A stretch of DNA of 64,000 nucleotides from Alphaproteobacteria bacterium (GTDB taxonomy: Bacteria; Pseudomonadota; Alphaproteobacteria; UBA7985): the NCBI GenBank assembly GCA_965228345.1, contig CBDDHH010000003.1, positions 181,806 through 245,805 on the forward strand, given 5' to 3'. The notes below the pieces were generated by a model, which had not been told where the DNA came from, searched no databases, and was given only the letters and a program-made list of their open reading frames with translations. Shown one piece after another: positions 1 to 64,000 of the stretch (its first letter is position 1; the number at the start of each line of letters is the position of its first letter). A program made the translations under genes and the position numbers.

Positions 1-3000
1 GGCTGTGAACGTCACTTGCTGACTAAGCAACCCAGGGTCAAATCTAATGTCCGAAGTAAAGTCGCCCAGGTCATCAACCCGGCTGCCGGTGCCGCTGTCT
101 ATACGTATGGTCAGGTCCAGCGGGACCGCGGCGGGCGTGTTCAATTCCATTTGCAGGGGAATTTCCTCGCCTTCGGTTAGGCTGAATTCCGCGATGATCA
201 GGCTGGGTTCGGGTTCGTTTTCCCGAATCGTGTAGGTCCTGCTGGTCCGTGGCGCTAAGACATGCCTAAAGTCCGACAGACCGACATTGAAGGTCTCATC
301 GCCCTCGTACAGGGAGTCGTCTAGCAGGGTGAAGGGCAGGCCGATCTGGCTTTGCCCTGGGTTGAGTTGCACTTGCTGGCCCGTTGCCCGCCAATCGTTC
401 CCCACTACTGCGGTGCCATTGTCGTAAGCGTATGAAAACTGGATCAGCTTGCCCGAAGGTTTATCGAGTTGCAAGGGCAACTCGATTTCGCCCGGTTCGG
501 CCTCGGTCAAGTCGATCTCAACGAACCTCAAGGTACTGGCGGCATCATCGTCGAAGATGGTGGCCTGAAATGCGATTTGCGGGGCACGGGCATTTTCGAT
601 GTCAACGAGGGTGAAGCTGAGGGATTCGTCGAACTCATCGAACACGTCGTCTTCAATAGGGATGGTCAGGGTTTGGGTTCGCTCTCCCGCCTCAAGGACA
701 AATGGCAAGTCTTGGGCGGCAAAGGAGGGGGAAAATACGGGATCAGGCAGGTCAACGCGCACTGTCGCGCGCACGGTTTTTTGACTCAAAGATGAGAGGG
801 TGAGTTGCACGGGAAGGGCACCGCTGCGTTCCTGGACATCGGGAATGGTGACTTGCAACTCTGGGATCGGGTCTTGATCGGCGATGGAAACCAGTATTTC
901 TGGCGTGTCAACAGGGATCGTGCTGGCAAGGACCGATAAGCTAAAGGTTTCCTCCGTTTCATCGGTGCGGTCGGGGCGCACGGGAACAAACAGCGTTTTC
1001 TGCAGTTCGCCGGGCTGAAAAATCAAGGCCCCAGGGGCAAGGGCATAGTCGATGTCGCGTTGTGCGGTCCCGTCGATCGCTTGATACTCCACCACCTCGA
1101 TCTCGTCACTGACCGCACTCAAGGTAAAGACAAACTCGCCTGTTTCGCCCTCGGCCATTTTAAAGGCCTTGATGGTAAGGCGGCTTGATGTATCGTTGTC
1201 CTCAATTGTGACGAGCACGGGCGCGGGGTCGAATTGGGCGTTGCGCGCCTTGGCAATGCGCACGCCAAAGTGTTCGTCCGGCTCTACGAATCCATCGTCA
1301 ATCGGGTCGATGTAGAACTCTGCAGCTTGTTCGCCAGGCTCAATGATCAAGGTCTTGGTCAAGGACACATAGTCTTGGCCCGCAACCGCGGCCCCGGAGA
1401 CGGTTTCCAAGACCAGCTCAACCGTTTGGCCCGAAGGTTCCGCAAGCTCAGCAACCAATTGCAACTGCCCAGACTCCGAGGTTGCGCCATTTGTGAGGTG
1501 CGCGAACACGGGCGGGTCTTCGTCCTCAATAGTGATGTGTGCGGTGGCGGTGGCGACGGTGCTATGGGTCGTCGATTGGACAACAAGCTGGAAGTTCTCA
1601 TCGACTTCGTCGACCATATCGTTGATCAGAGGCAAGGCCAGAACGCCTTGGGTCGTGCCTGCGGGCAAGACATGGCTATAGGTGCCGGCCACATAGTCCT
1701 GATCGCCCTGGGCGCTACCCGCCACGGGCGTGTAGGTCAAGGAAATGGGTTTGCCCGAGGCGGCAGAAAGCCTGACAGGCACCAGCGCCGTCCCAGCGTC
1801 CTCGCCGACGCGGATGTCAGCAACCTCTAGGGCCGGTGCTGGATCGTCGTCTTCAATATAGATGGTCGCAAGGGCGTCAGCGCCTGCGTCTTTCACGTCC
1901 AGGGCGGCGTGCAGGTGGAAGCGTTCGTCAATTTCATTGGCAGGATCATCGAGAACGTTGACCGGGAACACAAGGCTGGTTTGCCCCGCCGGGAAGGTGA
2001 AGGTCTGCGCGGGGAATTCAAAATCATCGCCCGCCTGTGCGGACAAGGACGTGACGACAAACTGGCCTGTCAAGTCCCGCTCCGACGTCGTTGCCAAGCG
2101 CAGCCCGACGCTGCCTTCCGGACGCATTTCCTGCACCCATGTCTCCGCCATACGCAGGTCGGGCGCGGAGTCGTTGTCCTCGATGTCGAGACGAATAGAC
2201 GGGCTGCTGAGACGCAGATCATCCGACGTCAAGGCCAGGGAAAAATGCTGTGTCGGTTCATCGCGGTCATCGTCGATCACCCTAAGGTCAAGGCTGGCCT
2301 GCAGTTGCCCAGGTTGGAAGGTGAGCTGTCCCGTCTCCGACACAAAATCTTGATCGGCAAGGGCCGAGCCTGGCGCAGTTCGCCACTCCAGCCTAATAGG
2401 ATGGGCCGAGGGTTCTGAGAGGGTGAAGAAAATCCGGTTCTGTCCCAGATCACCGCCCTCCACCAGGGTGTCAACCTGGTGCGAGAGCAGCGGTCCCACA
2501 TCGTCATCGACGAGCGTGATGAGGGCGGTAGGCGCCCCCAAAGCCGAATGGGTCGGATTGCTTAGGTCAAGTTGGAAGGTCTCGTCTGCCTCGTCCAAAT
2601 CGTCATCAATCAAAAAAATGTGGACCTGGGTTTGGGTTTGCCCCGCAGCGATAAAGGCCGTGCCGTAGAGGGGCTCAAAGTCGATGTCGCTCAGCGCTGT
2701 TTGCGCCGTGAGGCTATAGTCCACGTAGGCGTCTTTGCCGCTAGGTTGGTTCAAGGTCAGGGTGAGGAAAGCCCCTTGTGTTTGCGATTCTTGCACCTGC
2801 AAGGCCTCAGCGCGCCAAATCGGCAGGGGGTCCTGATCCTCAATCAGGCCCACGGCCTGGCCGGTTTGGATCCGCGCCAAGTCGGCCGCGACGAGGCTCA
2901 GGATAAATGTCTCTGGATGTTCGTGCAGGGCATCGTCCAGCACCGGAACGGCAACTGGGTATTCGGTTTGCCCAGGTTCGAACGTCAGGTCCGCCTCAAA

Positions 3001-6000
3001 GTCCAGTAAGTCGAAACCCAGTTGCGCCGGGTTGGCGCCTGTCCCATGGGCTTGGGTCGCGACGGTGACGCTAATCGGCTGATCGGACGGCGTGTCTAAA
3101 GTCACCAAAAACGGCACCGCACCCCTAACCCCGCCGTCCGCCGTTTCTGCGGCCCGTCCGCCCGCAAGGGACACAAGCGGCAAGGGATCATCGTCCAAGA
3201 CCACAATTTGCACCGGGTCGTCCGGTAAGCGAAGGTTCACGGGGTTGGTGAAGGCCAGGTCGAAGATTTCCTGGGGTTCGTTCACCGCATCGTCGATCAG
3301 GCGAAAGGGGAGCGTCAGGCGGCCCTGGCCGGGGGCGAACTGGAGGGTTCCGGCGGGAAGGTCTATGTCGCTTGCGGCCCCTATGTCCGCCGTGAGCTCG
3401 TAGTCAACCTGCACCGGCACCTCTGCAGGTCGATCAAGGTCAAACACGAGTTCTCCGGCGGGCATAAGGGCGGTTTCAACGGTGACGGCCGTGGTGGCGA
3501 GCAATCGTGGGGCCGGATCATCGTCGGCGATAGTTAAGGCCCAAAAGGGTACGCCCTCCGCGCCCTCGGTAGCGCTGGGGTCGTCCAAGTCCGCGCCGCT
3601 GAGGCCTTCAAGGTGCAGAGTCAGCGATTGGGACCCTTCGTAGACCCCGTCGTTGACGACTTTCAGGTCAAAGGTTTGGCGCGTTTGTCCCGCGGCGAAT
3701 TCAACGCTACCGCTAGAGATCAAATAGTCTTGCCCCAAGGTTGCCGTCCCGGCCTGGGTCAGTAAATCCAGAACGACAGGCTGGCCCGCTGGGCTCGACA
3801 GCTCAAACTCGATCATCCCCCGATCTGTGCCTTGTTCGCTTAAGGCGCTGCGGCGCAGCCGCACCGCGGGTTTGGGGTCATTGTCGCCGAGCCGGACTTG
3901 CTTAAGCGGCGTTTGCACAATCGCGCCCTGAATGTCAATCAGGGCGATTTCGAAAGTTTCCTCGCGCTCATAGGTCGTATCGTCGATCACCTGAACGGGT
4001 AGCGCGGTCCAGCTCGAACCTGCGGGGATCATAAGGTCGCGGACGCCGACCTCATAGTCTTGGTTTTCACGCGCGCTGCCTTCGAACACGCCGATACGAA
4101 ACGGCGTGTCCTTACCCGCGGGTTTCGACAGTTGCAGCACGGCCGCGGTGCCGGCCACGTCGCCCTCGCGCAACTCTTGGACCATCAAGTCAGCAACGGG
4201 CGGCTGGTCATCGTCCAACACGTCGAACCTAAGGGGGTGCGTGGGCAAGGACACGCCGGTGGCGTTGGTCAAGGATAGAGAAAATTGCTCTGTGTCTTCG
4301 AACAGATAGTCCGCCTTGGGGCGGAGCAGCAGACGGGTGCCCGTAGCCCCCGGCGGGATCGTGACCCTCGGATTATATGCCTCCATGTCGTCTTGAACGT
4401 GGCCATTGGCGCTAGCGGAGGTGACGAGGGTATCGAAGCGAATTTCGCGGCCGGACGGCGCGCTCAGGACCAATTCGACTACCAGACCTTGGTCATCGTC
4501 CTCGGAAACTTCCCCCTCGCTGCGCATGTCCAAACTGGGGATGGGATCGTCATCTTCGATCCCAATTTCGTAGAACTCTTGGGTCAAGGTTAGGCCATCA
4601 GGTTTTGAGAGAAGCGCCCGAAACGTCTCGGGAGCTTCGTTGAGCTGATTGTCGATGAGCGTCAGGGGAACGGTTAGCTCGGTCTCACCCGGGGGGAAGG
4701 AATAGACCTGACTAAGGGCAGCGAAGTCCTCGCCCGCGCGGGCCAGGCCTGACTGGGTTTGCAAAGTGAAAGCCGCGTCGTCCGCGGACGGGCGTGAGAG
4801 TTGAAAGACGAGCGCATTGTCGTCGCCGCCCTCAAGGGACGTGATCGAGATCAAAGCCAAGTTGGGTTCGCGCTGACTATCGGCGATGTTGAGCGTCGGG
4901 CTCTGGCTCGGCAAACTGACGTTGCGGGCGTCATACAGGTCGAGACCAACCTGCTCGTTCGCCTCATAGACCTCATCAACGATTGGGCTGAGACTTAGGG
5001 TCTCGTTATAGATTTGACCGGGGGCGAAGGTGACGAGCCCATTGATCTGCTCCACATCTTCGGGGACCGTCGCCGTGCCCGGCACCAGACGCAGGCGGAA
5101 CGAGATCGGGAGGTCGGAGGGCTGGCTGAGACGGAACACAAGCTGTGTGTCTTCCCCTTCACGAAGCTCGGTTTGTCCCAGCACGGCAAAGGGTGTGGGG
5201 TCATCGTCGAGCAGATCGATGGTAAGGCTGGTGCTTTCGAGGGTCAGGCCCACGGGATCCGCAAGGCGCAGGAAGAAGGTCTCGTCCAGCTCATCGCGCC
5301 CATCGTCCACCAATGCGTAAGTCAGGTTCCTTTGGGTGACGCCTGCGGGAAACATCAGAGTGCCGGTGGCGGCGATAAAGTCCTTGTCCGCCACCGCCGT
5401 ATTGCCGCTCAAGTCGTAGTCAAGGCGGGTTTCGACACCTGCAGGGCGATCGAGGGTGAAACTCACGACCCCCTCCAAGGCGCCTTCGGTCACAGGTTTC
5501 GCGTGCAAACGCACGCGCGGCGGCCGATCGTCGTTGATCAGCGTTATCCTCGCTTCGGCATCGACAAACCGCAAGCCGTCGCTGTCGATCACATGGGCGA
5601 AGAAATATTCATCGGTCTCGAACAGGTCGTCCCGGACAATTTGAATCGGCACTGAAGCCTCGCGCTGCCCCGGTCGCAAGGAAACCTCAGTTTCGAGGCC
5701 TTCAAAATCAGCAGTCTCCAAAGCAGTCCCTGACACGAGCGCGATCCGCGCACGGGTCCGCCGCTCAGCGGGTTCATCAAGTTGCAGCACCAATTCGGCG
5801 CGGCGCGCATCCTCGGCGACGCGCAGGTCCGCCAAACGGGCCTGCGCAAAGCCTTCGTCGTCGAGCAACTGGATAAGCGCGGGGGCGGAGGCGACAAGGC
5901 CCTTGTTTTGCCCCGTGTCCAGTGGAAAGAGGCGGACGGCGTAGGACCTCGGCCCCGAATCTGCTCGGGTGTCGCTCACCAACAGCGACAATTCGACAAG

Positions 6001-6306
6001 GTTCTGTCCTGGGTCGATGCGGAGTTGGGACTGTGCGGGTGACAGGTCATCAGGGCGGCCGCCGTTCAGGGGCTCTACCTCCACCCCAACGATGAGAGGG
6101 CTTAGTAATTGCTGCGCGACGCGAATTTTCACCGTCAGGGTTTCGTCGGACTCGTAGGCGTTAATTTGCGCGGGTTCGAATTGCAGCAAGTTGCCAGCAG
6201 TCGGGTCTGTCTGCGCGCGCGCGCGTAGATCCCCCGCGATGGCAAGCCCCAGGGCGATCAGCCCTGCGGCGGCGGTACGAAGTGGCCAGAAATGCGCGGT
6301 GTCCAT
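1..6306 (-). CDS. Giant secreted Calx-beta repeat protein (adhesin-like); N-terminal 2102 codons, C-terminus lies beyond the window start
   Basis: The minus-strand frame starts at ATG 6306-6304, with GAGG about 13 nt upstream. It had no in-frame stop in any line I checked (1-540, 3001-3120, 4561-5040, 6061-6180). It is absent from the ORF track because no stop codon falls in the window. The N-terminus MDTAHFWPLRTAAAGLIALGLAIAGDL looks like a signal peptide. The translation shows reiterated ~110-120 aa units with the Calx-beta signature (G.A..G.DY....G.L.F.PG.....V.V.I.DD...E.DE.F.V.L) joined by I/LxDDD junctions. Confidence 0.8.
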   Translation of the reverse strand, partial: MDTAHFWPLRTAAAGLIALGLAIAGDLRARAQTDPTAGNLLQFEPAQINAYESDETLTVKIRVAQQLLSPLIVGVEVEPLNGGRPDDLSPAQSQLRIDPGQNLVELSLLVSDTRADSGPRSYAVRLFPLDTGQNKGLVASAPALIQLLDDEGFAQARLADLRVAEDARRAELVLQLDEPAERRTRARIALVSGTALETADFEGLETEVSLRPGQREASVPIQIVRDDLFETDEYFFAHVIDSDGLRFVDAEARITLINDDRPPRVRLHAKPVTEGALEGVVSFTLDRPAGVETRLDYDLSGNTAVADKDFIAATGTLMFPAGVTQRNLTYALVDDGRDELDETFFLRLADPVGLTLESTSLTIDLLDDDPTPFAVLGQTELREGEDTQLVFRLSQPSDLPISFRLRLVPGTATVPEDVEQINGLVTFAPGQIYNETLSLSPIVDEVYEANEQVGLDLYDARNVSLPSQSPTLNIADSQREPNLALISITSLEGGDDNALVFQLSRPSADDAAFTLQTQSGLARAGEDFAALSQVYSFPPGETELTVPLTLIDNQLNEAPETFRALLSKPDGLTLTQEFYEIGIEDDDPIPSLDMRSEGEVSEDDDQGLVVELVLSAPSGREIRFDTLVTSASANGHVQDDMEAYNPRVTIPPGATGTRLLLRPKADYLFEDTEQFSLSLTNATGVSLPTHPLRFDVLDDDQPPVADLMVQELREGDVAGTAAVLQLSKPAGKDTPFRIGVFEGSARENQDYEVGVRDLMIPAGSSWTALPVQVIDDTTYEREETFEIALIDIQGAIVQTPLKQVRLGDNDPKPAVRLRRSALSEQGTDRGMIEFELSSPAGQPVVLDLLTQAGTATLGQDYLISSGSVEFAAGQTRQTFDLKVVNDGVYEGSQSLTLHLEGLSGADLDDPSATEGAEGVPFWALTIADDDPAPRLLATTAVTVETALMPAGELVFDLDRPAEVPVQVDYELTADIGAASDIDLPAGTLQFAPGQGRLTLPFRLIDDAVNEPQEIFDLAFTNPVNLRLPDDPVQIVVLDDDPLPLVSLAGGRAAETADGGVRGAVPFLVTLDTPSDQPISVTVATQAHGTGANPAQLGFDLLDFEADLTFEPGQTEYPVAVPVLDDALHEHPETFILSLVAADLARIQTGQAVGLIEDQDPLPIWRAEALQVQESQTQGAFLTLTLNQPSGKDAYVDYSLTAQTALSDIDFEPLYGTAFIAAGQTQTQVHIFLIDDDLDEADETFQLDLSNPTHSALGAPTALITLVDDDVGPLLSHQVDTLVEGGDLGQNRIFFTLSEPSAHPIRLEWRTAPGSALADQDFVSETGQLTFQPGQLQASLDLRVIDDDRDEPTQHFSLALTSDDLRLSSPSIRLDIEDNDSAPDLRMAETWVQEMRPEGSVGLRLATTSERDLTGQFVVTSLSAQAGDDFEFPAQTFTFPAGQTSLVFPVNVLDDPANEIDERFHLHAALDVKDAGADALATIYIEDDDPAPALEVADIRVGEDAGTALVPVRLSAASGKPISLTYTPVAGSAQGDQDYVAGTYSHVLPAGTTQGVLALPLINDMVDEVDENFQLVVQSTTHSTVATATAHITIEDEDPPVFAHLTNGATSESGQLQLVAELAEPSGQTVELVLETVSGAAVAGQDYVSLTKTLIIEPGEQAAEFYIDPIDDGFVEPDEHFGVRIAKARNAQFDPAPVLVTIEDNDTSSRLTIKAFKMAEGETGEFVFTLSAVSDEIEVVEYQAIDGTAQRDIDYALAPGALIFQPGELQKTLFVPVRPDRTDETEETFSLSVLASTIPVDTPEILVSIADQDPIPELQVTIPDVQERSGALPVQLTLSSLSQKTVRATVRVDLPDPVFSPSFAAQDLPFVLEAGERTQTLTIPIEDDVFDEFDESLSFTLVDIENARAPQIAFQATIFDDDAASTLRFVEIDLTEAEPGEIELPLQLDKPSGKLIQFSYAYDNGTAVVGNDWRATGQQVQLNPGQSQIGLPFTLLDDSLYEGDETFNVGLSDFRHVLAPRTSRTYTIRENEPEPSLIIAEFSLTEGEEIPLQMELNTPAAVPLDLTIRIDSGTGSRVDDLGDFTSDIRFDPGLLSQQVTFTA

Positions 6307-6310
6307 AGGG

Positions 6311-7333
6311 TTAGACTACCGCCTCTTTCGGCCTTGTCCAGGGCGAAGACACAGCCAGGGTCGGCGAGTCCAGATCGGTGTCCGTCGGTTCAAGAAGTGC
6401 CATGAACCCCCTGGGTGCCGCCGCGGCCGCCGCCAGCCCTTGGCCTGGGTCGGGTCGATTGATATGAGGCGCCGACCGGGTGGAGGGGCGCGGCTGCATG
6501 GCGGCAAAGTCAAAGAGGTCCTGATCGGCCAGATGACTGGGGAAAAGGTGGCTTAGGGCCTTAAAGATGGCTTGCCGACGCCCGGGATAGGTCCTCTCAA
6601 ACTCACTTAGCAGCGTCTTGAAGGCCTGGCGCTGCAAATTGGGTTGCGTCCCGCACAAGTTGCACGGGATGATGGGATAAGCCATGGCGCGGGCAAAGCG
6701 CCCTATGTCGGCTTCCGCGCATGCATAAAGCGGCCGGATCAAGGTGTGCTGGCCCGACAAGGCCGCGAGCTTGGGCGGCATGGCCTTGAGCCGCGCGCCA
6801 AAAAACATATTGAGCAGCAGGGTCTCGATCACATCGTCGCGATGATGACCCAAAGCAATTTTGGTTGCGCCAATTTCGGCGGCCTTGGTATAAATGATAC
6901 CCCGGCGCAGGCGTGAACACAAGGCGCAGGTCGTTTTGCCCGGGGCGGTTTTGGCCTTCACTATGGCGTAAGTGTCCTCACGGTGGCAAAGGTGCGCCAC
7001 CCCAACCTCGGCAAAGTAGGCAGGCAGGGTTTCTTGGGGAAATCCCGGTTGGGCTTGGTCGAGGTTGAAGGCCGTTATGCGAAAATCAAAGGGCTTGCGC
7101 CGTGCTAGGTCCTGCAATATCGTCAGCAAGGTATAGGAATCTTTGCCGCCTGAGCAGCAGATCATGATATGGTCGCCAGGGTCGAGCATGGAAAATTGGT
7201 GCATCGTCGCCTCAACCTGCCGGGTCATGCGACGGCGCAACCGCTCAAACTCCCCTGACTTGCGCGCGCGCGCGTAGGGATCAGGAGGTGTCGGGGCGTC
7301 GCGAGTGGACTCGAGCAGCATCGGCGTGGGCAT
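6311..7333 (-). CDS. ttcA: tRNA 2-thiocytidine biosynthesis protein TtcA (PP-loop ATPase)
   Basis: PP-loop motif CCSGGKDS and Cys pairs (CALC, CNLCG) in the 384-aa ORF 6311..7465. I place the start at the internal ATG 7333 (MPTPMLLEST...), because the upstream 44 codons run into the repeat element. The stop is 4 nt before the Calx-beta ATG. Confidence 0.85.
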   Translation of the reverse strand: MPTPMLLESTRDAPTPPDPYARARKSGEFERLRRRMTRQVEATMHQFSMLDPGDHIMICCSGGKDSYTLLTILQDLARRKPFDFRITAFNLDQAQPGFPQETLPAYFAEVGVAHLCHREDTYAIVKAKTAPGKTTCALCSRLRRGIIYTKAAEIGATKIALGHHRDDVIETLLLNMFFGARLKAMPPKLAALSGQHTLIRPLYACAEADIGRFARAMAYPIIPCNLCGTQPNLQRQAFKTLLSEFERTYPGRRQAIFKALSHLFPSHLADQDLFDFAAMQPRPSTRSAPHINRPDPGQGLAAAAAAPRGFMALLEPTDTDLDSPTLAVSSPWTRPKEAVV

Positions 7334-7467
7334 GGGAAAGCTTAGGCACAAGAATTCGTAAAAATCACGCCCCAGGCCGAAAAAAATCTCTCTTGTGGCA
7401 GCTGGGTCCGTGTCCACAGCACGGGTTTCGATTTTGGACCCTGGCCCTGTAGTATCTGCGGTCATAA

Positions 7468-7810
7468 CCTGTAGTATCTGCGGTCATAAAAAGTGACTTT
7501 TTTATGACCGTTTCGCGTCTCACGGCAGAAACGCGATGCGTTTCGGCTTTTAGGGATTGCGGTCTCACCTCGCTCGCTACGCTCGCTCAGCCCGACTTGG
7601 GGTTGCGGTTTCTACTCGCTCGCTCAGCCCGACCGCGCGACGGGGCCTTCGCTTATACCCTTAGGCGCGTTTGCGCTGATCTCGGGGCCGCGTGTTTTGT
7701 GCGCGGGCGTTCCCTGCGCCCTTCGGGCTTGGAGCCCGCTTGGGTGGGGGCCGCCGTCGCGGCCCTACACCAGCGAATATAAGAGTCACTTGTAATTGCC
7801 GCTGGTATAA
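7468..7810 (+). repeat. Mosaic intergenic repeat, copy R1 (long form, forward)
   Basis: Modules in order: GGTCATAAAAAGTGAC...ATGACC hairpin, GTCTCACGGCAGAAACGCgatGCGTTTCG, GCGGTCTCACCTCGCTCGC...CAGCCCGACCGCGCGACGGGGCC (partly duplicated), TTCGCTTATACCC, CTCGGGGCCGC, GCGCGGGCGTTCCCTGCGCCCTTCGGGCTTGGAGCCC, GGGGGCCGCcGTCGCGGCCC, and the terminal hairpin ACACCAGCG...CGCTGGTAT. Matches 12 other loci in the window. Confidence 0.9.
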
Positions 7811-8152
7811 GGCACCAACCCGCGCTATGTTCTTTTAATGTTCAAAAAAAATTCTTTTTATGTTCATAAAAGGTGTTGACCTGAGGGCAACCTGGGTCTA
7901 GGGACTTTTCTATTGGTAGGAATTGCGTCCAGAGGTGTCGTTTGTGAGCGGATTGCTCAATCTAAGCAGGGTCTTTCTTGGTCCCAGAATCAGAACATAG
8001 GTTTTCGATAGTGCGACGGGTGCCGATGGAGAGAGTGAAGGCTATCCCCTCAAACTTTGCCCGCCTCCCCTCCGGGTGGGGAATTAGAGCGTGCGGTGGC
8101 CCCCTCTTCGGAGTGGCGTTCTGGGGTGAAACCTGCCACTTGAGCGGAGTTT

Positions 8153-8265
8153 AAGTCGATTGGAACAATCGACGCTGGGAACATCCGCGCCAACAAAAGC
8201 CTAAAGCCATGCAACCTATTCAAGACAAAGGCGAATGGCTTAAGGTGCGACGGGCACCTCAAGGG
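8153..8265 (+). repeat. G-element copy G1 (full, forward), about 40-90 nt upstream of terS
   Basis: AAGTCGATTGGAACAATCGACGCTGGGAACATCCGCGCCAACAAAAGCC, followed by ...ACAAAGGCGAATGGCTTAAGGTGCGACGGGCACCTCAAGG. The first half recurs at 35412, 38428 (rc) and 39568. The second half recurs at 34505 (rc) and 38345 (rc). Confidence 0.7.
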
Positions 8266-8350
8266 TTAGAAATATGGTAGGCCAAAGTGCCGGCGAATCA
8301 TTTTGACCTCCCGTTGGCTTTCCCAACTCAAGACACACACGGATGGCTTT

Positions 8351-8734
8351 ATGAAAAATCTCTGTGAGCGGCAGGAGAAATTCTGCCAAGCCTTGGTCAG
8401 CGGCATGAGCGCGACCCAGGCTTACATCAAGGCTGGTTATAGCCCCAAGGGCGCCAACACTTGTGCAGCTAAGCTTCGCAAACACCCATATGTCGCGGCG
8501 CGGCTTGCGGCCCTGAGGGCGGAAAATGCCCATGCCAGCCAAGCCGAGCGTCGCGACTTGCTGGCCCATCTTGAGTGGGTCATGGAAGTGGCCAAGGAGC
8601 AGGGGGCTCTGGGCGACATGATCCGCGCCGTGACCCAGTACTCGAAGATGTGCGGCTATGATGCGCCTGCTAAGGTTGAGGCGGATGTGACTGTTCAGCG
8701 GATTGCACGGACCATTGTTGACCCCCGCAAGTGA
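8351..8734 (+). CDS. Terminase small subunit (P27/Terminase_2-like)
   Basis: The N-terminus MKNLCERQEKFCQALVSGMSATQAYIKAGYSPKGANTCAAKLRKHPYVAARL is the typical HTH region of small terminases. It lies immediately upstream of terL and overlaps it. The start was chosen at the internal ATG 8351; the ORF is open from 8303. Confidence 0.65.
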   Translation: MKNLCERQEKFCQALVSGMSATQAYIKAGYSPKGANTCAAKLRKHPYVAARLAALRAENAHASQAERRDLLAHLEWVMEVAKEQGALGDMIRAVTQYSKMCGYDAPAKVEADVTVQRIARTIVDPRK

Positions 8735-10019
8735 GCCTGGGCTCGACATTCAGACGGCTCGGGTTTTTTTGCCTTTGCTGGAGCCTGCTCGCTACAAGGC
8801 CGCTTACGGCGGGCGCGGGTCGGGTAAGTCGCATTTCTTTGGCGAATTGGCGGTTGAAGAGGCCTTGCGGTTTCCTGGCGAGTGCGGTGAGGGCTTGGCC
8901 TTGGTCTGTGTTCGGGAGGTGCAAAAGAGCCTCAAGGATTCAGCCAAGCGGTTGATTGAGGGGAAGATCCGCGCCTTTGGGCTCGGTGAGCCGCAGGGGT
9001 TTAGGGTTTGGAACGACCGCATCGAGTTGCCCAAGGGTGGGCAGATCATCTTTCAAGGGATGCAGGATCACACGGCGGAGTCCGTCAAGTCGCTTGAGGG
9101 GTTTCATCGGGCCTGGGTTGAGGAAGCGCAGACGCTTTCGGTGACTTCGCTGGAGTTGTTGCGGCCGACCATTCGTGCGCCTGGCTCGGAGTTGTGGTTT
9201 AGCTGGAACCCGAGGCGCAAGGCTGACCCCGTGGACGCCATGCTGCGCGGGGAGACTTTGCCGACCGGCGCGGTGGTGGTGCGGGCCAATTGGGACGACA
9301 ACCCTTGGTTCCCCGATACGCTCGACCAGGAGCGCCAAGATTGCTTGCGCGATGCGCCTGAGATGTATGAGCATATCTGGGAAGGGGGTTATGCGACCGT
9401 GCGCTCGGGGGCTTACTATCAGCGTGATGTGGTCAAGGCGCGGCAGGATGGGCGCCTTGGGGTGGTGACGCTGGATCCTTTGCTGCCGATTTATGCCTTT
9501 TGGGACATCGGCGTGTCCGACGCGACCGCCATCGTGGTGGCGCAGTTTGTGGGCTCGGCGCTCAAGGTGCTGGACTATTATGAGGCCACTGGCCAGCCGC
9601 TTTCGGCGCATCTGAATTGGTTGCGGCAAGCGGGCTATGGGGCGGCCAAGTGTTACTTGCCCCACGACGCTGATCAGCGCGACAAGGTGACGGCCATTCG
9701 GTTTGAGGACCATGTGCGCGCGGCGGGCTTTGCGGTGCAGACCGTGGCCAATCAGGGCAAGGGCGCGGCTTTGAAGCGGGTTGAGACCGCGCGGCGGCTG
9801 TGGCCGTCGATTTGGATCGATGAAGGCAAGGCGGGCGGGCTGATCGACGCCTTGGCCTGGTACCATGAGCGCTGGGACGACAATCGCAACATTGGCCTGG
9901 GGCCGAACCACGATTGGGCCAGCCATGGGGCCGATGCCTTTGGCCTCATGTGCGTGGCGCACGAACCGCCCAAGAGTGGGCGCAGGATTAAGCAAAGGGA
10001 GGTGCCTGTAATCGTATGA
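8703..10019 (+). CDS. Terminase large subunit (PBSX family)
   Basis: Walker A motif YGGRGSGKSHFF about 40 aa from the N-terminus; 438 aa; ATGA overlap with the portal gene. The start codon is uncertain (TTG 8703 or a nearby TTG). Confidence 0.85.
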   Translation: MHGPLLTPASEPGLDIQTARVFLPLLEPARYKAAYGGRGSGKSHFFGELAVEEALRFPGECGEGLALVCVREVQKSLKDSAKRLIEGKIRAFGLGEPQGFRVWNDRIELPKGGQIIFQGMQDHTAESVKSLEGFHRAWVEEAQTLSVTSLELLRPTIRAPGSELWFSWNPRRKADPVDAMLRGETLPTGAVVVRANWDDNPWFPDTLDQERQDCLRDAPEMYEHIWEGGYATVRSGAYYQRDVVKARQDGRLGVVTLDPLLPIYAFWDIGVSDATAIVVAQFVGSALKVLDYYEATGQPLSAHLNWLRQAGYGAAKCYLPHDADQRDKVTAIRFEDHVRAAGFAVQTVANQGKGAALKRVETARRLWPSIWIDEGKAGGLIDALAWYHERWDDNRNIGLGPNHDWASHGADAFGLMCVAHEPPKSGRRIKQREVPVIV

Positions 10020-12517
10020 GTGACATCGACCTAAGCGACGACGTGCAGCTTGCCAGCCATGTGGCGCAGTTGATTGACGGGTGTGAGAAGCATGCCGACG
10101 ATCAGGAGAAGTCGCGCCAGCCGGCGCTGGAGTACTATGACGGTATCATGACCGATACGCCCTTTGAGGCGGGGCGGACGGGGGTTGTGTCGCACGATTT
10201 GCGCGCGGCCATTAAGAAGATCATGCCGACGATCATGCGCACCTTGCTGTCGGGCGATAAGATCGTGGAGTTTGAGCCGGCGGGGCCTGGGCCTGACAAG
10301 GAACTACAAGCCCAGCAAGCGACCGACTATATGAACCATGTGGTTGTGCCCGAAGCGGGCGTTGAGGGGGCGCTTTATGACGCCATTTTTGACGCGCTGG
10401 TCGTCAAGACGGGCATTTTGAAGTGGCGGGCTTACAATCGGCGCGAAGCGACGGTCCAGCAGTACACGAGCCAGAGCGACGCGCAGTTGCTGGGGCTGGG
10501 GGGTGAGGACGGCGTTGAGATTGCCGACCTCGTGAGCGAGCCCGAGACCGACGCCGTGGCCCTGGCCGAGAATCCTGCGGCCATGCGCCATAGTTTCACT
10601 TTGCGGCGGGTGGTCGATCAGGTGGACGTGCGCCTTGAGGCCCTCCCGCGCGGGTCGTTCCTGATCCATCCCACCGCCGATAGCATCGAGGAGAGCCCGA
10701 TTGTTGGGGAGCGGCAGGTTGTCACGCGCTCCGAGTTGGTCAGCCGTGGCTACGACCGCGATTTGGTGGCGAGTTTGGCGGCCTATGCGGGCCGTGACCA
10801 TGAAGAGAGCGACAACCTGGCGCGCAAGGGTGAGGACTGGTCCGACGAGCGGATGCAGACGGCGGCGGCCATGGAAGAGGTCTTGCTCCACGAGGTCTAT
10901 GTGCGGCTTGACTTGGACGGCGACGGCATAGCGGAGTTGCACAAGGTGTGCCTGGCCGAAGGGTCGAGCGAAGAAGGCGCGGGACCTGTGGTGCTGGACC
11001 GCGAGCCTGTTGCTGAGGCGCCCTATGCCAAGGTGATCGCTGAACGCGAGGCGCATCAGTTTGAAGGGCGCTCGCTGGCCGAGGACGTGGTGCCGATTCA
11101 GAAGATCAAGACGGGGTTGGTGCGGCAAACGCTGGATAATTTGGTTTGGGCCAACAATCCGACGCCCGTGGTCGATGGCGGGGCTTTGACGACGCAGGGC
11201 ATTGAGGCCATGCAGAACCCGTCGTTTGGCAAGATCGTTGAGGCCGAGGCGGGGCGGGCCAAGGATGCGGTGCAGTTTTTGACCGTGCCCTTTGTCGGTG
11301 AGAAGTCCTTTGGCATGTTGCAGTACCTGGACGAAGAATTGCGCGAACGCACGGGCGTCACCGACCAGTCGGGCGGGCTGGATCCCGAAGCGTTTCAGAA
11401 CATGACCGCGACCTCGGTGCAGTTGATGGCCGAGAGCGGCATTGCCCAGGCGGAGATGATCGTGCGCTCGCTGAGCCGTGGGATTCGCAAGGCTTTCAAG
11501 GGCTTATTGCGGCTGGTTATTGCGCATTCTGACCGTGAGCGGGCGGTTCGGCTGCGCGGCGAGTGGATCGACTACGACCCCAGGCACTGGGATGTCGATA
11601 TGGACTGTGTGGTCAATGTCGGACTTGGCGCAGGATCGAAGGAGCGGGATCTGGCGGTTTTGCAAATGGTCCATGGGTTGCAGGAGAAGCTGCTGGCGGC
11701 TTTCGGACCTGACAACCCCTATGTGAAGCCCGAGCAGGTCTTTAACGTTTTGGACAAGATCACGGAGACGGCGGGCTTTCCCGATGTGAAGCCCTACTTC
11801 ACGCGGCCTGACCCGCAGGAAGTGCAGGCGCGGCTCCAGGCCGAAGCGCAGAAGCCGAGCGAGCATGATGAGAAGGTGCAGCTTGAGCAGATGAAGGCCC
11901 AAGCCAAGGCGCAGGCGGACATGGCTAAGGCCGAGATTGAGGCGCGGTTCAAGCGCATGGAGATGGACCATCAGATTCAGCTGGAGCGGATCAAGGCCGA
12001 ACAGCAGGCTGCCGCCGCTGCGGCCAAAGAAGAAGCGCAGGCGCGGTGGAACAGCAAAGAGCAGGAATTTAAGGCGCAGCTGGACGCCGCGACTGCTGAA
12101 CGCGACCTGGCCTTGAAACGCGAACAGATGGCGGCCGATACGGCCCTAAGGCGCGAGCAGATCGCCGCCGACGAGCGGCAGAACGCGCTCAACCAATCGG
12201 TGAAGATGCGGATCGAAGCGGCCAAGCTACCGCCCGAGATGCAAGGCGGGCTTGGGGGCTTTGCCGATCAGTTGGATGCCAGCGTGAACGCTCGGCCGAT
12301 TTTGAGCGATATAGCGGCGATTAAGGACAGTTTAGCGGCGATCACGGAGGCCTTGACCAGGGCCGAGACCGAAAAGGCCGCGCCGAGGCAGATCCTGCGC
12401 GACGAAGCGGGTCAGATCATCGGGGCGCAAGTGGTGATGCCCGATGGGACGACCATCGTCAAAGAATTGCAGCGCGATGAACACGGCAACGCCGTTGGGT
12501 CGCGGGTTCTCCACTAG
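10016..12517 (+). CDS. Portal protein (P22 gp1-like) with a long C-terminal coiled-coil extension
   Basis: 833 aa, directly after terL. The N-terminal region (ALEYYDG...GRTGVVSHDLRAAIKKIMPTIMRTLL) is portal-like. The last ~230 aa are A/E/K/Q-rich heptad-like sequence. Confidence 0.75.
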   Translation: MSDIDLSDDVQLASHVAQLIDGCEKHADDQEKSRQPALEYYDGIMTDTPFEAGRTGVVSHDLRAAIKKIMPTIMRTLLSGDKIVEFEPAGPGPDKELQAQQATDYMNHVVVPEAGVEGALYDAIFDALVVKTGILKWRAYNRREATVQQYTSQSDAQLLGLGGEDGVEIADLVSEPETDAVALAENPAAMRHSFTLRRVVDQVDVRLEALPRGSFLIHPTADSIEESPIVGERQVVTRSELVSRGYDRDLVASLAAYAGRDHEESDNLARKGEDWSDERMQTAAAMEEVLLHEVYVRLDLDGDGIAELHKVCLAEGSSEEGAGPVVLDREPVAEAPYAKVIAEREAHQFEGRSLAEDVVPIQKIKTGLVRQTLDNLVWANNPTPVVDGGALTTQGIEAMQNPSFGKIVEAEAGRAKDAVQFLTVPFVGEKSFGMLQYLDEELRERTGVTDQSGGLDPEAFQNMTATSVQLMAESGIAQAEMIVRSLSRGIRKAFKGLLRLVIAHSDRERAVRLRGEWIDYDPRHWDVDMDCVVNVGLGAGSKERDLAVLQMVHGLQEKLLAAFGPDNPYVKPEQVFNVLDKITETAGFPDVKPYFTRPDPQEVQARLQAEAQKPSEHDEKVQLEQMKAQAKAQADMAKAEIEARFKRMEMDHQIQLERIKAEQQAAAAAAKEEAQARWNSKEQEFKAQLDAATAERDLALKREQMAADTALRREQIAADERQNALNQSVKMRIEAAKLPPEMQGGLGGFADQLDASVNARPILSDIAAIKDSLAAITEALTRAETEKAAPRQILRDEAGQIIGAQVVMPDGTTIVKELQRDEHGNAVGSRVLH

Positions 12518-12542
12518 GGGCTGAACGAGGGCAGGCAGAGCC

Positions 12543-12824
12543 ATGGCAACAAAGAACACGGTCGCGCCTGCGGTCAAGACGGGCGACATCATCCAATACA
12601 ACGGCGACAATGTCACGAACATCACCGAGGACAACAGCCTTGTTTATCCGATTTATTTTTCTGTGAGTGCCGGGCCTGCCCCGACGCCAACCGAGGAAGA
12701 GCCCGAGGTGGCAGAGCCTGGCGATGAGGACTCAGACCTGCCCGCCTATCTGCAAGCGACCCTAGAGATCACGGAAACCGCCGAGATCACTGAAATCACC
12801 GAAGTCGAAGAAATCCAAGTTTAG
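12543..12824 (+). CDS. Hypothetical acidic phage protein with EIT(E) micro-repeats
   Basis: 93-aa ORF, co-oriented with its neighbours. C-terminus ATLEITETAEITEITEVEEIQV. Confidence 0.4.
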   Translation: MATKNTVAPAVKTGDIIQYNGDNVTNITEDNSLVYPIYFSVSAGPAPTPTEEEPEVAEPGDEDSDLPAYLQATLEITETAEITEITEVEEIQV

Positions 12825-12839
12825 AAAAGAGGAGAAGTC

Positions 12840-13817
12840 ATGGCCTTTACATCGCGCAAGACGCAAATCGAAGAAGCAATCATTCAGGTCAACGCGCAAA
12901 TGACCGCGATCACGGGCGCGACAAGCGGGCCGCTATCGAGCGACCAAGCCGCCGCCTACGAGCGCCTCAGGGTGACGCATAGCCACTATATCGACCTTCA
13001 CGTCACCGAGGAAGAAAAAGAGGCCGCTGCCGCCGCACAAGCCGCCTATGATGCCATCGATTCAACTGCGGTCTGGACTAAGACTTATGGCGCGGTCGTG
13101 GGTGTCTTTTCAGCCTATCACGGCTATTCAGGTACGGGCGCAACGTCGCAAGTTGGCACCAACCAAAGCGAACAGGCCAGCCACCGCTTTCTAACCATGG
13201 CGGCTTGTGGTGAGGCGTGGGCCGATGAGGATTTATCGTCCAAGCTCAACTTCCAATACACGCAAATGGAAACCAATTGGTTCACGGTGGATCGGCCCTT
13301 CTGGTATTTGGGCGAAGGCTACAACGAGGACGACCAAAGCAGCAGCACCTACACCTATCCGCGCCGCCCGCACTCGTTCGTGCCGCTACGCAATTCGACC
13401 GATGCCGATATTGTGCTAAACGTGGTTTATGAGGCCAGCAGCTATTCCAGCAATTATTCGAATATGGGGTTCAATACGTGGACGCCCGACCTTACGAACA
13501 CCGAATTAGCGACCCATAGCGGCGATGTGGCGGTGACGTTTCAGAACGTCTTTCAATACTCCAGCAACACAGCCCGTCGCGCCTCAAATCAGAATATCAC
13601 CATCCCTGCGGGCAAGTCGATCATCCTGCATTACTGGTCATCTGGCAAGTATCATGCGGATGTGACCAATCACTACACCATGAACTACGTCCACGGGCTC
13701 GACATATCGGCGATTGAGACCATCGATGGGCTTGAGTGCGACAAGCAGATCATGACCAACTTCGGCAAGAATTACAAAAAGGTGGGCAGTTTGTTCCTGC
13801 CCGAGCCTACTGAATAA
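12840..13817 (+). CDS. Hypothetical protein; helical N-terminus and a Ser/Tyr/Asn/Thr-rich C-terminal domain
   Basis: 325-aa ORF with GAGGAG 6 nt upstream of the ATG. Its composition clearly differs from the neighbouring phage ORFs. Confidence 0.5.
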   Translation: MAFTSRKTQIEEAIIQVNAQMTAITGATSGPLSSDQAAAYERLRVTHSHYIDLHVTEEEKEAAAAAQAAYDAIDSTAVWTKTYGAVVGVFSAYHGYSGTGATSQVGTNQSEQASHRFLTMAACGEAWADEDLSSKLNFQYTQMETNWFTVDRPFWYLGEGYNEDDQSSSTYTYPRRPHSFVPLRNSTDADIVLNVVYEASSYSSNYSNMGFNTWTPDLTNTELATHSGDVAVTFQNVFQYSSNTARRASNQNITIPAGKSIILHYWSSGKYHADVTNHYTMNYVHGLDISAIETIDGLECDKQIMTNFGKNYKKVGSLFLPEPTE

Positions 13818-13828
13818 GGAGCCTCCCC

Positions 13829-14083
13829 ATGAGTGACAAAAAAGCAACAGTGCCGACGCGGTGGATTGAGTTTGACGCGCAAGGCAACCAGGCGGGCGTC
13901 GGGATTGATCGCGTTCCTGGGACTTATGAGGCCCCTGCGGGCTATGACCCTGCTGCGGACTTTGCGCGGCTGGTTGACGGCAAGGTGGTCCTGGAGCCGA
14001 ATTGGACGGCGGAGCAGTACGAGGCGCACGAAGAAACCAAGCGCCTAGAGCGGATTGCCAAAGCGGCCAAAGAGGCCGCCTAA
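13829..14083 (+). CDS. Hypothetical phage protein
   Basis: 84-aa ORF with GGAG upstream, in the co-oriented block. Confidence 0.4.
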   Translation: MSDKKATVPTRWIEFDAQGNQAGVGIDRVPGTYEAPAGYDPAADFARLVDGKVVLEPNWTAEQYEAHEETKRLERIAKAAKEAA

Positions 14084-14091
14084 GCTAGGCC

Positions 14092-14631
14092 ATGGCGACT
14101 TATGACGTCACCCTGACGCTGGACAAGTCCGAGATCGGCAAGACGGTCACGGCCCAGCTCTTGCTTGCCGACGCTGACGAAGCGGCGATTGAGGTGACGG
14201 GCTTCACGGCTATGTCGGCGGCGGGGCGCTATGGGGCCAACCTGCCCAGCGACCTAGCGGCGGGCGAGTACCAGATACTTTACTACGCCGACGACGTGTT
14301 CAGGGTTGATGACACCTTGACCTGGGACGGGTCTGCTATCGTTGAAGGCGGCGGCGAGCCCGTCACTCTGGCCGATGCGTCGGTCGATGCGATTGTCGAG
14401 GCCGTTGAGCGCGATGAAGGGCTTGTGAAGGGGTTGGATGCCAAGGTTGAGGCCTTGCCCGACGCTGACGCCACCGCTGAGGCTGTTTGGACCAAAGAGA
14501 CGCGCACCGTTACGGGCACCCAAGACGACGCGGCTTTGCCCGCCAATGTCAAGTATATCAATGACATAGGCGTCGGTGGGTCGGGCGTTGAGGGCGATAC
14601 TTGGGGGCCGGCGCCTAGCGAAAGCGCTTAA
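14092..14631 (+). CDS. Hypothetical phage structural protein
   Basis: 179-aa ORF, tightly packed. No family recognised. Confidence 0.45.
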   Translation: MATYDVTLTLDKSEIGKTVTAQLLLADADEAAIEVTGFTAMSAAGRYGANLPSDLAAGEYQILYYADDVFRVDDTLTWDGSAIVEGGGEPVTLADASVDAIVEAVERDEGLVKGLDAKVEALPDADATAEAVWTKETRTVTGTQDDAALPANVKYINDIGVGGSGVEGDTWGPAPSESA

Positions 14632-14634
14632 GCC

Positions 14635-15141
14635 GTGACGGCGGTTGTTGACGCCTTCGGCGGGGCCTTTGGCGCGGCTTTTGGGCCTGCCTTTGGCTGG
14701 TCGATCGACGAGCCCGAGACCGCCACCAAGCCGACCCATAGCGGGCGCGTTTGGGTTGGTGGGCAGTGGGAGGACGAGGACGATGACCCGCTGGCCACCA
14801 TCGAGGATGCGCTCGACTATCTGAACCGCAAGCCCAAGCTGACCAAGGCGGCGCGGGCCAAGATCAAGGCCAAGATCGAAGCGGCGCGCAAGGTGGCGGA
14901 GAAAGCCGCCGCCGAACAAGCGGCCCAGCAAGCGCGCATGACGGCGCAGGCGGCCCGTGAGAGTGCCGCAAGCGCCTTGCTGCGGGATCTGCCGCCTTTG
15001 CCCGATTTGGACGCGCAGCGGGTGAGTTTGGTGCGCTTGCGGGCTTGGTTTGTCGAGTTACGGGCGCGGATCAGCGCTTTTGAAGATCACAAGCGCGCCG
15101 AGGACGAGGCTGCCATATTTTTGCTGCTGATGGATGACTAG
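14635..15141 (+). CDS. Hypothetical phage protein
   Basis: 168-aa ORF with a GTG start, 3 nt after the preceding stop. Confidence 0.4.
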   Translation: MTAVVDAFGGAFGAAFGPAFGWSIDEPETATKPTHSGRVWVGGQWEDEDDDPLATIEDALDYLNRKPKLTKAARAKIKAKIEAARKVAEKAAAEQAAQQARMTAQAARESAASALLRDLPPLPDLDAQRVSLVRLRAWFVELRARISAFEDHKRAEDEAAIFLLLMDD

Positions 15142-15370
15142 ACTTAGCCAAGGGGAGGCGCTGGCCCTCCTGCACAATACCACGCTCATGGCGCTCCTGG
15201 ACCAGATGGAGGCCGATGCGCTGAACCTGGCCGTGAACGCCAGTGCCGATGAAGATTCCCGCCGTTTGGTCGCCTGCACGCGCGCCAAGGCGTTTCGAGA
15301 TTTGAGACGGAAGTTGACGACCCTTTCCGAGGGCAAGACCAATCCCGCCTCAGATACGCGCGACGGATAG
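15134..15370 (+). CDS. Hypothetical phage protein
   Basis: 78-aa ORF overlapping the previous ORF by 8 nt. Confidence 0.4.
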   Translation: MTRLSQGEALALLHNTTLMALLDQMEADALNLAVNASADEDSRRLVACTRAKAFRDLRRKLTTLSEGKTNPASDTRDG

Positions 15371-15408
15371 CCGTCCCGCGTTACCAACCTTTCACAAAGG
15401 ATTGAGAC

Positions 15409-16335
15409 ATGACCCTAGACCCTGAAACGGGCGAGGCTATGGACGATCAAGACTTAGGTCTTGAGGACTTTGCAGACTTGCCCGACGAAGCGGACACGCC
15501 CGACGAAGAGCAACCCGAAGAGGACGAAGGCGCCGATTTGGCGGCGGATCAAGACGATCAGCCAGAGGCCGATGAAGACGACCCCGACGCGGACTTGAGC
15601 GAAGGCGACAAGGTGCTGGTCACTTTGAGCGACGGCGATCAAGTCAAGCTGGAAGAACTGAAGGCAGGCTATTTCCGTCAAAAGGACTATACGCACAAAA
15701 CTGAGGAACTGGCGCGCGAGCGCGAGCAGATCGGTGAGATCCGCAAGGCTTACGACCAGCAGACTCAAGCCCTCCAAGCCGCGCAAAATGGACTTGCGCA
15801 CTATATGCAGGGGCTTGTTCCTCCCGAACCCGATCTATCCCTGGCCCAGACCAACCCTGGGCAGTACCAATACCAGCAAGCCATGCGTCAACAGGCCATG
15901 GTCGAGTTGCAACGGGTACTCCAAGCCAGTCAACAGACGCAGGCGCAAGCCACGCAGGCCGACGCGGCCGAGCTGGCCCGCTACAAGTCCGACGAGGAAG
16001 CACGGCTGATCCAAGCCATGCCAAGCCTCAAGGACCCTGGGCGGCGCAGCAAATTCCACGCGGATGTGCGGCAAGCGGCCTTGGACTTTGGCTTTAGCGA
16101 GGCAGAGATCGACACGACCCTTGACCACCGCATCCTGCGGCTGGTGCATTTTGCCCGCCACGGCAAGCAAGCCTTGGACAACCGATCCAGGGCCGCGCGT
16201 CGTGCTGGCGAGAAGCCAAGCAAGGGCAAGCGGGCACCCGGGACGGCAGCAGCCCCCCAGGCGCGCAGCAAGGCCATGGAGCGCCTCACTAAATCTGGCG
16301 ACATTGAGGACGCGGTTGCCGCGATGCTCAACTAG
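15409..16335 (+). CDS. Putative scaffolding protein
   Basis: 308 aa, immediately upstream of the capsid gene. Extremely acidic N-terminus (D/E/P-rich), Q/A-rich helical middle, basic C-terminus. Confidence 0.5.
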   Translation: MTLDPETGEAMDDQDLGLEDFADLPDEADTPDEEQPEEDEGADLAADQDDQPEADEDDPDADLSEGDKVLVTLSDGDQVKLEELKAGYFRQKDYTHKTEELAREREQIGEIRKAYDQQTQALQAAQNGLAHYMQGLVPPEPDLSLAQTNPGQYQYQQAMRQQAMVELQRVLQASQQTQAQATQADAAELARYKSDEEARLIQAMPSLKDPGRRSKFHADVRQAALDFGFSEAEIDTTLDHRILRLVHFARHGKQALDNRSRAARRAGEKPSKGKRAPGTAAAPQARSKAMERLTKSGDIEDAVAAMLN

Positions 16336-16364
16336 CCACTCTCTAACCTCGAAAGGGTAAAACT

Positions 16365-17354
16365 ATGGCTGTTTCAACAGGAGCCTTTAAGACCGGTTCA
16401 GCGAAAGTGAACCGCGAAGAACTCGCCAACGTCGTCGATGCCGTCCAACGGTCGGACACGCCGATCTATTCCATGATCGCCAATTCCACGGCCAAGTCGG
16501 TCTTTCCTGAATGGCCTGTGCGGGACTTCGATGCCCCCGCGCAGAACATCCAGTCAGAAGGGCGCGACTATGCCTTTGAGTCGGACAATCCGTCAAAGCG
16601 CATGGGCAACCATACGCAGATCTTCGCCAAGAACGGCAAGTTCACCAACACCCAAGAAACGGTCGATAATGCCGCCAAGTCCGAACAGATGGCGCGCGAC
16701 AAGATCGAAAAGGGTTTGGCCTTGCGCACCGATGTGGAATTTTCCATCGTCACGAACAACGCCTCCCTCGGCGGCGATGATCGTGTGTCGGGGTCTCTAT
16801 CGACCTGGGCCGAGACCAACGTCTCACGCGGGGCAGGCGGGGCCAATGGTGGCTACAGCGAGACCACCAAGGTCACGACCGCGCCGACCGACGGAACGCA
16901 GCGGGCCTTGAGCAAGGACCTGATCGACGATCTGCTGCAAGCGGGCTATTCGTCGGGCGCCAAGCTGACGCATATGTTCTTTAGCCCCTACGGCAAGCGG
17001 GTCTTTGCCAGCCTGATGGAAGACCCTGGCGTTGCGCAGTTCCGCTACGCGGCCAAGGGCGGCAAGAATACCATCGTTGCCACGGCAGAGATTTACCTCG
17101 GCCCCCTCGGGCAAGTCACGGTGCATCCCAACCACGTCATGGGCGCCAGCGCCACGCAAGCGCGCAACGCCTTTGTGCTGGATACCAAGCGGGTCAAGTG
17201 GAAGTGGCTGCGCGCCATCTACGAGGACAAGGACCTGGCCAAGACGGGGGACTATCGGCAGTTCGTCCTGCAAGGCGAAGGCTGCCTGTGCGTTGAGAAC
17301 GAAAAGGCGGTCGGGGTGATCGCGGATATCTATGGGCTGACGGCGACGACCTAA
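16365..17354 (+). CDS. Major capsid protein (HK97-fold, SU10/DUF5309-like by recollection)
   Basis: 329 aa, follows the scaffold gene, and is followed by a strong terminator. The family call rests on recalled sequence character only. Confidence 0.65.
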   Translation: MAVSTGAFKTGSAKVNREELANVVDAVQRSDTPIYSMIANSTAKSVFPEWPVRDFDAPAQNIQSEGRDYAFESDNPSKRMGNHTQIFAKNGKFTNTQETVDNAAKSEQMARDKIEKGLALRTDVEFSIVTNNASLGGDDRVSGSLSTWAETNVSRGAGGANGGYSETTKVTTAPTDGTQRALSKDLIDDLLQAGYSSGAKLTHMFFSPYGKRVFASLMEDPGVAQFRYAAKGGKNTIVATAEIYLGPLGQVTVHPNHVMGASATQARNAFVLDTKRVKWKWLRAIYEDKDLAKTGDYRQFVLQGEGCLCVENEKAVGVIADIYGLTATT

Positions 17355-17373
17355 GAGGCTGACCAACTGGGAA

Positions 17374-17397
17374 GGGGGCTTAGCGGCCCCCTTTTTT
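17374..17397 (+). terminator. Rho-independent terminator after the capsid gene
   Basis: GGGGGC-ttagcg-GCCCCC followed by TTTTTT. Confidence 0.8.
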
Positions 17398-17495
17398 GTA
17401 ACATTTGCACTTGGGGCTTGAAATATGAGGGTCGTATCCTTAGTGAAAGAGGTCCGTGAGGGGTTTGGACTTTCTTTGAGTTGAGGTGATGACGG

Positions 17496-18050
17496 GTGTT
17501 TGACTTAGCCAAGGCTGCCCACATGGTCGCGTTTTTTGCGCTCAAAGCGGGTCGAAATATCAACCTTATGAAGGTCGTCAAACTGGTTTACCTTGCAGAT
17601 CGGGAAAGCGTGAAGCGGATTGGTGCGCCCCTCTTACACGACGCGCGAGTCTCCATGCCGCACGGACCTGTTAACAGTGGCGTTTTGGACGCCGTGAATG
17701 GCGCCTATGACGATCCAAGATGGCGATCAGTGCTAAGGGATCGAGCCCATCATTACATTGGTGTTCAGCCAGGCATCCGCGAAGATGATCTTGATGAGCT
17801 GTCCGACTACGATGTTGAGGTCATGGAGGCGGTTTGGCAAGAGTTTGGCGCTATGGATCAGTGGGAGCTTAGCGATTGGACCCATAACAGCAACAACGTT
17901 CCTGAATGGACGAGCCCAGGTGGGGGCGCGCAACCCATCCCAATGCAGAAATTTTTTGAAGGCGTTGGCTGTGAGGACCCAGAAGGAGCGTCCGCGACTT
18001 ATCTTGCTTCCGAGGCTTATCTTAAGTTTATTCACCCGACCCACGTGTGA
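17496..18050 (+). CDS. Panacea-domain (DUF4065, SocA/GepA-like) antitoxin PanA
   Basis: The N-terminus VFDLAKAAHMVAFFALKAGRNINLMKVVKLVYLADRES...MPHGPV matches the DUF4065 pattern (x-hKLqKLlYhad...., GPV). GTG start with GAGGTG upstream. 4-nt GTGA overlap with the next ORF. Confidence 0.75.
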   Translation: MFDLAKAAHMVAFFALKAGRNINLMKVVKLVYLADRESVKRIGAPLLHDARVSMPHGPVNSGVLDAVNGAYDDPRWRSVLRDRAHHYIGVQPGIREDDLDELSDYDVEVMEAVWQEFGAMDQWELSDWTHNSNNVPEWTSPGGGAQPIPMQKFFEGVGCEDPEGASATYLASEAYLKFIHPTHV

Positions 18051-18436
18051 TCCAACCCAAACAGGTTTACTACCTGGAGACGCTGCTTTCAGGTCGCCCA
18101 GGTCATACGCGCTCGCACTATACCGTGGTTGTTTTTGTTGAGGATGATCGCGCGCTTCTTGTTCCCATATGTAGCAAGCGGCCTCATGCCTACGACCCCA
18201 CGGTGGAGCTAGGCCCAAACGAATACCCACGGCTCCGCCATGCGTCGTTTGTCGAGTATAGCAAGGCCGACTTTATAAGCTTAGGGCATTTGTCGGAACA
18301 AATTGCAGCAGGCCTCGCGCGGCCTTGCGAAACCTTAAATGCGCAAGTGTTCTTGCGGATCAAGAACGGGCTTCTAAACTCGACCTACACGAAGAGAAAA
18401 ATCAAAAATTGGGTCAAGGGTCGCGCGGCCGAATAG
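18047..18436 (+). CDS. Candidate toxin partner of PanA (unknown family; weak MazF/PemK-like N-terminal pattern)
   Basis: 129-aa ORF translationally coupled to PanA (GTGA). QVYYLE...GHTRSHYTVVVFVEDDRALLVPICSK resembles the beta-barrel core and the vPxTS motif of PemK-like toxins, but the match is not secure. Followed by a terminator. Confidence 0.5.
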   Translation: MIQPKQVYYLETLLSGRPGHTRSHYTVVVFVEDDRALLVPICSKRPHAYDPTVELGPNEYPRLRHASFVEYSKADFISLGHLSEQIAAGLARPCETLNAQVFLRIKNGLLNSTYTKRKIKNWVKGRAAE

Positions 18437-18500
18437 GGCCAGGCTTGGCCGTCGCGCGAACTTTCGAATTCTATCCGCTGACAAGCTAGACCGAAACTTG

Positions 18501-18522
18501 AGGGGCCAATGGCCCCTTTTTT
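18501..18522 (+). terminator. Rho-independent terminator after the PanA/partner pair
   Basis: AGGGGCC-aat-GGCCCCT followed by TTTTT. Confidence 0.75.
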
Positions 18523-18546
18523 ATTGCTGAGTCTTGGGGGGGTGGG

Positions 18547-19647
18547 ATGTTGAAAATTGACTCGCCCATGCTGGCGAATCCCCATACGCCGCTTGACGTG
18601 GTTGATTTCGTTGAGCCGAAGCACTCAAAGGCCCGTGTTCGCCTTGCTGGCGACGTTCTCAAGCAAGCTCATGACCAAGTCAGCGACGAGTTGACCGACG
18701 CTTTCTCTGTCGCCTATGCCTGGCGTGACGCTCATGCCCTGCCTATGTCCGCCATGTTGAGCGAGTTGCGGGGCCTTGTTCGTCGTGGCGGTGGCGTAGG
18801 CTATTGCGCGGCACGACTTAAGCGCATGGCGTCGATACGGCCCAAGCTGGCGCGGTTCAAATTGCGGCTGGCAGACATGCAAGACTTGGCAGGCGCGCGG
18901 GCAATCTTGCCCTCGATCAGCGATGTCGAGCGCGTTTCTGCGCTGCTGGAAAGTGCGCGGTTTGGTCCGTCAAAGCCCGCAGTTGACTATATGGCGGCCC
19001 CAAAAGCGGACGGCTATAGGAGCGTCCACCGCGTCTTGAAGATGGAGGGCCACGGAGAGCGAGCGCCTTGGGGCGGCATGAAGGTGGAGGTGCAGGTAAG
19101 GACGCGGCTGCAACACGCATGGGCGACGGCGGTTGAAGCGCACGACATGATGAGCGGCGAGACCAGCCTGAAGGGCGGCCAAGGCGACGATAGTTGGCGG
19201 CGGTTTTTTGCACTTATGTCGGGCGAGATTGCCGAAGTTGAAAGCGCACCGCTTCCCGCCAGTGTGCCGGAAAACAGATCGGAGCGCCGAGAGGAATTGG
19301 CGCACCTGAACCGCGAGATTGACGCCCTTAGGGTGCTAGAAAGTTACCGCCTAGCGGCGGATGCGGCGGACGCGCGCCCTGATGCTCGCTATTTCTTGCT
19401 GATGCTGGACACGCGCCGAAAGACTGTCAAAATAAGATCCTTCTACGGCATCCTGGACGGCGGCGACGCATACAACCAAAGAGAGGCGAGCGCGACTAGC
19501 ACGGTATTGGTTGAATCGGGCGACGCGAAGAACCTAGCGGCGGCCTATCCAAACTACTTTTTAGACATTCGTGCTTTTGTTGGTCAGGTTCGCGTCTCGC
19601 TGGGCGGCCATGACTTGTCCTGGCTTAGTGAATACGGGCGCTGTTAG
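18547..19647 (+). CDS. RelA/SpoT-domain nucleotide pyrophosphokinase (small alarmone synthetase / toxSAS-like) with a ~160-aa C-terminal extension
   Basis: All synthetase motifs are present: RLKRMASIRPK (RxKxxxSxxxK), DLAGARAI (DxxGxR), DGYRSVH, and VEVQVRTRLQHAWATAVEAHD (ExQxRTxxQHxWA). These span aa 90-200, which is nt 18814-19146. Confidence 0.8.
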   Translation: MLKIDSPMLANPHTPLDVVDFVEPKHSKARVRLAGDVLKQAHDQVSDELTDAFSVAYAWRDAHALPMSAMLSELRGLVRRGGGVGYCAARLKRMASIRPKLARFKLRLADMQDLAGARAILPSISDVERVSALLESARFGPSKPAVDYMAAPKADGYRSVHRVLKMEGHGERAPWGGMKVEVQVRTRLQHAWATAVEAHDMMSGETSLKGGQGDDSWRRFFALMSGEIAEVESAPLPASVPENRSERREELAHLNREIDALRVLESYRLAADAADARPDARYFLLMLDTRRKTVKIRSFYGILDGGDAYNQREASATSTVLVESGDAKNLAAAYPNYFLDIRAFVGQVRVSLGGHDLSWLSEYGRC

Positions 19648-19664
19648 GCATCGCCGTGTTTTTT

Positions 19665-19700
19665 GGCCCGTAACTTTTCGGAAACAGGCCCGTAACTTTT
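19665..19700 (+). promoter_or_regulatory. Two direct copies of GGCCCGTAACTTTT with a 22-bp period, upstream of the resumed phage genes
   Basis: Copies at 19665-19678 and 19687-19700, about 35 nt upstream of ATG 19734 (RBS GAAAGGAA). Confidence 0.3.
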
Positions 19701-19733
19701 TTGATTTCCCCAAAAAAAACGAAAGGAATCCCC

Positions 19734-20024
19734 ATGACAAAGGATGAACTAGAAGCTCTGGGCCGTGAGCATGGCTTGGAATTGGACAAGCGCAAGTCGG
19801 TTGCCAAGTTGCGCGAGGAGTTGGCTGCGGCGGGCGTTGAGGTGCCTGCGGAGGCGGCTGAGGCCGCTGAGCCTGGTGCGGCTGAACCTGGCGTTGATGT
19901 TGAGATTTTGCGCGACGTTTGGGACGCAGGCGGGGTTCGGCAGCGGCGGGGGTCGGTGGTGGCGGTTTCTACCGATACGGCCCTTGAGTGGCTCGAAAAG
20001 GGCCTGGCTAAGCGCGCCGCATGA
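19734..20024 (+). CDS. Hypothetical phage protein (helix-extended-helix, Rho-N/SAP-like N-terminus)
   Basis: MTKDELEALGREHGLELDKRKSVAKLREELAAAG. The start is taken at the internal ATG with an RBS; the ORF is open from 19701. Confidence 0.5.
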   Translation: MTKDELEALGREHGLELDKRKSVAKLREELAAAGVEVPAEAAEAAEPGAAEPGVDVEILRDVWDAGGVRQRRGSVVAVSTDTALEWLEKGLAKRAA

Positions 20025-20362
20025 TTGGGCAACGCGACAGCGCGGGCTGGCAGTGTGTGGGCTTTAACCCGCAAAGCCAAGTGTCCACCTGGATCAAGCC
20101 CGATGGCGACGAGGATATGTTGATCGAAGAACGTCAAGAGATTGGCGCCATCCTCGATCACAACACCGCTGCCCGCAATGTGGCTGAGGCGGGCTGGAAA
20201 GGCGACGGGCTGCACCGCGTTGCCGCCATTCCCATGGCCATGGCCCATGAGCGGGATAGCTTTCTACACGGGGCCTTGCAGGCCCAGGACGCCAAGGCCC
20301 TTGCGGGCGTGTTGAACGATAGCGACTTTGCCAAGCTGCGCACCAAGGAAGGCGCCATCTAG
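20021..20362 (+). CDS. Hypothetical phage protein
   Basis: 113-aa ORF with a 4-nt overlap on the upstream ORF. Confidence 0.45.
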   Translation: MIGQRDSAGWQCVGFNPQSQVSTWIKPDGDEDMLIEERQEIGAILDHNTAARNVAEAGWKGDGLHRVAAIPMAMAHERDSFLHGALQAQDAKALAGVLNDSDFAKLRTKEGAI

Positions 20363-20934
20363 TGATCCAGGACTATGCGGCCCTAATCGCCGAGGTGACG
20401 CTTCGGTCGGGCGTTTCGGATGTTGCGACCCGCGCGGGCCTGTATGTTGGCATGGCCGAGAACGCCCTTTCTAAGCGGCTGCGCGTTGGCGACATGGAGA
20501 CCGAAGCGACCTTGACCACCGACGAGGACGGGCGCGCGGACTTGCCGGCGGACTTTTTAGAAGTGCGGTCGCTACGCACGGCGGACCAGGCTTTGCCGCA
20601 ACGGACCTTGCGAGCCGTTCAGGACGGGGCGGTCTGTGGCTATGCGCTGACGGGCAAGGCTTTGGTGACGAACGAGAAGGAAACGGACCTTGAATTGGTC
20701 TATTACGCCGCTTTGCCTGGCCTAGAAGCGCATGACACCAACTGGCTGCTGGAGCAGGATCCTGAGGTCTATTTGAGCGCGGTGCTGTTTCAGGTCTTTA
20801 TCGCCAATTCCAACCTTGAGGGCGCGCAGGCGGTGACGGGGCTGTTGACGGGGCAGATCGAGGCGCTGAACCGCGACGACTATCGCAAGCGCCATGCAGG
20901 GGCGCGGGTGAATGTGGCGGGGCTTACGCCATGA
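20362..20934 (+). CDS. Phage virion protein (head-tail adaptor or tail-tubular-like, unassigned)
   Basis: 190 aa, overlapping its neighbours. Shares the ..DLP.DF..... pattern with the next ORF, suggesting the two are paralogues. Confidence 0.45.
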   Translation: MIQDYAALIAEVTLRSGVSDVATRAGLYVGMAENALSKRLRVGDMETEATLTTDEDGRADLPADFLEVRSLRTADQALPQRTLRAVQDGAVCGYALTGKALVTNEKETDLELVYYAALPGLEAHDTNWLLEQDPEVYLSAVLFQVFIANSNLEGAQAVTGLLTGQIEALNRDDYRKRHAGARVNVAGLTP

Positions 20935-21533
20935 GTGCTGAGGATGTTTTGAGTCATGTCTTGCTGGCCGTTGGGCTGGATCGGCCTGGGGCGCAGTTGA
21001 CGGCGGGGGACTTTGAGATTGACCAGATCAAAGCCTTTATGAACGAAGCGGGAACGGACATCGCGCGGCGGGCGCAGTGGTCGGGCTTGTTTAAGACGCA
21101 CACCATCGAAGGCGAAGTGTCGGCGGTGGATTTGCCCGAGGATTTTTATCAGATGGCGCAGAATGGGGCGGTGCGGCTGAATAAGGAGGGGTTTTACCCT
21201 GTTTTGCCCGTGCTGGTACCTGAGCAGTGGGCTTTCTTGTCGGCGCGGCCTTCGGCGCAAGCGCACTATCACCTTTCGCAAGGGCAGCTGTTGTTTTCGC
21301 CTGCGCTCGATGAAGATGGGGCGGTCATGGTGTACCTGTCGAGCTGGTGGGTCGAGGGCAAGGGGGCGATTAGCCAGAATAGCGACGAGATCCTGATCCC
21401 CGAACGCCTGGTCGAAAAGGGCACGGTTTGGCGGTGGAAGCGGCAAAAGGGCATGACCTACGATGATTTGCTCGCCGAATTTGAAGCCGACCTTGAGGCC
21501 GAACTGAACGCGGATCGAGGCGCGAGTGCTTAG
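20931..21533 (+). CDS. Phage virion protein (possible paralogue of the preceding ORF)
   Basis: 200 aa with an ATGA overlap. VDLPEDFYQMAQNGAVRL compares with ADLPADFLEVRSLR in the previous ORF. Confidence 0.45.
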   Translation: MSAEDVLSHVLLAVGLDRPGAQLTAGDFEIDQIKAFMNEAGTDIARRAQWSGLFKTHTIEGEVSAVDLPEDFYQMAQNGAVRLNKEGFYPVLPVLVPEQWAFLSARPSAQAHYHLSQGQLLFSPALDEDGAVMVYLSSWWVEGKGAISQNSDEILIPERLVEKGTVWRWKRQKGMTYDDLLAEFEADLEAELNADRGASA

Positions 21534-23169
21534 GATTGCGCCATCGCGGGCGCGGCCCAGCAATCGCACCCCGACAGAATCCGACAAGACCCCCGCCGCC
21601 AAGGCCAAGTCCTACGGCGCTCCAACCGCTGGACTTGTGACCAATCTCCCCCTGGCGGCGGGGATGCCCGCCTCGGCCATTGAGCTTGATAACTTCTGGC
21701 CGACCAGCACGGGCCTTGAGCCGCGCGGGGGCAGCGCCTTGGTCGCCACCATCGAGGGGCCGGTCGAAACGCTGTTCCAGTATCAGGCGGGTGCGCTTGA
21801 GGTGTTCTTTGCCGCCGATGCGGGCAACATCTATGCCTTTGACGGCGACACCTCGGGCGGGGCGGAGTTGTCGCCGGTGGTGACGGGGCAGACCTCGGGC
21901 GATTACTGCGATTTGCATATTCAGAACCAGGGCGGCTCGTTCTTATGCCTTGTGAATGGCGCGGACCCCATGCAGCTTTACGACGGGGCCAGTTGGCAGC
22001 AGGTGACCGATAGTAGCAGCCCCCATGCCATTACGGGCGTTGATACGTCCACCTTGTCCTACACTTGGGCCTATCGCAATCGGCAGTTCTTCATCCAATC
22101 GGGGACCATGAACGCCTGGTATTTGGGCGTGAACTCGGTTTCGGGCATTGCCACGATCTTACCCCTTGCGGGCGTGTTCAACCGTGGCGGGTCGCTGCTG
22201 TTTGGGGCGACCTGGTCCTCCGACAGTGGGGCGGGCATGGACGACCGTTGCGTTTTTGCAACAGATCAGGGCGAGTTTGCCGTTTATGAGGGCGACCCCT
22301 CGGACCTCAGCACCTGGTCTTTGACGGGGGTCTATACGATCGGCAAGCCGCTGGGCAAGCGGGCGCATATGACTGTCGGCGGTGACTTGATCGTTGCGAC
22401 GCACGATGGTCTGATCCCCATATCGGCGGCGACGAGTAAGGACCCCTCGCAACTGACTTTGAGTGCGCTCAGCATCAAGATCGAAGGGAACTGGCGCAAC
22501 GCGGCCCTTGGGACCTATGGCGGCAAGACTTGGGCGCTGGCCAAGTGGTCGGCCAAGAACATGGCGCTTGTTCTGCCGCCGATCGATGGCGACGTCTATT
22601 GCTGGGCCGTGAACCTGACCACGGGGGCCTGGACCAAGTTTTCAGGCTGGGCGGCGGCGACCGTGGCCGTGCTGGGCGACGGGCTTTACTACGGCGGCAG
22701 CGACGGCGCCTTGGTCGCGTGTGACGTTGGCGGCAGCGATCAGGGCAGCCCCTTTGAGTGCCGGGCTTGCTTCGCCTTTGACCATTTGGAGGCCCCTGGG
22801 GCGCTGAAAGTCGCGCACCTGATCCGCTCTAAATGGCGGCGCGGCCATACCTTTGCCAGCAAGCACAGCATCGCGAGCGACTATCGGCCCAATTTCCCGA
22901 CTTTGCCCGCCGCGGCCATCCCCGAGCCGACGACGGCGAGCGACTGGGATGAGGCGATTTGGGATGAAGCCTATTGGAACGATGATCGCGGCGGCTTTTG
23001 GAGCGCCTCGGGGGACTGGGATATAGCGGAAAAGTGGGAAAGCATTTCGGGCCACGGCGAAGTCTTGGCCCCGCAAGTGCAAGTCATCTCAGCGCAGGAT
23101 GTGAAGCTTGCTTGTGAGCTCATCTCCCTCGATCTGACCTACACGGTTGGGGCCGTGCCCCATGGCTAG
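21526..23169 (+). CDS. Large phage tail or nozzle-type structural protein (unassigned)
   Basis: 547 aa with a GTG start overlapping the upstream stop. Gly/Trp/Ser-rich, beta-type sequence. Confidence 0.5.
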   Translation: MLRIAPSRARPSNRTPTESDKTPAAKAKSYGAPTAGLVTNLPLAAGMPASAIELDNFWPTSTGLEPRGGSALVATIEGPVETLFQYQAGALEVFFAADAGNIYAFDGDTSGGAELSPVVTGQTSGDYCDLHIQNQGGSFLCLVNGADPMQLYDGASWQQVTDSSSPHAITGVDTSTLSYTWAYRNRQFFIQSGTMNAWYLGVNSVSGIATILPLAGVFNRGGSLLFGATWSSDSGAGMDDRCVFATDQGEFAVYEGDPSDLSTWSLTGVYTIGKPLGKRAHMTVGGDLIVATHDGLIPISAATSKDPSQLTLSALSIKIEGNWRNAALGTYGGKTWALAKWSAKNMALVLPPIDGDVYCWAVNLTTGAWTKFSGWAAATVAVLGDGLYYGGSDGALVACDVGGSDQGSPFECRACFAFDHLEAPGALKVAHLIRSKWRRGHTFASKHSIASDYRPNFPTLPAAAIPEPTTASDWDEAIWDEAYWNDDRGGFWSASGDWDIAEKWESISGHGEVLAPQVQVISAQDVKLACELISLDLTYTVGAVPHG

Positions 23170-23629
23170 GGTTGCGCCCGTCATGGACCAGGCGCCCACG
23201 GTCAAGCGCTTTGTCGAGCGGGGCCTTTGGGGCGGGGCGCGGCAGTTTGACGACTCTTATGCGGCGATTGGCTTTGCGGATGCGACGCGGGGCCTGATCG
23301 CGGGCTTCATTTATACGGACTGGCAGCCAGAGGCAGGGACGGTCGAACTATCGGCCTATGCGACCTATCGCGATTGGATGTCGCGGAAGGCCTTGGGGAT
23401 CTTGCTCTACGACTATCCCTTTGGGTCGCTTGGCTGTCGGCTGGTGGTGGCGCGGCACAGTGAGCGCAACGCGCCCGTGCGGCGCATATGGCGAGCCTTG
23501 GGGGCGCAGGAGACGCTGATCCCCGAGCTATGGGCCCCAGGCGAAGCAACGGCCATTGCGGTGCTGAAAACCGCCGACTTTGCGGGGACTAAATTCATGA
23601 AAGGACACAGCAAGCATGGGAAAAAGTAA
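23147..23629 (+). CDS. Hypothetical protein, weakly GNAT-acetyltransferase-like
   Basis: 160 aa. The ...RLVVARHSERNAPVRRIWRALGAQETLIPELW pattern resembles the GNAT C-terminal region. Low certainty. Confidence 0.35.
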   Translation: MGPCPMARVAPVMDQAPTVKRFVERGLWGGARQFDDSYAAIGFADATRGLIAGFIYTDWQPEAGTVELSAYATYRDWMSRKALGILLYDYPFGSLGCRLVVARHSERNAPVRRIWRALGAQETLIPELWAPGEATAIAVLKTADFAGTKFMKGHSKHGKK

Positions 23630-24617
23630 GCCTAAGGCCCCAAAGGCCCCCGACCCAATCCAAACGGCAGGGGCGCAGACGACGCAGAACATCGAGACGG
23701 CCAAAGCCCAGCAGATGATGAACAACATGAACCAGGTTAACCCCTACGGCAGCCTGACCTATAGCCAAACGGGGACGCAGACCGTGAAGGGCCCCGACGG
23801 GACGGTTCATGAGATCCCGACCTATACGGCGGAGCAGACTTTGAGCCCCGAGATGCAGGCCCTGTTTGACAAGAATGTCGCCTTGCAAGGGGGCATGGCG
23901 GACTTTGCGGGCCAGCATCTGGCCGATATGCAGGGCAGCGACATTTACGCCCAGGACTATTCGGCAGATCGGCAACGGGTCGAGGATGCGCTTATGGAGC
24001 GCATGAACCCAGGGCTTGATCGGCGGCGCGAAAACCTGGAATCACGCCTTGCCAGCCAAGGGATCCAGATCAGGTCGCAAGCCTATAACCAGGCCATGGA
24101 CGACCTGAACCGCGGCGAGAACGATGCCCGCCTTGGGGCGATTGCGAACGCCGGCCAAGAGCAAAGCCGCATGACGCGCGATGCCATGGCTAAACGCGGG
24201 CAGCAATTCAACGAGATGCAAGCCTTGAGCGGCGGGGCCCAGGTAAACCAGCCAAGCTATCAAATGGCCGCGCCCGCGCAGATCGCGAACACGGACGTGG
24301 CGGGGCTGACTATGAACGCGCATAACCAAAACATGAACGTCTATAACCAGCAGATGGCGCAGCAGAACCAGCTTATGGGCGGGCTGTTTGGCTTGGGCGC
24401 GGCGGGCATCGGCCTCATGTCGGATCGGCGCGTCAAGGAAGATATAAAGCAGGTCGGCAAGACCAACGACGGGCAGAACATCTATTCCTTCCGATACAAG
24501 GGCGGCGGCCCGATTCAGATGGGCCTCATGGCGCAGGAAGTTGAGAAGAAGAAACCCAAAGCGGTCGGGGAGGTCGGCGGCCTCAAGTTTGTCGATTATG
24601 GGGAGGCCTTGGCATGA
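23616..24617 (+). CDS. Tail fibre/spike-type protein with a C-terminal intramolecular chaperone (peptidase S74) domain
   Basis: C-terminus SDRRVKEDIKQVGKTNDGQNIYSFRYKGGGPIQMGLMAQEVEKKKPKAV..VDY is the S74 autoproteolytic chaperone signature. The N-terminal part is Q/N/M-rich. Confidence 0.7.
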   Translation: MGKSKPKAPKAPDPIQTAGAQTTQNIETAKAQQMMNNMNQVNPYGSLTYSQTGTQTVKGPDGTVHEIPTYTAEQTLSPEMQALFDKNVALQGGMADFAGQHLADMQGSDIYAQDYSADRQRVEDALMERMNPGLDRRRENLESRLASQGIQIRSQAYNQAMDDLNRGENDARLGAIANAGQEQSRMTRDAMAKRGQQFNEMQALSGGAQVNQPSYQMAAPAQIANTDVAGLTMNAHNQNMNVYNQQMAQQNQLMGGLFGLGAAGIGLMSDRRVKEDIKQVGKTNDGQNIYSFRYKGGGPIQMGLMAQEVEKKKPKAVGEVGGLKFVDYGEALA

Positions 24618-25030
24618 TGGGCACAAAATCCTTTGGCGGCGGCCAAGGCGGGGGCTACATCTTCGGCGGCAACACGGGCAAGTCTTACGAGGACGTGCAG
24701 CGGATGCGCCAACAGGCCAGCCAGATTTCACCGCTTCAAAACGGAATGCCGCGCAACGTCGGCGAAGGCATCGCCAGCATCGGGCAAGCACTGATGGTGC
24801 GCCACCTTGAGGGCAAGGCCAAGAAAGCCGAAGAAGCAGGGCGAAAGGAAGCTACAAACGCATTTCAGCACATCCTATCGCAGCCGAGGGGGCAATGGGA
24901 CATGGCCCAAGTCGGGGCCTTGTCCGACAACGGCTATTTGAGCGACGCGCAGCGCGGGGCCATGGCGACGTTGTTTCAGCAGGACCTGGAGCGGCGGCTT
25001 GGGGCTTATATCAGCGGCGATTTAAAATGA
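24614..25030 (+). CDS. Hypothetical phage protein; the last 7 codons and the stop are supplied by repeat copy R2
   Basis: 138 aa with an ATGA overlap. The C-terminal YISGDLK* is encoded by the A-type hairpin module (TATATCAGCGGCGATTTAAAATGA...). Confidence 0.4.
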   Translation: MMGTKSFGGGQGGGYIFGGNTGKSYEDVQRMRQQASQISPLQNGMPRNVGEGIASIGQALMVRHLEGKAKKAEEAGRKEATNAFQHILSQPRGQWDMAQVGALSDNGYLSDAQRGAMATLFQQDLERRLGAYISGDLK

Positions 25031-25348
25031 CTCTTTTATTCGCTGGTATAAGGGCCGCGACTGCGGCCCCCGTAGCGGGCTCCAAGCCCGAAGGGCGCAG
25101 GGAACGCCCGCGCCAAAAACACTTGGGCTCCAAGCCCGAAGGGCGCAGGGAACGCCCGCGCCAAAAACAAGCGGCCCCGAGAATAGCTAAGAAAGCGCCT
25201 CGGAGTATAAGCGAAGGCCCCGTCGCGCGGTCGGGCTGAGCGAGCGGTGCAAGCGAGGTGAGACCGCATCAAACAGCCGAAACGCGAAGCGTTTCTGCCG
25301 TGAGACAAAACTCTGCTGAAAATGTCAATTCTTAGCGGAGTTGGTATA
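25007..25348 (-). repeat. Mosaic intergenic repeat, copy R2 (long form, reverse) with an internal 48-bp tandem duplication
   Basis: Its reverse complement aligns module by module with R1, R7 and R11. GGGCTCCAAGCCCGAAGGGCGCAGGGAACGCCCGCGCCAAAAACA occurs twice, at 25077 and 25125. Confidence 0.9.
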
Positions 25349-25650
25349 AGGCGTTGCGAGGACGGCGTTCCTACCTGGCTGAGCTTCCGCGGATAGTGTG
25401 ACCCTTTAATGAAGTCGATCGTGCGTCCACCCATGGCTCGACGAGTCAAGGTTTCGCCGCGTTGGTTTTATGGGTTGGAACGGTATTTGTTTGGTCGTGA
25501 TTGTCTTTGATGAGAGAACTCGTTATTACGAGCCTGATGAAATCGCCCTGCGGCGAACTTTTTATTTGCAGGGGCGTCATGACGTTGTAGGGGCAGAACG
25601 ACCGAGCTTTGTGGCTTTCTAATTCCCACTTGTACAGATTTCCCAGATTC

Positions 25651-27330
25651 ATGAAGAACATGCCTTTGTTCCCTCTTGCCCTTGCGGGCATTGCAGGGCT
25701 CATAGTAACGCTATGTGCGCTATTCCTCGTCCAAGTTGCAAGTCCTTGGCCCTATACCGACATGTGGGATGGAGGTCTCGGCTTCTTAATAAAGGTTACT
25801 GAAGACTTTACCTTTGGGGCCTTTTTCAAGCCTCACAACGAACATCGTATTGTCCTGGCACGTGTTCTGTTTTTCTTAGATGAAAGGTTATTTGGCGGCA
25901 CCAACACCTCGCTTTATGTTTGGCACTTCGCATTTGCTTGCGCCTTCTGCGTTCTTTTCGCAGCGGCGATTTGGCGCGAGATTTCAGGGTGGTCTCGGCT
26001 TATCTTGATGTCATTCACTATAAGTTTGGTTTTTTCTCTCTCTCAGTCCTATAACTTTGGACGGGCGTTTCAGAGCATGTTTTTTCTGGCCTACCTAGCG
26101 CCCTTTGCCACGTATGTGGCCTGGGCGCGTTTTCGCGTCACGACGCGCGCGGCTTGGGCGTTTGGGGCCTTGGCGCTGGGGATAATGAGTGCGCTGACCA
26201 TGGCCAACGGCGCGCTGGCGCTGCTCCCGCTCATTGTTTATGAGGGGCTTGCGCGCACCCGGCTAAGGTGGATCGGCATTCTCGTGGTGGTTCAGGCCCT
26301 GGTCTTGTTGCTCTATTTTTGGGATTACCATAGCCCTGGGCATCATCCGAGTTGGTCAAGCACCTTGTCCCAGCCTGTGGTTTTTCTTGAGTATATTCTG
26401 GTCTTCCTTGGGTCATGGGCTGGGGCCGAGGCGGCACCGATTGTTGGCGGAGTCATCGTTGGCGGCACAACTTTCTGGCTTTGGCGCCATATGCGTCGGC
26501 CAGAACCGGCGAAAATGAGCCAAGCCCTCTTGCTACTCCTTATGTTCGTGATCGTGACTGCCGCCGTCACAGCCCTGGGGCGGGCAGGTTTTGGTGTGGA
26601 GACAGCTCTAAAGAGCCGCTATACAACACCCTCGCTCTATGCCTTGTCAGCAGCTGTGGGCCTGGCTTATCTTCGCAGAACTTGGCGTCAGCGCTGGCTG
26701 CATATATTTATGGGCTTAGTTGGGGTTGCGGCCCTTGGCGAGCAGGCAACACGAGATTTTGTACCCCATCACAAAGAGTTCTTAAAACGCGCGGCGACCA
26801 TGTCAATTATTCAGGGAACGCCCGACGAGGAAGCCTTTTTGAAACATGCCTACCCTCATCACTTGCATGAGGCGCGAGTAGCCGATGCGTTACGACTCGG
26901 CATTGGCGTGTTTGGCACGCCGCCCTATAGTCAAATGCGTGATCTAGTGGGGAAGCAAATTCGCCCTTTAAGTGGCGAAAGACCTGACCAAGCTTGCGAA
27001 GGGGGTATTGCGGCAACTCTAGAGCTGAAGGACGGGGGGGTTCGGGTGACTGGTTGGATGAAAGATCCCGCTGTGCGCCATGGCTTTGCCACGCTAGTAG
27101 CAGGACAGGATGGGCGCATCTTGGGCTTTGGGCTCAGCAGTTCTTGGAAGTCTGCCCCTAGTGAACCGGCCTCACATCCCGAGCTAGAGAGATTTTGGGT
27201 CTATCTCAGTCCTTTGCGGCAAGCGGAACGCCCGATCACCTTGCAGTTTTGGGAGGAGGCGGCAAGTTGCGAGCTAACCTTATCAATCCCCGTTGAGATG
27301 AATTCCAAGCGGACTCATATCAGCGGTTAA
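25651..27330 (+). CDS. Polytopic inner-membrane protein, putative GT-C-type glycosyltransferase (candidate arabinofuranosyltransferase)
   Basis: About 560 aa with at least 10 hydrophobic segments and a ~170-aa soluble C-terminal domain. It sits at the head of the lipid-linked sugar donor cluster. The start is taken at ATG 25651 (MKNMPLFPLALAG...); the ORF is open from 25609. Confidence 0.5.
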   Translation: MKNMPLFPLALAGIAGLIVTLCALFLVQVASPWPYTDMWDGGLGFLIKVTEDFTFGAFFKPHNEHRIVLARVLFFLDERLFGGTNTSLYVWHFAFACAFCVLFAAAIWREISGWSRLILMSFTISLVFSLSQSYNFGRAFQSMFFLAYLAPFATYVAWARFRVTTRAAWAFGALALGIMSALTMANGALALLPLIVYEGLARTRLRWIGILVVVQALVLLLYFWDYHSPGHHPSWSSTLSQPVVFLEYILVFLGSWAGAEAAPIVGGVIVGGTTFWLWRHMRRPEPAKMSQALLLLLMFVIVTAAVTALGRAGFGVETALKSRYTTPSLYALSAAVGLAYLRRTWRQRWLHIFMGLVGVAALGEQATRDFVPHHKEFLKRAATMSIIQGTPDEEAFLKHAYPHHLHEARVADALRLGIGVFGTPPYSQMRDLVGKQIRPLSGERPDQACEGGIAATLELKDGGVRVTGWMKDPAVRHGFATLVAGQDGRILGFGLSSSWKSAPSEPASHPELERFWVYLSPLRQAERPITLQFWEEAASCELTLSIPVEMNSKRTHISG

Positions 27331-27336
27331 CACGAT

Positions 27337-27524
27337 TATGCCAGTTCACCTTAAAACAGACTCTTTATGAACTGGTATAGGGCCGCGACTGCGGCCCCCG
27401 CAGCGGCCCCGAGAACAGCTAAGAAAGCGCCTCGGGGTATAAGCGAAGGGGAGGCGAAACGCGCCGCGTTTCTGCCGTGAGACAAAACTCCGCTAAAAAT
27501 GTCAATTTTTAGCGGAGTTGGTAT
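27337..27524 (-). repeat. Mosaic intergenic repeat, copy R3 (short form, reverse)
   Basis: Contains the T-type hairpin, GGGCCGCGACTGCGGCCC, CCCCGAG...CTCGGGG, GAAACGCgccGCGTTTC, CTGCCGTGAGAC and the CTCCGCTAAAAA-TGTCAA-TTTTTAGCGGAG hairpin. It lacks two modules found in the long form. Confidence 0.9.
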
Positions 27525-27644
27525 GACTGGGCACTCCCTTATGCTGAGGTCCCCGATCCAATTCAAGGAAACAGAGTTTGTGAATTTCGGGGTCCTTGCC
27601 TAAAGTTCTTATCCTGAAGATTAGAAGTGTGTTATACCCCGTCC

Positions 27645-29081
27645 ATGGCGCGTCCTGTTCCTCTGGTTGTCGATTTGGATGGAACCTTGGTTCATGCGGA
27701 TCTAACGCTTGAACTTTGCCTGCTACACATTCGCCGCTGGAGCATCGTCGCCGTGCTACAACTGGCTTCATGGTTTTTGCGCGGGCGCGCGGCGGCGAAG
27801 GCCAAACTGGCTCAGCTTTATCGAGATCAAATGGTGGTTGCTGCCTTGCCCATCAGCACGTTGCAGGAGACCGACCTATATAAGCAGGCTACCCACCGGG
27901 CTTTGGTGTCTGGATCACCCCATTCCCTGGTAGTGCGAATTGCCGCGCAGATCGGCGGTTTCGACCTGGTCAGAGGCACCCAAGGTAGCGTAAATCTAAT
28001 TGGCGCACACAAGGCGGCCTTCCTCGTTGCTACGTATCCAGACGGTTTTGACTACGTGGGCGATAGCAAGCACGATATAGAAGTATGGCGCGCCGCGCGA
28101 AGGGCTTATGCCTTTAACGCCTCGAATGAAACACTCCGCAAGGCCGAGGCGCGCGGGATCAGGCCCGAGGTTCTGAGCCAACGCAAACCTTGGTTGCCCG
28201 CCGCGTTGAAGGCTATGCGCATGCACCAGTGGACAAAGAATAGTCTATTGTTGCTGATCCCCTTCCTGAATTTTACCTCGTTTGAAGTGGTCTGGCTGTG
28301 GTATGGTTTGGCGGGGTTTTTCGCCTTTTCTCTGGTTGCCAGTGCTACTTATCTACTCAATGATCTGCTGGATATTCAAGTTGATCGCCAGCACAAGATT
28401 AAGCGCAACCGTCCCTTCGCGAGGGGCGCACTGCCTATTCAACAAGGGCTTGCGTTCATGGGCGCGCTTGGCGCAGCTGGTTTGGCGCTCGCCATGGCCT
28501 TGGGCTGGGTCTATTTTAGCCTGGTCGTGATTTATACTCTCGCCTCGGCGATTTATTCCTTTGTTTTAAAGCAAGTGGTTCTTGTCGATGCCTTTACCCT
28601 CACCATCCTATACTGCTGGCGAGTGTTCGCGGGCGCTCTGTTGTTCGGGCTCACTACAAATGCTTGGTTTCTCATCTCTCTCGGATTTTTCTTCTTTGGC
28701 CTGGCGCTAGGTAAGCGTGCCGTTGAACTCCGGGCCAGGGGGGCTGACGGTGAGCAGATTCACGGCAGGGGTTACGAGGGAGAGGATGTGATGATCGTCT
28801 CCATTGCGGGCGTCACTTCAAGCTTTATGAGTGTTGGATTTGTGCTGATCTTCGCCTTGCTGGATCAATCCCTGTTGCTCCAGACCGCCGCCATATCCAT
28901 TGCTGTCGGCGCTTTTATCACCTTTTGGATTATGCGTTTTTGGCTCTTGGTCCATCGCGGGCAGGTGAATGATGACCCTGTCATATTCGCATTGAAGGAT
29001 CGAGTCAGTCTATCGACGTTTGCCCTGATCTTCGTGTTGGTACTTGGGGAGACGCTTGTTCTAAAGATCGGGGTGGCTTGA
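27645..29081 (+). CDS. HAD-like phosphatase fused to a UbiA-family polyprenyl-phosphate phosphoribosyltransferase (Rv3806c-like)
   Basis: The N-terminus VVDLDGTLV is HAD motif I. The C-terminal ~290 aa have multiple TM segments and NDLLDIQVDRQH (NDxxDxxxD). ATG 27645 is preferred over GTG 27627. Confidence 0.8.
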   Translation: MARPVPLVVDLDGTLVHADLTLELCLLHIRRWSIVAVLQLASWFLRGRAAAKAKLAQLYRDQMVVAALPISTLQETDLYKQATHRALVSGSPHSLVVRIAAQIGGFDLVRGTQGSVNLIGAHKAAFLVATYPDGFDYVGDSKHDIEVWRAARRAYAFNASNETLRKAEARGIRPEVLSQRKPWLPAALKAMRMHQWTKNSLLLLIPFLNFTSFEVVWLWYGLAGFFAFSLVASATYLLNDLLDIQVDRQHKIKRNRPFARGALPIQQGLAFMGALGAAGLALAMALGWVYFSLVVIYTLASAIYSFVLKQVVLVDAFTLTILYCWRVFAGALLFGLTTNAWFLISLGFFFFGLALGKRAVELRARGADGEQIHGRGYEGEDVMIVSIAGVTSSFMSVGFVLIFALLDQSLLLQTAAISIAVGAFITFWIMRFWLLVHRGQVNDDPVIFALKDRVSLSTFALIFVLVLGETLVLKIGVA

Positions 29082-30394
29082 TGCTTGCCTGGGGTCGTGT
29101 GCATCGTCTGCAGCATTGCCAGAAAGCCCCAGCTTTTAGGCACCAGACAGCTTTCAGTGAGGGTCTGATCAATACGCCCTATGGCCAGGGCCGATCCTAT
29201 GGAGATGTTGCCTTGAACGCAGGTGGGTGCCTTGTGCGGACCCACAAACTCAATCGCCTGTTGAGTTTTAACCGAAGCACAGGCCTGTTGCGTGCAGAGG
29301 CAGGAACAACTTTGGCGGACGTGCTAGAAGTTGCGGTGCCTGAAGGATGGTTTTTGCCAGTGACGCCAGGAACCAAGTTCGTGTCCCTCGGCGGGGCGGT
29401 TGCAAATGATGTGCATGGCAAGAACCACCATCGAGTCGGCAGCTTTGGCGCCCACGTGCGTGCACTGTCTCTTCGCCGCAGCGACGGCAGCGTGCAGGTG
29501 CTGCGTTTTGGGGACTCTCTATTCGCCCTTACGATCAGTGGGTTGGGCTTAACAGGACTTATCGAATGGGTCGAGGTCCAGCTGATCCCGATACGCTCCG
29601 TCAATATGTGGGTGGAGAACACGCGCTTCAGCTGTCTTGACGCATTTTTTGACCTTAGCAACGCCTCTAAGACTTGGCCCTATTGCGTTGCCTGGGTTGA
29701 CTGTTTTGCGCGGGGGGCGCGGCTGGGCCAGGGGGTTTTTACCAGAGCCCGCCACAGCCTCAAACCTGATTTAGCGGCAAGAGCGCGCGCGGTGATCGGT
29801 GCATACGGTGCTGGCAGACCTCGCCTCTCCTGGCCAGTCGAAACACCGAGCTGGCTGCTGAACCGCTATAGCATCGCCACCTTCAACGGGCTGTACCGGC
29901 GCAGGGCTGGGGCATCCTATGTAGGTTTGGTTGACTATGATCCCTATTTTTACCCGCTCGACAGCATCGCGAATTGGAACCGTCTCTATGGTCCGCGCGG
30001 ATTTTATCAACACCAGTGTCTGATTCCCAAGCCCGCGGCGCGAGAGGGGATCGCCGCCTTGCTCAAGACAATTTCCAGCCGATCTCAGGGCTCCTTCCTC
30101 ACGGTATTGAAAAACCACGGCGTTGAGACGTCGCCGGGGCTGAATTCATTTTGCTTTGAGGGCACGAGTTTAGCTATGGATTTTGCAAACAAAGGCGCTG
30201 CCACGCTGAATCTCTTAGGCGAACTGGAGGCCATTGTACGCAGCTTTGGCGGACGAATTTACGCGGCAAAAGACAGCACCATGACGAGCGCAACCTATAG
30301 GGCTATGTACCCAAACTGGACCCTGCTTGAGGCCGCCCGTGATCCCCAACTTAACTCTGCATTTTGGATGCGCGTAACTGGAGATGCCCCATGA
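29081..30394 (+). CDS. FAD-dependent decaprenylphosphoryl-ribose 2'-oxidase-like protein (DprE1-like)
   Basis: AWGR, GQGRSYGD and PGTKFVSLGGAVANDVHGKNHHRVGSFGAHV align closely with my recollection of M. tuberculosis DprE1 (GWGR, [37 protein letters not shown]). TGATG overlap with the UbiA gene. Confidence 0.8.
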   Translation: MLAWGRVHRLQHCQKAPAFRHQTAFSEGLINTPYGQGRSYGDVALNAGGCLVRTHKLNRLLSFNRSTGLLRAEAGTTLADVLEVAVPEGWFLPVTPGTKFVSLGGAVANDVHGKNHHRVGSFGAHVRALSLRRSDGSVQVLRFGDSLFALTISGLGLTGLIEWVEVQLIPIRSVNMWVENTRFSCLDAFFDLSNASKTWPYCVAWVDCFARGARLGQGVFTRARHSLKPDLAARARAVIGAYGAGRPRLSWPVETPSWLLNRYSIATFNGLYRRRAGASYVGLVDYDPYFYPLDSIANWNRLYGPRGFYQHQCLIPKPAAREGIAALLKTISSRSQGSFLTVLKNHGVETSPGLNSFCFEGTSLAMDFANKGAATLNLLGELEAIVRSFGGRIYAAKDSTMTSATYRAMYPNWTLLEAARDPQLNSAFWMRVTGDAP

Positions 30395-31134
30395 ATCTGC
30401 CCTATACAATTTTGATTCTGGGAGGGTCTTCGGCGATTGCCGCGACCTATGCCCGCCGCCGCGTCGCACGCCTGATCGCGGAGGGCGAGAAGGTGCGTCT
30501 TATCCTGGCAGGTCGCAGCGTGGAAAAACTGGAAGCCACGGCGGACGATCTGCGCGCCCGCGGCGCTGAGGTTCAGGTTGCAACGCGGGATCTAAACCAG
30601 TTCGATGCCGCGCTGCTGCACGGGCCAATAGATGAGGCTGTCTTTGCCTACAGTACCCTCACCGACCAAGCTACCGCCCAGGCGAGCGCCACGTACCTCG
30701 CCGCGCAAATGACCCTAAACCTGACCTCAATCATCGTATGGCTGGAGGGGGTTGCGAAGGTATTTGAAGACCAGGGCCATGGGCGTGCGCTTGTCATCGG
30801 CTCGGTCGCGGGCGATCGAGGCCGCATGTCAAACTATGCCTACGGCGCGGCCAAAGCGGGCCTGGCGACGTTCGTGGCAGGCATGGCCCATCGCTTTTCC
30901 AAACAGCGCCATATTGTCTTTACTCTGCTAAAACCCGGTCTTGTTGACACGCCAATGACGGCGCATATCGAGCCGAAAGGCGCCCTCTGGGCAGGGTCTG
31001 AACGGGTAGCAGCGTGTGCCGAGCGGGCCCTACTTGCCGGACGCAACGTGGCCTATACACCCTCATTTTGGCGGATGATTATGCTGGCCATCAAGCTTAC
31101 TCCCACCTTCATTTTTCACCGAACCAAGCTTTAG
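30391..31134 (+). CDS. Short-chain dehydrogenase, DprE2-like (2'-keto reductase)
   Basis: ILILGGSSAIA Rossmann motif and YGAAK catalytic motif; 247 aa; ATGA overlap with the DprE1-like gene. Confidence 0.7.
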   Translation: MNLPYTILILGGSSAIAATYARRRVARLIAEGEKVRLILAGRSVEKLEATADDLRARGAEVQVATRDLNQFDAALLHGPIDEAVFAYSTLTDQATAQASATYLAAQMTLNLTSIIVWLEGVAKVFEDQGHGRALVIGSVAGDRGRMSNYAYGAAKAGLATFVAGMAHRFSKQRHIVFTLLKPGLVDTPMTAHIEPKGALWAGSERVAACAERALLAGRNVAYTPSFWRMIMLAIKLTPTFIFHRTKL

Positions 31135-31166
31135 CCCACAAGGCTGGAACCTAGGCAAAGCGTTCA

Positions 31167-32102
31167 ATGACCAAGTGCATTCTCATAACTGGTGCCGCGG
31201 GCCTCGTTGGCCAAAATCTCGTAGCGCGCCTGAAGACTCGTCGCGACCTTCGGCTCGTGTGCGTAGATAAGCATCCTGCCAATTGCGAGATTTTCCGCAT
31301 CCTGCATGAAGAGGTGCAGCTCATCGAAGCAGACTTGCGCGATCCCGACACCTGGGCCCATGCCTTGGAGGGGGTCGATATGATCATCATGAACCATGCC
31401 CAAATCGGGGCCTTGGAGGAAGGCCCCTTTATCGCCAATAATGTTGAGGCCACCCAAAGGGTGATCGACCAAGCCAAGGCACACAAGGTGGACCGGATGA
31501 TCCACATCTCTTCCTCTGTTGTGCGCTCCATGGCCGATGATTTTTATACCCGCAGCAAACGACAGCAGGAGGAGATTGTATTGCAAAGCGGGATCCAGGC
31601 TGTGGTACTGCGGCCCACACTCATGTTCGGGTGGTATGACCGCAAGCACCTGGGTTGGCTATCACGGTTCATGCAGCGGAGCCCGGTCTTTCCCTTACCC
31701 AACTTTGGCCGCTATATTCGCCAACCCCTCTACGCGGGCGATTTTTGCGCGGTGATCGAGGCGTGCATTGATCGCCCCACCTTTGGTCAGATTTACGATA
31801 TTTCAGGCCAGGAACGGGTCAGCTACGGAGATTTGATTCGCGCGCTGAAGAAGGCGTCCGGCGCGCGTTCTTTAATTTTGCCAATTCCCTATCACTTGTT
31901 TTGGGCCTTATTGAAGCTCTATGGTCTGATTTTCAGGGATCCCCCCTTTACTACCAGTCAGCTGGCAGCACTTGTCGTGCCGGAGGAGTTTCCCGTGATC
32001 GACTGGCCCAGCATATTTGGTGTCCGCGCAACTCCCTTGACGCAAGCATTGGAGGAAACCTTCGCCCATCCCACCAACGCATCGGTTGTGTTGGAGTTTT
32101 AG
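31167..32102 (+). CDS. NAD-dependent epimerase/dehydratase family protein
   Basis: ILITGAAGLVGQNLV Rossmann motif and the YxxxK-type YTRSK; 311 aa. Confidence 0.75.
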   Translation: MTKCILITGAAGLVGQNLVARLKTRRDLRLVCVDKHPANCEIFRILHEEVQLIEADLRDPDTWAHALEGVDMIIMNHAQIGALEEGPFIANNVEATQRVIDQAKAHKVDRMIHISSSVVRSMADDFYTRSKRQQEEIVLQSGIQAVVLRPTLMFGWYDRKHLGWLSRFMQRSPVFPLPNFGRYIRQPLYAGDFCAVIEACIDRPTFGQIYDISGQERVSYGDLIRALKKASGARSLILPIPYHLFWALLKLYGLIFRDPPFTTSQLAALVVPEEFPVIDWPSIFGVRATPLTQALEETFAHPTNASVVLEF

Positions 32103-32103
32103 A

Positions 32104-33387
32104 ATGAGGAGAATCGCAATTGTGGGCGCGGGTGCAATGGGACTGGCTGCTGCCTATGAAGCTTGTAAACAGGGGTATCAGGTTCAGGTTTTTGAGGCGG
32201 GCGATAAGATCGGCGGCATGGCTGCGCATTTTGATTTTGGTGGCCTGAGTTTGGAGCGATACTACCATTTCATCTGCAAGTCGGACACGCCCACGTTTGA
32301 ATTGCTTGATGAGCTGGGCATCGCAGATACCCTGCGGTGGGTCGATACCAAGATGGGCTATTATATCAACGGCACAACCTATCCATGGGGTGATCCCATT
32401 TCGTTGCTGAAGTTTCCTTTGCTCAACATGTGGCAAAAGTTTCGCTACGGTCTCACAGCTCTGAGGCTGACGCGTAAGGCGGACTTCCGATATCTAGAGG
32501 ATGTATCTGCAACTGATTGGATAAGGCAGGATTTTGGTGAGAAAACCTACGCCCTGCTGTGGAAACGCCTGCTAGAGTTGAAGTTCTTTGAGTATACCGA
32601 CACCATTTCAGCTGCGTGGATCGCCACGCGGATCAAACGCATTGGCAAGTCGCGAAAGTCCCTCATGCAAGAACAACTGGGCTATCTTCATGGAGGTTCT
32701 GAAACGCTCATTTCTGCCTTAGCGGCGGCAATTGAGGCGAAGGGTGGCCAGATCCATATTGCCAGACCCGTGAAGCGGATCAACATCAGGCAGGGGCGGG
32801 TCACGGGCGTGAAATTGTCCGATGGCACGGATCGGACCTTCGATGCTCTTATCTCCACCGTCCCCACCCCCTTAGTCGCAGCTATGGTGCCAGATTTGAG
32901 CGCAGCAGAGAAGGCCGCCTACGGCGGTATTGCGAATATTGGTGTTGTGTGTGTTGCGGTAAAGCTGGCGAGGTCGATCACTCCCAACTTCTGGCTCAAT
33001 ATCAACGACCCGCGCATTGATGTGCCCGGCATCATCGAGTTTTCAAACCTGCGGCCCATGGATCATCCTGTAGTCTATGTGCCTTACTACATGCCCGTCA
33101 GCCACCCAAAGTTCTCACAATGTGATGCGGCCTTTGAGGAGGAAATTACCGCCTACTTACGCATACTTCAGCCCCTGCTAACGGTTGAAGATGTTCTGGA
33201 CATGCAGATTAGCCGTCTGCGCTATAGTCAACCGGTGTGCGAGCCTGGATTTGCTAAGAAAATCCCTCCGATAAAACCGGCAATCTCGGGGCTACAAATC
33301 GCAGATACGTGCTACTATTACCCCGAGGACCGAGGTCTGGCTGAGAGCATCCGCCTAGGCCGCCGAATGGCCCAGACTATAGTATAG
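32104..33387 (+). CDS. FAD/NAD(P)-dependent oxidoreductase (CrtI/HemY amine-oxidase-like)
   Basis: MRRIAIVGAGAMGLAAAYEACKQGYQVQVFEAGDKIGGM dinucleotide-binding motif. The start is at ATG 32104, 2 nt after the upstream stop. Confidence 0.7.
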   Translation: MRRIAIVGAGAMGLAAAYEACKQGYQVQVFEAGDKIGGMAAHFDFGGLSLERYYHFICKSDTPTFELLDELGIADTLRWVDTKMGYYINGTTYPWGDPISLLKFPLLNMWQKFRYGLTALRLTRKADFRYLEDVSATDWIRQDFGEKTYALLWKRLLELKFFEYTDTISAAWIATRIKRIGKSRKSLMQEQLGYLHGGSETLISALAAAIEAKGGQIHIARPVKRINIRQGRVTGVKLSDGTDRTFDALISTVPTPLVAAMVPDLSAAEKAAYGGIANIGVVCVAVKLARSITPNFWLNINDPRIDVPGIIEFSNLRPMDHPVVYVPYYMPVSHPKFSQCDAAFEEEITAYLRILQPLLTVEDVLDMQISRLRYSQPVCEPGFAKKIPPIKPAISGLQIADTCYYYPEDRGLAESIRLGRRMAQTIV

Positions 33388-33408
33388 TTTTTGTAAGAAA
33401 GGCAAAGA

Positions 33409-34101
33409 GTGACATTTATATCATCCCTAGTTGAGAGGGTTTATAATTTAGTTGATGGCCTTCATACACGTCGATTGAAGGCCTACTATCATAAGACGAA
33501 ATTTGATGCAGTTTTAGATGTAGGTTCGCACAAAGGTGAGTTTATCACAAGGGTCATTGGCCCAAATGTAGATATTTTTGCATTTGAGCCGCAAGAGGGT
33601 TTGATGCCAATTTTGAAGGATAAGACTCAAGAGATGCAAGTCGTGAAATACTACGCGTGTGCCGTATCTAATTCACACCTCCCGCTTACACTTTATATCA
33701 ATAGTTTATCTTCCACATCTTCGACTAAACCCCCAAATTCATATAGCGCATGGAGTGCGATTAAGACGGCTTTGCTAGGGGGTAAATTGGTTACGGAAAC
33801 CAAAGAAGTTCCGTGCATGACACTTGATTCTTTGATGGAAACCGAGCTGTCTCGCTATGGGGATATCTTGTTAAAAATTGATGTTGAGGGCGCAGAGTTT
33901 GAAGTTATTGAAGGAGCAAAGAAATTACTGTCGTCGGGAAAAATAAAGGCGGTGCAGTTTGAGCAGGCGCGGTACAACCTCTATCACGATTCCGCGAAGG
34001 ACCGAGTTTGCGGCGCTCTTTCCAGCCTAGGTTTCGTCAAAGACAAGTCTTTTCTTTTTCCGTTGTTGAATTTTTCAGATCTTGTTTATGTTCGAGGTTA
34101 A
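33409..34101 (+). CDS. FkbM-family methyltransferase
   Basis: LDVGSHKGEF and LKIDVEGAEFEVIEGA motifs. GTG start. Visibly AT-richer than the surrounding sequence. Confidence 0.75.
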   Translation: MTFISSLVERVYNLVDGLHTRRLKAYYHKTKFDAVLDVGSHKGEFITRVIGPNVDIFAFEPQEGLMPILKDKTQEMQVVKYYACAVSNSHLPLTLYINSLSSTSSTKPPNSYSAWSAIKTALLGGKLVTETKEVPCMTLDSLMETELSRYGDILLKIDVEGAEFEVIEGAKKLLSSGKIKAVQFEQARYNLYHDSAKDRVCGALSSLGFVKDKSFLFPLLNFSDLVYVRG

Positions 34102-34104
34102 GCC

Positions 34105-34503
34105 TTATCGAAAGGTGAAATATCGATGGCCGAAGAAACTCACCAAAGTACCAAGCCCCACCGCCATTGTGTGGGATGCTGTGTCTAAATATTCTGACTG
34201 GTTCATGAAACCAGTCAAGAAAGGCCTTAGCGCATAGCTCGCATATAGAATGATCGGTAGGGAAACCAAATTGACGATGACAAACTTGACAAACTCGCTA
34301 AAGGAGGCGCCGCCCATATCATTAAATGCCGTTGCTCTGTTTAAGGTGTAGCCAGAGGCGAGCCCAACACAGTACGCTAAGAAAATAGAAAATCCGTAGG
34401 GCATAAACATCCCAAATAGGATTCGAGATACAATATTGGCGGTTGCAGCAAGACCACCAGCTACTAGAAAGAGAAGAAGCCTTTTCATGTTCATGATCCC
34501 CAT
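34105..34503 (-). CDS. GtrA-family membrane protein (Rv3789-like; lipid-linked sugar translocation or anchoring)
   Basis: 132 aa with 4 TM segments. The C-terminus GHRYFTFR is typical of GtrA-like proteins. Confidence 0.8.
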   Translation of the reverse strand: MGIMNMKRLLLFLVAGGLAATANIVSRILFGMFMPYGFSIFLAYCVGLASGYTLNRATAFNDMGGASFSEFVKFVIVNLVSLPIILYASYALRPFLTGFMNQSEYLDTASHTMAVGLGTLVSFFGHRYFTFR

Positions 34504-34504
34504 T

Positions 34505-34560
34505 CAACCACGAAGCGGCCCACCGAAAGCCATTCAGCCCGATTCAATACAAATGTGAAT
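34505..34560 (-). repeat. G-element copy G2 (second half only, reverse), directly 5' of the gtrA-like gene
   Basis: The reverse complement TATTGAATCGGGCTGAATGGCTTTCGGTGGGCCGC aligns with G1 TATTCAAGACAAAGGCGAATGGCTTAAGGTGCGACGGGCAC. Confidence 0.5.
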
Positions 34561-34562
34561 TG

Positions 34563-34758
34563 CCTTATACCAAGGGTTATAATACCGACGGTCATAAAAA
34601 GTGACCTTTTCATGACCGTTTCGTGTCTCACGGCAGAAACGCGTTGCGTTTCGCCTCCGACGGGACGTTCGTTCGTACCCCGAGGCGCTTTCTTTGCCGA
34701 TCTCGGGGCCGCTTGTTTTTGGCGCGGGCGTTCCCTGCGCCCTTCGGGCTTGGAGCCT
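34563..34758 (+). repeat. Mosaic intergenic repeat, copy R4 (forward, right end truncated)
   Basis: Starts CCTTATACCAAGGGTTATAATACCGACGGTCATAAAAAGTGACC..., continues through GTCTCACGGCAGAAACGC and ends in ...CTTCGGGCTTGGAGCC. It lacks the GGGCCGCAGTCGCGGCCC and terminal hairpin modules. Confidence 0.85.
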
Positions 34759-34786
34759 ATCGGGAGGGTTGCGCCATCGACTGGCC

Positions 34787-35335
34787 TCATCGCCACTTGA
34801 TCGAACATCCCATCGACGGGGTTTGCTGCTCGGGGCCTTGGCCGGTTTCGGCGATTTGGACCATGGCATGGACCAGCTCGCGGGTGCGGCTTTGCGTCGC
34901 TGGACCCATGCGCAGATCATCCAGGCGTCCGCGATATTGCAGTGCGCCGTCTTTGTTTAACCCAAAGAAGTCGGGGGTGCAGACGGCCCCGTAGGCTTTG
35001 CCGACCGCTTGGGTTTCATCGACTAGATAGGGAAATTTCCAGCCGAACTTCTGCGCAAACGCGGGCATGTACGCGGGCCCATCTTGGGGGAAAGCCTGAT
35101 AGTCATTGGACATGAGAGCCAGAACTTGAATGCCGCGCGCCATCAAGTCGTTCGTGTCTTCGGCCAGGCGGTCGCCGATCGCCTGAACGTAGGGGCAGTG
35201 ATTGCAGAGAAACATAACTAGCAGACCTTTGGGGCCCAGATGGTCCTTCATTGCGAACTCCTGGCCGCTCGGGTCCTTGAGCCTAAAGTCTGGGGCCTTC
35301 CAGCCGAACTCACAAATGGGGGTGTCGAGTAACAT
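34787..35335 (-). CDS. Thioredoxin-fold protein (AhpC/TSA-like thiol-disulfide oxidoreductase)
   Basis: 182 aa with the FLCNHCPYV redox motif. Confidence 0.75.
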   Translation of the reverse strand: MLLDTPICEFGWKAPDFRLKDPSGQEFAMKDHLGPKGLLVMFLCNHCPYVQAIGDRLAEDTNDLMARGIQVLALMSNDYQAFPQDGPAYMPAFAQKFGWKFPYLVDETQAVGKAYGAVCTPDFFGLNKDGALQYRGRLDDLRMGPATQSRTRELVHAMVQIAETGQGPEQQTPSMGCSIKWR

Positions 35336-35411
35336 GAGGCCGTCCTTTATTTTTTAGAATAGGGCTATGCGCGGGAGCCGCCACCAAAGGCAACCCCTAG
35401 GGCGGATTCCA

Positions 35412-35457
35412 GGTCGATTGGAGCAATCGACGCGGGGAACATCCGCGCCAACAAACG
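35412..35457 (+). repeat. G-element copy G3 (first half, forward), abutting R5
   Basis: GGTCGATTGGAGCAATCGACGCGGGGAACATCCGCGCCAACAAAC is nearly identical to G1. Confidence 0.75.
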
Positions 35458-35480
35458 AGGTAATATAGCGAAAGCGCTTT

Positions 35481-35714
35481 AATACCAACTCCGATAAAAA
35501 TTGACCTTTTTATTGGAGTTTTGTCTCACGGCAGAAACGCTTCGCGTTTCGGCTTTTGGGGTTGCGGTCTCACCTCGCTTGCTCAGCCTGACCGCTGGAC
35601 GGGGCCTCCGCTTATACCCCGAGGCGTGTGTCCGCTGTTCTCGGGGCCGCTGCGGGGGCCGCAGTCGCGACCCTATACCAGTTCATAAGGAATTTTTTTA
35701 AGGAGAACTGGTAT
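35481..35714 (+). repeat. Mosaic intergenic repeat, copy R5 (forward)
   Basis: AATACCAACTCCGATAAAAATTGACC...GTCTCACGGCAGAAACGCTTCGCGTTTCG...GCGGTCTCACCTCGC...CCCCGAGG...CTCGGGGCCGC...GGGGGCCGCAGTCGCGACCC, then the T-type hairpin at 35675-35714. Confidence 0.9.
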
Positions 35715-35796
35715 GACTTCCCACAAAGATCGCGACCGCACGGTTGGTTCCAAAACCTGCTGTTGCATCATGGCAACAGTCCTGTAAGGGTTCGCC

Positions 35797-36384
35797 ATGG
35801 GTAGCCTATCTTCCCACGCGTCGGATCTCACTGATCTCAGCCAGTTTCCCGCCTTGGTCCTGAACGCCGATTTTCGTCCCTTGTCGTACCTGCCGCTGTC
35901 GATCTGGTCGTGGCAGGAAGCACTGAAAGCTAAGTACCAAGACCGGGTTCATATCGTTGCCGAGTACGACCGCACGGTGCGTTCGCCCTCGCAAACCATT
36001 CCATTGCCGTCGGTGATTTCGCTCAAGGCCTATGTGCCCATGAACCGCACCCCAGCCTTTACGCGGTTCAACGTTTTTTTGCGCGACCACTTTCGTTGCC
36101 AGTATTGCCGGACCAAAGGTCAAGCCGCCGACCTAACCTTTGACCATGTCGTGCCTAAGGCCAAGGGGGGTAGGACTAGCTGGGACAACATCGTGACCGC
36201 GTGCCAGAGGTGCAATTTGAAAAAGGGCGCCAAGTTGCTCGGGCACTCGGGCCTGCATCTACAGCGCGCGCCAGAGCGGCCGTCGTACCATCAGTTGCAA
36301 GACTATGGACGCCGCTTTCCCCCGAACTTTCTGCACCAAAGCTGGGCCGACTACCTCTACTGGGATGGGGAGTTAGAGGACTAA
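35797..36384 (+). CDS. HNH endonuclease
   Basis: CQYC...FDHVVPKAKGGRTSWDNIVTACQRCNLKKG is the HNH/zinc-finger signature. 195 aa. The final GAC TAA lies in sequence shared with the repeat. Confidence 0.85.
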   Translation: MGSLSSHASDLTDLSQFPALVLNADFRPLSYLPLSIWSWQEALKAKYQDRVHIVAEYDRTVRSPSQTIPLPSVISLKAYVPMNRTPAFTRFNVFLRDHFRCQYCRTKGQAADLTFDHVVPKAKGGRTSWDNIVTACQRCNLKKGAKLLGHSGLHLQRAPERPSYHQLQDYGRRFPPNFLHQSWADYLYWDGELED

Positions 36385-36424
36385 TACCAGTTCATAAAGA
36401 GTCTGTTTTAAGGAGAACTGGTAC
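36384..36424 (+). repeat. Solo T-type hairpin module (R5b) exactly filling the gap between the convergent HNH and lpxL-like genes
   Basis: ATACCAGTTCATAAAGAGTCTGTTTTAAGGAGAACTGGTAC has a 10-bp stem. The 44-nt string GGACTAATACCAG...GAACTGG is identical to 55208-55251. Confidence 0.85.
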
Positions 36425-37383
36425 TAGGCAGGGGACGCACTCCCGCCTCGTTTCCGGTTGCGCGCTTCCCATATGGGATTGGGCCTAAAGAATCGTCCTG
36501 TCCAGTACCACTGATCGGGGTGGGTGCGGATCCAGTCAGAGTAGAGGTCGTTCATTAGGATCGCCAGGTCACGGACGTCCTCGGGTGCGGCGGACTTGGC
36601 GTAGAGAGGTGGCAAAGCCTCAATCCAAAAGCTGATCCCCGCGCGGTTGCGTCCGCAGTGGAGGGGGATGATGGGCGCTCCTGCCTTGGCGGCGAGCTCG
36701 TAGGGGCGCAGGGTTGTCGGCGAAGTCAGTCCCAGGAAGGGCAGCATAGGGCCAGGTAGCGGCGCATCGAGGGCGTAGATGAGGGATTTGCCCTGGGCAA
36801 ACTCCTTTGCCAGGCGGCGCTGCAGCATCGACATGTCGCGTGGGTAAAGCGTCCAGTTGCCCGAAAGGTCGGTCCGTCGCTCGCGAAAGTAGGGCTCCAA
36901 GAGGGCATTCTTCGGCGGTGCATAGATCGCCGTGACATTCCTTAGGTGTCGGCTGAGGGTCATAATATTGGCTTCCCACCCCGAAAAGTGACCGAGCAAG
37001 AACACCGCCTGCCGATCGTTGCGGGCGAAGGGCCGCAACCAGTCGGCATCCAAATTGTGGTGGGTCAGGGCTTCCGACCGTCGCCGCCAATAAGGCTGCA
37101 GCCAGAGCTCTGCGATGGCCAGCGGCAGATCACCCGCAATCTGCTGCACCAACTCCTCGCGCGCGCGCGCCGTCCAATCGGGGAAGACCAGCGCGACGTT
37201 GGTTCGCACCAGCCCGACGTTGCTGGAGCGTCCAAGTAGGGCGCGGCCAAGACGCTGAAAGGTCCAGAATGTCACGCGCGGACCCAAGAGACTAAAAAAG
37301 TGCGAACAAAAGGCCCACAAGGCCGCTGCGATGCGGTCGCCTCGCCGCAGCTGTTCCGGCCGGGATTGCCCGAGCGAGAGCAT
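36424..37383 (-). CDS. Lipid A biosynthesis lauroyl/myristoyl acyltransferase family protein (LpxL/HtrB-like)
   Basis: LLGHFSGWE (HxxxxE/D acyltransferase motif) in the family-typical context. The start is taken at ATG 37383, which overlaps the upstream stop by 1 nt (TGATG); the ORF is open to 37446. Confidence 0.7.
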   Translation of the reverse strand: MLSLGQSRPEQLRRGDRIAAALWAFCSHFFSLLGPRVTFWTFQRLGRALLGRSSNVGLVRTNVALVFPDWTARAREELVQQIAGDLPLAIAELWLQPYWRRRSEALTHHNLDADWLRPFARNDRQAVFLLGHFSGWEANIMTLSRHLRNVTAIYAPPKNALLEPYFRERRTDLSGNWTLYPRDMSMLQRRLAKEFAQGKSLIYALDAPLPGPMLPFLGLTSPTTLRPYELAAKAGAPIIPLHCGRNRAGISFWIEALPPLYAKSAAPEDVRDLAILMNDLYSDWIRTHPDQWYWTGRFFRPNPIWEARNRKRGGSASPA

Positions 37384-38276
37384 CAGGGGCCGATCTGTTG
37401 GGCCCAGGCCCGAGTGTCGCTTACCATCTGCGCCGCCTCGTGCCAAAAACGGGGCGCGAGTTCAATCATGAACACGGGGTCTTGAGGATAGCTGAGCCTG
37501 GCCAGTTGGTCCCAGGGCAGCCCGCCCCAATGCAGGGGCAGGTGCAGGTCCCCTTCGCCAAAGGCCAGTTCCTCACTCGGCGTATAGGCGCGCGCACGAT
37601 GGCGCCGGCCAAAGTTGTCGTGCAGATGCAAGTGCCGGGCATGGGGCGCGAGCGCGGCGGCCTCGTGCAAAAAAAGCCCCCCCAGATCCTCGAGGTTGAG
37701 GGCCCCATGGGCAAAATCGAAAGTGGCGCAGACATGGGGATGGTCAAGGGTTGCCAATTCCTGCGCGAGTTCTTGGGGGGTCGCGGTCTGCTCGTCGTTC
37801 CAATAAAAGACGTTCTCGACGCATAGATAAGCCCCCTGCGCTGCGGCAATCTGGCCCAAGCGTGCCAGGCACGCGCGTTGCTGCGCGTAGCGGCGATCCC
37901 GCTCGACCTGGGTCAGGTGCCCGGGATACATGCCCGTATGGACGACCACATGCTGGGCCCCTACCTCGGCCGCCAATTCCAGATAGGCCTTGGCCACATC
38001 CTCGTGAGTGGAGACGTCGCAAGGTGACACCATGAAATTGAGGCCGACGGCGGCGTGGAGCGAGTATTGGAGCGGACGGTTGGCCAGGATCGACTTGAGC
38101 AAGGCAAGACGCGTGGGAATCAGGCGATGGCAGGCAATCAAATCATCGTGCAGAGCTGACAACTCGGCCACCTCCACCTCAAGCGACTGGATCAAGTCAA
38201 GATGCTCAGGCAAATCCGCCAAAGCTGCGGAGCCAACCATGGTGCTAAAACCGATGCGCGGATGATCCATGTTCAA
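37383..38276 (-). CDS. Sugar-phosphate isomerase/epimerase (xylose-isomerase-like TIM barrel)
   Basis: 297 aa. The metal-ligand-like pattern (VVHTG, ...ENV..., FDFAH, LHLHDN) is typical of the AP_endonuc_2 fold. Confidence 0.65.
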   Translation of the reverse strand: MNMDHPRIGFSTMVGSAALADLPEHLDLIQSLEVEVAELSALHDDLIACHRLIPTRLALLKSILANRPLQYSLHAAVGLNFMVSPCDVSTHEDVAKAYLELAAEVGAQHVVVHTGMYPGHLTQVERDRRYAQQRACLARLGQIAAAQGAYLCVENVFYWNDEQTATPQELAQELATLDHPHVCATFDFAHGALNLEDLGGLFLHEAAALAPHARHLHLHDNFGRRHRARAYTPSEELAFGEGDLHLPLHWGGLPWDQLARLSYPQDPVFMIELAPRFWHEAAQMVSDTRAWAQQIGP

Positions 38277-38344
38277 GACTTCCGCACAACCCCACAGCGC
38301 CTCAGGCGTGAAGGGCGGTCACAACACCGCTGCTTGGTATTTTT

Positions 38345-38472
38345 GAATGAAAGGAAAGGGGACAGGGCACGTCCACGACCTAAAGTCATTCGTATTTGTA
38401 TTGCGAGGCTCAAGGGCCTTAAGTTTTTTGTTGGCGCGGATAGGGCCTGAGGTCGATTGCTCCGATCAGCTT
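38345..38472 (-). repeat. G-element copy G4 (full, reverse), about 70 nt 5' of the TIM-barrel gene
   Basis: The reverse complement GGAGCAATCGACCTCAGGCCCTATCCGCGCCAACAAAAAAC...ACAAATACGAATGACTTTAGGTCGTGGACGTGCCC aligns with G1 over both halves. Confidence 0.65.
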
Positions 38473-38560
38473 GCAACCTGCTTCAAGACCCACAGCACAC
38501 CGAATTCGCCGCGCGTTGCGATCCAGTGGTCCTGCTGAAACGTCTCGTCCAGACCCTAGT

Positions 38561-38686
38561 CTAGCCCTGGCGCGCCTTTAACCGAGGGTTTTGCTTATTA
38601 ATGACATAGACCCGCCCGCGCCGGCGAACAACGCGGGAGTTCTTATCGCGTTTTTTCATCGTTTTGATCGAATTGACAACTTTCAT
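38561..38686 (-). CDS. rpmJ: 50S ribosomal protein L36 (bL36, 41 aa)
   Basis: [41 protein letters not shown], taken from the internal ATG of ORF 38561..38749. Confidence 0.85.
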
Positions 38687-38861
38687 TGCGTGCGTCCTGG
38701 ACTGCGGGAGCGGAGAAACATGCGTAAGTGTCCCAGCCCCAAGTGTCAAGGCTGGATCGCGTCCTTATGGATTTTCGCTCACTGATCTGTGACTGAGTGT
38801 GTTTCGCGCAGCGATCACGAAATGTTAACAAGGGGTCGAAACCTGACTGAGGACACATCTT

Positions 38862-39557
38862 ATGGAAGCACCATCGCGCAAACGCCTGCTGATCGTCGAT
38901 GACGATCAAGTCCTGGCCGACTCTCTGGTCGAACAGCTTGACTTGCATCAAGAGTTTCAATCGACGGCTTGCTACTCGGGCAAGGAGGGGCTGGCTACGG
39001 CGCTGGCGCAGGACTTTGACTGCGCTCTTGTGGATGTGGACATGCCCGACATGGATGGGCGGGACCTATGCAAAGTCCTGCGCCGTCAAGGTTACAAGAT
39101 GCCGATTTTGATGCTGACGGGTCAAGATTCTGACGCCGATGTGATTTTGGGCCTAGATGCGGGCGCCAACGATTATGTCACCAAGCCCTTCCGCCTTAAC
39201 GTCTTATTGGCCCGTCTTCGCGCCCAGTTGCGTACCCACGAGCTTTCGGACGATGCGACCTTTCCTGTTGGCCCTTACAACTTTCGGCCCAGTTTAAAAA
39301 TGTTGCAGTTCAGGGATTCCGATCGCAAGATCAAGCTGACCGAAAAAGAAACGGCGATCCTGAAGTTTCTGTACCGTGCGGGGGGCAAATCCGTCAGCCG
39401 AGAGGCCCTGTTGGGCGAGGTTTGGGGCTATAACGCCAATGTAAACACGCACACCTTGGAAACGCACGTTTACCGCCTGCGTCAGAAAATCGAGGAAACG
39501 CCGCGCGAAAGCCGCATCCTTATGACCGATCCTGGGGGCTACCGGTTGGGCAGTTAA
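38862..39557 (+). CDS. OmpR-family two-component response regulator
   Basis: The receiver domain has LLIVDDD, DVDMPDMDG and the KPF motif. The C-terminal winged helix has LTEKETAILKFL...TLETHVYRLRQKI. Confidence 0.85.
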   Translation: MEAPSRKRLLIVDDDQVLADSLVEQLDLHQEFQSTACYSGKEGLATALAQDFDCALVDVDMPDMDGRDLCKVLRRQGYKMPILMLTGQDSDADVILGLDAGANDYVTKPFRLNVLLARLRAQLRTHELSDDATFPVGPYNFRPSLKMLQFRDSDRKIKLTEKETAILKFLYRAGGKSVSREALLGEVWGYNANVNTHTLETHVYRLRQKIEETPRESRILMTDPGGYRLGS

Positions 39558-39567
39558 AGCGAACTCC

Positions 39568-39615
39568 AAGTCGATTGGACCCATGGACTAGAGGGAACTT
39601 CCCCGCCAAGAAAGG
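39568..39615 (+). repeat. G-element copy G5 (first half, diverged), abutting R6
   Basis: AAGTCGATTGGACCCATGGACTAGAGGGAACTTCCCCGCCAAGAAAGG compared with G1/G3. Confidence 0.5.
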
Positions 39616-39618
39616 ACT

Positions 39619-39857
39619 GATACCAACGGCGAAAAAAGTTGACACTTTTTCAGCCGTTTTATGTCTCACGGCAGAAACGCTTCGCGTTTCGCCGCCCCTT
39701 CGCTTATACCCCGAGGCGCTTTCTTAGCTCATCTCGGGGCCGCGTGTTTTTGGCGCGGGCGTTCCCTGCGCCCTTCGGGCTTGGAGCCCGCTACGGGGGC
39801 CGCAGTCGCGGCCCTACACCAGTTCATAAGGAGTCTGTTTTAAGGTGAACTGGTATA
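39619..39857 (+). repeat. Mosaic intergenic repeat, copy R6 (forward)
   Basis: GATACCAACGGCGAAAAAAGTTGACACTTTTTCAGCCGT...GTCTCACGGCAGAAACGCTTCGCGTTTCGCC...full right half...T-type hairpin. Confidence 0.9.
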
Positions 39858-39905
39858 AAGTGGTTCAACCTTGACCTTGAGATCTCGCGGCGGCAAGGAC
39901 GATCC

Positions 39906-40871
39906 ATGTTTGACCCCGTCCCCGCCTCCCAACGCGCCTTTGTGTTTCCAGGCCAAGGCTCGCAAGCCCTGGGCATGGGGCAGGACCTAGCGGGCGAGTT
40001 CCCCGCCGCCAAACAGGTCTTTGAGGAAGTTAACGAGGCGCTCGGCCAAGACCTCTCGGCCCTCATGTGGGGGGAAGATCTGGCGGCTTTGACCCTGACC
40101 GAAAACGCCCAACCCGCGCTTATGGCGGTCTCTCTCGCGGCGGTTCGTGCCCTGGAAAGCCAAGGCTATTCCTTAGCATCGCACGGTGCCTTCGTCGCCG
40201 GTCACTCCCTAGGCGAGTACTCAGCCCTTGCCGCCGCAGGGGTGTTGAGCCTTGCAGATACGGCCAAGTTGCTGAAGTTGCGGGGCCAATCGATGCAAGC
40301 GGCTGTGCCCGTTGGCGTAGGCGCGATGGCGGCGGTCATGGGGCTGTCGGCGCCTGAAATTGAGGCGATCGCAGCGGCTGCGGCGCAGGAGACGGGCCTG
40401 GTCTGTTCGCTCGCCAACGACAACGCCCCTGGGCAAGGGGTGATCAGCGGCGCTGCGGCGGCGGTTGAGGTCGCCATGGAACAGGCCATTGCCGCAGGGG
40501 CAAAGCGTGCGCTGAAGCTCAATGTGTCAGCGCCGTTTCACTGCGCCCTCATGGCGCCCGCCGCGCATGCCATGGCCGAGGCCCTGGCGCAAACGCCCCG
40601 ACGCGCCTTTGCCGTCCCGCTCATCGCCAATGTCACCGCACGCCCCAACCAAGACCCTGCGAACGTCACGGACTTGCTGGTGCAGCAAGTCACTGGCCGT
40701 GTGCGCTGGGCCGAGTCCATGGTCGAGGCGGCGGATGCGGGCGTGACGCAGTTGGTCGAAGTAGGGGCGGGCAAGGTCTTGTCGGGCCTTGCCAAGCGGA
40801 TTGATGGCCGCTTAGCAGCAGTGCAAGCTGGCACGAGCGCGGGACTAAGGGCCTTGCTTGACGCGCAATAA
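39906..40871 (+). CDS. fabD: Malonyl-CoA:ACP transacylase
   Basis: FPGQGSQ and GHSLGEYSALAAAG active-site motifs; fab operon context. Confidence 0.9.
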   Translation: MFDPVPASQRAFVFPGQGSQALGMGQDLAGEFPAAKQVFEEVNEALGQDLSALMWGEDLAALTLTENAQPALMAVSLAAVRALESQGYSLASHGAFVAGHSLGEYSALAAAGVLSLADTAKLLKLRGQSMQAAVPVGVGAMAAVMGLSAPEIEAIAAAAAQETGLVCSLANDNAPGQGVISGAAAAVEVAMEQAIAAGAKRALKLNVSAPFHCALMAPAAHAMAEALAQTPRRAFAVPLIANVTARPNQDPANVTDLLVQQVTGRVRWAESMVEAADAGVTQLVEVGAGKVLSGLAKRIDGRLAAVQAGTSAGLRALLDAQ

Positions 40872-40888
40872 TAGAAGGGGAAGATTCG

Positions 40889-41620
40889 ATGTTTTCACTG
40901 GCAGGAAAGACGGCGCTGATCACCGGGGCGTCGGGGGGCATTGGCGGCGAAATCGCCAAGGCTTTGGCCCAGCAGGGCGCCAAGCTCGCGCTCGCGGGCC
41001 GGCGGCGCGACGCGCTGGAGGCTTTGCAGGCGGAGGTCGGGGGGCAAGTCTTGGTCGCCGATTTGGGCACCTCCGAGGGGTGCAACCACCTGGTTTCGGA
41101 GGCCGAAGCCGCGCTCGGGCAAATTGACATTTTGGTCAACAATGCGGGACTCACCCGCGACGGCCTGGCCATGCGCATGAAGGATGCCGATTGGTCGATG
41201 GTGTTAGATGTGAATTTAACCGGGACCTTTCGCCTGATCCGCGCCGCCATGAAAGGCATGATGAAGCGGCGCGCGGGCCGAATTATCAATATGGCCTCGG
41301 TCGTCGGGGTCATGGGCAACGCCGGCCAGGCCAACTACGCCGCCTCCAAGGGCGGGATGATCGCTATGTCCAAGGCCTTGGCGAGCGAGCTTGCGCCCCG
41401 CGGTGTCACGGTCAATTGCGTCGCCCCGGGCTTTATCGAAACCGCCATGACCGCAGATTTGCCCGAAAAAGCCAAGCAAGCCATGCTCTCGACCATCCCG
41501 ACAGGTCGCATGGGGCGTCCGCAAGAAATTGCCGCCGCGGTGGCCTTCCTCGCCTCAGACGAGGCTTCGTACCTCACCGGGACAACCCTCAACGTCAACG
41601 GCGGCATGGTGATGGTCTAG
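40889..41620 (+). CDS. fabG: 3-oxoacyl-ACP reductase
   Basis: TGASGGIG, NNAG and YAASKGG motifs; ends NGGMVMV. Confidence 0.9.
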   Translation: MFSLAGKTALITGASGGIGGEIAKALAQQGAKLALAGRRRDALEALQAEVGGQVLVADLGTSEGCNHLVSEAEAALGQIDILVNNAGLTRDGLAMRMKDADWSMVLDVNLTGTFRLIRAAMKGMMKRRAGRIINMASVVGVMGNAGQANYAASKGGMIAMSKALASELAPRGVTVNCVAPGFIETAMTADLPEKAKQAMLSTIPTGRMGRPQEIAAAVAFLASDEASYLTGTTLNVNGGMVMV

Positions 41621-41844
41621 TCCAGGGGGCGTTTGCAACGAGATCGTGGGTGCGCTCAAGCGCGACGACGGGTTCATCGTTCAAGACCCTTGCAACTTGT
41701 TCACTTCAGGTATGGGGATCTGGTGACAAATCCCTGCACTTTAGGCCTGACAAATCGGATTCGCCCCGCTAGAGGGGGGCAGCCTTGGCCGCCTGATGCG
41801 TGATGCCGTGGCTCTTTTGAAATTAAATCAAGGATTAAGAGACT

Positions 41845-42081
41845 ATGAGCGATGTTTTCGACAAAGTAGCTGATATCGTTGTCGAACACCTGGGTGTTGA
41901 CAAGGCGAAGATCACCATGGAGGCAAGTTTCATCGACGATTTGGGCGCAGACAGCCTTGACAATGTTGAACTGGTTATGGCCTTTGAGGAAGCCTTTGAC
42001 CTGGAAATCCCCGACGAAGCTGCGGAGAAGATCACTGTCATCGGCGATGCTGTGAAGTTGATCGAAGAGCACAAGAGCTAA
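41845..42081 (+). CDS. acpP: Acyl carrier protein
   Basis: [18 protein letters not shown] phosphopantetheine attachment motif; 78 aa. Confidence 0.95.
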
Positions 42082-42122
42082 GGTTCCTGGGTTAAATTTC
42101 CCAGTTTTCCAGTCTATAGGGA

Positions 42123-42147
42123 AGGGGCTGCAAAGCCCCTTTTTTTA
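42123..42147 (+). terminator. Rho-independent terminator/attenuator after acpP
   Basis: AGGGGCT-gcaa-AGCCCCT followed by TTTTTTT. Confidence 0.8.
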
Positions 42148-42176
42148 TCGGGCGCGGATAGGAAGGAACAGAGCCA

Positions 42177-43442
42177 ATGTTGAGACGAGTTGTTGTAACG
42201 GGATTTGGTGCCGTCACGTCGCTAGGCCCCGATGCCAACACGACCTGGGCCAACATATTGGCGGGACGATCAGGGATCACAAAGATCGAACATTTCGATG
42301 TGTCGGCTTATCCGTGTCAAATCGCCTCCATGGTCAAGCACGACCCTTCGGACCCGTGCTACTTTGACCCCGACCGCGGTCTGCCTGCCAAGGACCGCCG
42401 CAAGCTCGATGCCTTCCTTAACTTTGCTGTGGCGGCGGCGAACGAGGCTCTTGCTACGGCGGGGTGGGTTGCGGATAGTGAGGAGAAGCAAGTCCGCTCG
42501 GGCGTCATTTTTGGCTCCGGCATGGGGGGCTTGTCAACGGTTCGCGAAGCCACGCTCAAGTCTGAAGCCGGCGGGCCGCGTAAGATGAGCCCCTTTATGA
42601 TCCCGGCCTCAATCATCAATTTGACCGCGGGCCTGATCTCCATCCATAACCAGTTGCGCGGCCCCAACCACGCCGTGGTGACCGCCTGCGCCACCGGCAC
42701 CCATGCAGTCGGCGACGCGGGCCGCTTGATCGCCTTCGGGGACGCCGATGTCATGGTCGCGGGCGGCGCTGAAAACACCGTCAATACCTTGGGCATGGGC
42801 GGATTTGCGGCTGCACGGGCGCTCTCAACCGGCTTCAATGATCGGCCTAGTGCCGCATCTCGCCCTTGGGACAAGGGGCGAGACGGGTTCGTCATGGGCG
42901 ACGGGGCTGGGGCCTTAGTACTCGAAGAATACGAACACGCCAAGGCCCGCGGGGCCACGATCTACGCCGAACTGGTTGGCTATGGCCTTAGCGGCGATGC
43001 CCACCACATTACTGCCCCGCACCCCGAGGGCGACGGCGGCTATCGCGCCATGGCGGCGGCGCTAGCGCGCGCGCAGCTCACCCCCGATCGGGTCGGCTAT
43101 ATCAACGCCCACGGCACCTCAACCCCCGCGGGGGACATGGTCGAGTACAAGGCGGTTGCCCGCTTGCTGGGCGCAGCGACCGACCGGGTCGCCATGTCAT
43201 CGACCAAGTCGGCGATCGGCCATTTGCTCGGCGCCGCTGGGGCGGTCGAGGCGGTCTTTTCCGTTTTGGCTTTGCGCGATCAGGTCTGCCCGCCAACCCT
43301 GAACCTAGACGACCCCGAGGAGGGGATCCGCCTCAACTTGGTGCCGCACCAAGCGCAGGAGCGGAACATCGAGGTTGCCTTGTCCAATTCCTTTGGATTT
43401 GGCGGCACCAACGCTTCCCTGGTCTTCCAACGTCTTGCCTAA
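42177..43442 (+). CDS. fabF: 3-oxoacyl-ACP synthase II
   Basis: Active-site ACATG, HGTSTPAGD, and SNSFGFGGTNASLVF at the C-terminus. Confidence 0.9.
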   Translation: MLRRVVVTGFGAVTSLGPDANTTWANILAGRSGITKIEHFDVSAYPCQIASMVKHDPSDPCYFDPDRGLPAKDRRKLDAFLNFAVAAANEALATAGWVADSEEKQVRSGVIFGSGMGGLSTVREATLKSEAGGPRKMSPFMIPASIINLTAGLISIHNQLRGPNHAVVTACATGTHAVGDAGRLIAFGDADVMVAGGAENTVNTLGMGGFAAARALSTGFNDRPSAASRPWDKGRDGFVMGDGAGALVLEEYEHAKARGATIYAELVGYGLSGDAHHITAPHPEGDGGYRAMAAALARAQLTPDRVGYINAHGTSTPAGDMVEYKAVARLLGAATDRVAMSSTKSAIGHLLGAAGAVEAVFSVLALRDQVCPPTLNLDDPEEGIRLNLVPHQAQERNIEVALSNSFGFGGTNASLVFQRLA

Positions 43443-43489
43443 GCCTGGGCGGGTATTTCGGGGGGGCGTCGGGGACTTGGGCACTTAAG

Positions 43490-44470
43490 ATGCGGGCTTC
43501 ATTCACACTCCTACGCGCGCTCTTGGTTGGCGCGATCCTGTTTGCCGCGGCGGCTCTGTTCGGGGTATCAAAGGCGCAAAACGCCGACGCGTCAGGGTCA
43601 GAAACGGTCATGTTCCTGATTAGCCGGGGCCAGTCGGCGCGGGCCGTTGGCGAGAATTTGGAGGCGGCAGGGCTGATCGACAGCGCCTTTTTCTTCCGGC
43701 TCAGTTTGCGCTTGTCGGGCCGCGGCGGGGATATACAGGCGGGCGAATACGCCATCCCCCGATCGGCGAGTATGGACGAGATTGTCGATCTGATCACCGC
43801 TGGGGTCGTGGTCCAACGCACCGTCACCGTGCCTGAGGGGCTGACCTCCTACCAAATCGTCCAACTGCTCAATGCCAAGGAGGACTTGGGGGGCCCTCGG
43901 ATAGAGGTCATACCTACCGAGGGGTCGCTCTTGCCCGAAACCTACGCCTTCACCGCCGGCGATACCCGCCAAGATATTCTCGATCGCGCCGCGGTGGCTA
44001 TGGAACAAACCTTGGCCGATTTATGGGCGACGCGTAGCGCTGAGGCCGTCGTCCAAAGCCCCGTCGAGGCCGTGATTTTGGCCTCGATTATCGAAAAGGA
44101 AACGGGCCTTGGGTCCGAACGCGGCCTGGTGGCGAGCGTCTATTCCAACCGGCTCACCACCCCGGGCTGGCGCTTGCAGGCCGACCCGACGTTGATTTAT
44201 GGACTGACCGAGGGACGGATGGACTTGGGGCGCGGCTTGCGGCGGTCGGAATTGGACGATGCGGGCAACCCCTACAACACCTACCGCCACGATGGCCTGC
44301 CCCCGGGGCCCATCGCCAACCCAGGGCGGGCGGCTCTGGCAGCGGCGCTGAATCCTTCGACCTCGCCCTACTTCTTCTTTGTCGCCGATTGCCAGGGCGG
44401 GCACCGCTTCGGCGTCACCCTCGATGATCATAACCGCAACGTCGCGGCCTTCCGCGCCTCCTGTGGTTAG
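43490..44470 (+). CDS. mltG: Endolytic murein transglycosylase MltG (YceG-like)
   Basis: N-terminal TM segment, ASIIEKET, NTYRHDGLPPGPIANPG. Confidence 0.85.
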   Translation: MRASFTLLRALLVGAILFAAAALFGVSKAQNADASGSETVMFLISRGQSARAVGENLEAAGLIDSAFFFRLSLRLSGRGGDIQAGEYAIPRSASMDEIVDLITAGVVVQRTVTVPEGLTSYQIVQLLNAKEDLGGPRIEVIPTEGSLLPETYAFTAGDTRQDILDRAAVAMEQTLADLWATRSAEAVVQSPVEAVILASIIEKETGLGSERGLVASVYSNRLTTPGWRLQADPTLIYGLTEGRMDLGRGLRRSELDDAGNPYNTYRHDGLPPGPIANPGRAALAAALNPSTSPYFFFVADCQGGHRFGVTLDDHNRNVAAFRASCG

Positions 44471-45788
44471 AGGCAGGGTCCAGCAGTTTTTTGCCAAACC
44501 CGAGTGGGGTTTTGGACGCCGCCTGACTATCGGCAGCCTGATCGGCCTTGCCACGGGCTTCGTCGCCGTCGGGTTCCGGCTCTTGTTCGGCCTCCTAAGC
44601 GATTTTTTACTGCATACGGATGGGGAAGGGGTGGCGCAGGCCGCCCCCGTCATGCTGTTTCTGGTCCCCGCGCTCGGCGGGCTCAGCGTCGGTATCCTGA
44701 CCCGGCAGTTTTTTGGGCGTGGCGGCATCCCCGGGGTGGCCGATGTGGTCCTGGCGCAAACGCGCGATCGCGGCCTCATGGGCTGGGCCGACGCCGCCAA
44801 GGCGGGGGCGCTCAACTTGCTTGCCCTGGGTACGGGCGCGTCGGTCGGGCGCGAGGGGCCCTTGGTCCATCTGGGCGCAACTCTCGGGTCCTTGGGCGGG
44901 GTTTGGCTGCGGGTCGATGAAACCCATCGCCGGATTTACCTGGCTTGCGGTGTGGCGGCGGGCGTGGCGGCGTCCTTCAACGCGCCGCTGGCAGGGCTGT
45001 TCTTTGCCATCGAAATCGCCTTGGGCGGTCTTACGAGCCTGTCGCTTGCGTCCCTGGGCCCTGTCGTCCTTGCCGCCATCGCGGGGACCATGGTCAGCCG
45101 CGCCCTCTTGCCGGCGGAGGAGGCGTTCTTGATCGTCAAAACCTTGGAAATTTCACCTTGGGAGTTTCCCGCCTTCGTGCTGCTGGGCTTGATCTGCGCG
45201 CTGGTTTCGACGGCGTTTTTGACCCTAATGCGGCGGGCTTGGCACCTGCGGCGGCGGCTTGCGGAGGTGGTCCCGCTCTGGTTGCATCCGGCGTTCGCGG
45301 GCATGGCGCTGGGCTGTCTTGCCATGGCAGTTCCCGAAGTGCTGGGCGTCGGCTACGTCGCAACCTTCCAGTCCTTAAGCGGGGCTTATGATCAATCCTA
45401 CCTTCTCATCCTGTTGATTGCCAAGTTGTTTGCGGTGGTCGTGTGTCTGGCCTTGGGGTTCGGGTCGGGCATCTTTTCCCCCGCCCTCATGATCGGGGCC
45501 TTACTTGGGGTCTTGTTTGGACAAATCGCGACCCAGCTGGCCCCGCAATTCCCTGCGGACAGCTTCGCCTACGGTTACGCTGGCATGGGCGCCATGGTCG
45601 GGGCCGTCCTCGGCGCGCCGCTCTCAACGATTCTCATGGTGTTTGAACTGACCCGCGACTACGCGGTGACGGTTGCCGTCATGCTCAGCGTTGTTGTCGC
45701 CGCCCAAATCACCCATGCGCTCGTCGGCAACACATTTTTCGGGTTGCAACTAGAACAACGCGGTGTTCGCTTGGTTCTGGGCGGTTGA
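44463..45788 (+). CDS. ClC-family voltage-gated chloride channel / H+-Cl- antiporter
   Basis: GASVGREGPLVHLG and GSGIFSPAL selectivity motifs. The start is uncertain: GTG 44463 overlaps the mltG stop, and the ORF is open from 44379. Confidence 0.75.
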   Translation: MVRGRVQQFFAKPEWGFGRRLTIGSLIGLATGFVAVGFRLLFGLLSDFLLHTDGEGVAQAAPVMLFLVPALGGLSVGILTRQFFGRGGIPGVADVVLAQTRDRGLMGWADAAKAGALNLLALGTGASVGREGPLVHLGATLGSLGGVWLRVDETHRRIYLACGVAAGVAASFNAPLAGLFFAIEIALGGLTSLSLASLGPVVLAAIAGTMVSRALLPAEEAFLIVKTLEISPWEFPAFVLLGLICALVSTAFLTLMRRAWHLRRRLAEVVPLWLHPAFAGMALGCLAMAVPEVLGVGYVATFQSLSGAYDQSYLLILLIAKLFAVVVCLALGFGSGIFSPALMIGALLGVLFGQIATQLAPQFPADSFAYGYAGMGAMVGAVLGAPLSTILMVFELTRDYAVTVAVMLSVVVAAQITHALVGNTFFGLQLEQRGVRLVLGG

Positions 45789-45809
45789 GACGCGCGGAAG
45801 AGTCGAGTC

Positions 45810-46073
45810 ATACCATCGGCGGTAGCTTTTGATACCAACTCCGCTAAAAATTGACATTTTCAGCGGAGTTTTGTCTCACGGCAGAAACGCTCCGCGTTTC
45901 GCCTGTTTGATGCGGTCTCACCTCGCTCGCGCCGCTCGCTCAGCCTTACCGCGCGACGGGGCCTTCGCTTATACCCCGAGGCGCTTTCTTAGCTTGTCTC
46001 GGGGCCGCTACGGGGGCCGCAGTCGCGGCTCTATACCAGTTTATAAAGAGTCTGTTTTAAGGAGAACTGGTAT
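45810..46073 (+). repeat. Mosaic intergenic repeat, copy R7 (long form, forward) between convergent genes
   Basis: A degenerate ATACCATCGGCGG fragment, then GATACCAACTCCGCTAAAAATTGACATTTTCAGCGGAG...all modules except the GGCGCGGGCGTTCC/GGGCTTGGAGCCC block...T-type hairpin. Confidence 0.9.
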
Positions 46074-46089
46074 TCAGCAGTACAGAACC

Positions 46090-46902
46090 CTAATTTGTCC
46101 TCACACGACCCTCATCCGCTCTTTGTTCGCCAAAGGCCATGGCCAGGGCCTGGATGGTGACCATGGACCCTACTGCGCTGCGGAACCCGCGGTCGGTCGC
46201 TTGGTCGGTTACCAGCACCAAGTCGGCATTTTGGGCCACGGGGCTGACGGCGGAATCGGTTAGGACGAGGGTTTTGGCGCCGCGTTCTTTCGCCAGGTCT
46301 TTGGCTTCCAAAACCTCAGGAGAGTAAGTGGGGAATGAGATCAGGAACAAGAGGTGGCCGGGCCGAAGGGTGCTGAGGCTGGCCTGGTTCATATGGCCCA
46401 AGAACTCGATTTGGTTCACCTGCGCGTCGAAGCTGGCAAGCAGGTAGGAAAAGTAGGCGGCTGGGCCAAAACTCCTCCGCAGGCCCAGGACATGAACGGT
46501 CTCAGCCTCGCAGAGCATTTGGACAGCTTGGTCAATGAGCCCTGGGTTGGGCAAACTCGCCAGACTTCGCTGCGCCAAGTCGGCGAAGCGGGCGAGGGGC
46601 TTGCTGGCGTGCGGCGGCGGCTCTCCTCGCAAGCGTTCGAAGTAGGAGGCAGGCAAGCCCTGGGCCAAGTCGGCCTTTAGGATGCGCTGGATGCTAGAAA
46701 ACCCGGGAAATCCAATGGCTTTGGAAAATCGGATCACGGCGCTGGGCTGGACCTCCAACTCGGCACCCATATCACTTAGGCGCATGAGCGCCGCTTGTTG
46801 GGGATGGTCTAGGACAAACTGGGCAATGCGCTTAAGCTGCGGGGGGAGATCCGCGTGCGCGTCGATGATTTGGGCGCGCAGTTGGTCGAGTTCAGAGGTC
46901 AA
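46090..46902 (-). CDS. MurR/RpiR-family transcriptional regulator (HTH_6 + SIS domains)
   Basis: LPPQLKRIAQFVLDHPQQAALMRLSDMGAELEVQPSAVIRFSKAIGFPGFS is the RpiR HTH, followed by an SIS domain. The start is uncertain: TTG 46902 overlaps the upstream stop, and the ORF is open to 47028. Confidence 0.7.
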   Translation of the reverse strand: MTSELDQLRAQIIDAHADLPPQLKRIAQFVLDHPQQAALMRLSDMGAELEVQPSAVIRFSKAIGFPGFSSIQRILKADLAQGLPASYFERLRGEPPPHASKPLARFADLAQRSLASLPNPGLIDQAVQMLCEAETVHVLGLRRSFGPAAYFSYLLASFDAQVNQIEFLGHMNQASLSTLRPGHLLFLISFPTYSPEVLEAKDLAKERGAKTLVLTDSAVSPVAQNADLVLVTDQATDRGFRSAVGSMVTIQALAMAFGEQRADEGRVRTN

Positions 46903-48064
46903 CCCAGGCCCTCGCTTGTGAGGAGTCTTGGATGGCTTGCAGCGCCGCTTCAAATTCCAGGCCGTGCTGGAAATTGGGGTAGCAATCGCCATCTTCCAAA
47001 ATAGCACGGACGAAGTCTCCCGCTTCAATCACTTTCATCTCGTTGAAGCCGACGTGGTGGCCGGGGGCGGGGCAGAAGTTCCCAAAGGGACTGTGCCAGG
47101 GGCCGACGAATACCTGTTTGAAACCGTTGGTGCGCATGTCTGCGTTGCCCGTCTGCTCAAACAACTGGAATTCGCCCATGCGCGCCTGGTCGAACTTAAT
47201 CGCCCCTTTGGTCCCCGTGACCTCAAAGCCGAGGTTCATCTTGTGCCCTTGGCCGAGCCAGGAGGTATGGAGGGTGAAGAGCGCGCCGCTTTGAAAAGTC
47301 CCCAGCGCCGAGTACTGATCGTCGGTTTCGACGGGCCGCATCTCACCCGTCTGCGCATCGGGCCGCTGTGTATGGACGGTTTGCAGTCGCGCCACGACAT
47401 CGCGCAAGGGGCCGCAGAGCCAGATCGCCATGGAAACTTGGTGCGAGCCCATATCGCCCAGCGCGCCCTTACCGCCGCCCTTTTTGGTCAGGCGCCAAGA
47501 ATGCGCGGCCGATATGTCGCACATGAAGTCTTCCTGGTAAATGCCGTTGAAATGGACGATGTCGCCAATAAGTCCGTCCTCAATTGCTTGCTTGATCGCC
47601 AGCAAGGCGGGGGATTTCATATAATTGTACCCCAGCATGGTCTTGACGCCTGCGGCCTGCGCGGCGTCGGCCATGACGCGCGCGTCCGCGAAGTTGGTGG
47701 CCATAGGCTTTTCGCACCAAATGTGCTTGCCCGTCTGCGCAGCCCTAAGCGCCATGTCTTTGTGGGCAAAGTTCGGCGTGCAAATCGAGACGACGTCGAT
47801 GTCGTCGGCGCCACACACCTCTTCCCAATTTTGGGTGGTACGTTCAAAGCCAAAGCGCGGGCCGTTCAGGGCGCAAGAGTCCTGACTCATGTCGAATAGG
47901 GCGGCCAGCTCGATGTCGATGGGCCAGTTGAAAACCGACTTGCCGCGCATCCAAGCCGCCGTGTGAGTGCCGCCCATAAAGCCCATGCCGAGCACGCCGA
48001 CGCGCAGTTTTTTGAGGCCGACTTTGTTGATCGGCTGATTGTCGATGCGTAGGTCACGCTTCAT
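46892..48064 (-). CDS. Gfo/Idh/MocA-family oxidoreductase (possible inositol/scyllo-inosose dehydrogenase)
   Basis: LRVGVLGMGFMGGTH Rossmann motif and the EKP motif (WCEKPMA). iol gene context. Confidence 0.75.
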   Translation of the reverse strand: MKRDLRIDNQPINKVGLKKLRVGVLGMGFMGGTHTAAWMRGKSVFNWPIDIELAALFDMSQDSCALNGPRFGFERTTQNWEEVCGADDIDVVSICTPNFAHKDMALRAAQTGKHIWCEKPMATNFADARVMADAAQAAGVKTMLGYNYMKSPALLAIKQAIEDGLIGDIVHFNGIYQEDFMCDISAAHSWRLTKKGGGKGALGDMGSHQVSMAIWLCGPLRDVVARLQTVHTQRPDAQTGEMRPVETDDQYSALGTFQSGALFTLHTSWLGQGHKMNLGFEVTGTKGAIKFDQARMGEFQLFEQTGNADMRTNGFKQVFVGPWHSPFGNFCPAPGHHVGFNEMKVIEAGDFVRAILEDGDCYPNFQHGLEFEAALQAIQDSSQARAWVDL

Positions 48065-48956
48065 GGCTGATCTCCAGTCCTGCTTGGGCGCACACGGCCA
48101 AAGTATGCGCGTAGCCTTGCGCCGAATAGGCTTTGGGCGGGGCCTTCTTGGGGTCTTGTTCGGCCTCTACCACGATCCAGCCTTGGTAGGCGAGGGCCCG
48201 GAGTTGGCGGGCGACGGCATAAAAATCTATGCAGCCGTCCCCCGGAACGGTAAAGGCACCCGTGACCACCGCGTCCAAAAACGCCGCGTCCCGCGCCCTG
48301 AGGTCGGCGACGACGGCGGGGCGCATATCTTTAAAATGAACATGGTGCACCCGCTCGCCCCAGCGGTCGAGGGTTTGGCTGACGTCGCCGCCGGCGAAGA
48401 GGAGATGCCCCGTATCGAAGCACAGATGCACCTCGGGCGCGGCGTAATTCATCAGCCAGTTGATATCATCCTCGCACTGGATGATGGTTCCCATATGATG
48501 GTGGTAGGCCAGCGGCAGGCCCTGGTCTGCGGTCCACTTCGCCACTTCGCTGAGGCGACTGGCGTAGTCACGAATTTGATTCCGGTCCAAGGTCGGGCGG
48601 GTCGAGAGTGGCGCGCCCGCCTCGCTCTGAATGGTGTTGGAACACTCGGCGTAAACAAGACAAGGGGCCTGGAGCGCGACGAATTGATCGACCTGCGCGC
48701 CAATATGGGTGCGTTCGGCGATGGGATCATTTTGGAGCAAAGCCCCTGAGCACCAGCCCCCGCACAGCACCAACTCATGGGCCTCCAAGTAGGCGCCGAG
48801 GCTTTGCGTGTCGCTCGGCATGCGTTGTCCCCGCTCGACGCCCCGATAGCCGATCTCGCGGGCCTCTTGCAGGGCTTGCCCCATGGTGAAATCTGCGGTC
48901 AGGTCGGGCAAATCATCGTTCTGCCAACAGATGGGAGAGATACCGATTTTGATCAT
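48054..48956 (-). CDS. iolE: Myo-inosose-2 dehydratase
   Basis: MIKIGISPICWQNDDLPDL N-terminus, TIM-barrel fold pattern, adjacent to iolD. Confidence 0.8.
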   Translation of the reverse strand: MIKIGISPICWQNDDLPDLTADFTMGQALQEAREIGYRGVERGQRMPSDTQSLGAYLEAHELVLCGGWCSGALLQNDPIAERTHIGAQVDQFVALQAPCLVYAECSNTIQSEAGAPLSTRPTLDRNQIRDYASRLSEVAKWTADQGLPLAYHHHMGTIIQCEDDINWLMNYAAPEVHLCFDTGHLLFAGGDVSQTLDRWGERVHHVHFKDMRPAVVADLRARDAAFLDAVVTGAFTVPGDGCIDFYAVARQLRALAYQGWIVVEAEQDPKKAPPKAYSAQGYAHTLAVCAQAGLEISHEA

Positions 48957-48997
48957 GAGGGGACCTCTTGGGGTGAGGGGACAGGGTGACGGGAAAG

Positions 48998-50866
48998 TTA
49001 AACCAGATCGATCCGCTGATGCTGGGCGCGGTTGGCCTCGTGTTCGGCCTTGGCCGCCTCAACCTGCGCGCGTGGGCTGACCTCGGGCACGCCCACATCC
49101 CACCAGCTATCCCCGCCGGTCCAGTCGTGGGACTGAACCCGGGTGGAGATGACGACGGTGCGGTCGGCCTCGCGGGCCTTGGCGAAGGCCGCTTTGAGCT
49201 CGTCGATCGTATCGACATGGGTGGCGATCGCGCCCATGGCGGCGGCATGATCGGCAAAGTTGGGCATGAACGGCGCGACCCCGTCGCCCAACCTGCAGTC
49301 TTTGATCAGATTGTTGAAACTCTTCCCGCCCTTAAAGTTCTGCAGGCGGTTGATGACGGCGTAGCCGCCATTGTCGCAGACGATGACGATCATCTTATGG
49401 CCGCTCAAAACCGAGGAGTAGATGTCCGAGTTCATCATAAGATAGGAGCCGTCGCCGACAAAGACGATCAACTCGCCGCCATCCTTGGCCTCCGCTTTCG
49501 CCATGGCCGCGCCCCAGCCGCCGGCGATTTCGTAACCCATGCAGGAGAAACCGTATTCGCAGTCGTAGGACCCGTGCGATTTGGCCAACCAGCCCTTGTT
49601 GAGTTCCCCCGGCAAGCCCCCCGCTGCGGTCAGGACCCGGTCGTTGGGGGTGGCGGCGTCCCAGATCGCGCCGACAACCTCCGAATAGCGGGGCGTTTTG
49701 TTGGTCGGCGCGCGGCGTTCGGCAAGGTAGCTGCGCCAGGTCGCCATTTCGGTCTTGGCCTGTGCCAGCCGCGCCGCTGGGGCAGCCCAGTCGCCCAGTT
49801 GCATGTCCAGTTCTTCCAGCGTTACCCGCGCGTCGCCGACGAGCGCGAGAGCGCCGTGCTTATGGGCGTCCCAGGCGGCGGCATTGATGGAAACAAAGCG
49901 CACCTGATCGCCCTGAAAGCAGGACCAAGACCCGGTAGTGAAGTCTTGCAAGCGCGAGCCGATGACCAAGACTAGGTCCGCATCGGCAGCAAGGGCGTTG
50001 GCGGCGCTGGTGCCCGTCGGCCCCGTCAGACCTACGCCATGGTCATGGGTGTCGAGCACCGAGGTCTTGCCCGCGGTCGTTTCTGCGACGGGGATCCCGC
50101 GGCGGCTGGCAAAGTCGTTCAGCAAAGCTTCGGCACGGGAGAACAGCACGCCGCCGCCGGCGATGATGAGGGGTTTGGTCGCGCGTTTAAGGACCTGCGC
50201 CGCTTCCGCCACCGCCCCGGCGTCGGCGCGGTTGCGCGGTAGGGACCAGACCTTCGGGGCGAAGAACGTCGCTGGGAAGTCGTGGGCTTTGGCCTGCACG
50301 TCTTGTGGGAGCGCTAAGAACGCGGGGCCGCGCGTCGCGGGGTCCAGCATGGTTTGTGTTGCTTGCGGCAGCATGGCGAGGATCTGCTCAGGGTGCGTCA
50401 GTCGGTCCCAATAGCGCACCACGGGCTTGAAGCAGTCGTTGACAGTCAGGCTTGGCTCGCCGAAATTTTCGACCTGCTGCAAGACCGGATCGGGTCGGCG
50501 ATTTTGAAACGTATCCCCGCTCAGAATCAACAAGGGCAGGCGGTTGGCCATGGCGACCCCCGCCGCCGTCACCATATTGGTTGCTCCCGGCCCGACGGAC
50601 GAGGTGGCGACACAAATCTGTTCGCCGCGCTTGGCCTTGGCGTAAGCGATTCCTGCCAGCGCCATCGACTGTTCATTCTGACCACGATAGGTCGGCAAGG
50701 TGTCCTGCACCCGCTCCAGCGCTTCGGCCAAGCAAGTCACGTTGCCGTGGCCGAAAATGCCAAACACCGCCGGAAACAAAGGCTTTAGGCCTTCAGCGGT
50801 TTGAACCTGTTGCGCATTCAGCCATGCGATCACGGCTTGAGCGACGGTGAGGCGTTCGTAGGTCAT
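48998..50866 (-). CDS. iolD: 3D-(3,5/4)-trihydroxycyclohexane-1,2-dione acylhydrolase (ThDP enzyme)
   Basis: 622 aa. ThDP-binding GDGSYLMMNSD...N motif. Its length and context are typical of IolD. Confidence 0.85.
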   Translation of the reverse strand: MTYERLTVAQAVIAWLNAQQVQTAEGLKPLFPAVFGIFGHGNVTCLAEALERVQDTLPTYRGQNEQSMALAGIAYAKAKRGEQICVATSSVGPGATNMVTAAGVAMANRLPLLILSGDTFQNRRPDPVLQQVENFGEPSLTVNDCFKPVVRYWDRLTHPEQILAMLPQATQTMLDPATRGPAFLALPQDVQAKAHDFPATFFAPKVWSLPRNRADAGAVAEAAQVLKRATKPLIIAGGGVLFSRAEALLNDFASRRGIPVAETTAGKTSVLDTHDHGVGLTGPTGTSAANALAADADLVLVIGSRLQDFTTGSWSCFQGDQVRFVSINAAAWDAHKHGALALVGDARVTLEELDMQLGDWAAPAARLAQAKTEMATWRSYLAERRAPTNKTPRYSEVVGAIWDAATPNDRVLTAAGGLPGELNKGWLAKSHGSYDCEYGFSCMGYEIAGGWGAAMAKAEAKDGGELIVFVGDGSYLMMNSDIYSSVLSGHKMIVIVCDNGGYAVINRLQNFKGGKSFNNLIKDCRLGDGVAPFMPNFADHAAAMGAIATHVDTIDELKAAFAKAREADRTVVISTRVQSHDWTGGDSWWDVGVPEVSPRAQVEAAKAEHEANRAQHQRIDLV

Positions 50867-51251
50867 GGCTCTCCTTCCTCATATGCCGAGGGTCGCATTC
50901 AAGGACCCTCGGGCTGCATCCAAATGCCACGCGAGCTGCGCTCCCACGTGGGTATCCATCCTTCCTTGAGTTGAGCGAATTTTCACTTCAACTCGATTCT
51001 GTGCCTAGGTTAGCGCCCAGAAATCGCCGCGGCGGGTCACGCTTGCATGCCACTAAACTAAAACCAAGCTCTTAAGTGGTGGGCGAGATGAAATAAATAT
51101 TCTTTTTTTACTCAAGTCAGAATTTTTTGTTCGTTTTACTTGACTCGGGCGCTAATTGGTGCTGATTCGATTCTGGGCCCAAGCCTCAGTGGCGGAGGCC
51201 ATCCCTGCACGCAGCAGGGATTCTTGCACTTGGCTTTTTTCGGAGGAACTT
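50867..51251. promoter_or_regulatory. Divergent control region between iolD and the ABC transporter operon
   Basis: 385-bp non-coding gap with an AT-rich core (51090-51150). A perfect 9-bp hairpin, CCGAGGGTC-N9-GACCCTCGG, lies at 50886-50912 in the iolD leader. A short inverted repeat GAGTTGA...TCAACTC lies near 50970-50996. Confidence 0.4.
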
Positions 51252-52178
51252 ATGAAAAAACTATTGAGCCTTGCCGTCGCAACGACGGCCCTCACAGGGT
51301 CTGCAATGGCCGACGGCCACGCGGCCAATATCATCGTTGTTACCCATGGCTCTGACGCCGATGGATTTTGGGGCGTGGTGCGTAACGGCGTCGAGGCCGC
51401 GGCCGAAGACACGGGCGCGAGCGTCACCTATAGGAACCCCTCAACGGGAGACTTGAACGAAATGGCGTCACTGATCGAATCTTCAGCTGCGCAGGCGCCC
51501 GACGGCCTGGTCGTGTCGATCCCCGATGCCAGCATTCTCGGCGGCCCCATCTCGGCAGCTGCAGAGGCGGGGATCCCTGTGATTTCGATTAACTCAGGCG
51601 CCGATGTGTCGGCCGATTTGGGGGCGATCATGCACGTGGGCCAACCTGAATACGAGGCAGGCCTCGGTGGGGGTCAGAAGTCTGCCTCTATGGGCGGTTC
51701 GACCGGTGTATGCTTCAACCACGAGCCCTTCAACACGGCCCTCCTGGACCGTTGTCAGGGCTTTGCCGATGGCTTGGGTGAAGATCTCAATATGGTCGAG
51801 GTTTCCACGGATTTCAACGACATCAAGAACACGGTTTCGGCCTACATGACCTCCAACCCTGGCGTTGGGGCCATCATGGGTGTGGGGCCAACGGGCTGTG
51901 ATCCAATCATCGAAGCCGTTGAGGAACTGGGTATGGCAGGCGAGGTCGTCGTCGGCTGTTTTGACCTGTCGCCAGCGATTGTCCAGGGCATTATCAGCGG
52001 CACCGTCGCCTATGCCATAGACCAACAACAGTTCTTGCAGGGTTATATGCCTGTGGTTGTCTTGCACTTGCACCACCGCAATGGCACTTTGCCCGGGAAC
52101 TCAATCAATTCGGGCCCTGGCTTTGTAACTTTGGCAAACGTTGAGCAAGTCCAGGCTTTGGCAGGTGTTGAACGCTAG
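51252..52178 (+). CDS. Sugar ABC transporter periplasmic substrate-binding protein
   Basis: MKKLLSLAVATTALTGSAMA signal peptide after GGAGG. Periplasmic-binding-protein type I pattern. Confidence 0.8.
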   Translation: MKKLLSLAVATTALTGSAMADGHAANIIVVTHGSDADGFWGVVRNGVEAAAEDTGASVTYRNPSTGDLNEMASLIESSAAQAPDGLVVSIPDASILGGPISAAAEAGIPVISINSGADVSADLGAIMHVGQPEYEAGLGGGQKSASMGGSTGVCFNHEPFNTALLDRCQGFADGLGEDLNMVEVSTDFNDIKNTVSAYMTSNPGVGAIMGVGPTGCDPIIEAVEELGMAGEVVVGCFDLSPAIVQGIISGTVAYAIDQQQFLQGYMPVVVLHLHHRNGTLPGNSINSGPGFVTLANVEQVQALAGVER

Positions 52179-52200
52179 CCGCTTGCGTGTCTTTGTTCTA

Positions 52201-52386
52201 ATACCAGCGGCGATTTAAAATGACTCTTGCTGGTATAAGGGCCGCGACTGCGGCCCCTGTAGCGGCCCCGAGAATAGCGCGAAAGCGCCTCGGGGTATGA
52301 GCGAAGGGGAGGCGAAACGCGAAGCGTTTCTGACGTGAGACACGAAACGGTCATGAAAAGGTCACTTTTTATGACCGTTGGTATAT
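52201..52386 (-). repeat. Mosaic intergenic repeat, copy R8 (short form, reverse) inside the ABC operon
   Basis: A-type hairpin (with a deletion), GGGCCGCGACTGCGGCCC, CCCCGAG..CTCGGGG, GAAACGCgaaGCGTTTC, and the GGTCAT...ATGACC hairpin. Confidence 0.9.
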
Positions 52387-52411
52387 AACGTCTTAGAGAC
52401 GCCTTATCTTT

Positions 52412-52438
52412 GGGGGCGGGCTGGTCCCGCCCCCTTTT
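52412..52438 (+). terminator. Intercistronic terminator-like hairpin between the binding-protein and permease genes
   Basis: GGGGGCGGG-ctggt-CCCGCCCCC followed by TTTT, 20 nt upstream of the permease ATG. Confidence 0.6.
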
Positions 52439-52457
52439 GTTTCTGGGGAGGATCATC

Positions 52458-53579
52458 ATGGCGCAGGTAGACGAGCGCATTCGAAAAGTCGGGTTTATTG
52501 AGAGCATGCTGCGGCGGCCCGAGTTGGGGTCGATCTGCGGGCTGATCATCATCGTCGCCGCCTACATGCTGCTGACGGGACCGATCAACGAACTGGCAGG
52601 GCATAAGAACACGTTCTTCGATATGTGGCGGAACCAGCTAGGCGTTCAGGCCTGGGTCGAGTTGACGGCCTATATCGGCATCATCGGGATTGCGGCGGCC
52701 CTGCTCATGATTTCCGGTGAGTTCGACCTGTCGATTGGGGCCAACGTCGCCTTGGGCGGCCATACCTTGGCTATGATGGTGCTGGCGGGCGTGCCGCTGG
52801 CGCTGGCGATCCTTGTAACCCTGGGCCTCATGCTGGCGGTGGGGTTTGTCACAGGCTTGTTGGTCGTGACGACAGGCCTGCCAAGCTTTATTGTAACCTT
52901 GGGTTTTTGGTTCGCCAATCGCGGGTTTGCCAACTACTTGGCCTTCCGCGTTCACGATACGTCGCGCCTGGACATTAAGCCCCAGCTAGAGGAAACCCGG
53001 GTCTTGCAGGACGGCGAAGTTGTGGAACTGCCCGACCCCACCTGGATCGACGATGTATTTGCCTTCAAGAACGGATTTTTTGGTTTGGAGATCGATTGGC
53101 TTTTGCTCAATGCCGAGGTCTATTACTTTATCATCGTGGCCCTGGTCGCCATTTACATTCTGAATTTTTCTAAGATCGGTAACTGGATTTTTGCCTCGGG
53201 TGGCGATCCCGTCGCGGCGCGGGCCGTTGGGGTGCCCGTGGCCCGGGTAAAAGTGGGGCTGTTTATGACGTCGGCCTTTCTCGCTGGGTTCTTGGGCATT
53301 ATTTTCGTCTTGGCTTCGGGCGTTTCCGACCCCTTGGCGGGCGATTTCCGTGAGTTGCACGCTATTGCTGCCGCCGTGATCGGCGGCACGGCGCTTACCG
53401 GCGGCTACGGCACGGTCATAGGGGCCATCCTGGGCGCGCTTATTTTCTCAATTGTGCAGATCGGCATCCGATTCGTCCCGCTGATCGACAACAACATGTT
53501 CCGGGTCATTGTCGGTCTCATGTTGCTCGGCGCGGCCTTGCTCAATCAGTATATTCGCGGCCGCGTGTTGAAGGGATAG
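52458..53579 (+). CDS. Sugar ABC transporter permease (ribose/xylose-type)
   Basis: About 10 TM segments. Start at ATG 52458 ([10 protein letters not shown]) preceded by GGGGAGG. Confidence 0.8.
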
Positions 53580-53583
53580 GGCC

Positions 53584-54360
53584 ATGGACGCGCAACCAAC
53601 CATCGAAATTCGCGGCATTTCCAAGTTCTTTGGCAACATCATTGCCCTCAAGGACATTTCATTTGAGGTGTTCAAGGGCGAGGTGACGGCCCTACTTGGC
53701 GACAATGGCGCGGGCAAATCGACCCTGATCAAGACGCTTGCAGGGGTCCATAAGCCCAGCGAGGGCGAAATTTTGATCGACGGCGACGTGGTCAATTTCG
53801 CATCTCCGCGCGATGCTGCCAATGCAGGTATCGGCGTGGTCTATCAGGATCTGGCTTTGCAACCGCTCATGTCCGTTACCCGAAATTTCTTCTTGGGGCG
53901 TGAAGTGACGCGGCGAGGGCTGCTGGACTTCAAGACCATGAATGCCATCACCCGGGCCGAAATGGCGAAGATTGGCATCGATGTGGCGGACCCCAGCCAG
54001 CCAATCGGCACCATGTCGGGCGGCCAGCGCCAGACCTTGGCCATCGCCCGCGCCATTTATTTTGGTGCCAAAATTTTGATTTTGGATGAACCCACGTCGG
54101 CCCTCGGGCAAAAACAGCAGCTCGAGGTGTTGCGCACCATCAAGCAGGTGAAGGACCGCGGCGACCTGGCTATTGTTTTTATTACTCACAATGATCTGCA
54201 CGCCAAGCTGATCGGGGATCGCTTCGCCTTCCTCAATCGCGGCCGTATTTTGGAATACGGCACGCGGGAGACCATTGATCTAGACAACATCCGTGCGCTC
54301 ATGGCGGGCGGCGCGGAGTTGGCTGAACTGGGGGAGGAGTTCAAGGAGCAGGCAGCGTGA
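53584..54360 (+). CDS. ABC transporter ATP-binding protein
   Basis: Walker [10 protein letters not shown], signature MSGGQRQ, Walker B ILILDEPT. Confidence 0.85.
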
Positions 54361-55214
54361 CCAGCACCCTGCATCTGCGCTGCGGCAGCTCCCACGGGTG
54401 CCTGCACCAGGTTCAGCCGCACACGATCAAGGATCGTTGCCCAAACTGGTCTTATGTGGGCTTCGCCGCGCATCGTTTGGACCCCGGTGAAACCCTTAGT
54501 CAGGAAACGGGCGATCAGGAGCATCTGTTGGTGATCCTAACCGGTAAGATGCGCCTGCACGCCCAGACTAGCGCGGATGCGGAAGATCTGGGCACCTTGG
54601 GCGCGCGCACGGATTTGTTCGCGCGCCAGCCAGCCCAGGGCGCGTACATTCCCCCGCGGGCCGCGTGGCGGCTTGAAGCGACGACAGCCCTGGAAGTCGC
54701 CGTCTGCATGGCCCCTGGCAAGCCGGGGCGTCCCGTCCAACGCCTTGCGCCCACGAATGCGACCATGGAGGCGCGCGGCAAGGGCGCCAACACGCGCTAT
54801 GTCAATGCCATCGCGATGGAACAGACAGACATAGCAGAGAGCTTGCTGGTTACCGAAGTCTGGACACCCCAGGGCAATTGGTCGTCGTACCCTCCGCACA
54901 AGCACGACACCGACCAATTTCCTGCAGAAACCTACCTGGAGGAAACCTACTACCACCGCTTGAACCCGCCGCAGGGCTATGGTTATCAGCGGATTTACAA
55001 CGATGATTTAAGCTTGGATGAGAACATCGCGTTTGCGGACCGCGATCTGGTCTTGGTGCCCTCGGGCTACCACCCCTGCGCGGCGCCTTATGGATATGAA
55101 CTTTATTACCTTAACGTCATGGCGGGGCCACGCCGCAACTGGCGTTTCACCAACGATCCCGCGCACGAATGGCTATTTATACGCGACGGCGGTGTGAAGC
55201 CCCAATCGGACTAA
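54357..55214 (+). CDS. iolB: 5-deoxy-glucuronate isomerase
   Basis: Cupin-type protein of 285 aa with the ...SYPPHKHD... motif. GTGA overlap with the ATPase gene. The final GAC TAA lies in sequence shared with repeat copy R9. Confidence 0.75.
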
Positions 55215-55496
55215 TACCAGTTCATAAAGAGTCTGTTTTAAGGAGAACTGGCATAATACCAACGGTCATAAAAAGTGACCTTTTCATGACCGTTTCGTGT
55301 CTCACAGCAGAAACGCGATGAGTTTCGCCTCCCCTTCGCTTATACCCCGAGGCGCGTGTCCGCCGATCTCGGGGCCGCGTGTTTGTGGCGCGGGCGTTCC
55401 CTGCGCCCTTCGGGCTTGGAGCCCGCTACGGGGGCCGCAGTCGCGGCCCTTATACCAGCGAACATAAGAGTCATCTATAAATGCCGCTGGTATAAG
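55214..55496 (+). repeat. Mosaic intergenic repeat, copy R9 (forward; an extra T-type hairpin fused to the left of a full element)
   Basis: T hairpin at 55214-55254, followed by AATACCAACGGTCATAAAAAGTGACC...full module series...A-type hairpin ending CCGCTGGTATAAG. Confidence 0.9.
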
Positions 55497-55638
55497 TAGC
55501 AAATGGCGTCCCAAAAAGATCGGTTTGCGTCCACGAGCTGGGCTGAAAATCTTTTAGGCGATTGCCCGACGCGAACCCAGCCAAACAGCTCTCGTGTCGT
55601 CTTGACGGCACGCAGCCTTCGGCCTAGTCGGGAGGGCC

Positions 55639-56811
55639 ATGGTTCTAGCTATGGCAACTTATTTCAAAAAAACGGCCAGGAGCCTAGGGGCTTTCGCACT
55701 CGCCCTAGCGTTCTTGGCGGCCCCTTCGGACGCCGAGGGGGAGGGCGCGCAGCTTGACGCGGTGGGGTCTGTGCTAGAGCAGGTCCGCGATGCCCTCGAC
55801 CAGTCCGATCTCGACCGAGCGGCGGCTTTGCTGGCGCAGGCGCGCGCCCAGGGCGCAAGTGAAGCGCAGGTGGCGGCGGTCGAGACCGACCTTAGGAACC
55901 AACGCTACGCACAGGCGAACGTGCGGCGGGCGGCGGAGGCGGCGCAGCGTGCCGCCGTCAAAGACACCACAAGAATTACGGCGCCCGAGCAAGTGGCGCG
56001 GATTGCCATGGCCAAGGCAGCGGCGCGGGCCATGGGCGACCCGCGCGCTATGGACTGGCAAGTCGGGGAAACATTTCGCGACGGTGAAGGCTTGCCGACC
56101 ATGGTCGTGATCTCTGAGGGCAGTTTCCTTATGGGCAGCCCGCCCGAGGAGGCTGAACGATACGATGACGAAGGCCCGCAGCGCCGCATGATCTTTGATC
56201 GATCCTTTGCTCTATCTGCGCGCGAGGTGACGTTCGCGCAGTGGGATGCGTGCGTGGCCGACGGCGGGTGCCAGCATCGCCCAGGCGATATGGGCTGGGG
56301 GCGTGGGGAGCGTCCGGTCGTCAATGTCTCGTGGGAGGATATTCAGGCCTATCTCGGCTGGATTAACGCCCAAACTGATGGTGGTTATGGACTTCCTTCC
56401 GAGGCGCAGTGGGAATATGCTGCGCGCGCGGGCACAACAGCGCCGTTTTACACGGGCGCACAGATAACAACCGATCAGGCCAACTTCGACGGTGAAGCCA
56501 CCTATGGCGGCTCAACCCTTGGCGTGGATCGCCGCCAGACCGTACCCGTTGGCAGTTTCGATGCCAACCCTTGGGGCCTCTACGACATGCACGGCAACGT
56601 CTGGGAATGGACACAAGATTGCTGGACCGATACTTTGGCAACCCACGCGGCGGACGGCAGTGCCAATCTGGAGGGCGACTGCCGCTGGCGTGTCGTGCGC
56701 GGTGGATCTTGGTTTGACTATCCGCTCTATCTGCGCTTGGCGCTGCGCAACTGGGACCCCGCTCATCACCGAACCTTCGACCAAGGCTTCCGCTTGTTCA
56801 AAGAACTTTAG
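55639..56811 (+). CDS. Formylglycine-generating-enzyme (SUMF1/EgtB/PvdO) family protein with signal peptide
   Basis: NPWGLYDMHGNVWEWTQDCW and RVVRGGSW motifs. The N-terminus is hydrophobic, followed by an Ala-rich helical region. Confidence 0.8.
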   Translation: MVLAMATYFKKTARSLGAFALALAFLAAPSDAEGEGAQLDAVGSVLEQVRDALDQSDLDRAAALLAQARAQGASEAQVAAVETDLRNQRYAQANVRRAAEAAQRAAVKDTTRITAPEQVARIAMAKAAARAMGDPRAMDWQVGETFRDGEGLPTMVVISEGSFLMGSPPEEAERYDDEGPQRRMIFDRSFALSAREVTFAQWDACVADGGCQHRPGDMGWGRGERPVVNVSWEDIQAYLGWINAQTDGGYGLPSEAQWEYAARAGTTAPFYTGAQITTDQANFDGEATYGGSTLGVDRRQTVPVGSFDANPWGLYDMHGNVWEWTQDCWTDTLATHAADGSANLEGDCRWRVVRGGSWFDYPLYLRLALRNWDPAHHRTFDQGFRLFKEL

Positions 56812-57000
56812 TCCCAGTTCTCCTTAAAACAGGCTCTTTATGAACTGGTATAGGGCCGCGACTGCGGCCCCCGTAGCGGCCCCGAGAATCGCGCGAAAGC
56901 GCCTCGGGGTATCAGCGAAGGGGCGGCGAAACGCATCGCGTTTCTGCCGTGAGACATAAAGCGGCTAAAAAAGTGTCAACTTTTTTGGCCGTTGGTATAA
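56811..57000 (-). repeat. Mosaic intergenic repeat, copy R10 (short form, reverse) between convergent genes
   Basis: T hairpin (degenerate first arm), GGGCCGCGACTGCGGCCC, CCCCGAG..CTCGGGG, GAAACGCatcGCGTTTC, CTGCCGTGAGAC, and the GCGGCTAAAAAAGTGTCAACTTTTTTGGCCGT hairpin. Confidence 0.9.
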
Positions 57001-57059
57001 GCCGTTCTCAATAAAGGGGCACTTGGCTTTACTGCTGGTATGGCGCGCCACCGCAGGCG

Positions 57060-58097
57060 CTAGCGCCGCCGATCTCCCCGGTTGCCCTGGCCTCCGCTCC
57101 TGAAGCTCGCATCGGGCGTTCCCCGATGGCACAGCGGCACCACGGGATAAGCGGTGGTTAGGAAGTAGGCGTAGGTGCCGTCGGGAAAGTCGGGCGTTTG
57201 GGTTTCGAGGCCGTTGCACTCGTCCAGGGTGCCCGCACCCGCGACGTACGCATAGTCGGCATGAAAGGTGCCGTCATAGGTGCCCCCCGGGGCGTCCGAC
57301 CCGCCTGGGCGATTGCCGGACTTGAGGCGCCAGCTCGAGGTCATTTCGGCGACACCTTGGCTGCGTTGGCCGCCCGCGTAACCGTAGAGCGCATAGATGG
57401 GAAAACCATCGGCGGCGTATCCGATCAGGTTGGAATGGGTGCCGGCGTCAAAGCCCTCGCCCGCGCCCATGTCGGTCGCCAAACCGTGGTAGTGATACTT
57501 GCCGCCTGGTTGGATATGGCCGTTCTGACTGTCGAGCCCGAGGGGAATGGCGCCGCCCAAAGCAACATAGTTCCAGCTCGCACCGCCTTTTTCATAGAAC
57601 TCCGCGGCCAAGGGATCGAAGGTCACGCCGTTGAGCGCGATCCCGAAGGATGTGCCAAGGCGCAGGTAAGTCGGTTCGGCGTTCTGGCTTGGCGCGGCGT
57701 CCATGCGGTAGGTGTTAGACTGGGCTTCGACGGATCCGTTGGGGAAGCTACCGACGCGGTGGTCGGGCAAGTTGTTGCTTTCGATCAGGCGGGTATCGCC
57801 GTTTACCGTCATGGTCACCGACGGCGCACCAGCGTAGGTCGTCGCTGTGTTGGTGCGCTGGCGGTTGCTGCCGACTTGTTCTATGTCCCAGGTGCGCCCG
57901 GGGCCGCCGGAGCTGCCACCGCTCCCCCCGCCTCCGCCGCGGCCCGATGCGTCGCTGGCCATGGGTCCTAGCCCGCCATGGTCGTGGTGCTTGCCATGGC
58001 CGCGATGGCGAGGGGGTGATTTTTGCGCGTCTGAACAAGCGGCGAGGAACAGCGCGAGCGCGGTGAAAAGGAGGGCGGGTTTGGCAAAATGAGACAT
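57060..58097 (-). CDS. YHYH-domain lipoprotein
   Basis: Lipobox LFLAAC after MSHFAKPALLFTALA. Gly/Ser-rich linker. GGKYHYHG motif. The start is taken at the internal ATG 58097. Confidence 0.7.
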   Translation of the reverse strand: MSHFAKPALLFTALALFLAACSDAQKSPPRHRGHGKHHDHGGLGPMASDASGRGGGGGSGGSSGGPGRTWDIEQVGSNRQRTNTATTYAGAPSVTMTVNGDTRLIESNNLPDHRVGSFPNGSVEAQSNTYRMDAAPSQNAEPTYLRLGTSFGIALNGVTFDPLAAEFYEKGGASWNYVALGGAIPLGLDSQNGHIQPGGKYHYHGLATDMGAGEGFDAGTHSNLIGYAADGFPIYALYGYAGGQRSQGVAEMTSSWRLKSGNRPGGSDAPGGTYDGTFHADYAYVAGAGTLDECNGLETQTPDFPDGTYAYFLTTAYPVVPLCHRGTPDASFRSGGQGNRGDRRR

Positions 58098-58132
58098 GGG
58101 ATATCCAGAGTCAGAGGGCGTGGGGTCGAGCC

Positions 58133-60054
<1,922 letters not shown>

Positions 60055-60058
<4 letters not shown>

Positions 60059-61023
60059 GCCGCGTCTCGCAGGTTCGCCGCCTGGCCCGCGAGCCAGTCG
60101 TAGGCGATGGAGGCGGCGGCGAGGGCGGTAATCTCGCCCCAGTCGAACGGCGGCGAGACCTCCACCAGGTCCATGGCGACGGTGCGCAAGGCGCGCAGCC
60201 CCCGGATCACCGCCAGCGCTTGCCAAGTCGCCAGGCCCCCGCACACGGGCGTGCCCGTGCCCGGGGCAAAGGCGGGGTCGAGGCAGTCGATATCAAAACT
60301 CAAATAAGCAGGCGCATCGCCGACGCGCGCCTTGATCCGCGCGATCAGGCCCTCGGGGGTTAGGGCATGGCACTCGGGCGCGCCGATTTGCTCGATGCCA
60401 AAGTCCTGGTCCGTATGGGTGCGCAGGCCGACCTGGATCGACCGGCCGGTTTGGATCAGCCCCTCGTTGATCGCGCGGGCAAATATGGTCCCGTGGTCGA
60501 GGGGGCCGAGGCCATCCCAGGTATCAGCATGGGCGTCAAACTGCACAAGGGCGAGGGGGCCGTGCCGCGCGGCCTGCGCTTTGAGCAGGGCGTAGGCGAT
60601 GAAGTGATCGCCGCCCAAGGCTAGGGGACGCACCCCCGCCTCCACCAGCGGCGCGATGCCCGCGCCGATCTGCTCGACTATGGTGGCAGGGTCGTGCGGG
60701 TTCAGGGTCAGATCGCCAAAATCGATTGTCGAGAGTTGGTGAAAAGGATTGAGGCCAAACGCATAGGAGTCCAGCTCAGCCAACTGCGTACTCGCCGCTC
60801 GAATGGCCCTCGGTCCCAAACGCGCGCCCGGGCGATTGGTCACCGCACCGTCGAACGGCACCCCCACCACGGCCACATCTACCCCCGCAAGATCTCGGCT
60901 ATAGGGCCGCCGACAAAACGACAAGGCCCCCCCATAAGTCGCCTCAAAAAACGTCGCGCGCGGGGAGTGGTTCAAAACCGCCTGATCGGTCAATACCTCA
61001 GCGCCCGTGGGTGTCTCAGCCAT
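60055..61023 (-). CDS. Ureohydrolase (agmatinase/guanidinobutyrase family)
   Basis: GGDH, QFDAHADT and SFDIDCLDP manganese-ligand motifs. Start at the internal ATG 61023 (MAETPTG...); the upstream codons of the ORF run into repeat R11. Confidence 0.85.
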
Positions 61024-61104
61024 GAGGTTTTTTTGAGCAACCTGCGCGCGATAGCAAGCCAGAAAATCGCCCCTCTCCCTCCAATTTCGTTCGCAGCGCC
61101 CACT

Positions 61105-61392
61105 GAGACCAACGGTCATAAAAAGTGACCTTTTTATGACCGTTTCGTGTCTCACGGCAGAAACGCTTCGCGTTTCGCCTGTTTGATGCGGTCTCACCTC
61201 GCTCGCTCAGCCCGACCGCGCGACGGGGCCTTCGCTTATACCCCGAGGCGCGTGTCCGCCGATCTCTGGGCCGTTTGTTTTTGGCGCGGGCGTTCCCTGC
61301 GCCCTTTGGGCTTGGAGCCCGCTTCGGGGGCCGCAGTCGCGGCCCTTATCCCAGCGATCATAAGAGTCATTTATAATTGCCGCTGGCATTAG
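61105..61392 (+). repeat. Mosaic intergenic repeat, copy R11 (long form, forward)
   Basis: GAGACCAACGGTCATAAAAAGTGACCTTTTTATGACC...all modules...A-type hairpin ending CCGCTGGCATTAG. It abuts the MFS stop codon. Confidence 0.9.
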
Positions 61393-62624
61393 CCCCCCTT
61401 CTTCTGTCGCTGTACGACGAAGAACAGAACCACGATGAGGGTTGCGCAAACCAGGAAGGGAGCGCCCGGCAGGCGGAAGGCGTCGGCGTCGGTGGGTGTC
61501 GCCCAAATGAAGGTTCCGACCATGAGGAAGGGGGACAGGGTCGAGGCCATGGCGGCGAGGGAGGTGTTAATGCCCTGCAGTTCTCCCTGAACGTCTCTGC
61601 CGACCGCGTTGGACAAGAGCGATGTGATCATAGGGTTGACCATGACCGAGAGGGCCGAGAAGGGAACCGTTAGGTAGATATGGATGCCGTTTTGGGCAAA
61701 ACCCAACATCACAAAACAGATGAGAGCCGCGGCAAGGCCGAGTGTGAGGGTTCTCTCGGACCCCAAGCGCTGAACCAGGGGGCCAAGCAGGACGGCCTGG
61801 ACAAAGGCAAAGGCGCCGCCGACCACGGCCAACGAGATGCCCACATCTTGCCGGTCCCAGCCCGCGACGGCGCGGCCGTAGTAGGACCAAACTGCGGGAT
61901 AAACTGTAAAGACAAGGCTGAATAGAAAGGCCGCCAGCAGCCAGCCCTGAATTTCGGGACGGCGACGAATTTGTCCGAGTGCGCCGAGGGGATTGGCCCG
62001 CGACCATGCAAAAGGGCGGCGGTCTTCGGGGACCAAGGTTTCGGTGAAAAAGACGTAGCCAAAGGCGAAGTTTGCAAAGGCCAAGATCGCGGCGGCAAAG
62101 ATCGGCGCGCGCGCGTCCAAGCCTGCCAAGACGGCGCCGATGGCGGGCCCCAAAACAAAGCCGATGCCAAAACCCGCGCCGACGAACCCAAAGTTGCGCG
62201 CCTTGTTGGATGGTGTTGAGACATCGGCGACGGCGGCGTAGGCGGTGCTGTAGGTTGCCCCTGCAACGCCCGCCAAAATGCGCCCCAAAAACAGTACCCA
62301 AACGGCGCCAGCGAAGCCGAGTATCAGATAGTCGATACCAAGAGCGAATAGGGATACCAGCAAGACCCGACGCCGCCCAAACCGATCCGATAAGTTGCCG
62401 ACCGTTGGCCCTACTAGGAACTGCATGCCCATATAGACCGCCATGAGCCACATGCCGATGCCCGCAATTTCCCCGATTGGGTTGGCCTCCTTAGTTTCTT
62501 GCAAGATGACAGGGTCGAGGCCTTGCAGCTCGGCCAAGATATCGGGCAAGACGGGCATGAGTAAGCCGATGCCCATGGCATCGACAATGACGACCCCGAC
62601 GGCGAAGAAGAGTGTTCTGTTCAT
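61389..62624 (-). CDS. MFS transporter (TCR/Tet-like, 12 TM)
   Basis: 411 aa. GNLSDRFGRRRV (MFS motif A) and the typical TM pattern. Confidence 0.8.
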   Translation of the reverse strand: MNRTLFFAVGVVIVDAMGIGLLMPVLPDILAELQGLDPVILQETKEANPIGEIAGIGMWLMAVYMGMQFLVGPTVGNLSDRFGRRRVLLVSLFALGIDYLILGFAGAVWVLFLGRILAGVAGATYSTAYAAVADVSTPSNKARNFGFVGAGFGIGFVLGPAIGAVLAGLDARAPIFAAAILAFANFAFGYVFFTETLVPEDRRPFAWSRANPLGALGQIRRRPEIQGWLLAAFLFSLVFTVYPAVWSYYGRAVAGWDRQDVGISLAVVGGAFAFVQAVLLGPLVQRLGSERTLTLGLAAALICFVMLGFAQNGIHIYLTVPFSALSVMVNPMITSLLSNAVGRDVQGELQGINTSLAAMASTLSPFLMVGTFIWATPTDADAFRLPGAPFLVCATLIVVLFFVVQRQKKGG

Positions 62625-62780
62625 AAGGCCCCTACCTCAAAGCTGTTCAAGCGACCCCATAAAAGCGCAACTGGCTCTATGCAAAGGCGAACTCATACCA
62701 TCTCCGCGAAGATTTGGCCCTTTCGACCGTGGTGGGCGCAAAGTCGCGCGAATTAAAAATTCATACCAGTTTTCCTTAAG

Positions 62781-62898
62781 GAGACCTCAGCATAATTCGA
62801 CTTCGGATCAAAGGACCACAATATGTGGTGTCATAAAAGCAAAGTTAGCACCCTATCTTGCTATCAACTTTCGATCTTCTGATTTATGCTGAGGTCTC
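62781..62898. repeat. Small palindromic element: perfect 15-bp inverted repeats 88 bp apart
   Basis: GAGACCTCAGCATAA (62781-62795) and TTATGCTGAGGTCTC (62884-62898). An internal hairpin ACCACA-atat-GTGGTG lies near 62814-62829. TTATGCTGAGGTC also occurs at 27539-27551, next to R3. Confidence 0.6.
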
Positions 62899-62902
62899 TA
62901 AG

Positions 62903-62955
62903 AATGACTCTTATACGGGCTCCGCTAAAAACTGACATTTTCAGCGGAGTTGGTA
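62903..62955 (-). repeat. Mosaic repeat fragment R12 (A-module remnant plus CTCCGCT hairpin)
   Basis: AATGACTCTTATA, followed by CTCCGCTAAAAACTGACATTTTCAGCGGAGTTGGTAT. Confidence 0.8.
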
Positions 62956-63111
62956 TCGAATGCGTAAGGCCATCAGGCTGGCGCGCACGGCGATCGCACG
63001 CTGAATGGCGGCGGGGTAGGGGGCCATGAACGCCATGAAGATCGGCACATTGCCGATAGGGTCGAGGGTGACGAACAGAGTCGCGAAGGCGGCGATAAAG
63101 GGCTCGACCAT
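62941..63111 (-). pseudogene. Truncated MarC-family (UPF0056) membrane protein gene; only ~50 N-terminal codons remain, reading into repeat R12
   Basis: Minus-strand translation from ATG 63111 gives MVEPFIAAFATLFVTLDPIGNVPIFMAFMAPYPAAIQRAIAVRASLMALRIRYQLR*. LDPIGNVPIF is the MarC N-terminal signature. The frame changes character at the repeat junction (about 62955) and stops inside the hairpin. Full-length MarC is about 200 aa. Confidence 0.6.
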
Positions 63112-63120
63112 AACTTTGGT

Positions 63121-64000
63121 TTACGCGCTGCGGGTTCGGCGCACAGCGTCTTGCCAGCCCGCCAACTTGTGCGCGCGCGTTGACGCGTCCATGGTGGGGG
63201 CGAACCGTCGATCCTGTGCCCAGCGTGACGGCATGGCCTCGGGCGGCGGCACCAGGTCCAGGTGCAGGCCCGCGAGATAGGCGGCCCCCAAGGCGGTTGT
63301 TTCTAGCAGTTGGGGGCGTTCCACCGGCGCGTCCAAAATATCGGCCAAAAATTGCAAGGTCCAGTCTGAGGCGACCATGCCCCCATCGACGCGCAAGGTC
63401 GCGGGTTCGTGTTCACGGCCCGCGGCGGCCCAGTCGGCCTGCATGGCGACCCAAAGATCGTGGGTTTGGTAGCAGACCGCCTCCAGCGCCGCGCGCGCTA
63501 GCTCCCTGGGGCCTGTATCGCGGGTCAGCCCATAGAGCGCGCCGCGCGCCTGTGCGTCCCAATGCGGCGCGCCCAGGCCTGTAAAGGCAGGCACTAGATA
63601 GACGGAGGCTTCGGCTTGCGCGGCGGCGGCCATGTCCCCGGCTTGGTCGGCGCGCTCAATCAGACCCAGGCCGTCGCGCAGCCATTGCACGGCGGCGCCT
63701 GCGATGAAAATCGACCCCTCGAGGGCGTAGGTCGGCTGACCTGCCAGCTGGTAGGCAAGGGTCGTGAGCAGCTTATTGTGCGAGGGGATGGCGCTCGCGC
63801 CCGTGTTCAGCAAAGCAAAGCAGCCCGTGCCGTAGGTGGATTTGAGCATACCGGGGCGAAAGCAGGCTTGCCCGACGGTGGCGGCCTGCTGGTCCCCCGC
63901 GACGCCGCAAATGGGGACGGCGGCGCCGAGGACGTCGGGGTCGGTGGCGGCGAAGGTCCCGCTGCAATCTCGGACCTCCGCCAGCGCGTTCCTTGGCACT
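63121..64000 (-). CDS. glpK: Glycerol kinase, C-terminal ~293 codons (N-terminus beyond the window end)
   Basis: FGGY kinase C-terminal domain: [34 protein letters not shown]. The frame is open to the window edge. Confidence 0.85.

Follow-up and report, generated by a model that had tools for sequence, protein, structure and literature searches.

The gene pair panA-panT, in the 64,000-nucleotide stretch of DNA analysed here (the window), is most probably a PanAT type II toxin-antitoxin (TA) module with a MazF-fold toxin, of the type of cluster T6 among the 88 PanT clusters defined by Kurata et al. 2022 (PNAS 119:e2102212119, PMC8832971). It is a divergent, phage-borne member of the known PanAT family and not a new family. 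A preliminary description of the locus had placed a TA pair on a phage-derived element, with a toxin proposed as the first of its kind; the TA pair, its prophage setting and the MazF-like character of the toxin held up on analysis, and the claim of a new family did not.

The pair consists of two co-directional ORFs on the plus strand that share four bases, GTGA, at 18047-18050, both ORFs and their overlap being exactly as previously described. The elements of the locus are the following:

17372..17399, plus strand: putative intrinsic terminator 3' of the major capsid gene, AAGGGGGC-6 nt-GCCCCCTT, then TTTTGT
17483..17489, plus strand: Shine-Dalgarno-like GAGGTGA, read from the sequence, just 5' of the panA GTG start
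17496..18050, plus strand: panA, antitoxin, 184 aa, GTG start
18047..18436, plus strand: panT, toxin, 129 aa, GTG start, the start overlapping the panA stop
18500..18528, plus strand: putative intrinsic terminator 3' of panT, GAGGGGCC-AAT-GGCCCCTT, then TTTTATT

The first hairpin is a perfect 8-bp inverted repeat, and as a predicted terminator it sets the 5' limit of the PanAT transcription unit. The stem of the second, identified in a terminator scan, has 8 pairs, 6 of them G-C, and would separate the pair from the next gene. Since a hairpin followed by a T-run is found on either side, the pair appears to form a transcription unit of its own inside the accessory gene island described below. 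A scan for consensus sigma-70 promoters 5' of panA found none, and the panA promoter is presumed to lie within 17400-17480; Rfam and tRNA scans of the whole window gave no matches. The overlap between the panA stop and the panT start suggests that translation of the two genes is coupled.

One could ask if such an arrangement has a toxin function at all, since it might be what is left of a decayed or non-toxic module, or two ORFs that overlap by chance; eight PanTs tested in E. coli, one of them annotated as MazF-like, were indeed non-toxic (PMC8832971), and the clade to which the window toxin belongs lacks the GDHPF motif that is common in its family. This is, however, a highly improbable explanation. 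When the window copies are compared to those of a related locus, L001, dN/dS is 0.26 for panT and 0.23 for panA, and thus both genes are under purifying selection. In three independent contigs neither gene is truncated and every near-invariant residue of the family is kept, and the GTGA overlap is retained in L001 as well as in L002, a TARA Oceans contig.

The assignment of the first ORF to the Panacea antitoxins was borne out by the Pfam model PF13274 (SocA_Panacea), which matches residues 28-132 of the panA product with an E-value of 3.2e-19 and 70.4 bits (cut-off 25.7). The Panacea (DUF4065) domain stands alone, as neither other domains nor an N-terminal HTH were found in the protein, which also matches phrog_1281. 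Beyond the Pfam domain, residues 135-184 form a C-terminal extension that contains a PEW..P.GS..PI motif and, after it, a helical tail of acidic character. Both the N-terminus and this extension are kept across 90 PanAs that partner the panT family, and the PanAs paired with this family make up one coherent subfamily, approximately 185 aa long, in which the extension is conserved.

The SocA equivalog model NF047745 scores the panA product at only 14.7 bits, far under its 190-bit cut-off. A SocB-like toxin, which had been put forward as an alternative identity for the second ORF, was rejected on this score and on the MazF-like fold of the panT product, which matches no SocB-type model. The SocAB system of Caulobacter crescentus (PanT cluster T10) thus has in common with the window pair a SocA/Panacea-domain antitoxin, but differs in its toxin. 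SocA is a ClpXP adaptor for the degradation of SocB, a role that is not implied for the window PanA.

Searches with the 129-aa panT product gave no match to Pfam, NCBIfam or PADLOC models, in line with the earlier observation that it belongs to no recognised family, although it does match phrog_19071 (E 4e-10). The lack of matches extends to the family as a whole: none of 119 aligned members matches a Pfam model, PF02452 (PemK_toxin) included, and PDB sequence searches with profiles of the window clade or of the 119 sequences returned noise only. A word-indexed homologue search yielded 3 proteins when given one query sequence and 7 when given the 119-sequence profile, and the pair was found in two metagenomic contigs, whose panT relatives are 86% and 61% identical and each directly follow a Panacea gene. 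No match was obtained by tblastn of the panT product against 50,697 sequenced phages, and a scan of IMG/VR for close relatives also found none. Taken by themselves, the absence of model and PDB sequence matches, the three close relatives and the blank among sequenced phages would be compatible with a panT product that founds a new PanT family with a novel fold or target.

An exhaustive HMM search, seeded with three close sequences of the window clade and run against 1.84 billion representative proteins, recovered 389 proteins at E <= 1e-3, nearly all of 120-140 aa. The family therefore comprises approximately 389 clusters at 50% identity, which occur in many phyla and nearly always have a PanA partner; the word-indexed search had made it seem far rarer, and the exhaustive search corrected this view. 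With hundreds of relatives, a fold that is clearly MazF-like in the model and a family that coincides with the published T6, there is next to no chance that the panT product founds a family of its own.

In the family alignment, H24 is invariant, D50, S67, Y71, G108 and S112 are near-invariant and S43 is conserved (window numbering; the peptide quoted in the preliminary description, YTVVVFVEDDRALLVPICSK, is residues 25-44 of the panT product). Where the family often has GDHPF, the window clade has (N/S)(E/D)Y(P/A)R, and the window copy itself N-E-Y-P-R, with Y60 and R62 in place of H and F. This clade consists of four known sequences, at least three of which lie within phage structural modules. 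Its divergence and the loss of GDHPF mean that activity or specificity could differ from those of the rest of the family.

We examined the genomic neighbourhood of the family in the GTDB species representatives, whose genomes were scanned with a degenerate DNA version of the protein motif D.T..L..G[DE]H.F[ILV]...S...Y, a motif that the window protein lacks. The scan gave at least 120 matches, and a family member was confirmed by HMM in 123 of 126 sequences (the matches listed together with the window and L001-L005). Among the matches listed, loci come from Acidobacteriota, Verrucomicrobiota, Gemmatimonadota, Latescibacterota, Chloroflexota and Planctomycetota, as well as from Cyanobacteria, Fibrobacter and alpha-, beta- and gammaproteobacteria. 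In 114 of the 123 loci listed, panT is directly preceded on the same strand by a PanA-like gene, in most cases at a distance of -4 to +10 nt, so that the homologue neighbourhoods bear out the proposed pairing. The other nine loci include eight with no PanA ORF, at least some of them at the edge of the locus, and one in which PanA lies 245 nt upstream. All five partners that were sampled carry a Panacea domain according to Pfam.

Clustering of neighbouring ORFs over the 123 listed loci revealed no conserved third gene: the largest clusters are antisense shadow ORFs of panA and panT, and clusters of real neighbours occur in at most 4 loci. A Fic gene is found near the pair in 3 of the 123. In IMG/VR, the same motif matched 25 contigs, of which 24 have a called family ORF and 20 the panA-panT pair. 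The panT family is thus near-obligately linked to PanA across many phyla, and the pair has the features by which PanATs are delimited under the Kurata/FlaGs criteria, namely no more than 100 nt between the genes, occurrence in at least two species and no longer conserved operon.

The identity of this family could be traced through the table of Kurata et al. In that study, the PanTs of Pseudomonas moraviensis and B. ruminantium had no match in CDD but were EndoA/PemK/MazF RNase-like by HHpred; both were toxic, were neutralised by the cognate PanA and specifically inhibited 35S-Met incorporation (PMC8832971). The P. moraviensis pair (PanA WP_083354365.1 and PanT WP_083201923.1), the one T6 pair for which the literature shows toxicity and neutralisation, belongs to cluster T6 of Dataset S1, which also lists Halomonas stevensii S18214 (A|T, -4), Salinivibrio socompensis S35 (A|T, +1) and Halomonas utahensis (A|T, -4) (PMC8832971). 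Our scan recovered Vreelandella (Halomonas) stevensii S18214 with an overlap of -4 (L066), S. socompensis S35 with a gap of +1 (L043) and V. utahensis with an overlap of -4 (L061). Since these three loci match the T6 rows in gene order and in gap, the recovered panT family is T6.

The window toxin was linked to these genomes with a non-circular HMM, built from 100 genome-derived members only, all found by the motif that the window protein lacks. This HMM matches residues 12-126 of the window product with 73.9 bits (E 1e-15, Z = 1.8e9). In BLASTP, the window product matches the toxins of H. stevensii S18214 (E 8e-8) and S. socompensis S35 (E 3e-6), and the window clade is 23-32% identical to the core T6 members sampled. 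A genome scan with the N-terminus of the published P. moraviensis PanA, MIFSEQKVAQ, found nothing, and the predicted T6 membership of the window pair rests on the co-clustered genomes of the published table.

The resemblance to T6 covers a stand-alone Panacea antitoxin of approximately 185 aa that has no N-terminal domain, an antitoxin gene that comes first, and a junction (-4 in the window; -4, -1 or +1 in T6). It also covers a toxin of about 130 aa that is annotated as 'hypothetical protein', has no CDD or Pfam match and has a predicted structure like that of EndoA/PemK/MazF. The window pair differs from the T6 members sampled in that it forms a divergent branch, carries Y60/R62 instead of the H/F of GDHPF, and is prophage-borne, inside a structural gene module. 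As the panT family is T6, which includes the validated P. moraviensis PanT, the pair counts as a TA system without being new, the very outcome that the preliminary description had named as refuting its proposal of a new family.

The structure of the panT product was modelled with AlphaFold2 on the 119-member alignment, with a pLDDT of 95.8 and a pTM of 0.87. When this model was compared to the PDB with Foldseek, the best 50 matches were exclusively MazF, PemK, Kid, EndoA and MoxT chains (probability 1.00, TM 0.52-0.70, approximately 117-125 columns), and the top matches in the viral structure library BFVD were a 'PemK-like protein' and an 'Endoribonuclease'. A first model, on an alignment of three sequences, had a pLDDT of 64 and gave insignificant Foldseek matches with MazF on top (E 0.1, TM 0.33); it was set aside, and the fold call rests on the 119-member model. 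In this model the panT product clearly has a MazF/CcdB-type SH3-like barrel fold. The faint MazF/PemK-like pattern noticed earlier is thus real at the level of the fold, given the MazF/Kid fold of a high-confidence model, but does not translate into sequence membership of PF02452.

Like the toxins of the MazF/PemK/Kid/EndoA group (PF02452; PDB 4MDX, 5CR2, 1M1F, 4HKE), the panT product is predicted to combine an SH3-like barrel with a C-terminal helix in a protein of the same size, and by analogy would share their role as translation-inhibiting TA toxins. It differs from them in having no significant sequence match to PF02452 and an extra C-terminal helix with a G108/S112/T115 motif, and in its partner, which is a Panacea protein and not MazE, PemI or Kis (AbrB or RHH type). 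An hhalign comparison with a small alignment of MazF, Kid, EndoA and ChpBK was weak but colinear (probability 35%, E 4e-4). It places H24 one column before R29 of EcMazF and S43 one column after T52, the catalytic Arg and Thr. In this weak alignment, invariant His24 and conserved Ser43 fall within one position of the MazF catalytic pair; the Arg itself is not conserved.

Some room is left for a toxin with the MazF/CcdB fold that is no RNase, and that acts as a CcdB-like gyrase poison or by another binding mechanism. CcdB has the same fold, the MazF Arg and Thr are replaced by His and Ser in an alignment whose register is uncertain by one position, and the HHpred list for a related PanT cluster includes CcdB at lower rank (PMC8832971). 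We nevertheless judge such a mechanism improbable: CcdB is absent from the best 50 structural matches in the PDB, the validated T6 toxin specifically blocks translation and not thymidine incorporation (PMC8832971), and the invariant His, together with the conserved Ser, Asp and Tyr, fits a catalytic site. Judging from the fold and from the validated T6 member, an RNase activity of the panT product is somewhat more likely than not.

The pair lies in a stretch of phage genes, as had been proposed, with the capsid gene of an SU10-type structural module on one side and the adaptor gene on the other:

8703-10019, 5' of the pair: phage gene, large terminase
10016-12517, 5' of the pair: phage gene, portal
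15409-16335, 5' of the pair: phage gene, scaffold
16365-17354, 5' of the pair: phage gene, SU10-type major capsid
18547-19647, next gene 3' of panT: RelA/SpoT-family toxSAS, 366 aa
20362-20934, 3' of the pair: phage gene, SU10-type adaptor

Between the capsid and adaptor genes the GC content falls to approximately 0.52-0.54, from approximately 0.60-0.65, and the pair is carried as an accessory gene (moron) of an SU10-like prophage, in this low-GC island. The protein encoded directly downstream at 18547-19647 matches the single-gene PADLOC candidate PDC-S33 end to end (E 3e-91), and its best PDB relative is the fused toxSAS CapRelSJ46 (7ZTB; E 1e-22, residues 23-267), to which it is alike in overall length. 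CapRelSJ46 is a self-neutralising fused toxSAS protein of phage defence. The gene for the 366-aa neighbour has a transcription unit of its own, and related elements carry another gene in its place: in L001, where the pair occupies the same slot between capsid and adaptor genes, a 407-aa Fic protein replaces the RelA/SpoT-family gene, and in L002 a tape-measure gene follows the pair. Indeed, nucleotide homology between the window and L001 extends from 16962 to 18439, breaks just past the panT stop, a little ahead of the second predicted terminator, and resumes at 19711, so that the third gene is an independent, swappable cassette.

These neighbours raise the possibility that three genes act together, with the 129-aa protein as an accessory and the toxSAS as an additional, or the actual, target of PanA. 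Both toxSAS proteins, CapRel-type ones included, and Fic/Doc are known classes of PanA-neutralised toxins (PMC8832971), and the window has a toxSAS in third place where L001 has Fic, with the three listed loci noted above adding to the Fic associations. We consider this organisation very unlikely. A strong predicted terminator stands between panT and the RelA/SpoT-family gene, and neither toxSAS nor Fic accompanies the pair in L002 and L003 or in over 100 further loci. In addition, the 366-aa neighbour is of the self-contained CapRel type, as its match to PDC-S33 and the self-neutralising nature of CapRelSJ46 indicate, and the homology break at 18439 marks it as a separate cassette.

A two-gene T6-type module with a MazF-fold toxin is therefore our preferred reading, and a mechanism can be proposed from the P. 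moraviensis PanAT and from the fold. Unbound PanT would stop growth through a block of translation; it would most likely be an endoribonuclease that cuts mRNA or tRNA independently of the ribosome, with His24 and Ser43 in the part played by Arg and Thr in MazF. PanA would bind PanT directly and so neutralise it, by way of the Panacea domain, the acidic C-terminal extension or both, and the gene overlap would keep the production of antitoxin and toxin linked. Stand-alone Panacea domains have been shown to neutralise toxins directly, and C-terminal add-ons such as Phd-C can neutralise linearly (Ernits et al. 2023, PMC10440598); by analogy, the acidic extension of the window PanA could have a direct or linear neutralising role. 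On a speculative note, the pair may serve in prophage stabilisation, in abortive-infection defence or in both, a role suggested by its position in a variable defence-gene slot beside a CapRel-like gene.

PanA with a cryptic MazF-fold toxin was already described, and one member validated, in 2022, and the window pair itself matters little. Pfam, NCBIfam and PADLOC still lack a model for the T6 family, so that its toxin looks like an orphan to annotation pipelines and to a careful human reader alike; as the family is large and almost always linked to PanA, a profile would be easy to build. The invariant His, which aligns within one position of the MazF catalytic Arg, would be a testable mechanistic variation. 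The locus also usefully illustrates how genes for defence or addiction can sit inside a structural operon, in a cassette-swapping slot and beside a CapRel-like gene. A further scenario, which we regard as unlikely, is that the window clade has diverged functionally in its RNA target, that PanA senses proteins of infecting phages, and that the pair and the swappable cassette form a superinfection-defence hotspot beside the capsid gene. If this were true, Tyr60 and Arg62 in place of the His and Phe of GDHPF could mean a different RNA target, and PanAT together with a CapRel-like or Fic cassette would constitute a prophage-encoded superinfection defence.

The T6 toxin family, the PanT cluster of Kurata et al. 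2022 to which the window panT belongs as a divergent member, comprises about 389 clusters at 50% identity from many phyla. Pfam, NCBIfam and PADLOC hold no model for it, and its only PHROGs entry is phrog_19071, listed as of 'unknown function', as is phrog_1281, the entry for its PanA partner. The lack of models for the family is an annotation gap and not biological novelty. Within the family, many members carry G-D-H-P-F at the positions matching residues 58-62 of the window panT (18047-18436), where the window clade (the window toxin and its closest relatives, on contigs L001 and L002) reads N/S-E/D-Y-P/A-R. The His-to-Tyr and Phe-to-Arg substitutions strike a motif that is among the most recognisable in the family. 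H24, D50, S67, Y71, G108 and S112 are kept.

Beside some T6 toxins the PanA ORF reaches 290-430 aa, versus the usual 185 aa, which may reflect extra N-terminal domains or over-extension by naive ORF calling:

L114, 6602-7894: long PanA ORF
L050, 3213-4100: long PanA ORF
L068, 6635-7558: long PanA ORF
L117, 1535-2407: long PanA ORF

Among the matches listed, homologous proteins with a Fic domain, each about 390-407 aa long, are encoded downstream of a T6-type panT, on the same strand, at three of the 123 loci that carry a toxin-family member, and could be either a recurrent accessory gene or a defence-island neighbour:

L001, 1621-2844, same strand as panT: Fic-domain protein
L065, 6110-7309, same strand as panT: Fic-domain protein
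L125, 5117-6280, same strand as panT: Fic-domain protein

The SU10-like prophage structural module spans 8703-23169 of the window and encodes the large terminase, an 833-aa portal, scaffold, SU10 major capsid protein and SU10 adaptor, as well as a protein of 547 aa that matches phrog_5107 ('amidase', E 7e-159). Scans of the full 64-kb window for tRNAs and Rfam families gave no hits. Comparison with L001 revealed a variable segment whose flanks are 86-88% identical, and in which the same slot holds a RelA/SpoT-domain gene in the window, immediately downstream of panA-panT and separated from the pair by a terminator, and a 407-aa Fic protein in L001:

Window 18440-19710 versus L001 1488-2960: variable segment
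Window 18547-19647, + strand: RelA/SpoT-domain protein, 366 aa (PF04607, E 3e-17)
L001 4206-6334, after the adaptor gene: additional insertion of about 2.1 kb, with an AAA_16 ATPase and small ORFs

By sequence, the capsid-adaptor region looks like a cassette-swapping hotspot. The recurrence of the terminator hairpin sequence (window 18501-18527) with 96% identity at the end of the L001 insertion (6300-6326) suggests that this hairpin marks cassette boundaries.

The 366-aa protein matches PDC-S33, a PADLOC single-gene candidate (E 3e-91), and resembles in sequence the fused toxSAS defence protein CapRelSJ46, its top PDB match (7ZTB, E 1e-22, residues 23-267). The distance between its gene and the major capsid gene of the same prophage is about 1.2 kb, and a predicted CapRel-like capsid sensor in such a position merits separate study.

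Follow-up and report, generated by a model that had tools for sequence, protein, structure and literature searches.

A fused toxSAS that senses a phage capsid protein has been described in Salmonella phage SJ46, and structures of this protein, CapRel(SJ46), are available (PDB 7ZTB; 9ERV with Bas11 Gp54). CapRel(Ebc) of Enterobacter chengduensis is 70% identical to the SJ46 protein and senses T7 Gp0.4 together with FtsZ; its C-terminal domain sets the specificity and the triggers are not necessarily capsid proteins (PMC13423816). Toxin and antitoxin can also be encoded by two genes, as in the unfused actinobacterial CapRel/ATcapRel systems and in Phrann, whose prophage-encoded superinfection defence gp29/gp30 (PhRel/ATphRel) combines a related toxSAS toxin with a separate antitoxin gene, whose product is a homolog of CapRel's C-terminal domain (PMC9712102). 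In Vibrio harveyi, the type II PanAT system PanA:CapRel has a Panacea gene near a synthetase of the CapRel subfamily, and PanA experimentally neutralises this toxSAS (PMC8832971). Panacea genes are also found as neighbours in the CapRel/PhRel tree (PMC9712102), and in a 10 x 10 matrix PanAs neutralised their cognate toxins only (PMC8832971). The housekeeping small alarmone synthetases (SAS) RelQ and RelP (PDB 5DEC, 6EWZ), which have the synthetase fold in common with these proteins, belong to a class of about 200-230 aa with a conserved chromosomal context; they lack a C-terminal sensor/antitoxin domain and are not carried on mobile elements.

The window, which is the whole stretch of 64,000 nucleotides analysed here, contains a single-gene defence candidate at 18547..19647 (366 aa, ATG start); this gene with its domains and motifs, the PanA module, the hairpin and the cargo slot described below are on the + strand. 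It quite probably encodes a fused CapRel-type toxin-antitoxin that combines anti-phage sensor and effector in one protein. Where exactly the gene starts is uncertain, as conservation begins at about aa 19 and the pLDDT is below 50 for residues 1-11. The toxSYNTH (RelA/SpoT synthetase) region, assigned from PF04607 and from residue alignment to SJ46, spans aa ~19-203 (18601..19155). Here, Pfam RelA_SpoT (PF04607) matched aa 90-199 with an E-value of 2.6e-17 (63.6 bits, cut-off 27), and the scan of the 366-aa protein returned no second domain. Thus, the protein is without an HD hydrolase domain, in agreement with the first-pass annotation, which had also described the catalytic motifs as intact. 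The alignment bears this out: R90, R93, D113, R118, G156, Y157, H161, E181, Q183 and R185, all catalytic or substrate residues, are invariant in 119 homologs, and the intact ORF retains all 19 invariant family positions together with the YXXY motif described below. The ATP-coordinating residues R90 (18814-18816) and R118 (18898-18900) align to R79 and R116 of SJ46, the G-loop tyrosine Y157 (19015-19017) aligns to Y155 and A88 to A77, and the catalytic EVQVRTxLQH block occupies aa 181-190 within the toxSYNTH region. In a Foldseek search with the AF2 model, the fold of the N-terminal half resembled RelQ/RelP (TM ~0.65-0.75 over ~195 columns) as well as the N-domain of CapRel. A Cys-rich motif is missing, as the same annotation had stated, because C87 and C366 are the only cysteines, leaving none between aa 88 and 365; the pseudo-zinc-finger of CapRel shows just this lack.

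The remaining ~160 aa had been regarded as similar to nothing known, which turned out to be wrong: CapRel(SJ46) has a homologous region, its antitoxin/sensor domain. The PADLOC profile PDC-S33 matched aa 22-350 of the window protein (E 2.9e-91, 304.5 bits). A literature search for 'PDC-S33' gave no match, but CapRel(SJ46) scanned against PADLOC hits the same profile (E 7e-87, 290.1 bits), which identifies it as a CapRel model. Both proteins also share PHROG 4773, with E-values of 2e-64 for the window protein, which it covers over the full length, and 1.3e-144 for CapRel(SJ46). BLASTP of one protein against the other aligned aa 22-344 at 28% identity (E 2e-28), the identity being no higher than 27-28%. 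Since CapRel(Ebc) is 70% identical to the SJ46 protein, its distance from the window protein should be similar. In a sequence search of the PDB, the two CapRel(SJ46) entries 7ZTB and 9ERV were the best matches (E 1e-22), followed by RelQ/RelP at 1e-7, 15 orders of magnitude weaker and restricted to the synthetase half. Strong matches in the PDB and the phage databases were confined to CapRel(SJ46) and one close relative, which is indirect evidence for a place in the CapRel subfamily of the RSH classification (Jimmy et al. 2020). A search of phage records at E <= 1e-5 matched four records, and Phrann was not among them. The family as a whole is present in at least 582 species genomes.

The C-terminal region starts with a helical anchor and linker (aa 204-281, 19156..19389) between synthetase and sensor domain, with AF2 helices at 215-231, 244-258 and 260-266 that were aligned with the SJ46 helices by phmmer and BLASTP. 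It is followed by a cysteine-free pseudo-zinc-finger sensor/antitoxin domain (pseudo-ZFD, aa 282-323, 19390..19515), for which AF2 predicts strands at 282-288 and 293-299, a helix at 302-313 and a further strand at 318-323 (pLDDT >90). Behind it are predicted helices at 327-333, 342-351 and 358-365 and a putative autoinhibitory YXXY motif, Y334-P-N-Y337 (19546..19557), which lies inside a conserved AYPNYFLD stretch, is modelled as a short helical turn (helix 335-338) and aligns to A351-Y352-P-N-Y355 of SJ46. This topology of beta-beta-alpha-beta, then helices and the YPNY turn, agrees with the published description of CapRel (PMC9712102). Using the functional residues as defined for SJ46 in the same study (PMC9712102), V338, L339, A351, Y352 and Y355 correspond to V320, L321, A333, Y334 and Y337, the first two being located in the pseudo-ZFD. 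Six of the seven residues of the YXXY motif and its scaffold match, the sole mismatch being A341, one of six interface positions tested in SJ46, which is a glutamate (E323) in the window protein. Among the 119 homologs, 94 have AYPNYF and 15 have AFPNYF (together 109). In the homologs, the catalytic core and the YXXY helices are kept, whereas the linker and the pseudo-ZFD vary, as reported for CapRel, with linker residues 267-281 forming the most variable stretch of the conservation profile.

The AF2 model of the entire protein (pLDDT 92.2, pTM 0.89) matched chain 7ztb_B with an E-value of 1.4e-20 over ~351 columns, including the pseudo-ZFD region. Alignments of this length were obtained for CapRel entries only (TM 0.65-0.70), in contrast to the ~195 columns of ordinary SAS. 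The rmsd of the model to the open CapRel crystal form was 10 A, which is only consistent with a domain arrangement unlike that form. At the level of sequence, motifs and predicted fold, the window protein is a divergent, complete member of the CapRel family, and the earlier suggestion of a fused infection-sensing toxin-antitoxin is well supported by profile, residue motifs and predicted fold. It resembles CapRel(SJ46) in length (366 versus 373 aa), two-domain organisation, ATP-site arginines, G-loop tyrosine and pseudo-ZFD topology, and in being phage-borne and encoded by a single gene. In contrast, the sequences of pseudo-ZFD and linker are unrelated in detail, and the host element is an alphaproteobacterial SU10-like prophage instead of an enterobacterial P1-like phage.

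Based on CapRel(SJ46) and CapRel(Ebc), we infer autoinhibition, activation by a phage protein, tRNA as the target and abortive infection for the window CapRel. In this model, the N-terminal RelA/SpoT-type synthetase would be the toxin, and the pseudo-zinc-finger, which has no cysteines, would serve together with the anchor helices on its flanks as both antitoxin and sensor. In an uninfected cell, the C-terminal domain would fold back and insert the YPNY turn (Y334/Y337) between R90 and R118, thereby blocking the ATP site; CapRel(Ebc) belongs to the same family and would share this mode of autoinhibition with the window protein. Once a phage infects, one of its proteins would bind to the variable surface formed by pseudo-ZFD and anchor and keep the enzyme open, which could then pyrophosphorylate tRNA 3' ends, halt translation and abort the infection. 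The trigger is probably unlike that of SJ46, because the pseudo-ZFD and linker differ so strongly in sequence.

The gene had been assigned to a phage element, and phage structural genes indeed surround it, but the element is only a truncated SU10-like prophage segment (8303 to ~25030). A tail gene is shortened to 138 aa compared with 437 aa in the related phage contig L002, the segment showed no genes for integrase, replication or lysis, and no tRNA genes that could serve as integration sites were found in the window. The SU10-like phage persists in this uncultured alphaproteobacterium as a truncated prophage. Two inverted repeats of ~250 nt (7517-7756 and 25058-25306) were considered as att sites or transposon ends and rejected, because at least ten partial copies of this repeat element occur in intergenic regions of the window and in a relative's genome; the phage contigs have no copy of it.

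Within the segment, a variable cargo slot (17355..19700) extends from the SU10-type major capsid gene (16365..17354), 1.2 kb upstream of the CapRel gene, to the backbone gene p107 (19701..20024). Three copies of the phage carry PanA together with the synthetase, namely those in the window, in L002 (a 41.5-kb contig, apparently of a fuller phage) and in L003, which have 0 nt differences over 1286-1379 nt and different flanks. In sister phages, the slot carries PanA, ORF129 and SoFic in place of the synthetase (L084) or a ClpP-like SDH protease (L086), or is empty (L087 and L088). The cargo types seen are accordingly fused CapRel, SoFic, the ClpP-like SDH protease and a PanA:MazF-fold pair, and the CapRel gene is a self-contained, swappable cassette that an SU10-like temperate phage carries in the gap where its capsid gene is followed by those for head completion. 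Tentatively, and with the odds rather against it, this gap in SU10-like temperate Alphaproteobacteria phages might be an undescribed recombining hot-spot for single-gene defence cargo, whose CapRel, with a pseudo-ZFD that differs in detail from those of SJ46 and Ebc, may sense a new class of trigger and tolerate the SU10-type capsid protein of its own phage.

The single-gene architecture of the window CapRel was also examined with regard to its neighbours. The comparison with Phrann gp29 made in the first-pass annotation stands as far as the related subfamily is concerned, and fails for the gene organisation: PhRel has its antitoxin on a separate gene (PMC9712102), whereas here both parts are fused in one 366-aa ORF with no antitoxin-like ORF after it. 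As that annotation had noted, there is no separate antitoxin ORF downstream; 19701..20024 is phage backbone and is kept in sister phages without the synthetase, and is therefore no antitoxin. Upstream, the annotated PanA antitoxin (17496..18050, Pfam SocA_Panacea E 3.2e-19) was confirmed, as was the terminator between both genes. PanA overlaps by 4 nt with ORF129 (18047..18436, 129 aa), which that annotation had not mentioned, and both form a separate module (17496..18436) on the same cargo island. Behind ORF129, a strong terminator-like hairpin of 8 base pairs (18500-18518), 6 being G-C, is followed by a T-run. This element (18500..18526), which L002 and L003 have conserved, parts the operon from the CapRel gene, whose ATG follows after only ~20 nt. 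By sequence, neither Pfam nor a 50-sequence profile searched against PDB sequences gave any match for ORF129. Its AF2 model (pLDDT 95.8), however, found MazF/Kid proteins in all 50 of the top 50 Foldseek matches, and ORF129 is predicted to be the MazF-fold partner of PanA, an assignment made from the modelled structure.

Neutralisation of the synthetase in trans by PanA had been suggested as well; the locus would then be a three-gene, PanA-controlled toxSAS, whether or not the C-terminal domain contributes. There is precedent for it in V. harveyi and in the Panacea neighbours of the CapRel/PhRel tree, and all three phage copies carry both genes. Nevertheless, we regard it as highly improbable. 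Unlike in V. harveyi, PanA is translationally coupled to ORF129, which together with the terminator intervenes between PanA and the synthetase, and ORF129 offers a toxin fold of its own, if the MazF prediction is right. Seven distinct ORF129-family members (32-100% identical) follow a Panacea gene where no synthetase is present, the pair is retained next to SoFic in L084, and both PanA and ORF129 are absent from all 80 genomic loci of synthetase homologs. The reported cognate specificity of PanAs points in the same direction, as does the apparently complete autoinhibitory module in the synthetase sequence itself. PanA is therefore unlikely to be the antitoxin of the window CapRel. It is unlikely, too, that we are dealing with a nucleotide pyrophosphokinase of the alarmone type, which would produce (p)ppGpp or toxic (pp)pApp instead of modifying tRNA, possibly under C-terminal control. 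The catalytic fold in common with RelQ/RelP, weak NCBIfam matches to GTP diphosphokinases and the synthesis of (pp)pApp by some toxSAS, among them FaRel and Tas1 (PMC9712102), would fit this activity. But the NCBIfam scores are far below the cut-offs (34.5 versus 320 bits for YjbM), the E-values against solved structures favour CapRel over SAS (1e-22 versus 1e-7), and translation is what CapRel(SJ46) and V. harveyi CapRel, as the nearest relatives with a known function, inhibit; SJ46 pyrophosphorylates tRNA (PMC9712102, PMC8832971).

Because the prophage is truncated, the CapRel gene could be a non-functional relic that is stranded, unexpressed or inactive, in a decaying fragment. The shortened tail gene and the phage genes not seen in the segment speak for this, and a sigma-70 scan, which used an E. 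coli-type consensus only, detected no promoter upstream of the gene. However, the ORF is intact with all invariant positions and YXXY in place, and every nucleotide is identical to the copies on apparently fuller phage contigs, so that we consider a relic very unlikely. The chance that we are dealing with a small alarmone synthetase for housekeeping in the host is close to nil; this reading, for which the RelA_SpoT domain is the sole point in favour, is already effectively refuted by context. The gene lies inside phage structural genes, encodes an additional 160-aa CapRel-type C-terminal domain and reaches about a tenth of the cut-off with the NCBIfam SAS equivalogs. Its homologs are located in unrelated neighbourhoods: among 148 neighbouring genes at ~75 loci, no Pfam family occurred more than three times. 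The first-pass annotation had named a conserved housekeeping SAS at this position in phage-free relatives as evidence against a defence role; in the nearest relative genome (OZ245893.1), the equivalent site beside TtcA (84% identical) is without the synthetase.

CapRel is already characterised, with crystal structures and known triggers, and the fused CapRel-type gene of the window is in this respect a routine new example without a new mechanism. It adds a divergent, prophage-borne alphaproteobacterial case to a family whose mechanism was solved in enterobacteria. The sister phages form a compact, comparable set showing the exchange of cassettes at one slot of a structural module. A CapRel with such a different sensor domain provides material for studying how trigger specificity evolves, and its position close to the capsid gene of its own phage for studying by what means a prophage keeps from setting off a capsid-type sensor of its own. 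If the hot-spot, the new trigger and the tolerance of the own capsid were true, the locus would be a natural test case for the discrimination of self and non-self by a capsid-sensing immune protein.

The gene at 18547..19647 (+ strand, ATG start) encodes a 366-aa protein in which RelA_SpoT is the sole Pfam domain (aa 90-199, E 2.6e-17; score 63.6 bits, cut-off 27). The Pfam scan found no HD hydrolase domain, and the protein contains two cysteines only, C87 and C366. The first-pass annotation had described this synthetase ORF accurately, and the PanA gene and terminator that it reported upstream are both present: a Panacea-domain gene (17496..18050, + strand, Pfam) and a terminator-like hairpin with a T-run (18500-18518; 8 pairs, 6 G-C). 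Absent from that description was a 129-aa ORF (ORF129, 18047..18436, + strand), which overlaps PanA by 4 nt and lies between it and the terminator.

The C-terminal region had been called uncharacterised, but it is not an orphan, as the whole protein matches known profiles and structures. The PADLOC model PDC-S33 covers the synthetase end to end (aa 22-350, E 2.9e-91, 304.5 bits) and PHROG 4773 matches it with an E-value of 2e-64. We scanned CapRel of Salmonella phage SJ46 (L001:2971-4092), a characterised fused toxin-antitoxin, against the same libraries. Both models are those of the fused CapRel family, because CapRel SJ46 matches PDC-S33 (E 7e-87, 290 bits) as well as PHROG 4773 (E 1.3e-144). 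Among all PDB sequences, the top matches were 7ZTB and 9ERV (E 1e-22), which are CapRel SJ46 alone and in complex with Bas11 Gp54; ordinary small alarmone synthetases came next (E 1e-7). Direct comparison with CapRel SJ46 by BLASTP gave 28% identity across aa 22-344 (E 2e-28).

In CapRel SJ46, the toxSYNTH domain, one of four family-defining features, contains the ATP-coordinating residues R79 and R116 and the G-loop residue Y155 (PMC9712102). The other three are a pseudo-ZFD, whose cysteine-free sheet has three strands and a helix inserted between the second and third of them, anchor helices, and the YXXY motif (Y352, Y355), which is scaffolded by A77, V338, L339, A341 and A351 and autoinhibits the enzyme by inserting between the two arginines (PMC9712102). 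In an alignment of the synthetase with SJ46 and 18 homologs, the three toxSYNTH residues correspond to R90, R118 and Y157, the motif tyrosines to Y334 and Y337, and the scaffold to A88, V320, L321, E323 and A333. The sole mismatch among the mapped residues is thus E323 in place of A341. The catalytic residues do not vary among 119 homologs, and the YXXY region reads AYPNYF in 94 and AFPNYF in 15.

The AlphaFold2 model of the synthetase, built from the 119-sequence alignment, is of high confidence (pLDDT 92.2, pTM 0.89) and predicts a C-terminal part of two strands (282-288, 293-299), a helix (302-313), a third strand (318-323) and subsequent helices; a short helical turn (335-338) coincides exactly with YPNY. 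In a Foldseek search of the PDB, CapRel entries were the only full-length matches (~351 columns, E 1.4e-20, TM 0.65-0.70), and RelQ/RelP aligned across ~195 columns only. The rmsd of 10 Å between model and CapRel crystal would be expected from comparing a closed model with an open crystal form. Taken together, the profile families common to CapRel SJ46 and the residue-level and fold-level tests bear out the CapRel-like option among the roles initially proposed.

The protein database contains over 1000 relatives that are similar in length (closest: 46% identical), and at least 582 of the species-representative genomes scanned, from many phyla, carry one. Among the homologs, the catalytic core and YXXY helices are the most conserved parts and the linker and pseudo-ZFD the least, as has been reported for CapRel sensor domains. 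No Pfam family was seen more than three times among 148 genes flanking ~75 homologs, indicating that the gene is a self-contained, mobile, single-gene unit. Recurrent flanking families are transposases and restriction-modification parts.

On one side of the synthetase gene is an SU10-type major capsid gene (16365..17354, Pfam E 5.8e-64); on the other are SU10 adaptor genes. The surrounding phage segment (8303-25030) starts at the small terminase (8303) and stops in a shortened tail gene (24614..25030; 138 aa vs 437 aa in the metagenomic phage contig L002), and 8631-25004 is collinear with L002 at 97.5% identity. Its content is limited to terminase, portal, scaffold, capsid and adaptor genes and a partial tail module; integrase, replication and lysis genes or a tRNA were not seen in it. 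With cellular genes on both sides, namely a TtcA-like PP-loop ATPase (6311..7465) and, from 27.6 kb, UbiA, FAD oxidoreductases and a lipid A acyltransferase, the segment is a truncated prophage. The closest genome, the uncultured alphaproteobacterial MAG OZ245893.1, has the left flank in common (TtcA 84% identical), and phage, synthetase and PanA genes are absent from the 10 kb beside its TtcA.

A dispersed, modular, REP/MITE-like intergenic repeat of up to ~290 nt occurs at 7517-7785, 25031-25320, 27359-27497, 34609-34757, 35516-35681, 39649-39822, 45859-46047, 52229-52357, 55283-55473, 56837-56959 and 61133-61369; a stretch of 45 nt is duplicated in tandem at 25077-25169. The prophage fragment is bracketed by two inverted copies, and the repeat may have mediated its truncation; copies are also found in a related MAG (L095) and none in the phage contigs. 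Positions 16-7414 are syntenic with this MAG (region 80% identical). Within 1-5900, + strand ORFs have no Pfam hits and an odd composition, one possibility being a large minus-strand gene running past the window start. Among host-side genes, G+C is 0.46-0.52 at 33000-35000 vs ~0.60 elsewhere.

The region between the capsid gene and the backbone gene p107/p113 (17355-19700) is a variable cargo slot. In sister phages it is empty in L087 (3711-3948; capsid 68% identical), where backbone genes follow almost directly after the capsid gene, and in L088 (8993-9305; 55%), holds a 307-aa ClpP-like SDH protease in L086 (8990-10300; 97%) and contains PanA, ORF129 and SoFic in L084 (395-2960; 95%, partial). 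PanA, ORF129 and CapRel occupy it in the window, L002 and a further phage copy, L003 (capsid 100%). The synthetase with its immediate flanks (18372-19750) shows 0 differences in 1286-1379 nt between these three, whereas neighbouring genes differ by ~0.5-3% (capsid at 17-21 of 990 nt, PanA at 17 of 555 nt), which suggests recent recombinational spread of the CapRel cassette. A second variable slot lies between two SU10 adaptor genes (L003:7694-8920, L084:4330-5517); in sister phages it is occupied by a ~400-aa AAA_16/ATPase_2 gene without a significant PADLOC match, L084 has two further small ORFs, and the window has no insert at the equivalent point near 20934.

ORF129 belongs to an unannotated family of ~125-135 aa proteins (155 clusters at 50% identity) and matched neither Pfam nor PDB sequences. 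Its AlphaFold2 model (pLDDT 95.8) has a MazF/Kid fold, with the top 50 Foldseek matches all MazF-family (TM 0.55-0.70). Wherever the upstream gene is visible among the loci counted (window, L002, L003, L084, L085, L089, L091/L092, L093, L094), a Panacea gene directly precedes the ORF129-type gene, in seven distinct members that are 32-100% identical (window 17496-18436, + strand; L084:544-1484; L085:1-872; L089:802-1723; L091:131-1110; L093:2432-3408; L094:217-1182). From its predicted fold, the family appears to be a class of PanT toxins that can be recognised by fold alone. L002 lacks 39 nt spanning the 3' end of ORF129 and the beginning of the intergenic region (window 18426-18464; L002:9920-9935), which alters the C-terminus of the ORF (131 aa vs 129 aa) without affecting the terminator.

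The synthetase is a CapRel family member in sequence and architecture, and by analogy with the SJ46 and Enterobacter chengduensis proteins it is quite probably a fused toxin-antitoxin (PMC9712102, PMC11578894, PMC13423816). Its own YPNY turn would autoinhibit the enzyme until a protein of an invading phage binds the variable pseudo-ZFD and anchor surface; the opened synthetase would then pyrophosphorylate tRNA and abort the infection. As a capsid protein, the small protein Gp54, and Gp0.4 together with FtsZ are all among the known triggers of CapRel proteins (PMC9712102, PMC11578894, PMC13423816), one should not presume that the synthetase responds to a capsid protein.

That the enzyme makes nucleotide alarmones instead of modifying tRNA appears improbable, and an inactive relic somewhat more so. 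Neutralisation in trans by PanA, proposed in the first-pass annotation, has a precedent in Vibrio harveyi, where PanA neutralises a CapRel-subfamily toxSAS; PanAs are also cognate-specific (PMC8832971). Here PanA has its own overlapping partner in ORF129, and 0 of 80 genomic loci carrying a synthetase homolog contain a PanA or ORF129 relative. Moreover, L084 retains both genes with a Fic protein (PADLOC SoFic, E 1.9e-43) instead of the synthetase, so that this control is very unlikely. A housekeeping SAS can practically be dismissed, since the corresponding NCBIfam models score far under their cut-offs (e.g. YjbM, 34.5 bits vs 320) and none is found in the 10 kb beside TtcA in OZ245893.1; the conserved housekeeping SAS at this position that the first-pass annotation had named as a refutation is thus not seen there.

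The CapRel-type synthetase is therefore a divergent addition, in a typical context, to a family that is already known and whose structure has been characterised. Of the side results, the hot-spot for cargo in SU10-like prophages and the pairing of PanA with a MazF-fold protein are the most useful.

What the first reader, a model, noticed from the sequence alone, without database searches (positions are those of the whole stretch)
25651..34503. Mycobacterial-type lipid-linked D-arabinofuranose donor pathway in a Gram-negative-looking genome
The cluster combines the following genes.
- A UbiA-family phosphoribosyltransferase (Rv3806c-like, NDxxDxxxD).
- A DprE1-like FAD oxidase with very close motif identity (GRSYGD, DVHGKNHH).
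- A DprE2-like SDR.
- A GtrA-like protein (Rv3789-like).
- A large polytopic membrane protein that could be the GT-C transferase using the lipid donor.
Together these are the enzymes that make decaprenyl-phospho-arabinose in Corynebacterineae. Outside actinobacteria the pathway is known only sporadically, for example in Pseudomonas aeruginosa group IV pilin arabinosylation and Azorhizobium noeCHOP Nod-factor arabinosylation. The extra epimerase, CrtI-like oxidoreductase and FkbM methyltransferase suggest further tailoring, possibly a methylated or modified pentofuranose. The acceptor (LPS, pilin, capsule or S-layer) is unknown. The cluster lies directly next to the phage-derived block and is interrupted by repeats, consistent with an accessory island.
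Basis: partly seen in the sequence, partly recalled or inferred. Interest (0 to 1): 0.7.

Follow-up and report, generated by a model that had tools for sequence, protein, structure and literature searches.

The report
Lipid-linked pentofuranose surface-glycan modification cassette
This horizontally acquired eight-gene island most likely makes a lipid-linked arabinose-type sugar inside the cell, flips it across the inner membrane and attaches it to a surface polysaccharide; the system type was described in 2024 and is widespread, but this extended version carries two conserved redox enzymes whose role is unknown.

Summary
Window 25651-34503 holds eight intact genes:
- a GT-C-fold membrane glycosyltransferase
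- a HAD-phosphatase/UbiA fusion (Rv3806c-like)
- a DprE1-like flavoenzyme
- a DprE2-like SDR
- an NDUFA9-like SDR
- an amine-oxidase-family flavoprotein
- an FkbM methyltransferase
- GtrA

The arabinofuranose-donor reading holds at the homology level. The rarity claim does not. This is an Araf-type 'three-component' periplasmic pentofuranosylation system (Kelly et al., PNAS 2024, PMC11127046).

Of 81 loci encoding relatives of the GT-C, 50 carry all six core genes (GT-C, HAD-UbiA, DprE1, DprE2, SDR, flavoprotein) within 10 kb. 37 of those share one gene order. HAD-UbiA fusions occur on 93 plasmids.

The 'extra' SDR and flavoprotein are therefore core members and are the best-conserved proteins of the set. 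They also occur with the GT-C alone in an actinobacterium. Their role is unknown, and the published work only flags such 'elaborate' systems.

FkbM was found only in this locus. The neighbouring phage block is a truncated remnant, and the repeats are genome-wide intergenic elements. The acceptor is unknown, most probably O-antigen or a similar polysaccharide.

Verdict: ordinary in kind, with an uncharacterised conserved sub-module. Interest is moderate.

The parts
25651..27330 (+). GT-C-fold glycosyltransferase (559 aa): about 11 TM helices plus a C-terminal periplasmic beta-sandwich (residues ~445-545). It is the predicted transferase that uses the lipid-linked pentose.
   Evidence: No Pfam, NCBIfam or PDB sequence hit. 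2981 homologues in the exhaustive search. AF2 with alignment A1 gives pLDDT 91.4. Foldseek top hits are ArnT 5f15/5ezm (prob 1.0), STT3 and EmbA/B/C. D37, N63, H65 and R66 are invariant in the first loop and R323/Y324 are conserved. C449/C540 are nearly invariant, consistent with a periplasmic disulfide.
27341..27519 (.). Intergenic mosaic repeat element between the GT-C gene and the operon. It is a copy of a genome-wide family.
   Evidence: Families D3, D8, D9, D12 and D14, with copies at 25042-25342, 52229-52385 and 56814-56999 among others. No Rfam match.
27627..29081 (+). Bifunctional HAD phosphatase (PRP) / UbiA-family polyprenyl-phosphate 5-phosphoribosyltransferase. It would make polyprenyl-P-ribofuranose from PRPP.
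   Evidence: Pfam UbiA 1.6e-19 plus HAD 2e-05. NCBIfam NF006088 scores 419.5 bits against a cutoff of 351. PDB Rv3806c 8j8j 2.5e-21. Motifs DLDGT (D16, D18) and N245-D246-x2-D249-x3-D253 are present. Same architecture as C. youngae ORF15 (PMC11127046).
29078..30394 (+). DprE1-like FAD-dependent polyprenyl-P-ribose 2'-oxidase.
   Evidence: PDB DprE1 entries about 1e-66 over residues 34-413. NCBIfam DprE1 model scores 313.6 bits, below the equivalog cutoff of 500. GRSYGD, DVHGKNHH and the Lys equivalent to Mtb K418 are conserved. Cys387 is replaced by Ala366.
30364..31134 (+). DprE2-like SDR, predicted 2'-keto reductase. The likely start is the ATG at 30391, overlapping the DprE1 stop.
   Evidence: Best PDB hit is DprE2 21gq_C at 1.1e-19, against 8e-10 for the next. 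NCBIfam NF005489 202 bits and DprE2 model 139.7 bits, both below cutoff. YxxxK motif present.
31167..32102 (+). Extended SDR ('epimerase/dehydratase' family, NDUFA9-like). Conserved core member of unknown step.
   Evidence: Pfam Epimerase 1.5e-20. Best PDB hits are complex I NDUFA9 subunits at 1.8e-12. TGAAGLVG and Y127xxxK131 are present. Present in 56 of 81 related loci at a median 53% identity, the most conserved protein of the cassette.
32104..33387 (+). FAD-dependent oxidoreductase of the amine oxidase / protoporphyrinogen oxidase / phytoene desaturase superfamily (NCBIfam PRK07233 family). Conserved core member of unknown step.
   Evidence: Pfam Amino_oxidase 4.7e-28. NF005560 scores 517.8 bits against a cutoff of 252. 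Profile search against PDB: 3ka7, phytoene desaturase 5mog, PPO and MAO come first, with UGM 1i8t only at 2.6e-6. Present in 56 of 81 loci at a median 49% identity. More than 5000 homologues, all with generic names only.
33409..34101 (+). FkbM-family SAM methyltransferase. Locus-specific accessory with the lowest GC3 in the island (0.42).
   Evidence: Pfam Methyltransf_21 1.2e-17. TIGR01444 scores 70.5 bits, above cutoff. No homologue within 10 kb in any of 81 related loci. Xanthomonadaceae cassettes carry an unrelated Methyltransf_11 enzyme instead.
34105..34503 (-). GtrA-family small membrane protein. Predicted flippase for the polyprenyl-P-sugar.
   Evidence: Pfam GtrA_DPMS_TM 1.9e-12. GtrA follows the flavoprotein gene in annotated relatives. 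tblastn detected it in 30 of 81 loci.
24614..25342 (.). Left junction: a truncated phage internal-virion-protein gene (24614-25030) running into a mosaic repeat (about 25005-25342).
   Evidence: PHROG hits cover only the first ~85 positions of 403- and 747-position profiles. Synteny with Sulfitobacter phage phiGT1 stops after the gp17 homologue. The injection-protein, tail-fibre, tailspike and lysis genes are absent. The repeat family D16/D9 begins at 24998-25042.

Best explanation
The island encodes a self-contained periplasmic glycan-modification system of the 'three-component' pentofuranose type.

Proposed steps:
1. [quoted passage not shown]
2. The DprE1-like flavoenzyme and the DprE2-like SDR invert C2, giving polyprenyl-P-D-arabinofuranose.
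3. The conserved flavoprotein/SDR pair (32104-33387 and 31167-32102), and possibly the FkbM methyltransferase, act on this lipid-linked sugar or its carrier. This step is undefined.
4. GtrA flips the donor to the periplasm.
5. The GT-C enzyme (25651-27330) transfers the pentose onto a surface glycan after polymerisation. Its C-terminal beta-sandwich probably binds that glycan, most likely an O-antigen or similar polysaccharide made elsewhere in the genome.

Shown here: protein folds and families, catalytic motifs, and conserved synteny.
Inferred: every chemical step, the lipid carrier, the final sugar and the acceptor.
For: Homology and motifs:
- Each enzyme matches the characterised mycobacterial proteins, with catalytic motifs intact.
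- The HAD-UbiA fusion has the same architecture as C. youngae ORF15, which was shown biochemically to make polyprenyl-P-Ribf (PMC11127046).

GT-C assignment:
- Confident AF2 model, pLDDT 91.4.
- Foldseek top hits are ArnT, STT3 and EmbA/B/C.
- The architecture (about 11 TM helices, a helical first periplasmic loop with an invariant Asp, a C-terminal beta domain) mirrors GT136 ORF12.

Conserved context:
- 50 loci carry all six core genes. 37 have the order HADUbiA-DprE1-DprE2-GTC-SDR-flavoprotein(-GtrA).
- Relatives sit in polysaccharide loci: wzm/wzt plus a giant GT in a Hyphomicrobiales MAG; wzm/wzt within 10 kb in 6 of 54 loci, including Stenotrophomonas; the Xanthomonas LPS cassette; a GT-rich plasmid region in Rhodobacteraceae SC52; pseudaminic acid genes in R. 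tumorigenes.
- A minimal HADUbiA-GTC pair with no epimerases (L044) shows that this GT-C family pairs with lipid-linked pentofuranose synthases in general.
Against: - There is no biochemical or compositional evidence for this organism.
- DprE1-like and DprE2-like score below NCBIfam equivalog cutoffs, so the exact regiochemistry is assumed.
- The two extra redox enzymes are always present, so the final donor may not be plain Araf.
- No acceptor-synthesis genes (wzm/wzt, wzx/wzy, pilin) lie in the window.
- The GT-C gene is separated from the operon by a repeat element, and GtrA is on the opposite strand. Co-expression is therefore unproven. The promoter and terminator scans were at chance level.
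- Membership of CAZy GT136 could not be tested.
Confidence: 0.8

Rival explanations
1. Same system, but the transferred sugar is not D-arabinofuranose. The flavoprotein and the NDUFA9-like SDR would form a second two-component oxidase/reductase, analogous to DprE1/DprE2 but not homologous to them. It would convert polyprenyl-P-Araf into another pentose: for example D-lyxofuranose by C3 inversion, or an L-xylo sugar by C5 oxidation and C4 inversion. FkbM might then O-methylate it.
For: - The pair is present in 56 of 81 loci and is the most conserved part of the cassette, at a median 53% and 49% identity against 30-44% for the rest.
- In every untruncated DprE1/E2-bearing locus of the 81 found through the GT-C, the pair is also present.
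- In Smaragdicoccus (a relative of mycobacteria with its own DPA supply) the trio GTC-SDR-flavoprotein forms an operon on its own.
- Simple Araf cassettes without the pair exist (Cereibacter, R. leguminosarum). Their putative GT-Cs show no relation to this GT-C family.
- The flavoprotein profile resembles oxidases and desaturases rather than mutases. Both proteins keep their cofactor and catalytic motifs and lack signal peptides.
- Methyltransferases of two unrelated families have been recruited to such cassettes.
- Non-stoichiometric terminal beta-L-Xylp branches exist in O-antigens such as that of Ralstonia solanacearum (PMC10450222).
Against: - No enzyme of either family has been characterised on a lipid-linked sugar.
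- Lyxofuranose has never been reported in a glycan (PMC11127046).
- Known L-xylose residues are pyranosides, which this route does not obviously yield.
- The pair might instead act on the isoprenoid carrier, since its nearest relatives (HpnE, phytoene desaturase, PPO, NDUFA9) handle lipids.
- The same GT-C family also pairs with a HAD-UbiA alone (L044), so it is not donor-specific.
Confidence: 0.3
2. Prophage-borne seroconversion module: the cassette is cargo of the adjacent phage and serves superinfection exclusion, like gtrABC of Shigella and Salmonella phages.
For: - The cassette starts about 600 bp after the last phage-derived ORF.
- A phage-type HNH endonuclease lies at 35797-36384.
- Composition is foreign.
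- One phage genome with a three-component system has been reported (PMC11127046).
Against: - The phage block is truncated after the gp17 homologue. It lacks injection, tail-fibre, tailspike and lysis genes, and no integrase was found among the ORFs scanned.
- No GT-C relative in 2.9 million IMG/VR contigs.
- No DprE1 homologue, and only one weak UbiA hit, in 50,697 phage records.
- Relatives of the cassette lie in chromosomal LPS loci and on large plasmids.
- The junction is formed by a genome-wide repeat element.
Confidence: 0.07
3. The GT-C modifies lipid A or the LPS core rather than a polysaccharide, in the manner of ArnT.
For: - ArnT is the closest solved structure.
- A lipid A biosynthesis acyltransferase gene lies 1.9 kb to the right, at 36424-37446.
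Against: - The structural match is weak (TM 0.37, E 0.01), and GT136 also resembles ArnT most closely.
- The C-terminal beta-sandwich matches the carbohydrate-binding module arrangement of ORF12 and Emb proteins.
- Relatives neighbour O-antigen or polysaccharide genes.
- The acyltransferase has host-like composition and lies outside the island.
Confidence: 0.08

Closest known systems
Three-component extracytoplasmic pentofuranosylation system of Citrobacter youngae O1/O2 (ORF15 PRP-PPPRS, ORF14 flippase, ORF12 GT-C = CAZy GT136, ORF13 epimerase); Kelly et al., PNAS 2024, PMC11127046
   Same: - HAD(PRP)-UbiA fusion with the same catalytic motifs.
- A small flippase and a GT-C with about 11 TM helices plus a C-terminal beta-rich domain.
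- Auxiliary epimerases that set the identity of the pentose.
- The paper states that Araf systems carry DprE1/E2 homologues and that some systems use SMR/GtrA-type transporters.
   Different: - GtrA here instead of a MATE-type flippase.
- DprE1/E2 here instead of, or in addition to, an ORF13-type SDR.
- Two further conserved redox enzymes and an FkbM methyltransferase.
- The GT-C has no EpsG or other Pfam hit, and its relation to GT136 is untested.
- The cassette here is not embedded in an O-antigen locus.
Mycobacterial decaprenyl-phospho-arabinose pathway (Rv3806c, Rv3807c, DprE1 Rv3790, DprE2 Rv3791, Rv3789, Emb/Aft GT-C enzymes)
   Same: Homologous PRPP-dependent UbiA transferase, DprE1-like and DprE2-like enzymes, a GtrA-family protein and a GT-C-fold transferase.
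   Different: - A fused HAD phosphatase replaces the PAP2-type Rv3807c.
- Cys387 is Ala.
- The carrier is presumably undecaprenyl rather than decaprenyl.
- The GT-C is unrelated in sequence to Emb/Aft.
- The product is probably a side-chain decoration, not an arabinan polymer.
Pseudomonas aeruginosa Pa5196/PA7 pilin arabinosylation (PsPA7_6245-6251 plus TfpW/TfpX); bioRxiv 10.1101/2020.04.19.049825
   Same: A Gram-negative D-Araf donor pathway with Rv3806c-, DprE1-, DprE2- and GtrA-like proteins and a GT-C transferase. DprE1 is cytoplasmic.
   Different: - TfpW has a C-terminal TPR domain and lies next to pilA. Here the C-terminal domain is a beta-sandwich and no pilin gene is nearby.
- The Pseudomonas phosphatase is a separate Rv3807c-like protein.
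'More elaborate' uncharacterised systems noted in Xanthomonas (PMC11127046) and the BXO8-type LPS cassette of Xanthomonas (bioRxiv 10.1101/2022.03.02.482478)
   Same: Same extended gene set. Xanthomonas axonopodis locus L065 has HADUbiA, DprE1, DprE2, SDR, flavoprotein, GtrA and a GT-C of the same family, plus a methyltransferase.
   Different: - Xanthomonas uses a Methyltransf_11 enzyme and an extra 654-aa protein.
- Its cassette lies in the etfA-metB LPS locus beside wzm/wzt.
- Gene order differs.
- No function has been assigned in either paper.
GtrA/GtrB/GtrC phage-encoded O-antigen glucosylation (Shigella, Salmonella)
   Same: The same logic: a lipid-linked monosaccharide is made in the cytoplasm, flipped by GtrA, and transferred by a polytopic GT to a finished O-antigen.
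   Different: - No GtrB (GT2) here; the donor comes from PRPP, not UDP-glucose.
- The cassette is not on a functional prophage.

Membership tests
Three-component pentofuranosylation system (Kelly et al. 2024) | Polyprenyl-phosphate phosphoribosyltransferase of the UbiA family, usually fused to a HAD-type phosphoribose phosphatase, with the NDxxDxxxD motif and the HAD nucleophile Asp | tested here: met
   Pfam UbiA plus HAD. NF006088 above cutoff. Rv3806c 8j8j 2.5e-21. D16/D18 and N245/D246/D249/D253 present.
Three-component pentofuranosylation system (Kelly et al. 2024) | Adjacent small flippase (MATE-type or SMR/GtrA-type) | tested here: met
   GtrA_DPMS_TM 1.9e-12 at 34105-34503. GtrA is conserved in related cassettes.
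Three-component pentofuranosylation system (Kelly et al. 2024) | Adjacent GT-C-fold glycosyltransferase with a periplasmic first loop carrying a catalytic Asp | tested here: met
   AF2 pLDDT 91.4. Foldseek top hits are ArnT, STT3 and Emb. D37 is invariant after TM1. A gene of this family lies within or beside the donor genes in 50 loci.
Three-component pentofuranosylation system (Kelly et al. 2024) | DprE1/DprE2 homologues present when the pentose is Araf | tested here: met
   The K418 equivalent is conserved.
Three-component pentofuranosylation system (Kelly et al. 2024) | Demonstrated transfer of a pentofuranose side chain to a glycan | not testable with these tools
   Needs glycan composition analysis, NMR and mutants.
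CAZy GT136 (C. youngae ORF12) | Sequence homology to ORF12, including D31, E34, H106 and R349/Y350 | tested here: inconclusive
   No GT136 sequence or model was available: BK026208, CP032687 and CP099034 are absent from the collections. Architecture matches, and an Asp after TM1 plus an adjacent R323-Y324 pair are conserved. However, the EpsG-type hit reported for ORF12 is not seen here.
Mycobacterial DPA pathway | DprE1 equivalog (NCBIfam NF053785, cutoff 500 bits) with the covalent-inhibitor Cys387 | tested here: not met
   313.6 bits, below cutoff. Cys387 aligns to Ala366. It is a homologue with conserved catalytic residues, not an equivalog.
Mycobacterial DPA pathway | Emb/Aft-family arabinofuranosyltransferase | tested here: not met
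   No sequence match to any PDB chain, including Emb and Aft, with either the single sequence or the profile. No Pfam hit. Only fold-level similarity.
Mycobacterial DPA pathway | Separate PAP2-type phosphatase (Rv3807c) | tested here: not met
   No such gene in the cluster. A fused HAD domain is present instead.
TfpW-type pilin arabinosylation | GT-C with a C-terminal TPR domain, encoded next to the pilin gene | tested here: not met
   The C-terminal domain is all-beta. No pilin gene was seen among the neighbouring ORFs scanned.
Prophage gtr-type seroconversion cassette | Carried by an intact temperate phage, next to attachment site and integrase, with a GtrB GT2 synthase | tested here: not met
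   The phage block is truncated. No GtrB is present. No viral relatives were found.

The most novel reading that the evidence does not exclude
The flavoprotein (PRK07233 family) and the NDUFA9-like SDR may be a previously unrecognised two-component enzyme acting on polyprenyl-phosphate-linked arabinofuranose. They travel with this GT-C family across Proteobacteria, and with the GT-C alone in a mycolate actinobacterium. They could form a second oxidase/reductase epimerase, functionally parallel to DprE1/DprE2 but built from unrelated folds. The extended cassette would then install a pentose whose biosynthesis is unknown, such as D-lyxofuranose or an L-xylo-configured sugar, possibly O-methylated by the recruited methyltransferases.
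Probability: 0.3. Interest if true: 0.75.

Novelty: new variant of a known kind. Interest (0 to 1): 0.45.

Why it matters
Side-chain sugars on O-antigens and capsules determine serotype, phage adsorption and immune or plant recognition.

The basic pentofuranose system is now established. This locus belongs to a widespread extended form: at least 50 loci here, including Stenotrophomonas, Xanthomonas, Acidovorax, Paraburkholderia and marine alphaproteobacteria. Two of its most conserved enzymes and its GT-C family have no assigned function and no curated family with a function.

Working out what the flavoprotein/SDR pair does would either add a new lipid-linked sugar interconversion to bacterial glycobiology or show how the carrier lipid is tailored. 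It would also allow the side-chain sugar to be predicted from genome sequence for many plant-associated and environmental bacteria.

For this particular genome, the finding mainly says that its surface glycan is probably decorated with an arabinose-derived pentose acquired by horizontal transfer.

Tried and rejected
- **Source genome.** Exact-protein look-ups for window proteins returned nothing. The genome is not among the GTDB representatives; the best GT-C hit is 35% identical. The organism is therefore inferred only to be a probably marine alphaproteobacterium.
- **GT136 comparators.** The accessions named in the paper's supplement (BK026208, CP032687, CP099034) are not in the available collections, so GT136 membership stays open.
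- **Single-sequence AF2 of the GT-C.** Useless, pLDDT 42.8. The alignment-based run was needed.
- **Sequence and profile searches of the GT-C family** against PDB and Pfam gave nothing.
- **Phage cargo hypothesis.** Rejected after the phiGT1 synteny comparison and the empty viral searches. IMG/VR relatives of the tail-tube gene were too distant to define prophage ends.
- **UGM-like mutase idea for the flavoprotein (Araf -> Arap -> L-Xylp).** Considered, but a profile search ranks UGM far below desaturases and oxidases, so I keep it only as a minor variant.
- **Strict one-to-one link between this GT-C family and the extra redox pair.** Weakened by L044 (HADUbiA-GTC only), by B. stagnalis (only the C-terminal domain is related) and by Hyphomicrobiales locus L094 (the 520-aa protein upstream of the cassette shows no BLASTP match to the window GT-C).
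- **Promoter and terminator scans** and **Rfam** were uninformative.
- **The 62-nt repeat pair 8136-8197 / 35394-35455.** Considered as possible att sites and rejected: the copies are 85% identical and a third partial copy lies at 39558.
- **Literature searches** for L-xylose or arabinofuranose O-antigen genetics in Stenotrophomonas and Xanthomonas found nothing usable.

Full report
**Observation**

The stretch 25651-34503 contains eight uninterrupted ORFs.

- The UbiA-family protein (27627-29081) has the NDLLDIQVD motif. Its best solved relative is M. tuberculosis Rv3806c (8j8j, 2.5e-21).
- The FAD_binding_4 protein (29078-30394) contains GRSYGD and DVHGKNHH. It aligns over about 380 residues with DprE1 crystal structures at about 1e-66. 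The Lys equivalent to K418 is conserved, and Ala366 stands in place of the benzothiazinone-reactive Cys387.
- The SDR (30364-31134) has DprE2 as its best PDB hit, ten orders of magnitude ahead of generic ketoreductases.
- 34105-34503 (minus strand) is a GtrA-family protein.
- 31167-32102, 32086-33387 and 33409-34101 are an NAD-epimerase-family SDR, an amine-oxidase-family flavoprotein and an FkbM methyltransferase.

The whole fusion matches NCBIfam NF006088 above its cutoff.

**The membrane protein is a GT-C glycosyltransferase**

The 559-aa product of 25651-27330 has no Pfam, NCBIfam or PDB sequence match, either alone or as a profile. The word-indexed search found only one distant relative. 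An exhaustive HMMER search found 2981 homologues, 307 of them below 1e-30.

Evidence from a 71-sequence alignment (A1):
- AlphaFold2 gives a confident model: pLDDT 91.4, pTM 0.91.
- The model has about eleven transmembrane helices, a partly helical first external loop and a C-terminal beta-sandwich.
- Its best structural matches are all GT-C enzymes: ArnT (probability 1.0), STT3 subunits of oligosaccharyltransferase, and EmbA/B/C. TM-scores are low, about 0.37.
- The family has invariant D37, N63, H65 and R66 in the first loop (motifs WDMWDG and HNEHR), and conserved R323-Y324.
- Two nearly invariant cysteines lie in the C-terminal domain, consistent with a periplasmic disulfide.

This architecture matches the published description of C. 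youngae ORF12, the founder of CAZy family GT136. I could not obtain a GT136 sequence, so family membership is open.

**What is already known**

Kelly et al. (PNAS 2024, PMC11127046) showed experimentally that C. youngae adds alpha-ribofuranose or xylofuranose side chains to its O-antigen using three components:
- a HAD-UbiA fusion that makes polyprenyl-P-ribofuranose from PRPP;
- a small flippase;
- a GT-C with a C-terminal carbohydrate-binding module.

An SDR epimerase determines the pentose. The authors report that such systems are widespread, that Araf-containing glycans go with DprE1/E2 homologues, and that some systems use SMR/GtrA-type transporters. One system is phage-encoded. [quoted passage not shown]

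The window's cluster fits this scheme as an Araf-type system with a GtrA flippase.

**Comparative genomics**

Scanning one genome per species with the GT-C alignment gave 417 confirmed relatives, of which the best 80 loci were kept. I added a Rhodobacteraceae plasmid locus and searched the window's proteins against these 81 loci.

| Protein | Loci with a homologue within 10 kb (of 81) | Median identity to window |
|---|---|---|
| NDUFA9-like SDR | 56 | 53% |
| Flavoprotein | 56 | 49% |
| DprE1-like | 54 | 44% |
| HAD-UbiA | 54 | 37% |
| DprE2-like | 54 | 37% |
| GtrA | 30 | 29% |
| GT-C | 81 (the query family) | 30% |

- Fifty loci have all six core genes. Thirty-seven of these share the order HADUbiA-DprE1-DprE2-GTC-SDR-flavoprotein(-GtrA).
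- Hosts include Pseudohongiella, Massilia, Duganella, Acidovorax, Stenotrophomonas, Xanthomonas axonopodis, Pseudomonas nitroreducens, Paraburkholderia, Vibrio hannami and Methylovulum.
- The two blocks [HADUbiA-DprE1-DprE2] and [GTC-SDR-flavoprotein-GtrA] move independently (L007, L009, L041).
- In Smaragdicoccus niigatensis, a member of the Corynebacteriales, GTC-SDR-flavoprotein form an overlapping operon among unrelated genes. I assume this organism has its own DPA pathway. If so, the pair acts downstream of the ribose/arabinose donor.
- FkbM has no counterpart in any related locus. Xanthomonadaceae and Methylovulum cassettes carry an unrelated Methyltransf_11 enzyme.

The closest relatives of the window's cassette:
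- A TARA Oceans scaffold with a 71% identical flavoprotein and the order HADUbiA-DprE1-DprE2-SDR-flavoprotein-GtrA-GTC. Its GT-C fragment matches A1 at hhalign probability 99.9%.
- A Hyphomicrobiales MAG in which the cassette adjoins wzm, wzt, a methyltransferase and a giant multi-domain GT, which is an ABC-transporter-type O-antigen locus.

**Simple versus extended cassettes**

HAD-UbiA fusions occur on 93 plasmids, mostly of Rhizobium and other alphaproteobacteria. Only seven of those plasmids carry a flavoprotein at 52% identity or more.

- The Cereibacter sphaeroides and R. leguminosarum plasmids have a simpler set: UbiA-GtrA-DprE1-DprE2 plus large hypothetical proteins. Those hypothetical proteins show no profile similarity to the A1 family.
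- The 707-aa protein following GtrA in the extended cassette of R. tumorigenes is an A1 member at 99.9% probability.
- The link between the A1 family and the extended donor block is strong but not exclusive. B. stagnalis has a protein that shares only the C-terminal domain. One genome (L044) pairs HAD-UbiA directly with an A1 GT-C and has no epimerases.

**The two unexplained enzymes**

- The SDR keeps TGxxGxxG and YxxxK. Its best solved relatives are the NDUFA9 subunit of complex I, followed by sugar-nucleotide epimerases and dehydratases.
- The flavoprotein matches NCBIfam NF005560 ('hypothetical protein') far above cutoff. It has more than 5000 homologues, all with generic names only.
- As a profile, the flavoprotein is closest to an uncharacterised archaeal oxidoreductase, phytoene desaturase, protoporphyrinogen oxidase and monoamine oxidases. 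UDP-galactopyranose mutase is a much weaker match.
- Neither protein has a signal peptide, so both should act at the cytoplasmic face before flipping.

The most economical hypothesis is a second oxidase/reductase pair acting on the lipid-linked pentose, by analogy with DprE1/DprE2. Action on the isoprenoid carrier is an alternative. Nothing here decides between them.

**Surroundings**

To the left lies a phage-derived block: terminase, SU10-type portal and capsid, scaffold and tail-tube proteins, and a Peptidase_S74-tailed protein. It is related at about 40-59% amino-acid identity to 40-kb podoviruses of Sulfitobacter and Rhizobium.

- Gene-by-gene comparison with Sulfitobacter phage phiGT1 shows synteny from terminase to gp17.
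- The window then has only a 138-aa N-terminal fragment (24614-25030) where phiGT1 has two injection proteins, a tail fibre, a tailspike and lysis genes.
- The end of that fragment runs into a repeat element.
- The phage block is therefore a remnant. No relatives of the cassette were found in IMG/VR or INPHARED, so the cassette is unlikely to be phage cargo.

The repeats that 'interrupt' the cluster belong to a family of hairpin-rich mosaic elements. These occupy at least a dozen intergenic sites across the window, including between core host genes.

G+C, and especially GC3, are lower in the cluster than in the flanking genes. This supports horizontal acquisition. FkbM (GC3 0.42) was probably added separately.

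To the right, host genes resume: a lipid A acyltransferase, a response regulator, and fabD, fabG and fabF. This confirms a Gram-negative host. No acceptor-synthesis genes lie in the window.

**Mechanism and confidence**

I put about 0.8 on the general mechanism:
1. Cytoplasmic synthesis of a polyprenyl-P-pentofuranose from PRPP.
2. C2 epimerisation.
3. GtrA-mediated flipping.
4. GT-C transfer to a surface glycan.

Within that, I put about 0.3 on the final sugar being something other than plain D-Araf because of the extra redox pair. The acceptor is most likely an O-antigen or related polysaccharide, judged from the context of relatives and the C-terminal beta domain. This is inference only.

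**Novelty and score**

The kind of system is known and this locus is one of many. The extended cassette, its unannotated GT-C family and the conserved flavoprotein/SDR pair are uncharacterised and were only mentioned in passing in the literature.

I rate it a new variant of a known kind. It is of moderate interest to glycobiologists and low surprise value otherwise.

Noticed in passing
window 7472-7809, 8136-8197, 25005-25342, 27341-27519, 34580-34757, 35394-35726, 36356-36435, 39558-39867, 45828-46084, 52191-52385, 55186-55496, 56814-56999, 61104-61392, 62695-62951: A family of mosaic intergenic repeats built from several small hairpin modules, reminiscent of BIME/RIME-type elements. It fills many intergenic gaps in both the phage remnant and core host regions. 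There is no Rfam match. One copy forms the 3' end of a truncated phage gene, so these elements may mediate rearrangements.
   Followed up: partly
window 18547-19647 (+): A 366-aa RelA/SpoT-domain protein sits inside the phage structural module between the capsid and tail genes. It matches the PADLOC candidate single-gene defence family PDC-S33 over its full length (2.9e-91). It may be a toxSAS-type anti-phage gene carried by the prophage remnant.
   Followed up: partly
window 8703-25030: The phage block is a remnant. It is syntenic with Sulfitobacter phage phiGT1 from terminase to the S74-chaperone protein, but lacks injection, tail-fibre, tailspike and lysis genes. No integrase was found among the ORFs scanned in the window.
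   Followed up: yes
window 6311-7465 (-): A 384-aa PP-loop ATPase-family protein (PF01171; phrog_27769, 2.9e-97) is flanked on its right by mosaic repeats, in a region of small ORFs without any family match.
   Followed up: no
window 35797-36384 (+): A stand-alone HNH_5 endonuclease (phrog_16726, 4.5e-39; weak PtuB-like PADLOC hits) lies between the island and the host lipid A acyltransferase gene, bracketed by repeat elements. It could be a relic of the phage or of another mobile element.
   Followed up: no
L020 10004-13916 (Smaragdicoccus niigatensis): A mycolate actinobacterium carries the trio GT-C, NDUFA9-like SDR and flavoprotein as an overlapping operon, without adjacent UbiA/DprE genes. 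This hints at an uncharacterised arabinan-related modification in Corynebacteriales.
   Followed up: partly
L065 4528-5232 and 7498-9462 (Xanthomonas axonopodis); L033, L052 (Stenotrophomonas): Xanthomonadaceae versions of the cassette contain a Methyltransf_11 methyltransferase and a conserved 654-aa protein with no Pfam hit, between the flavoprotein and GtrA genes.
   Followed up: partly
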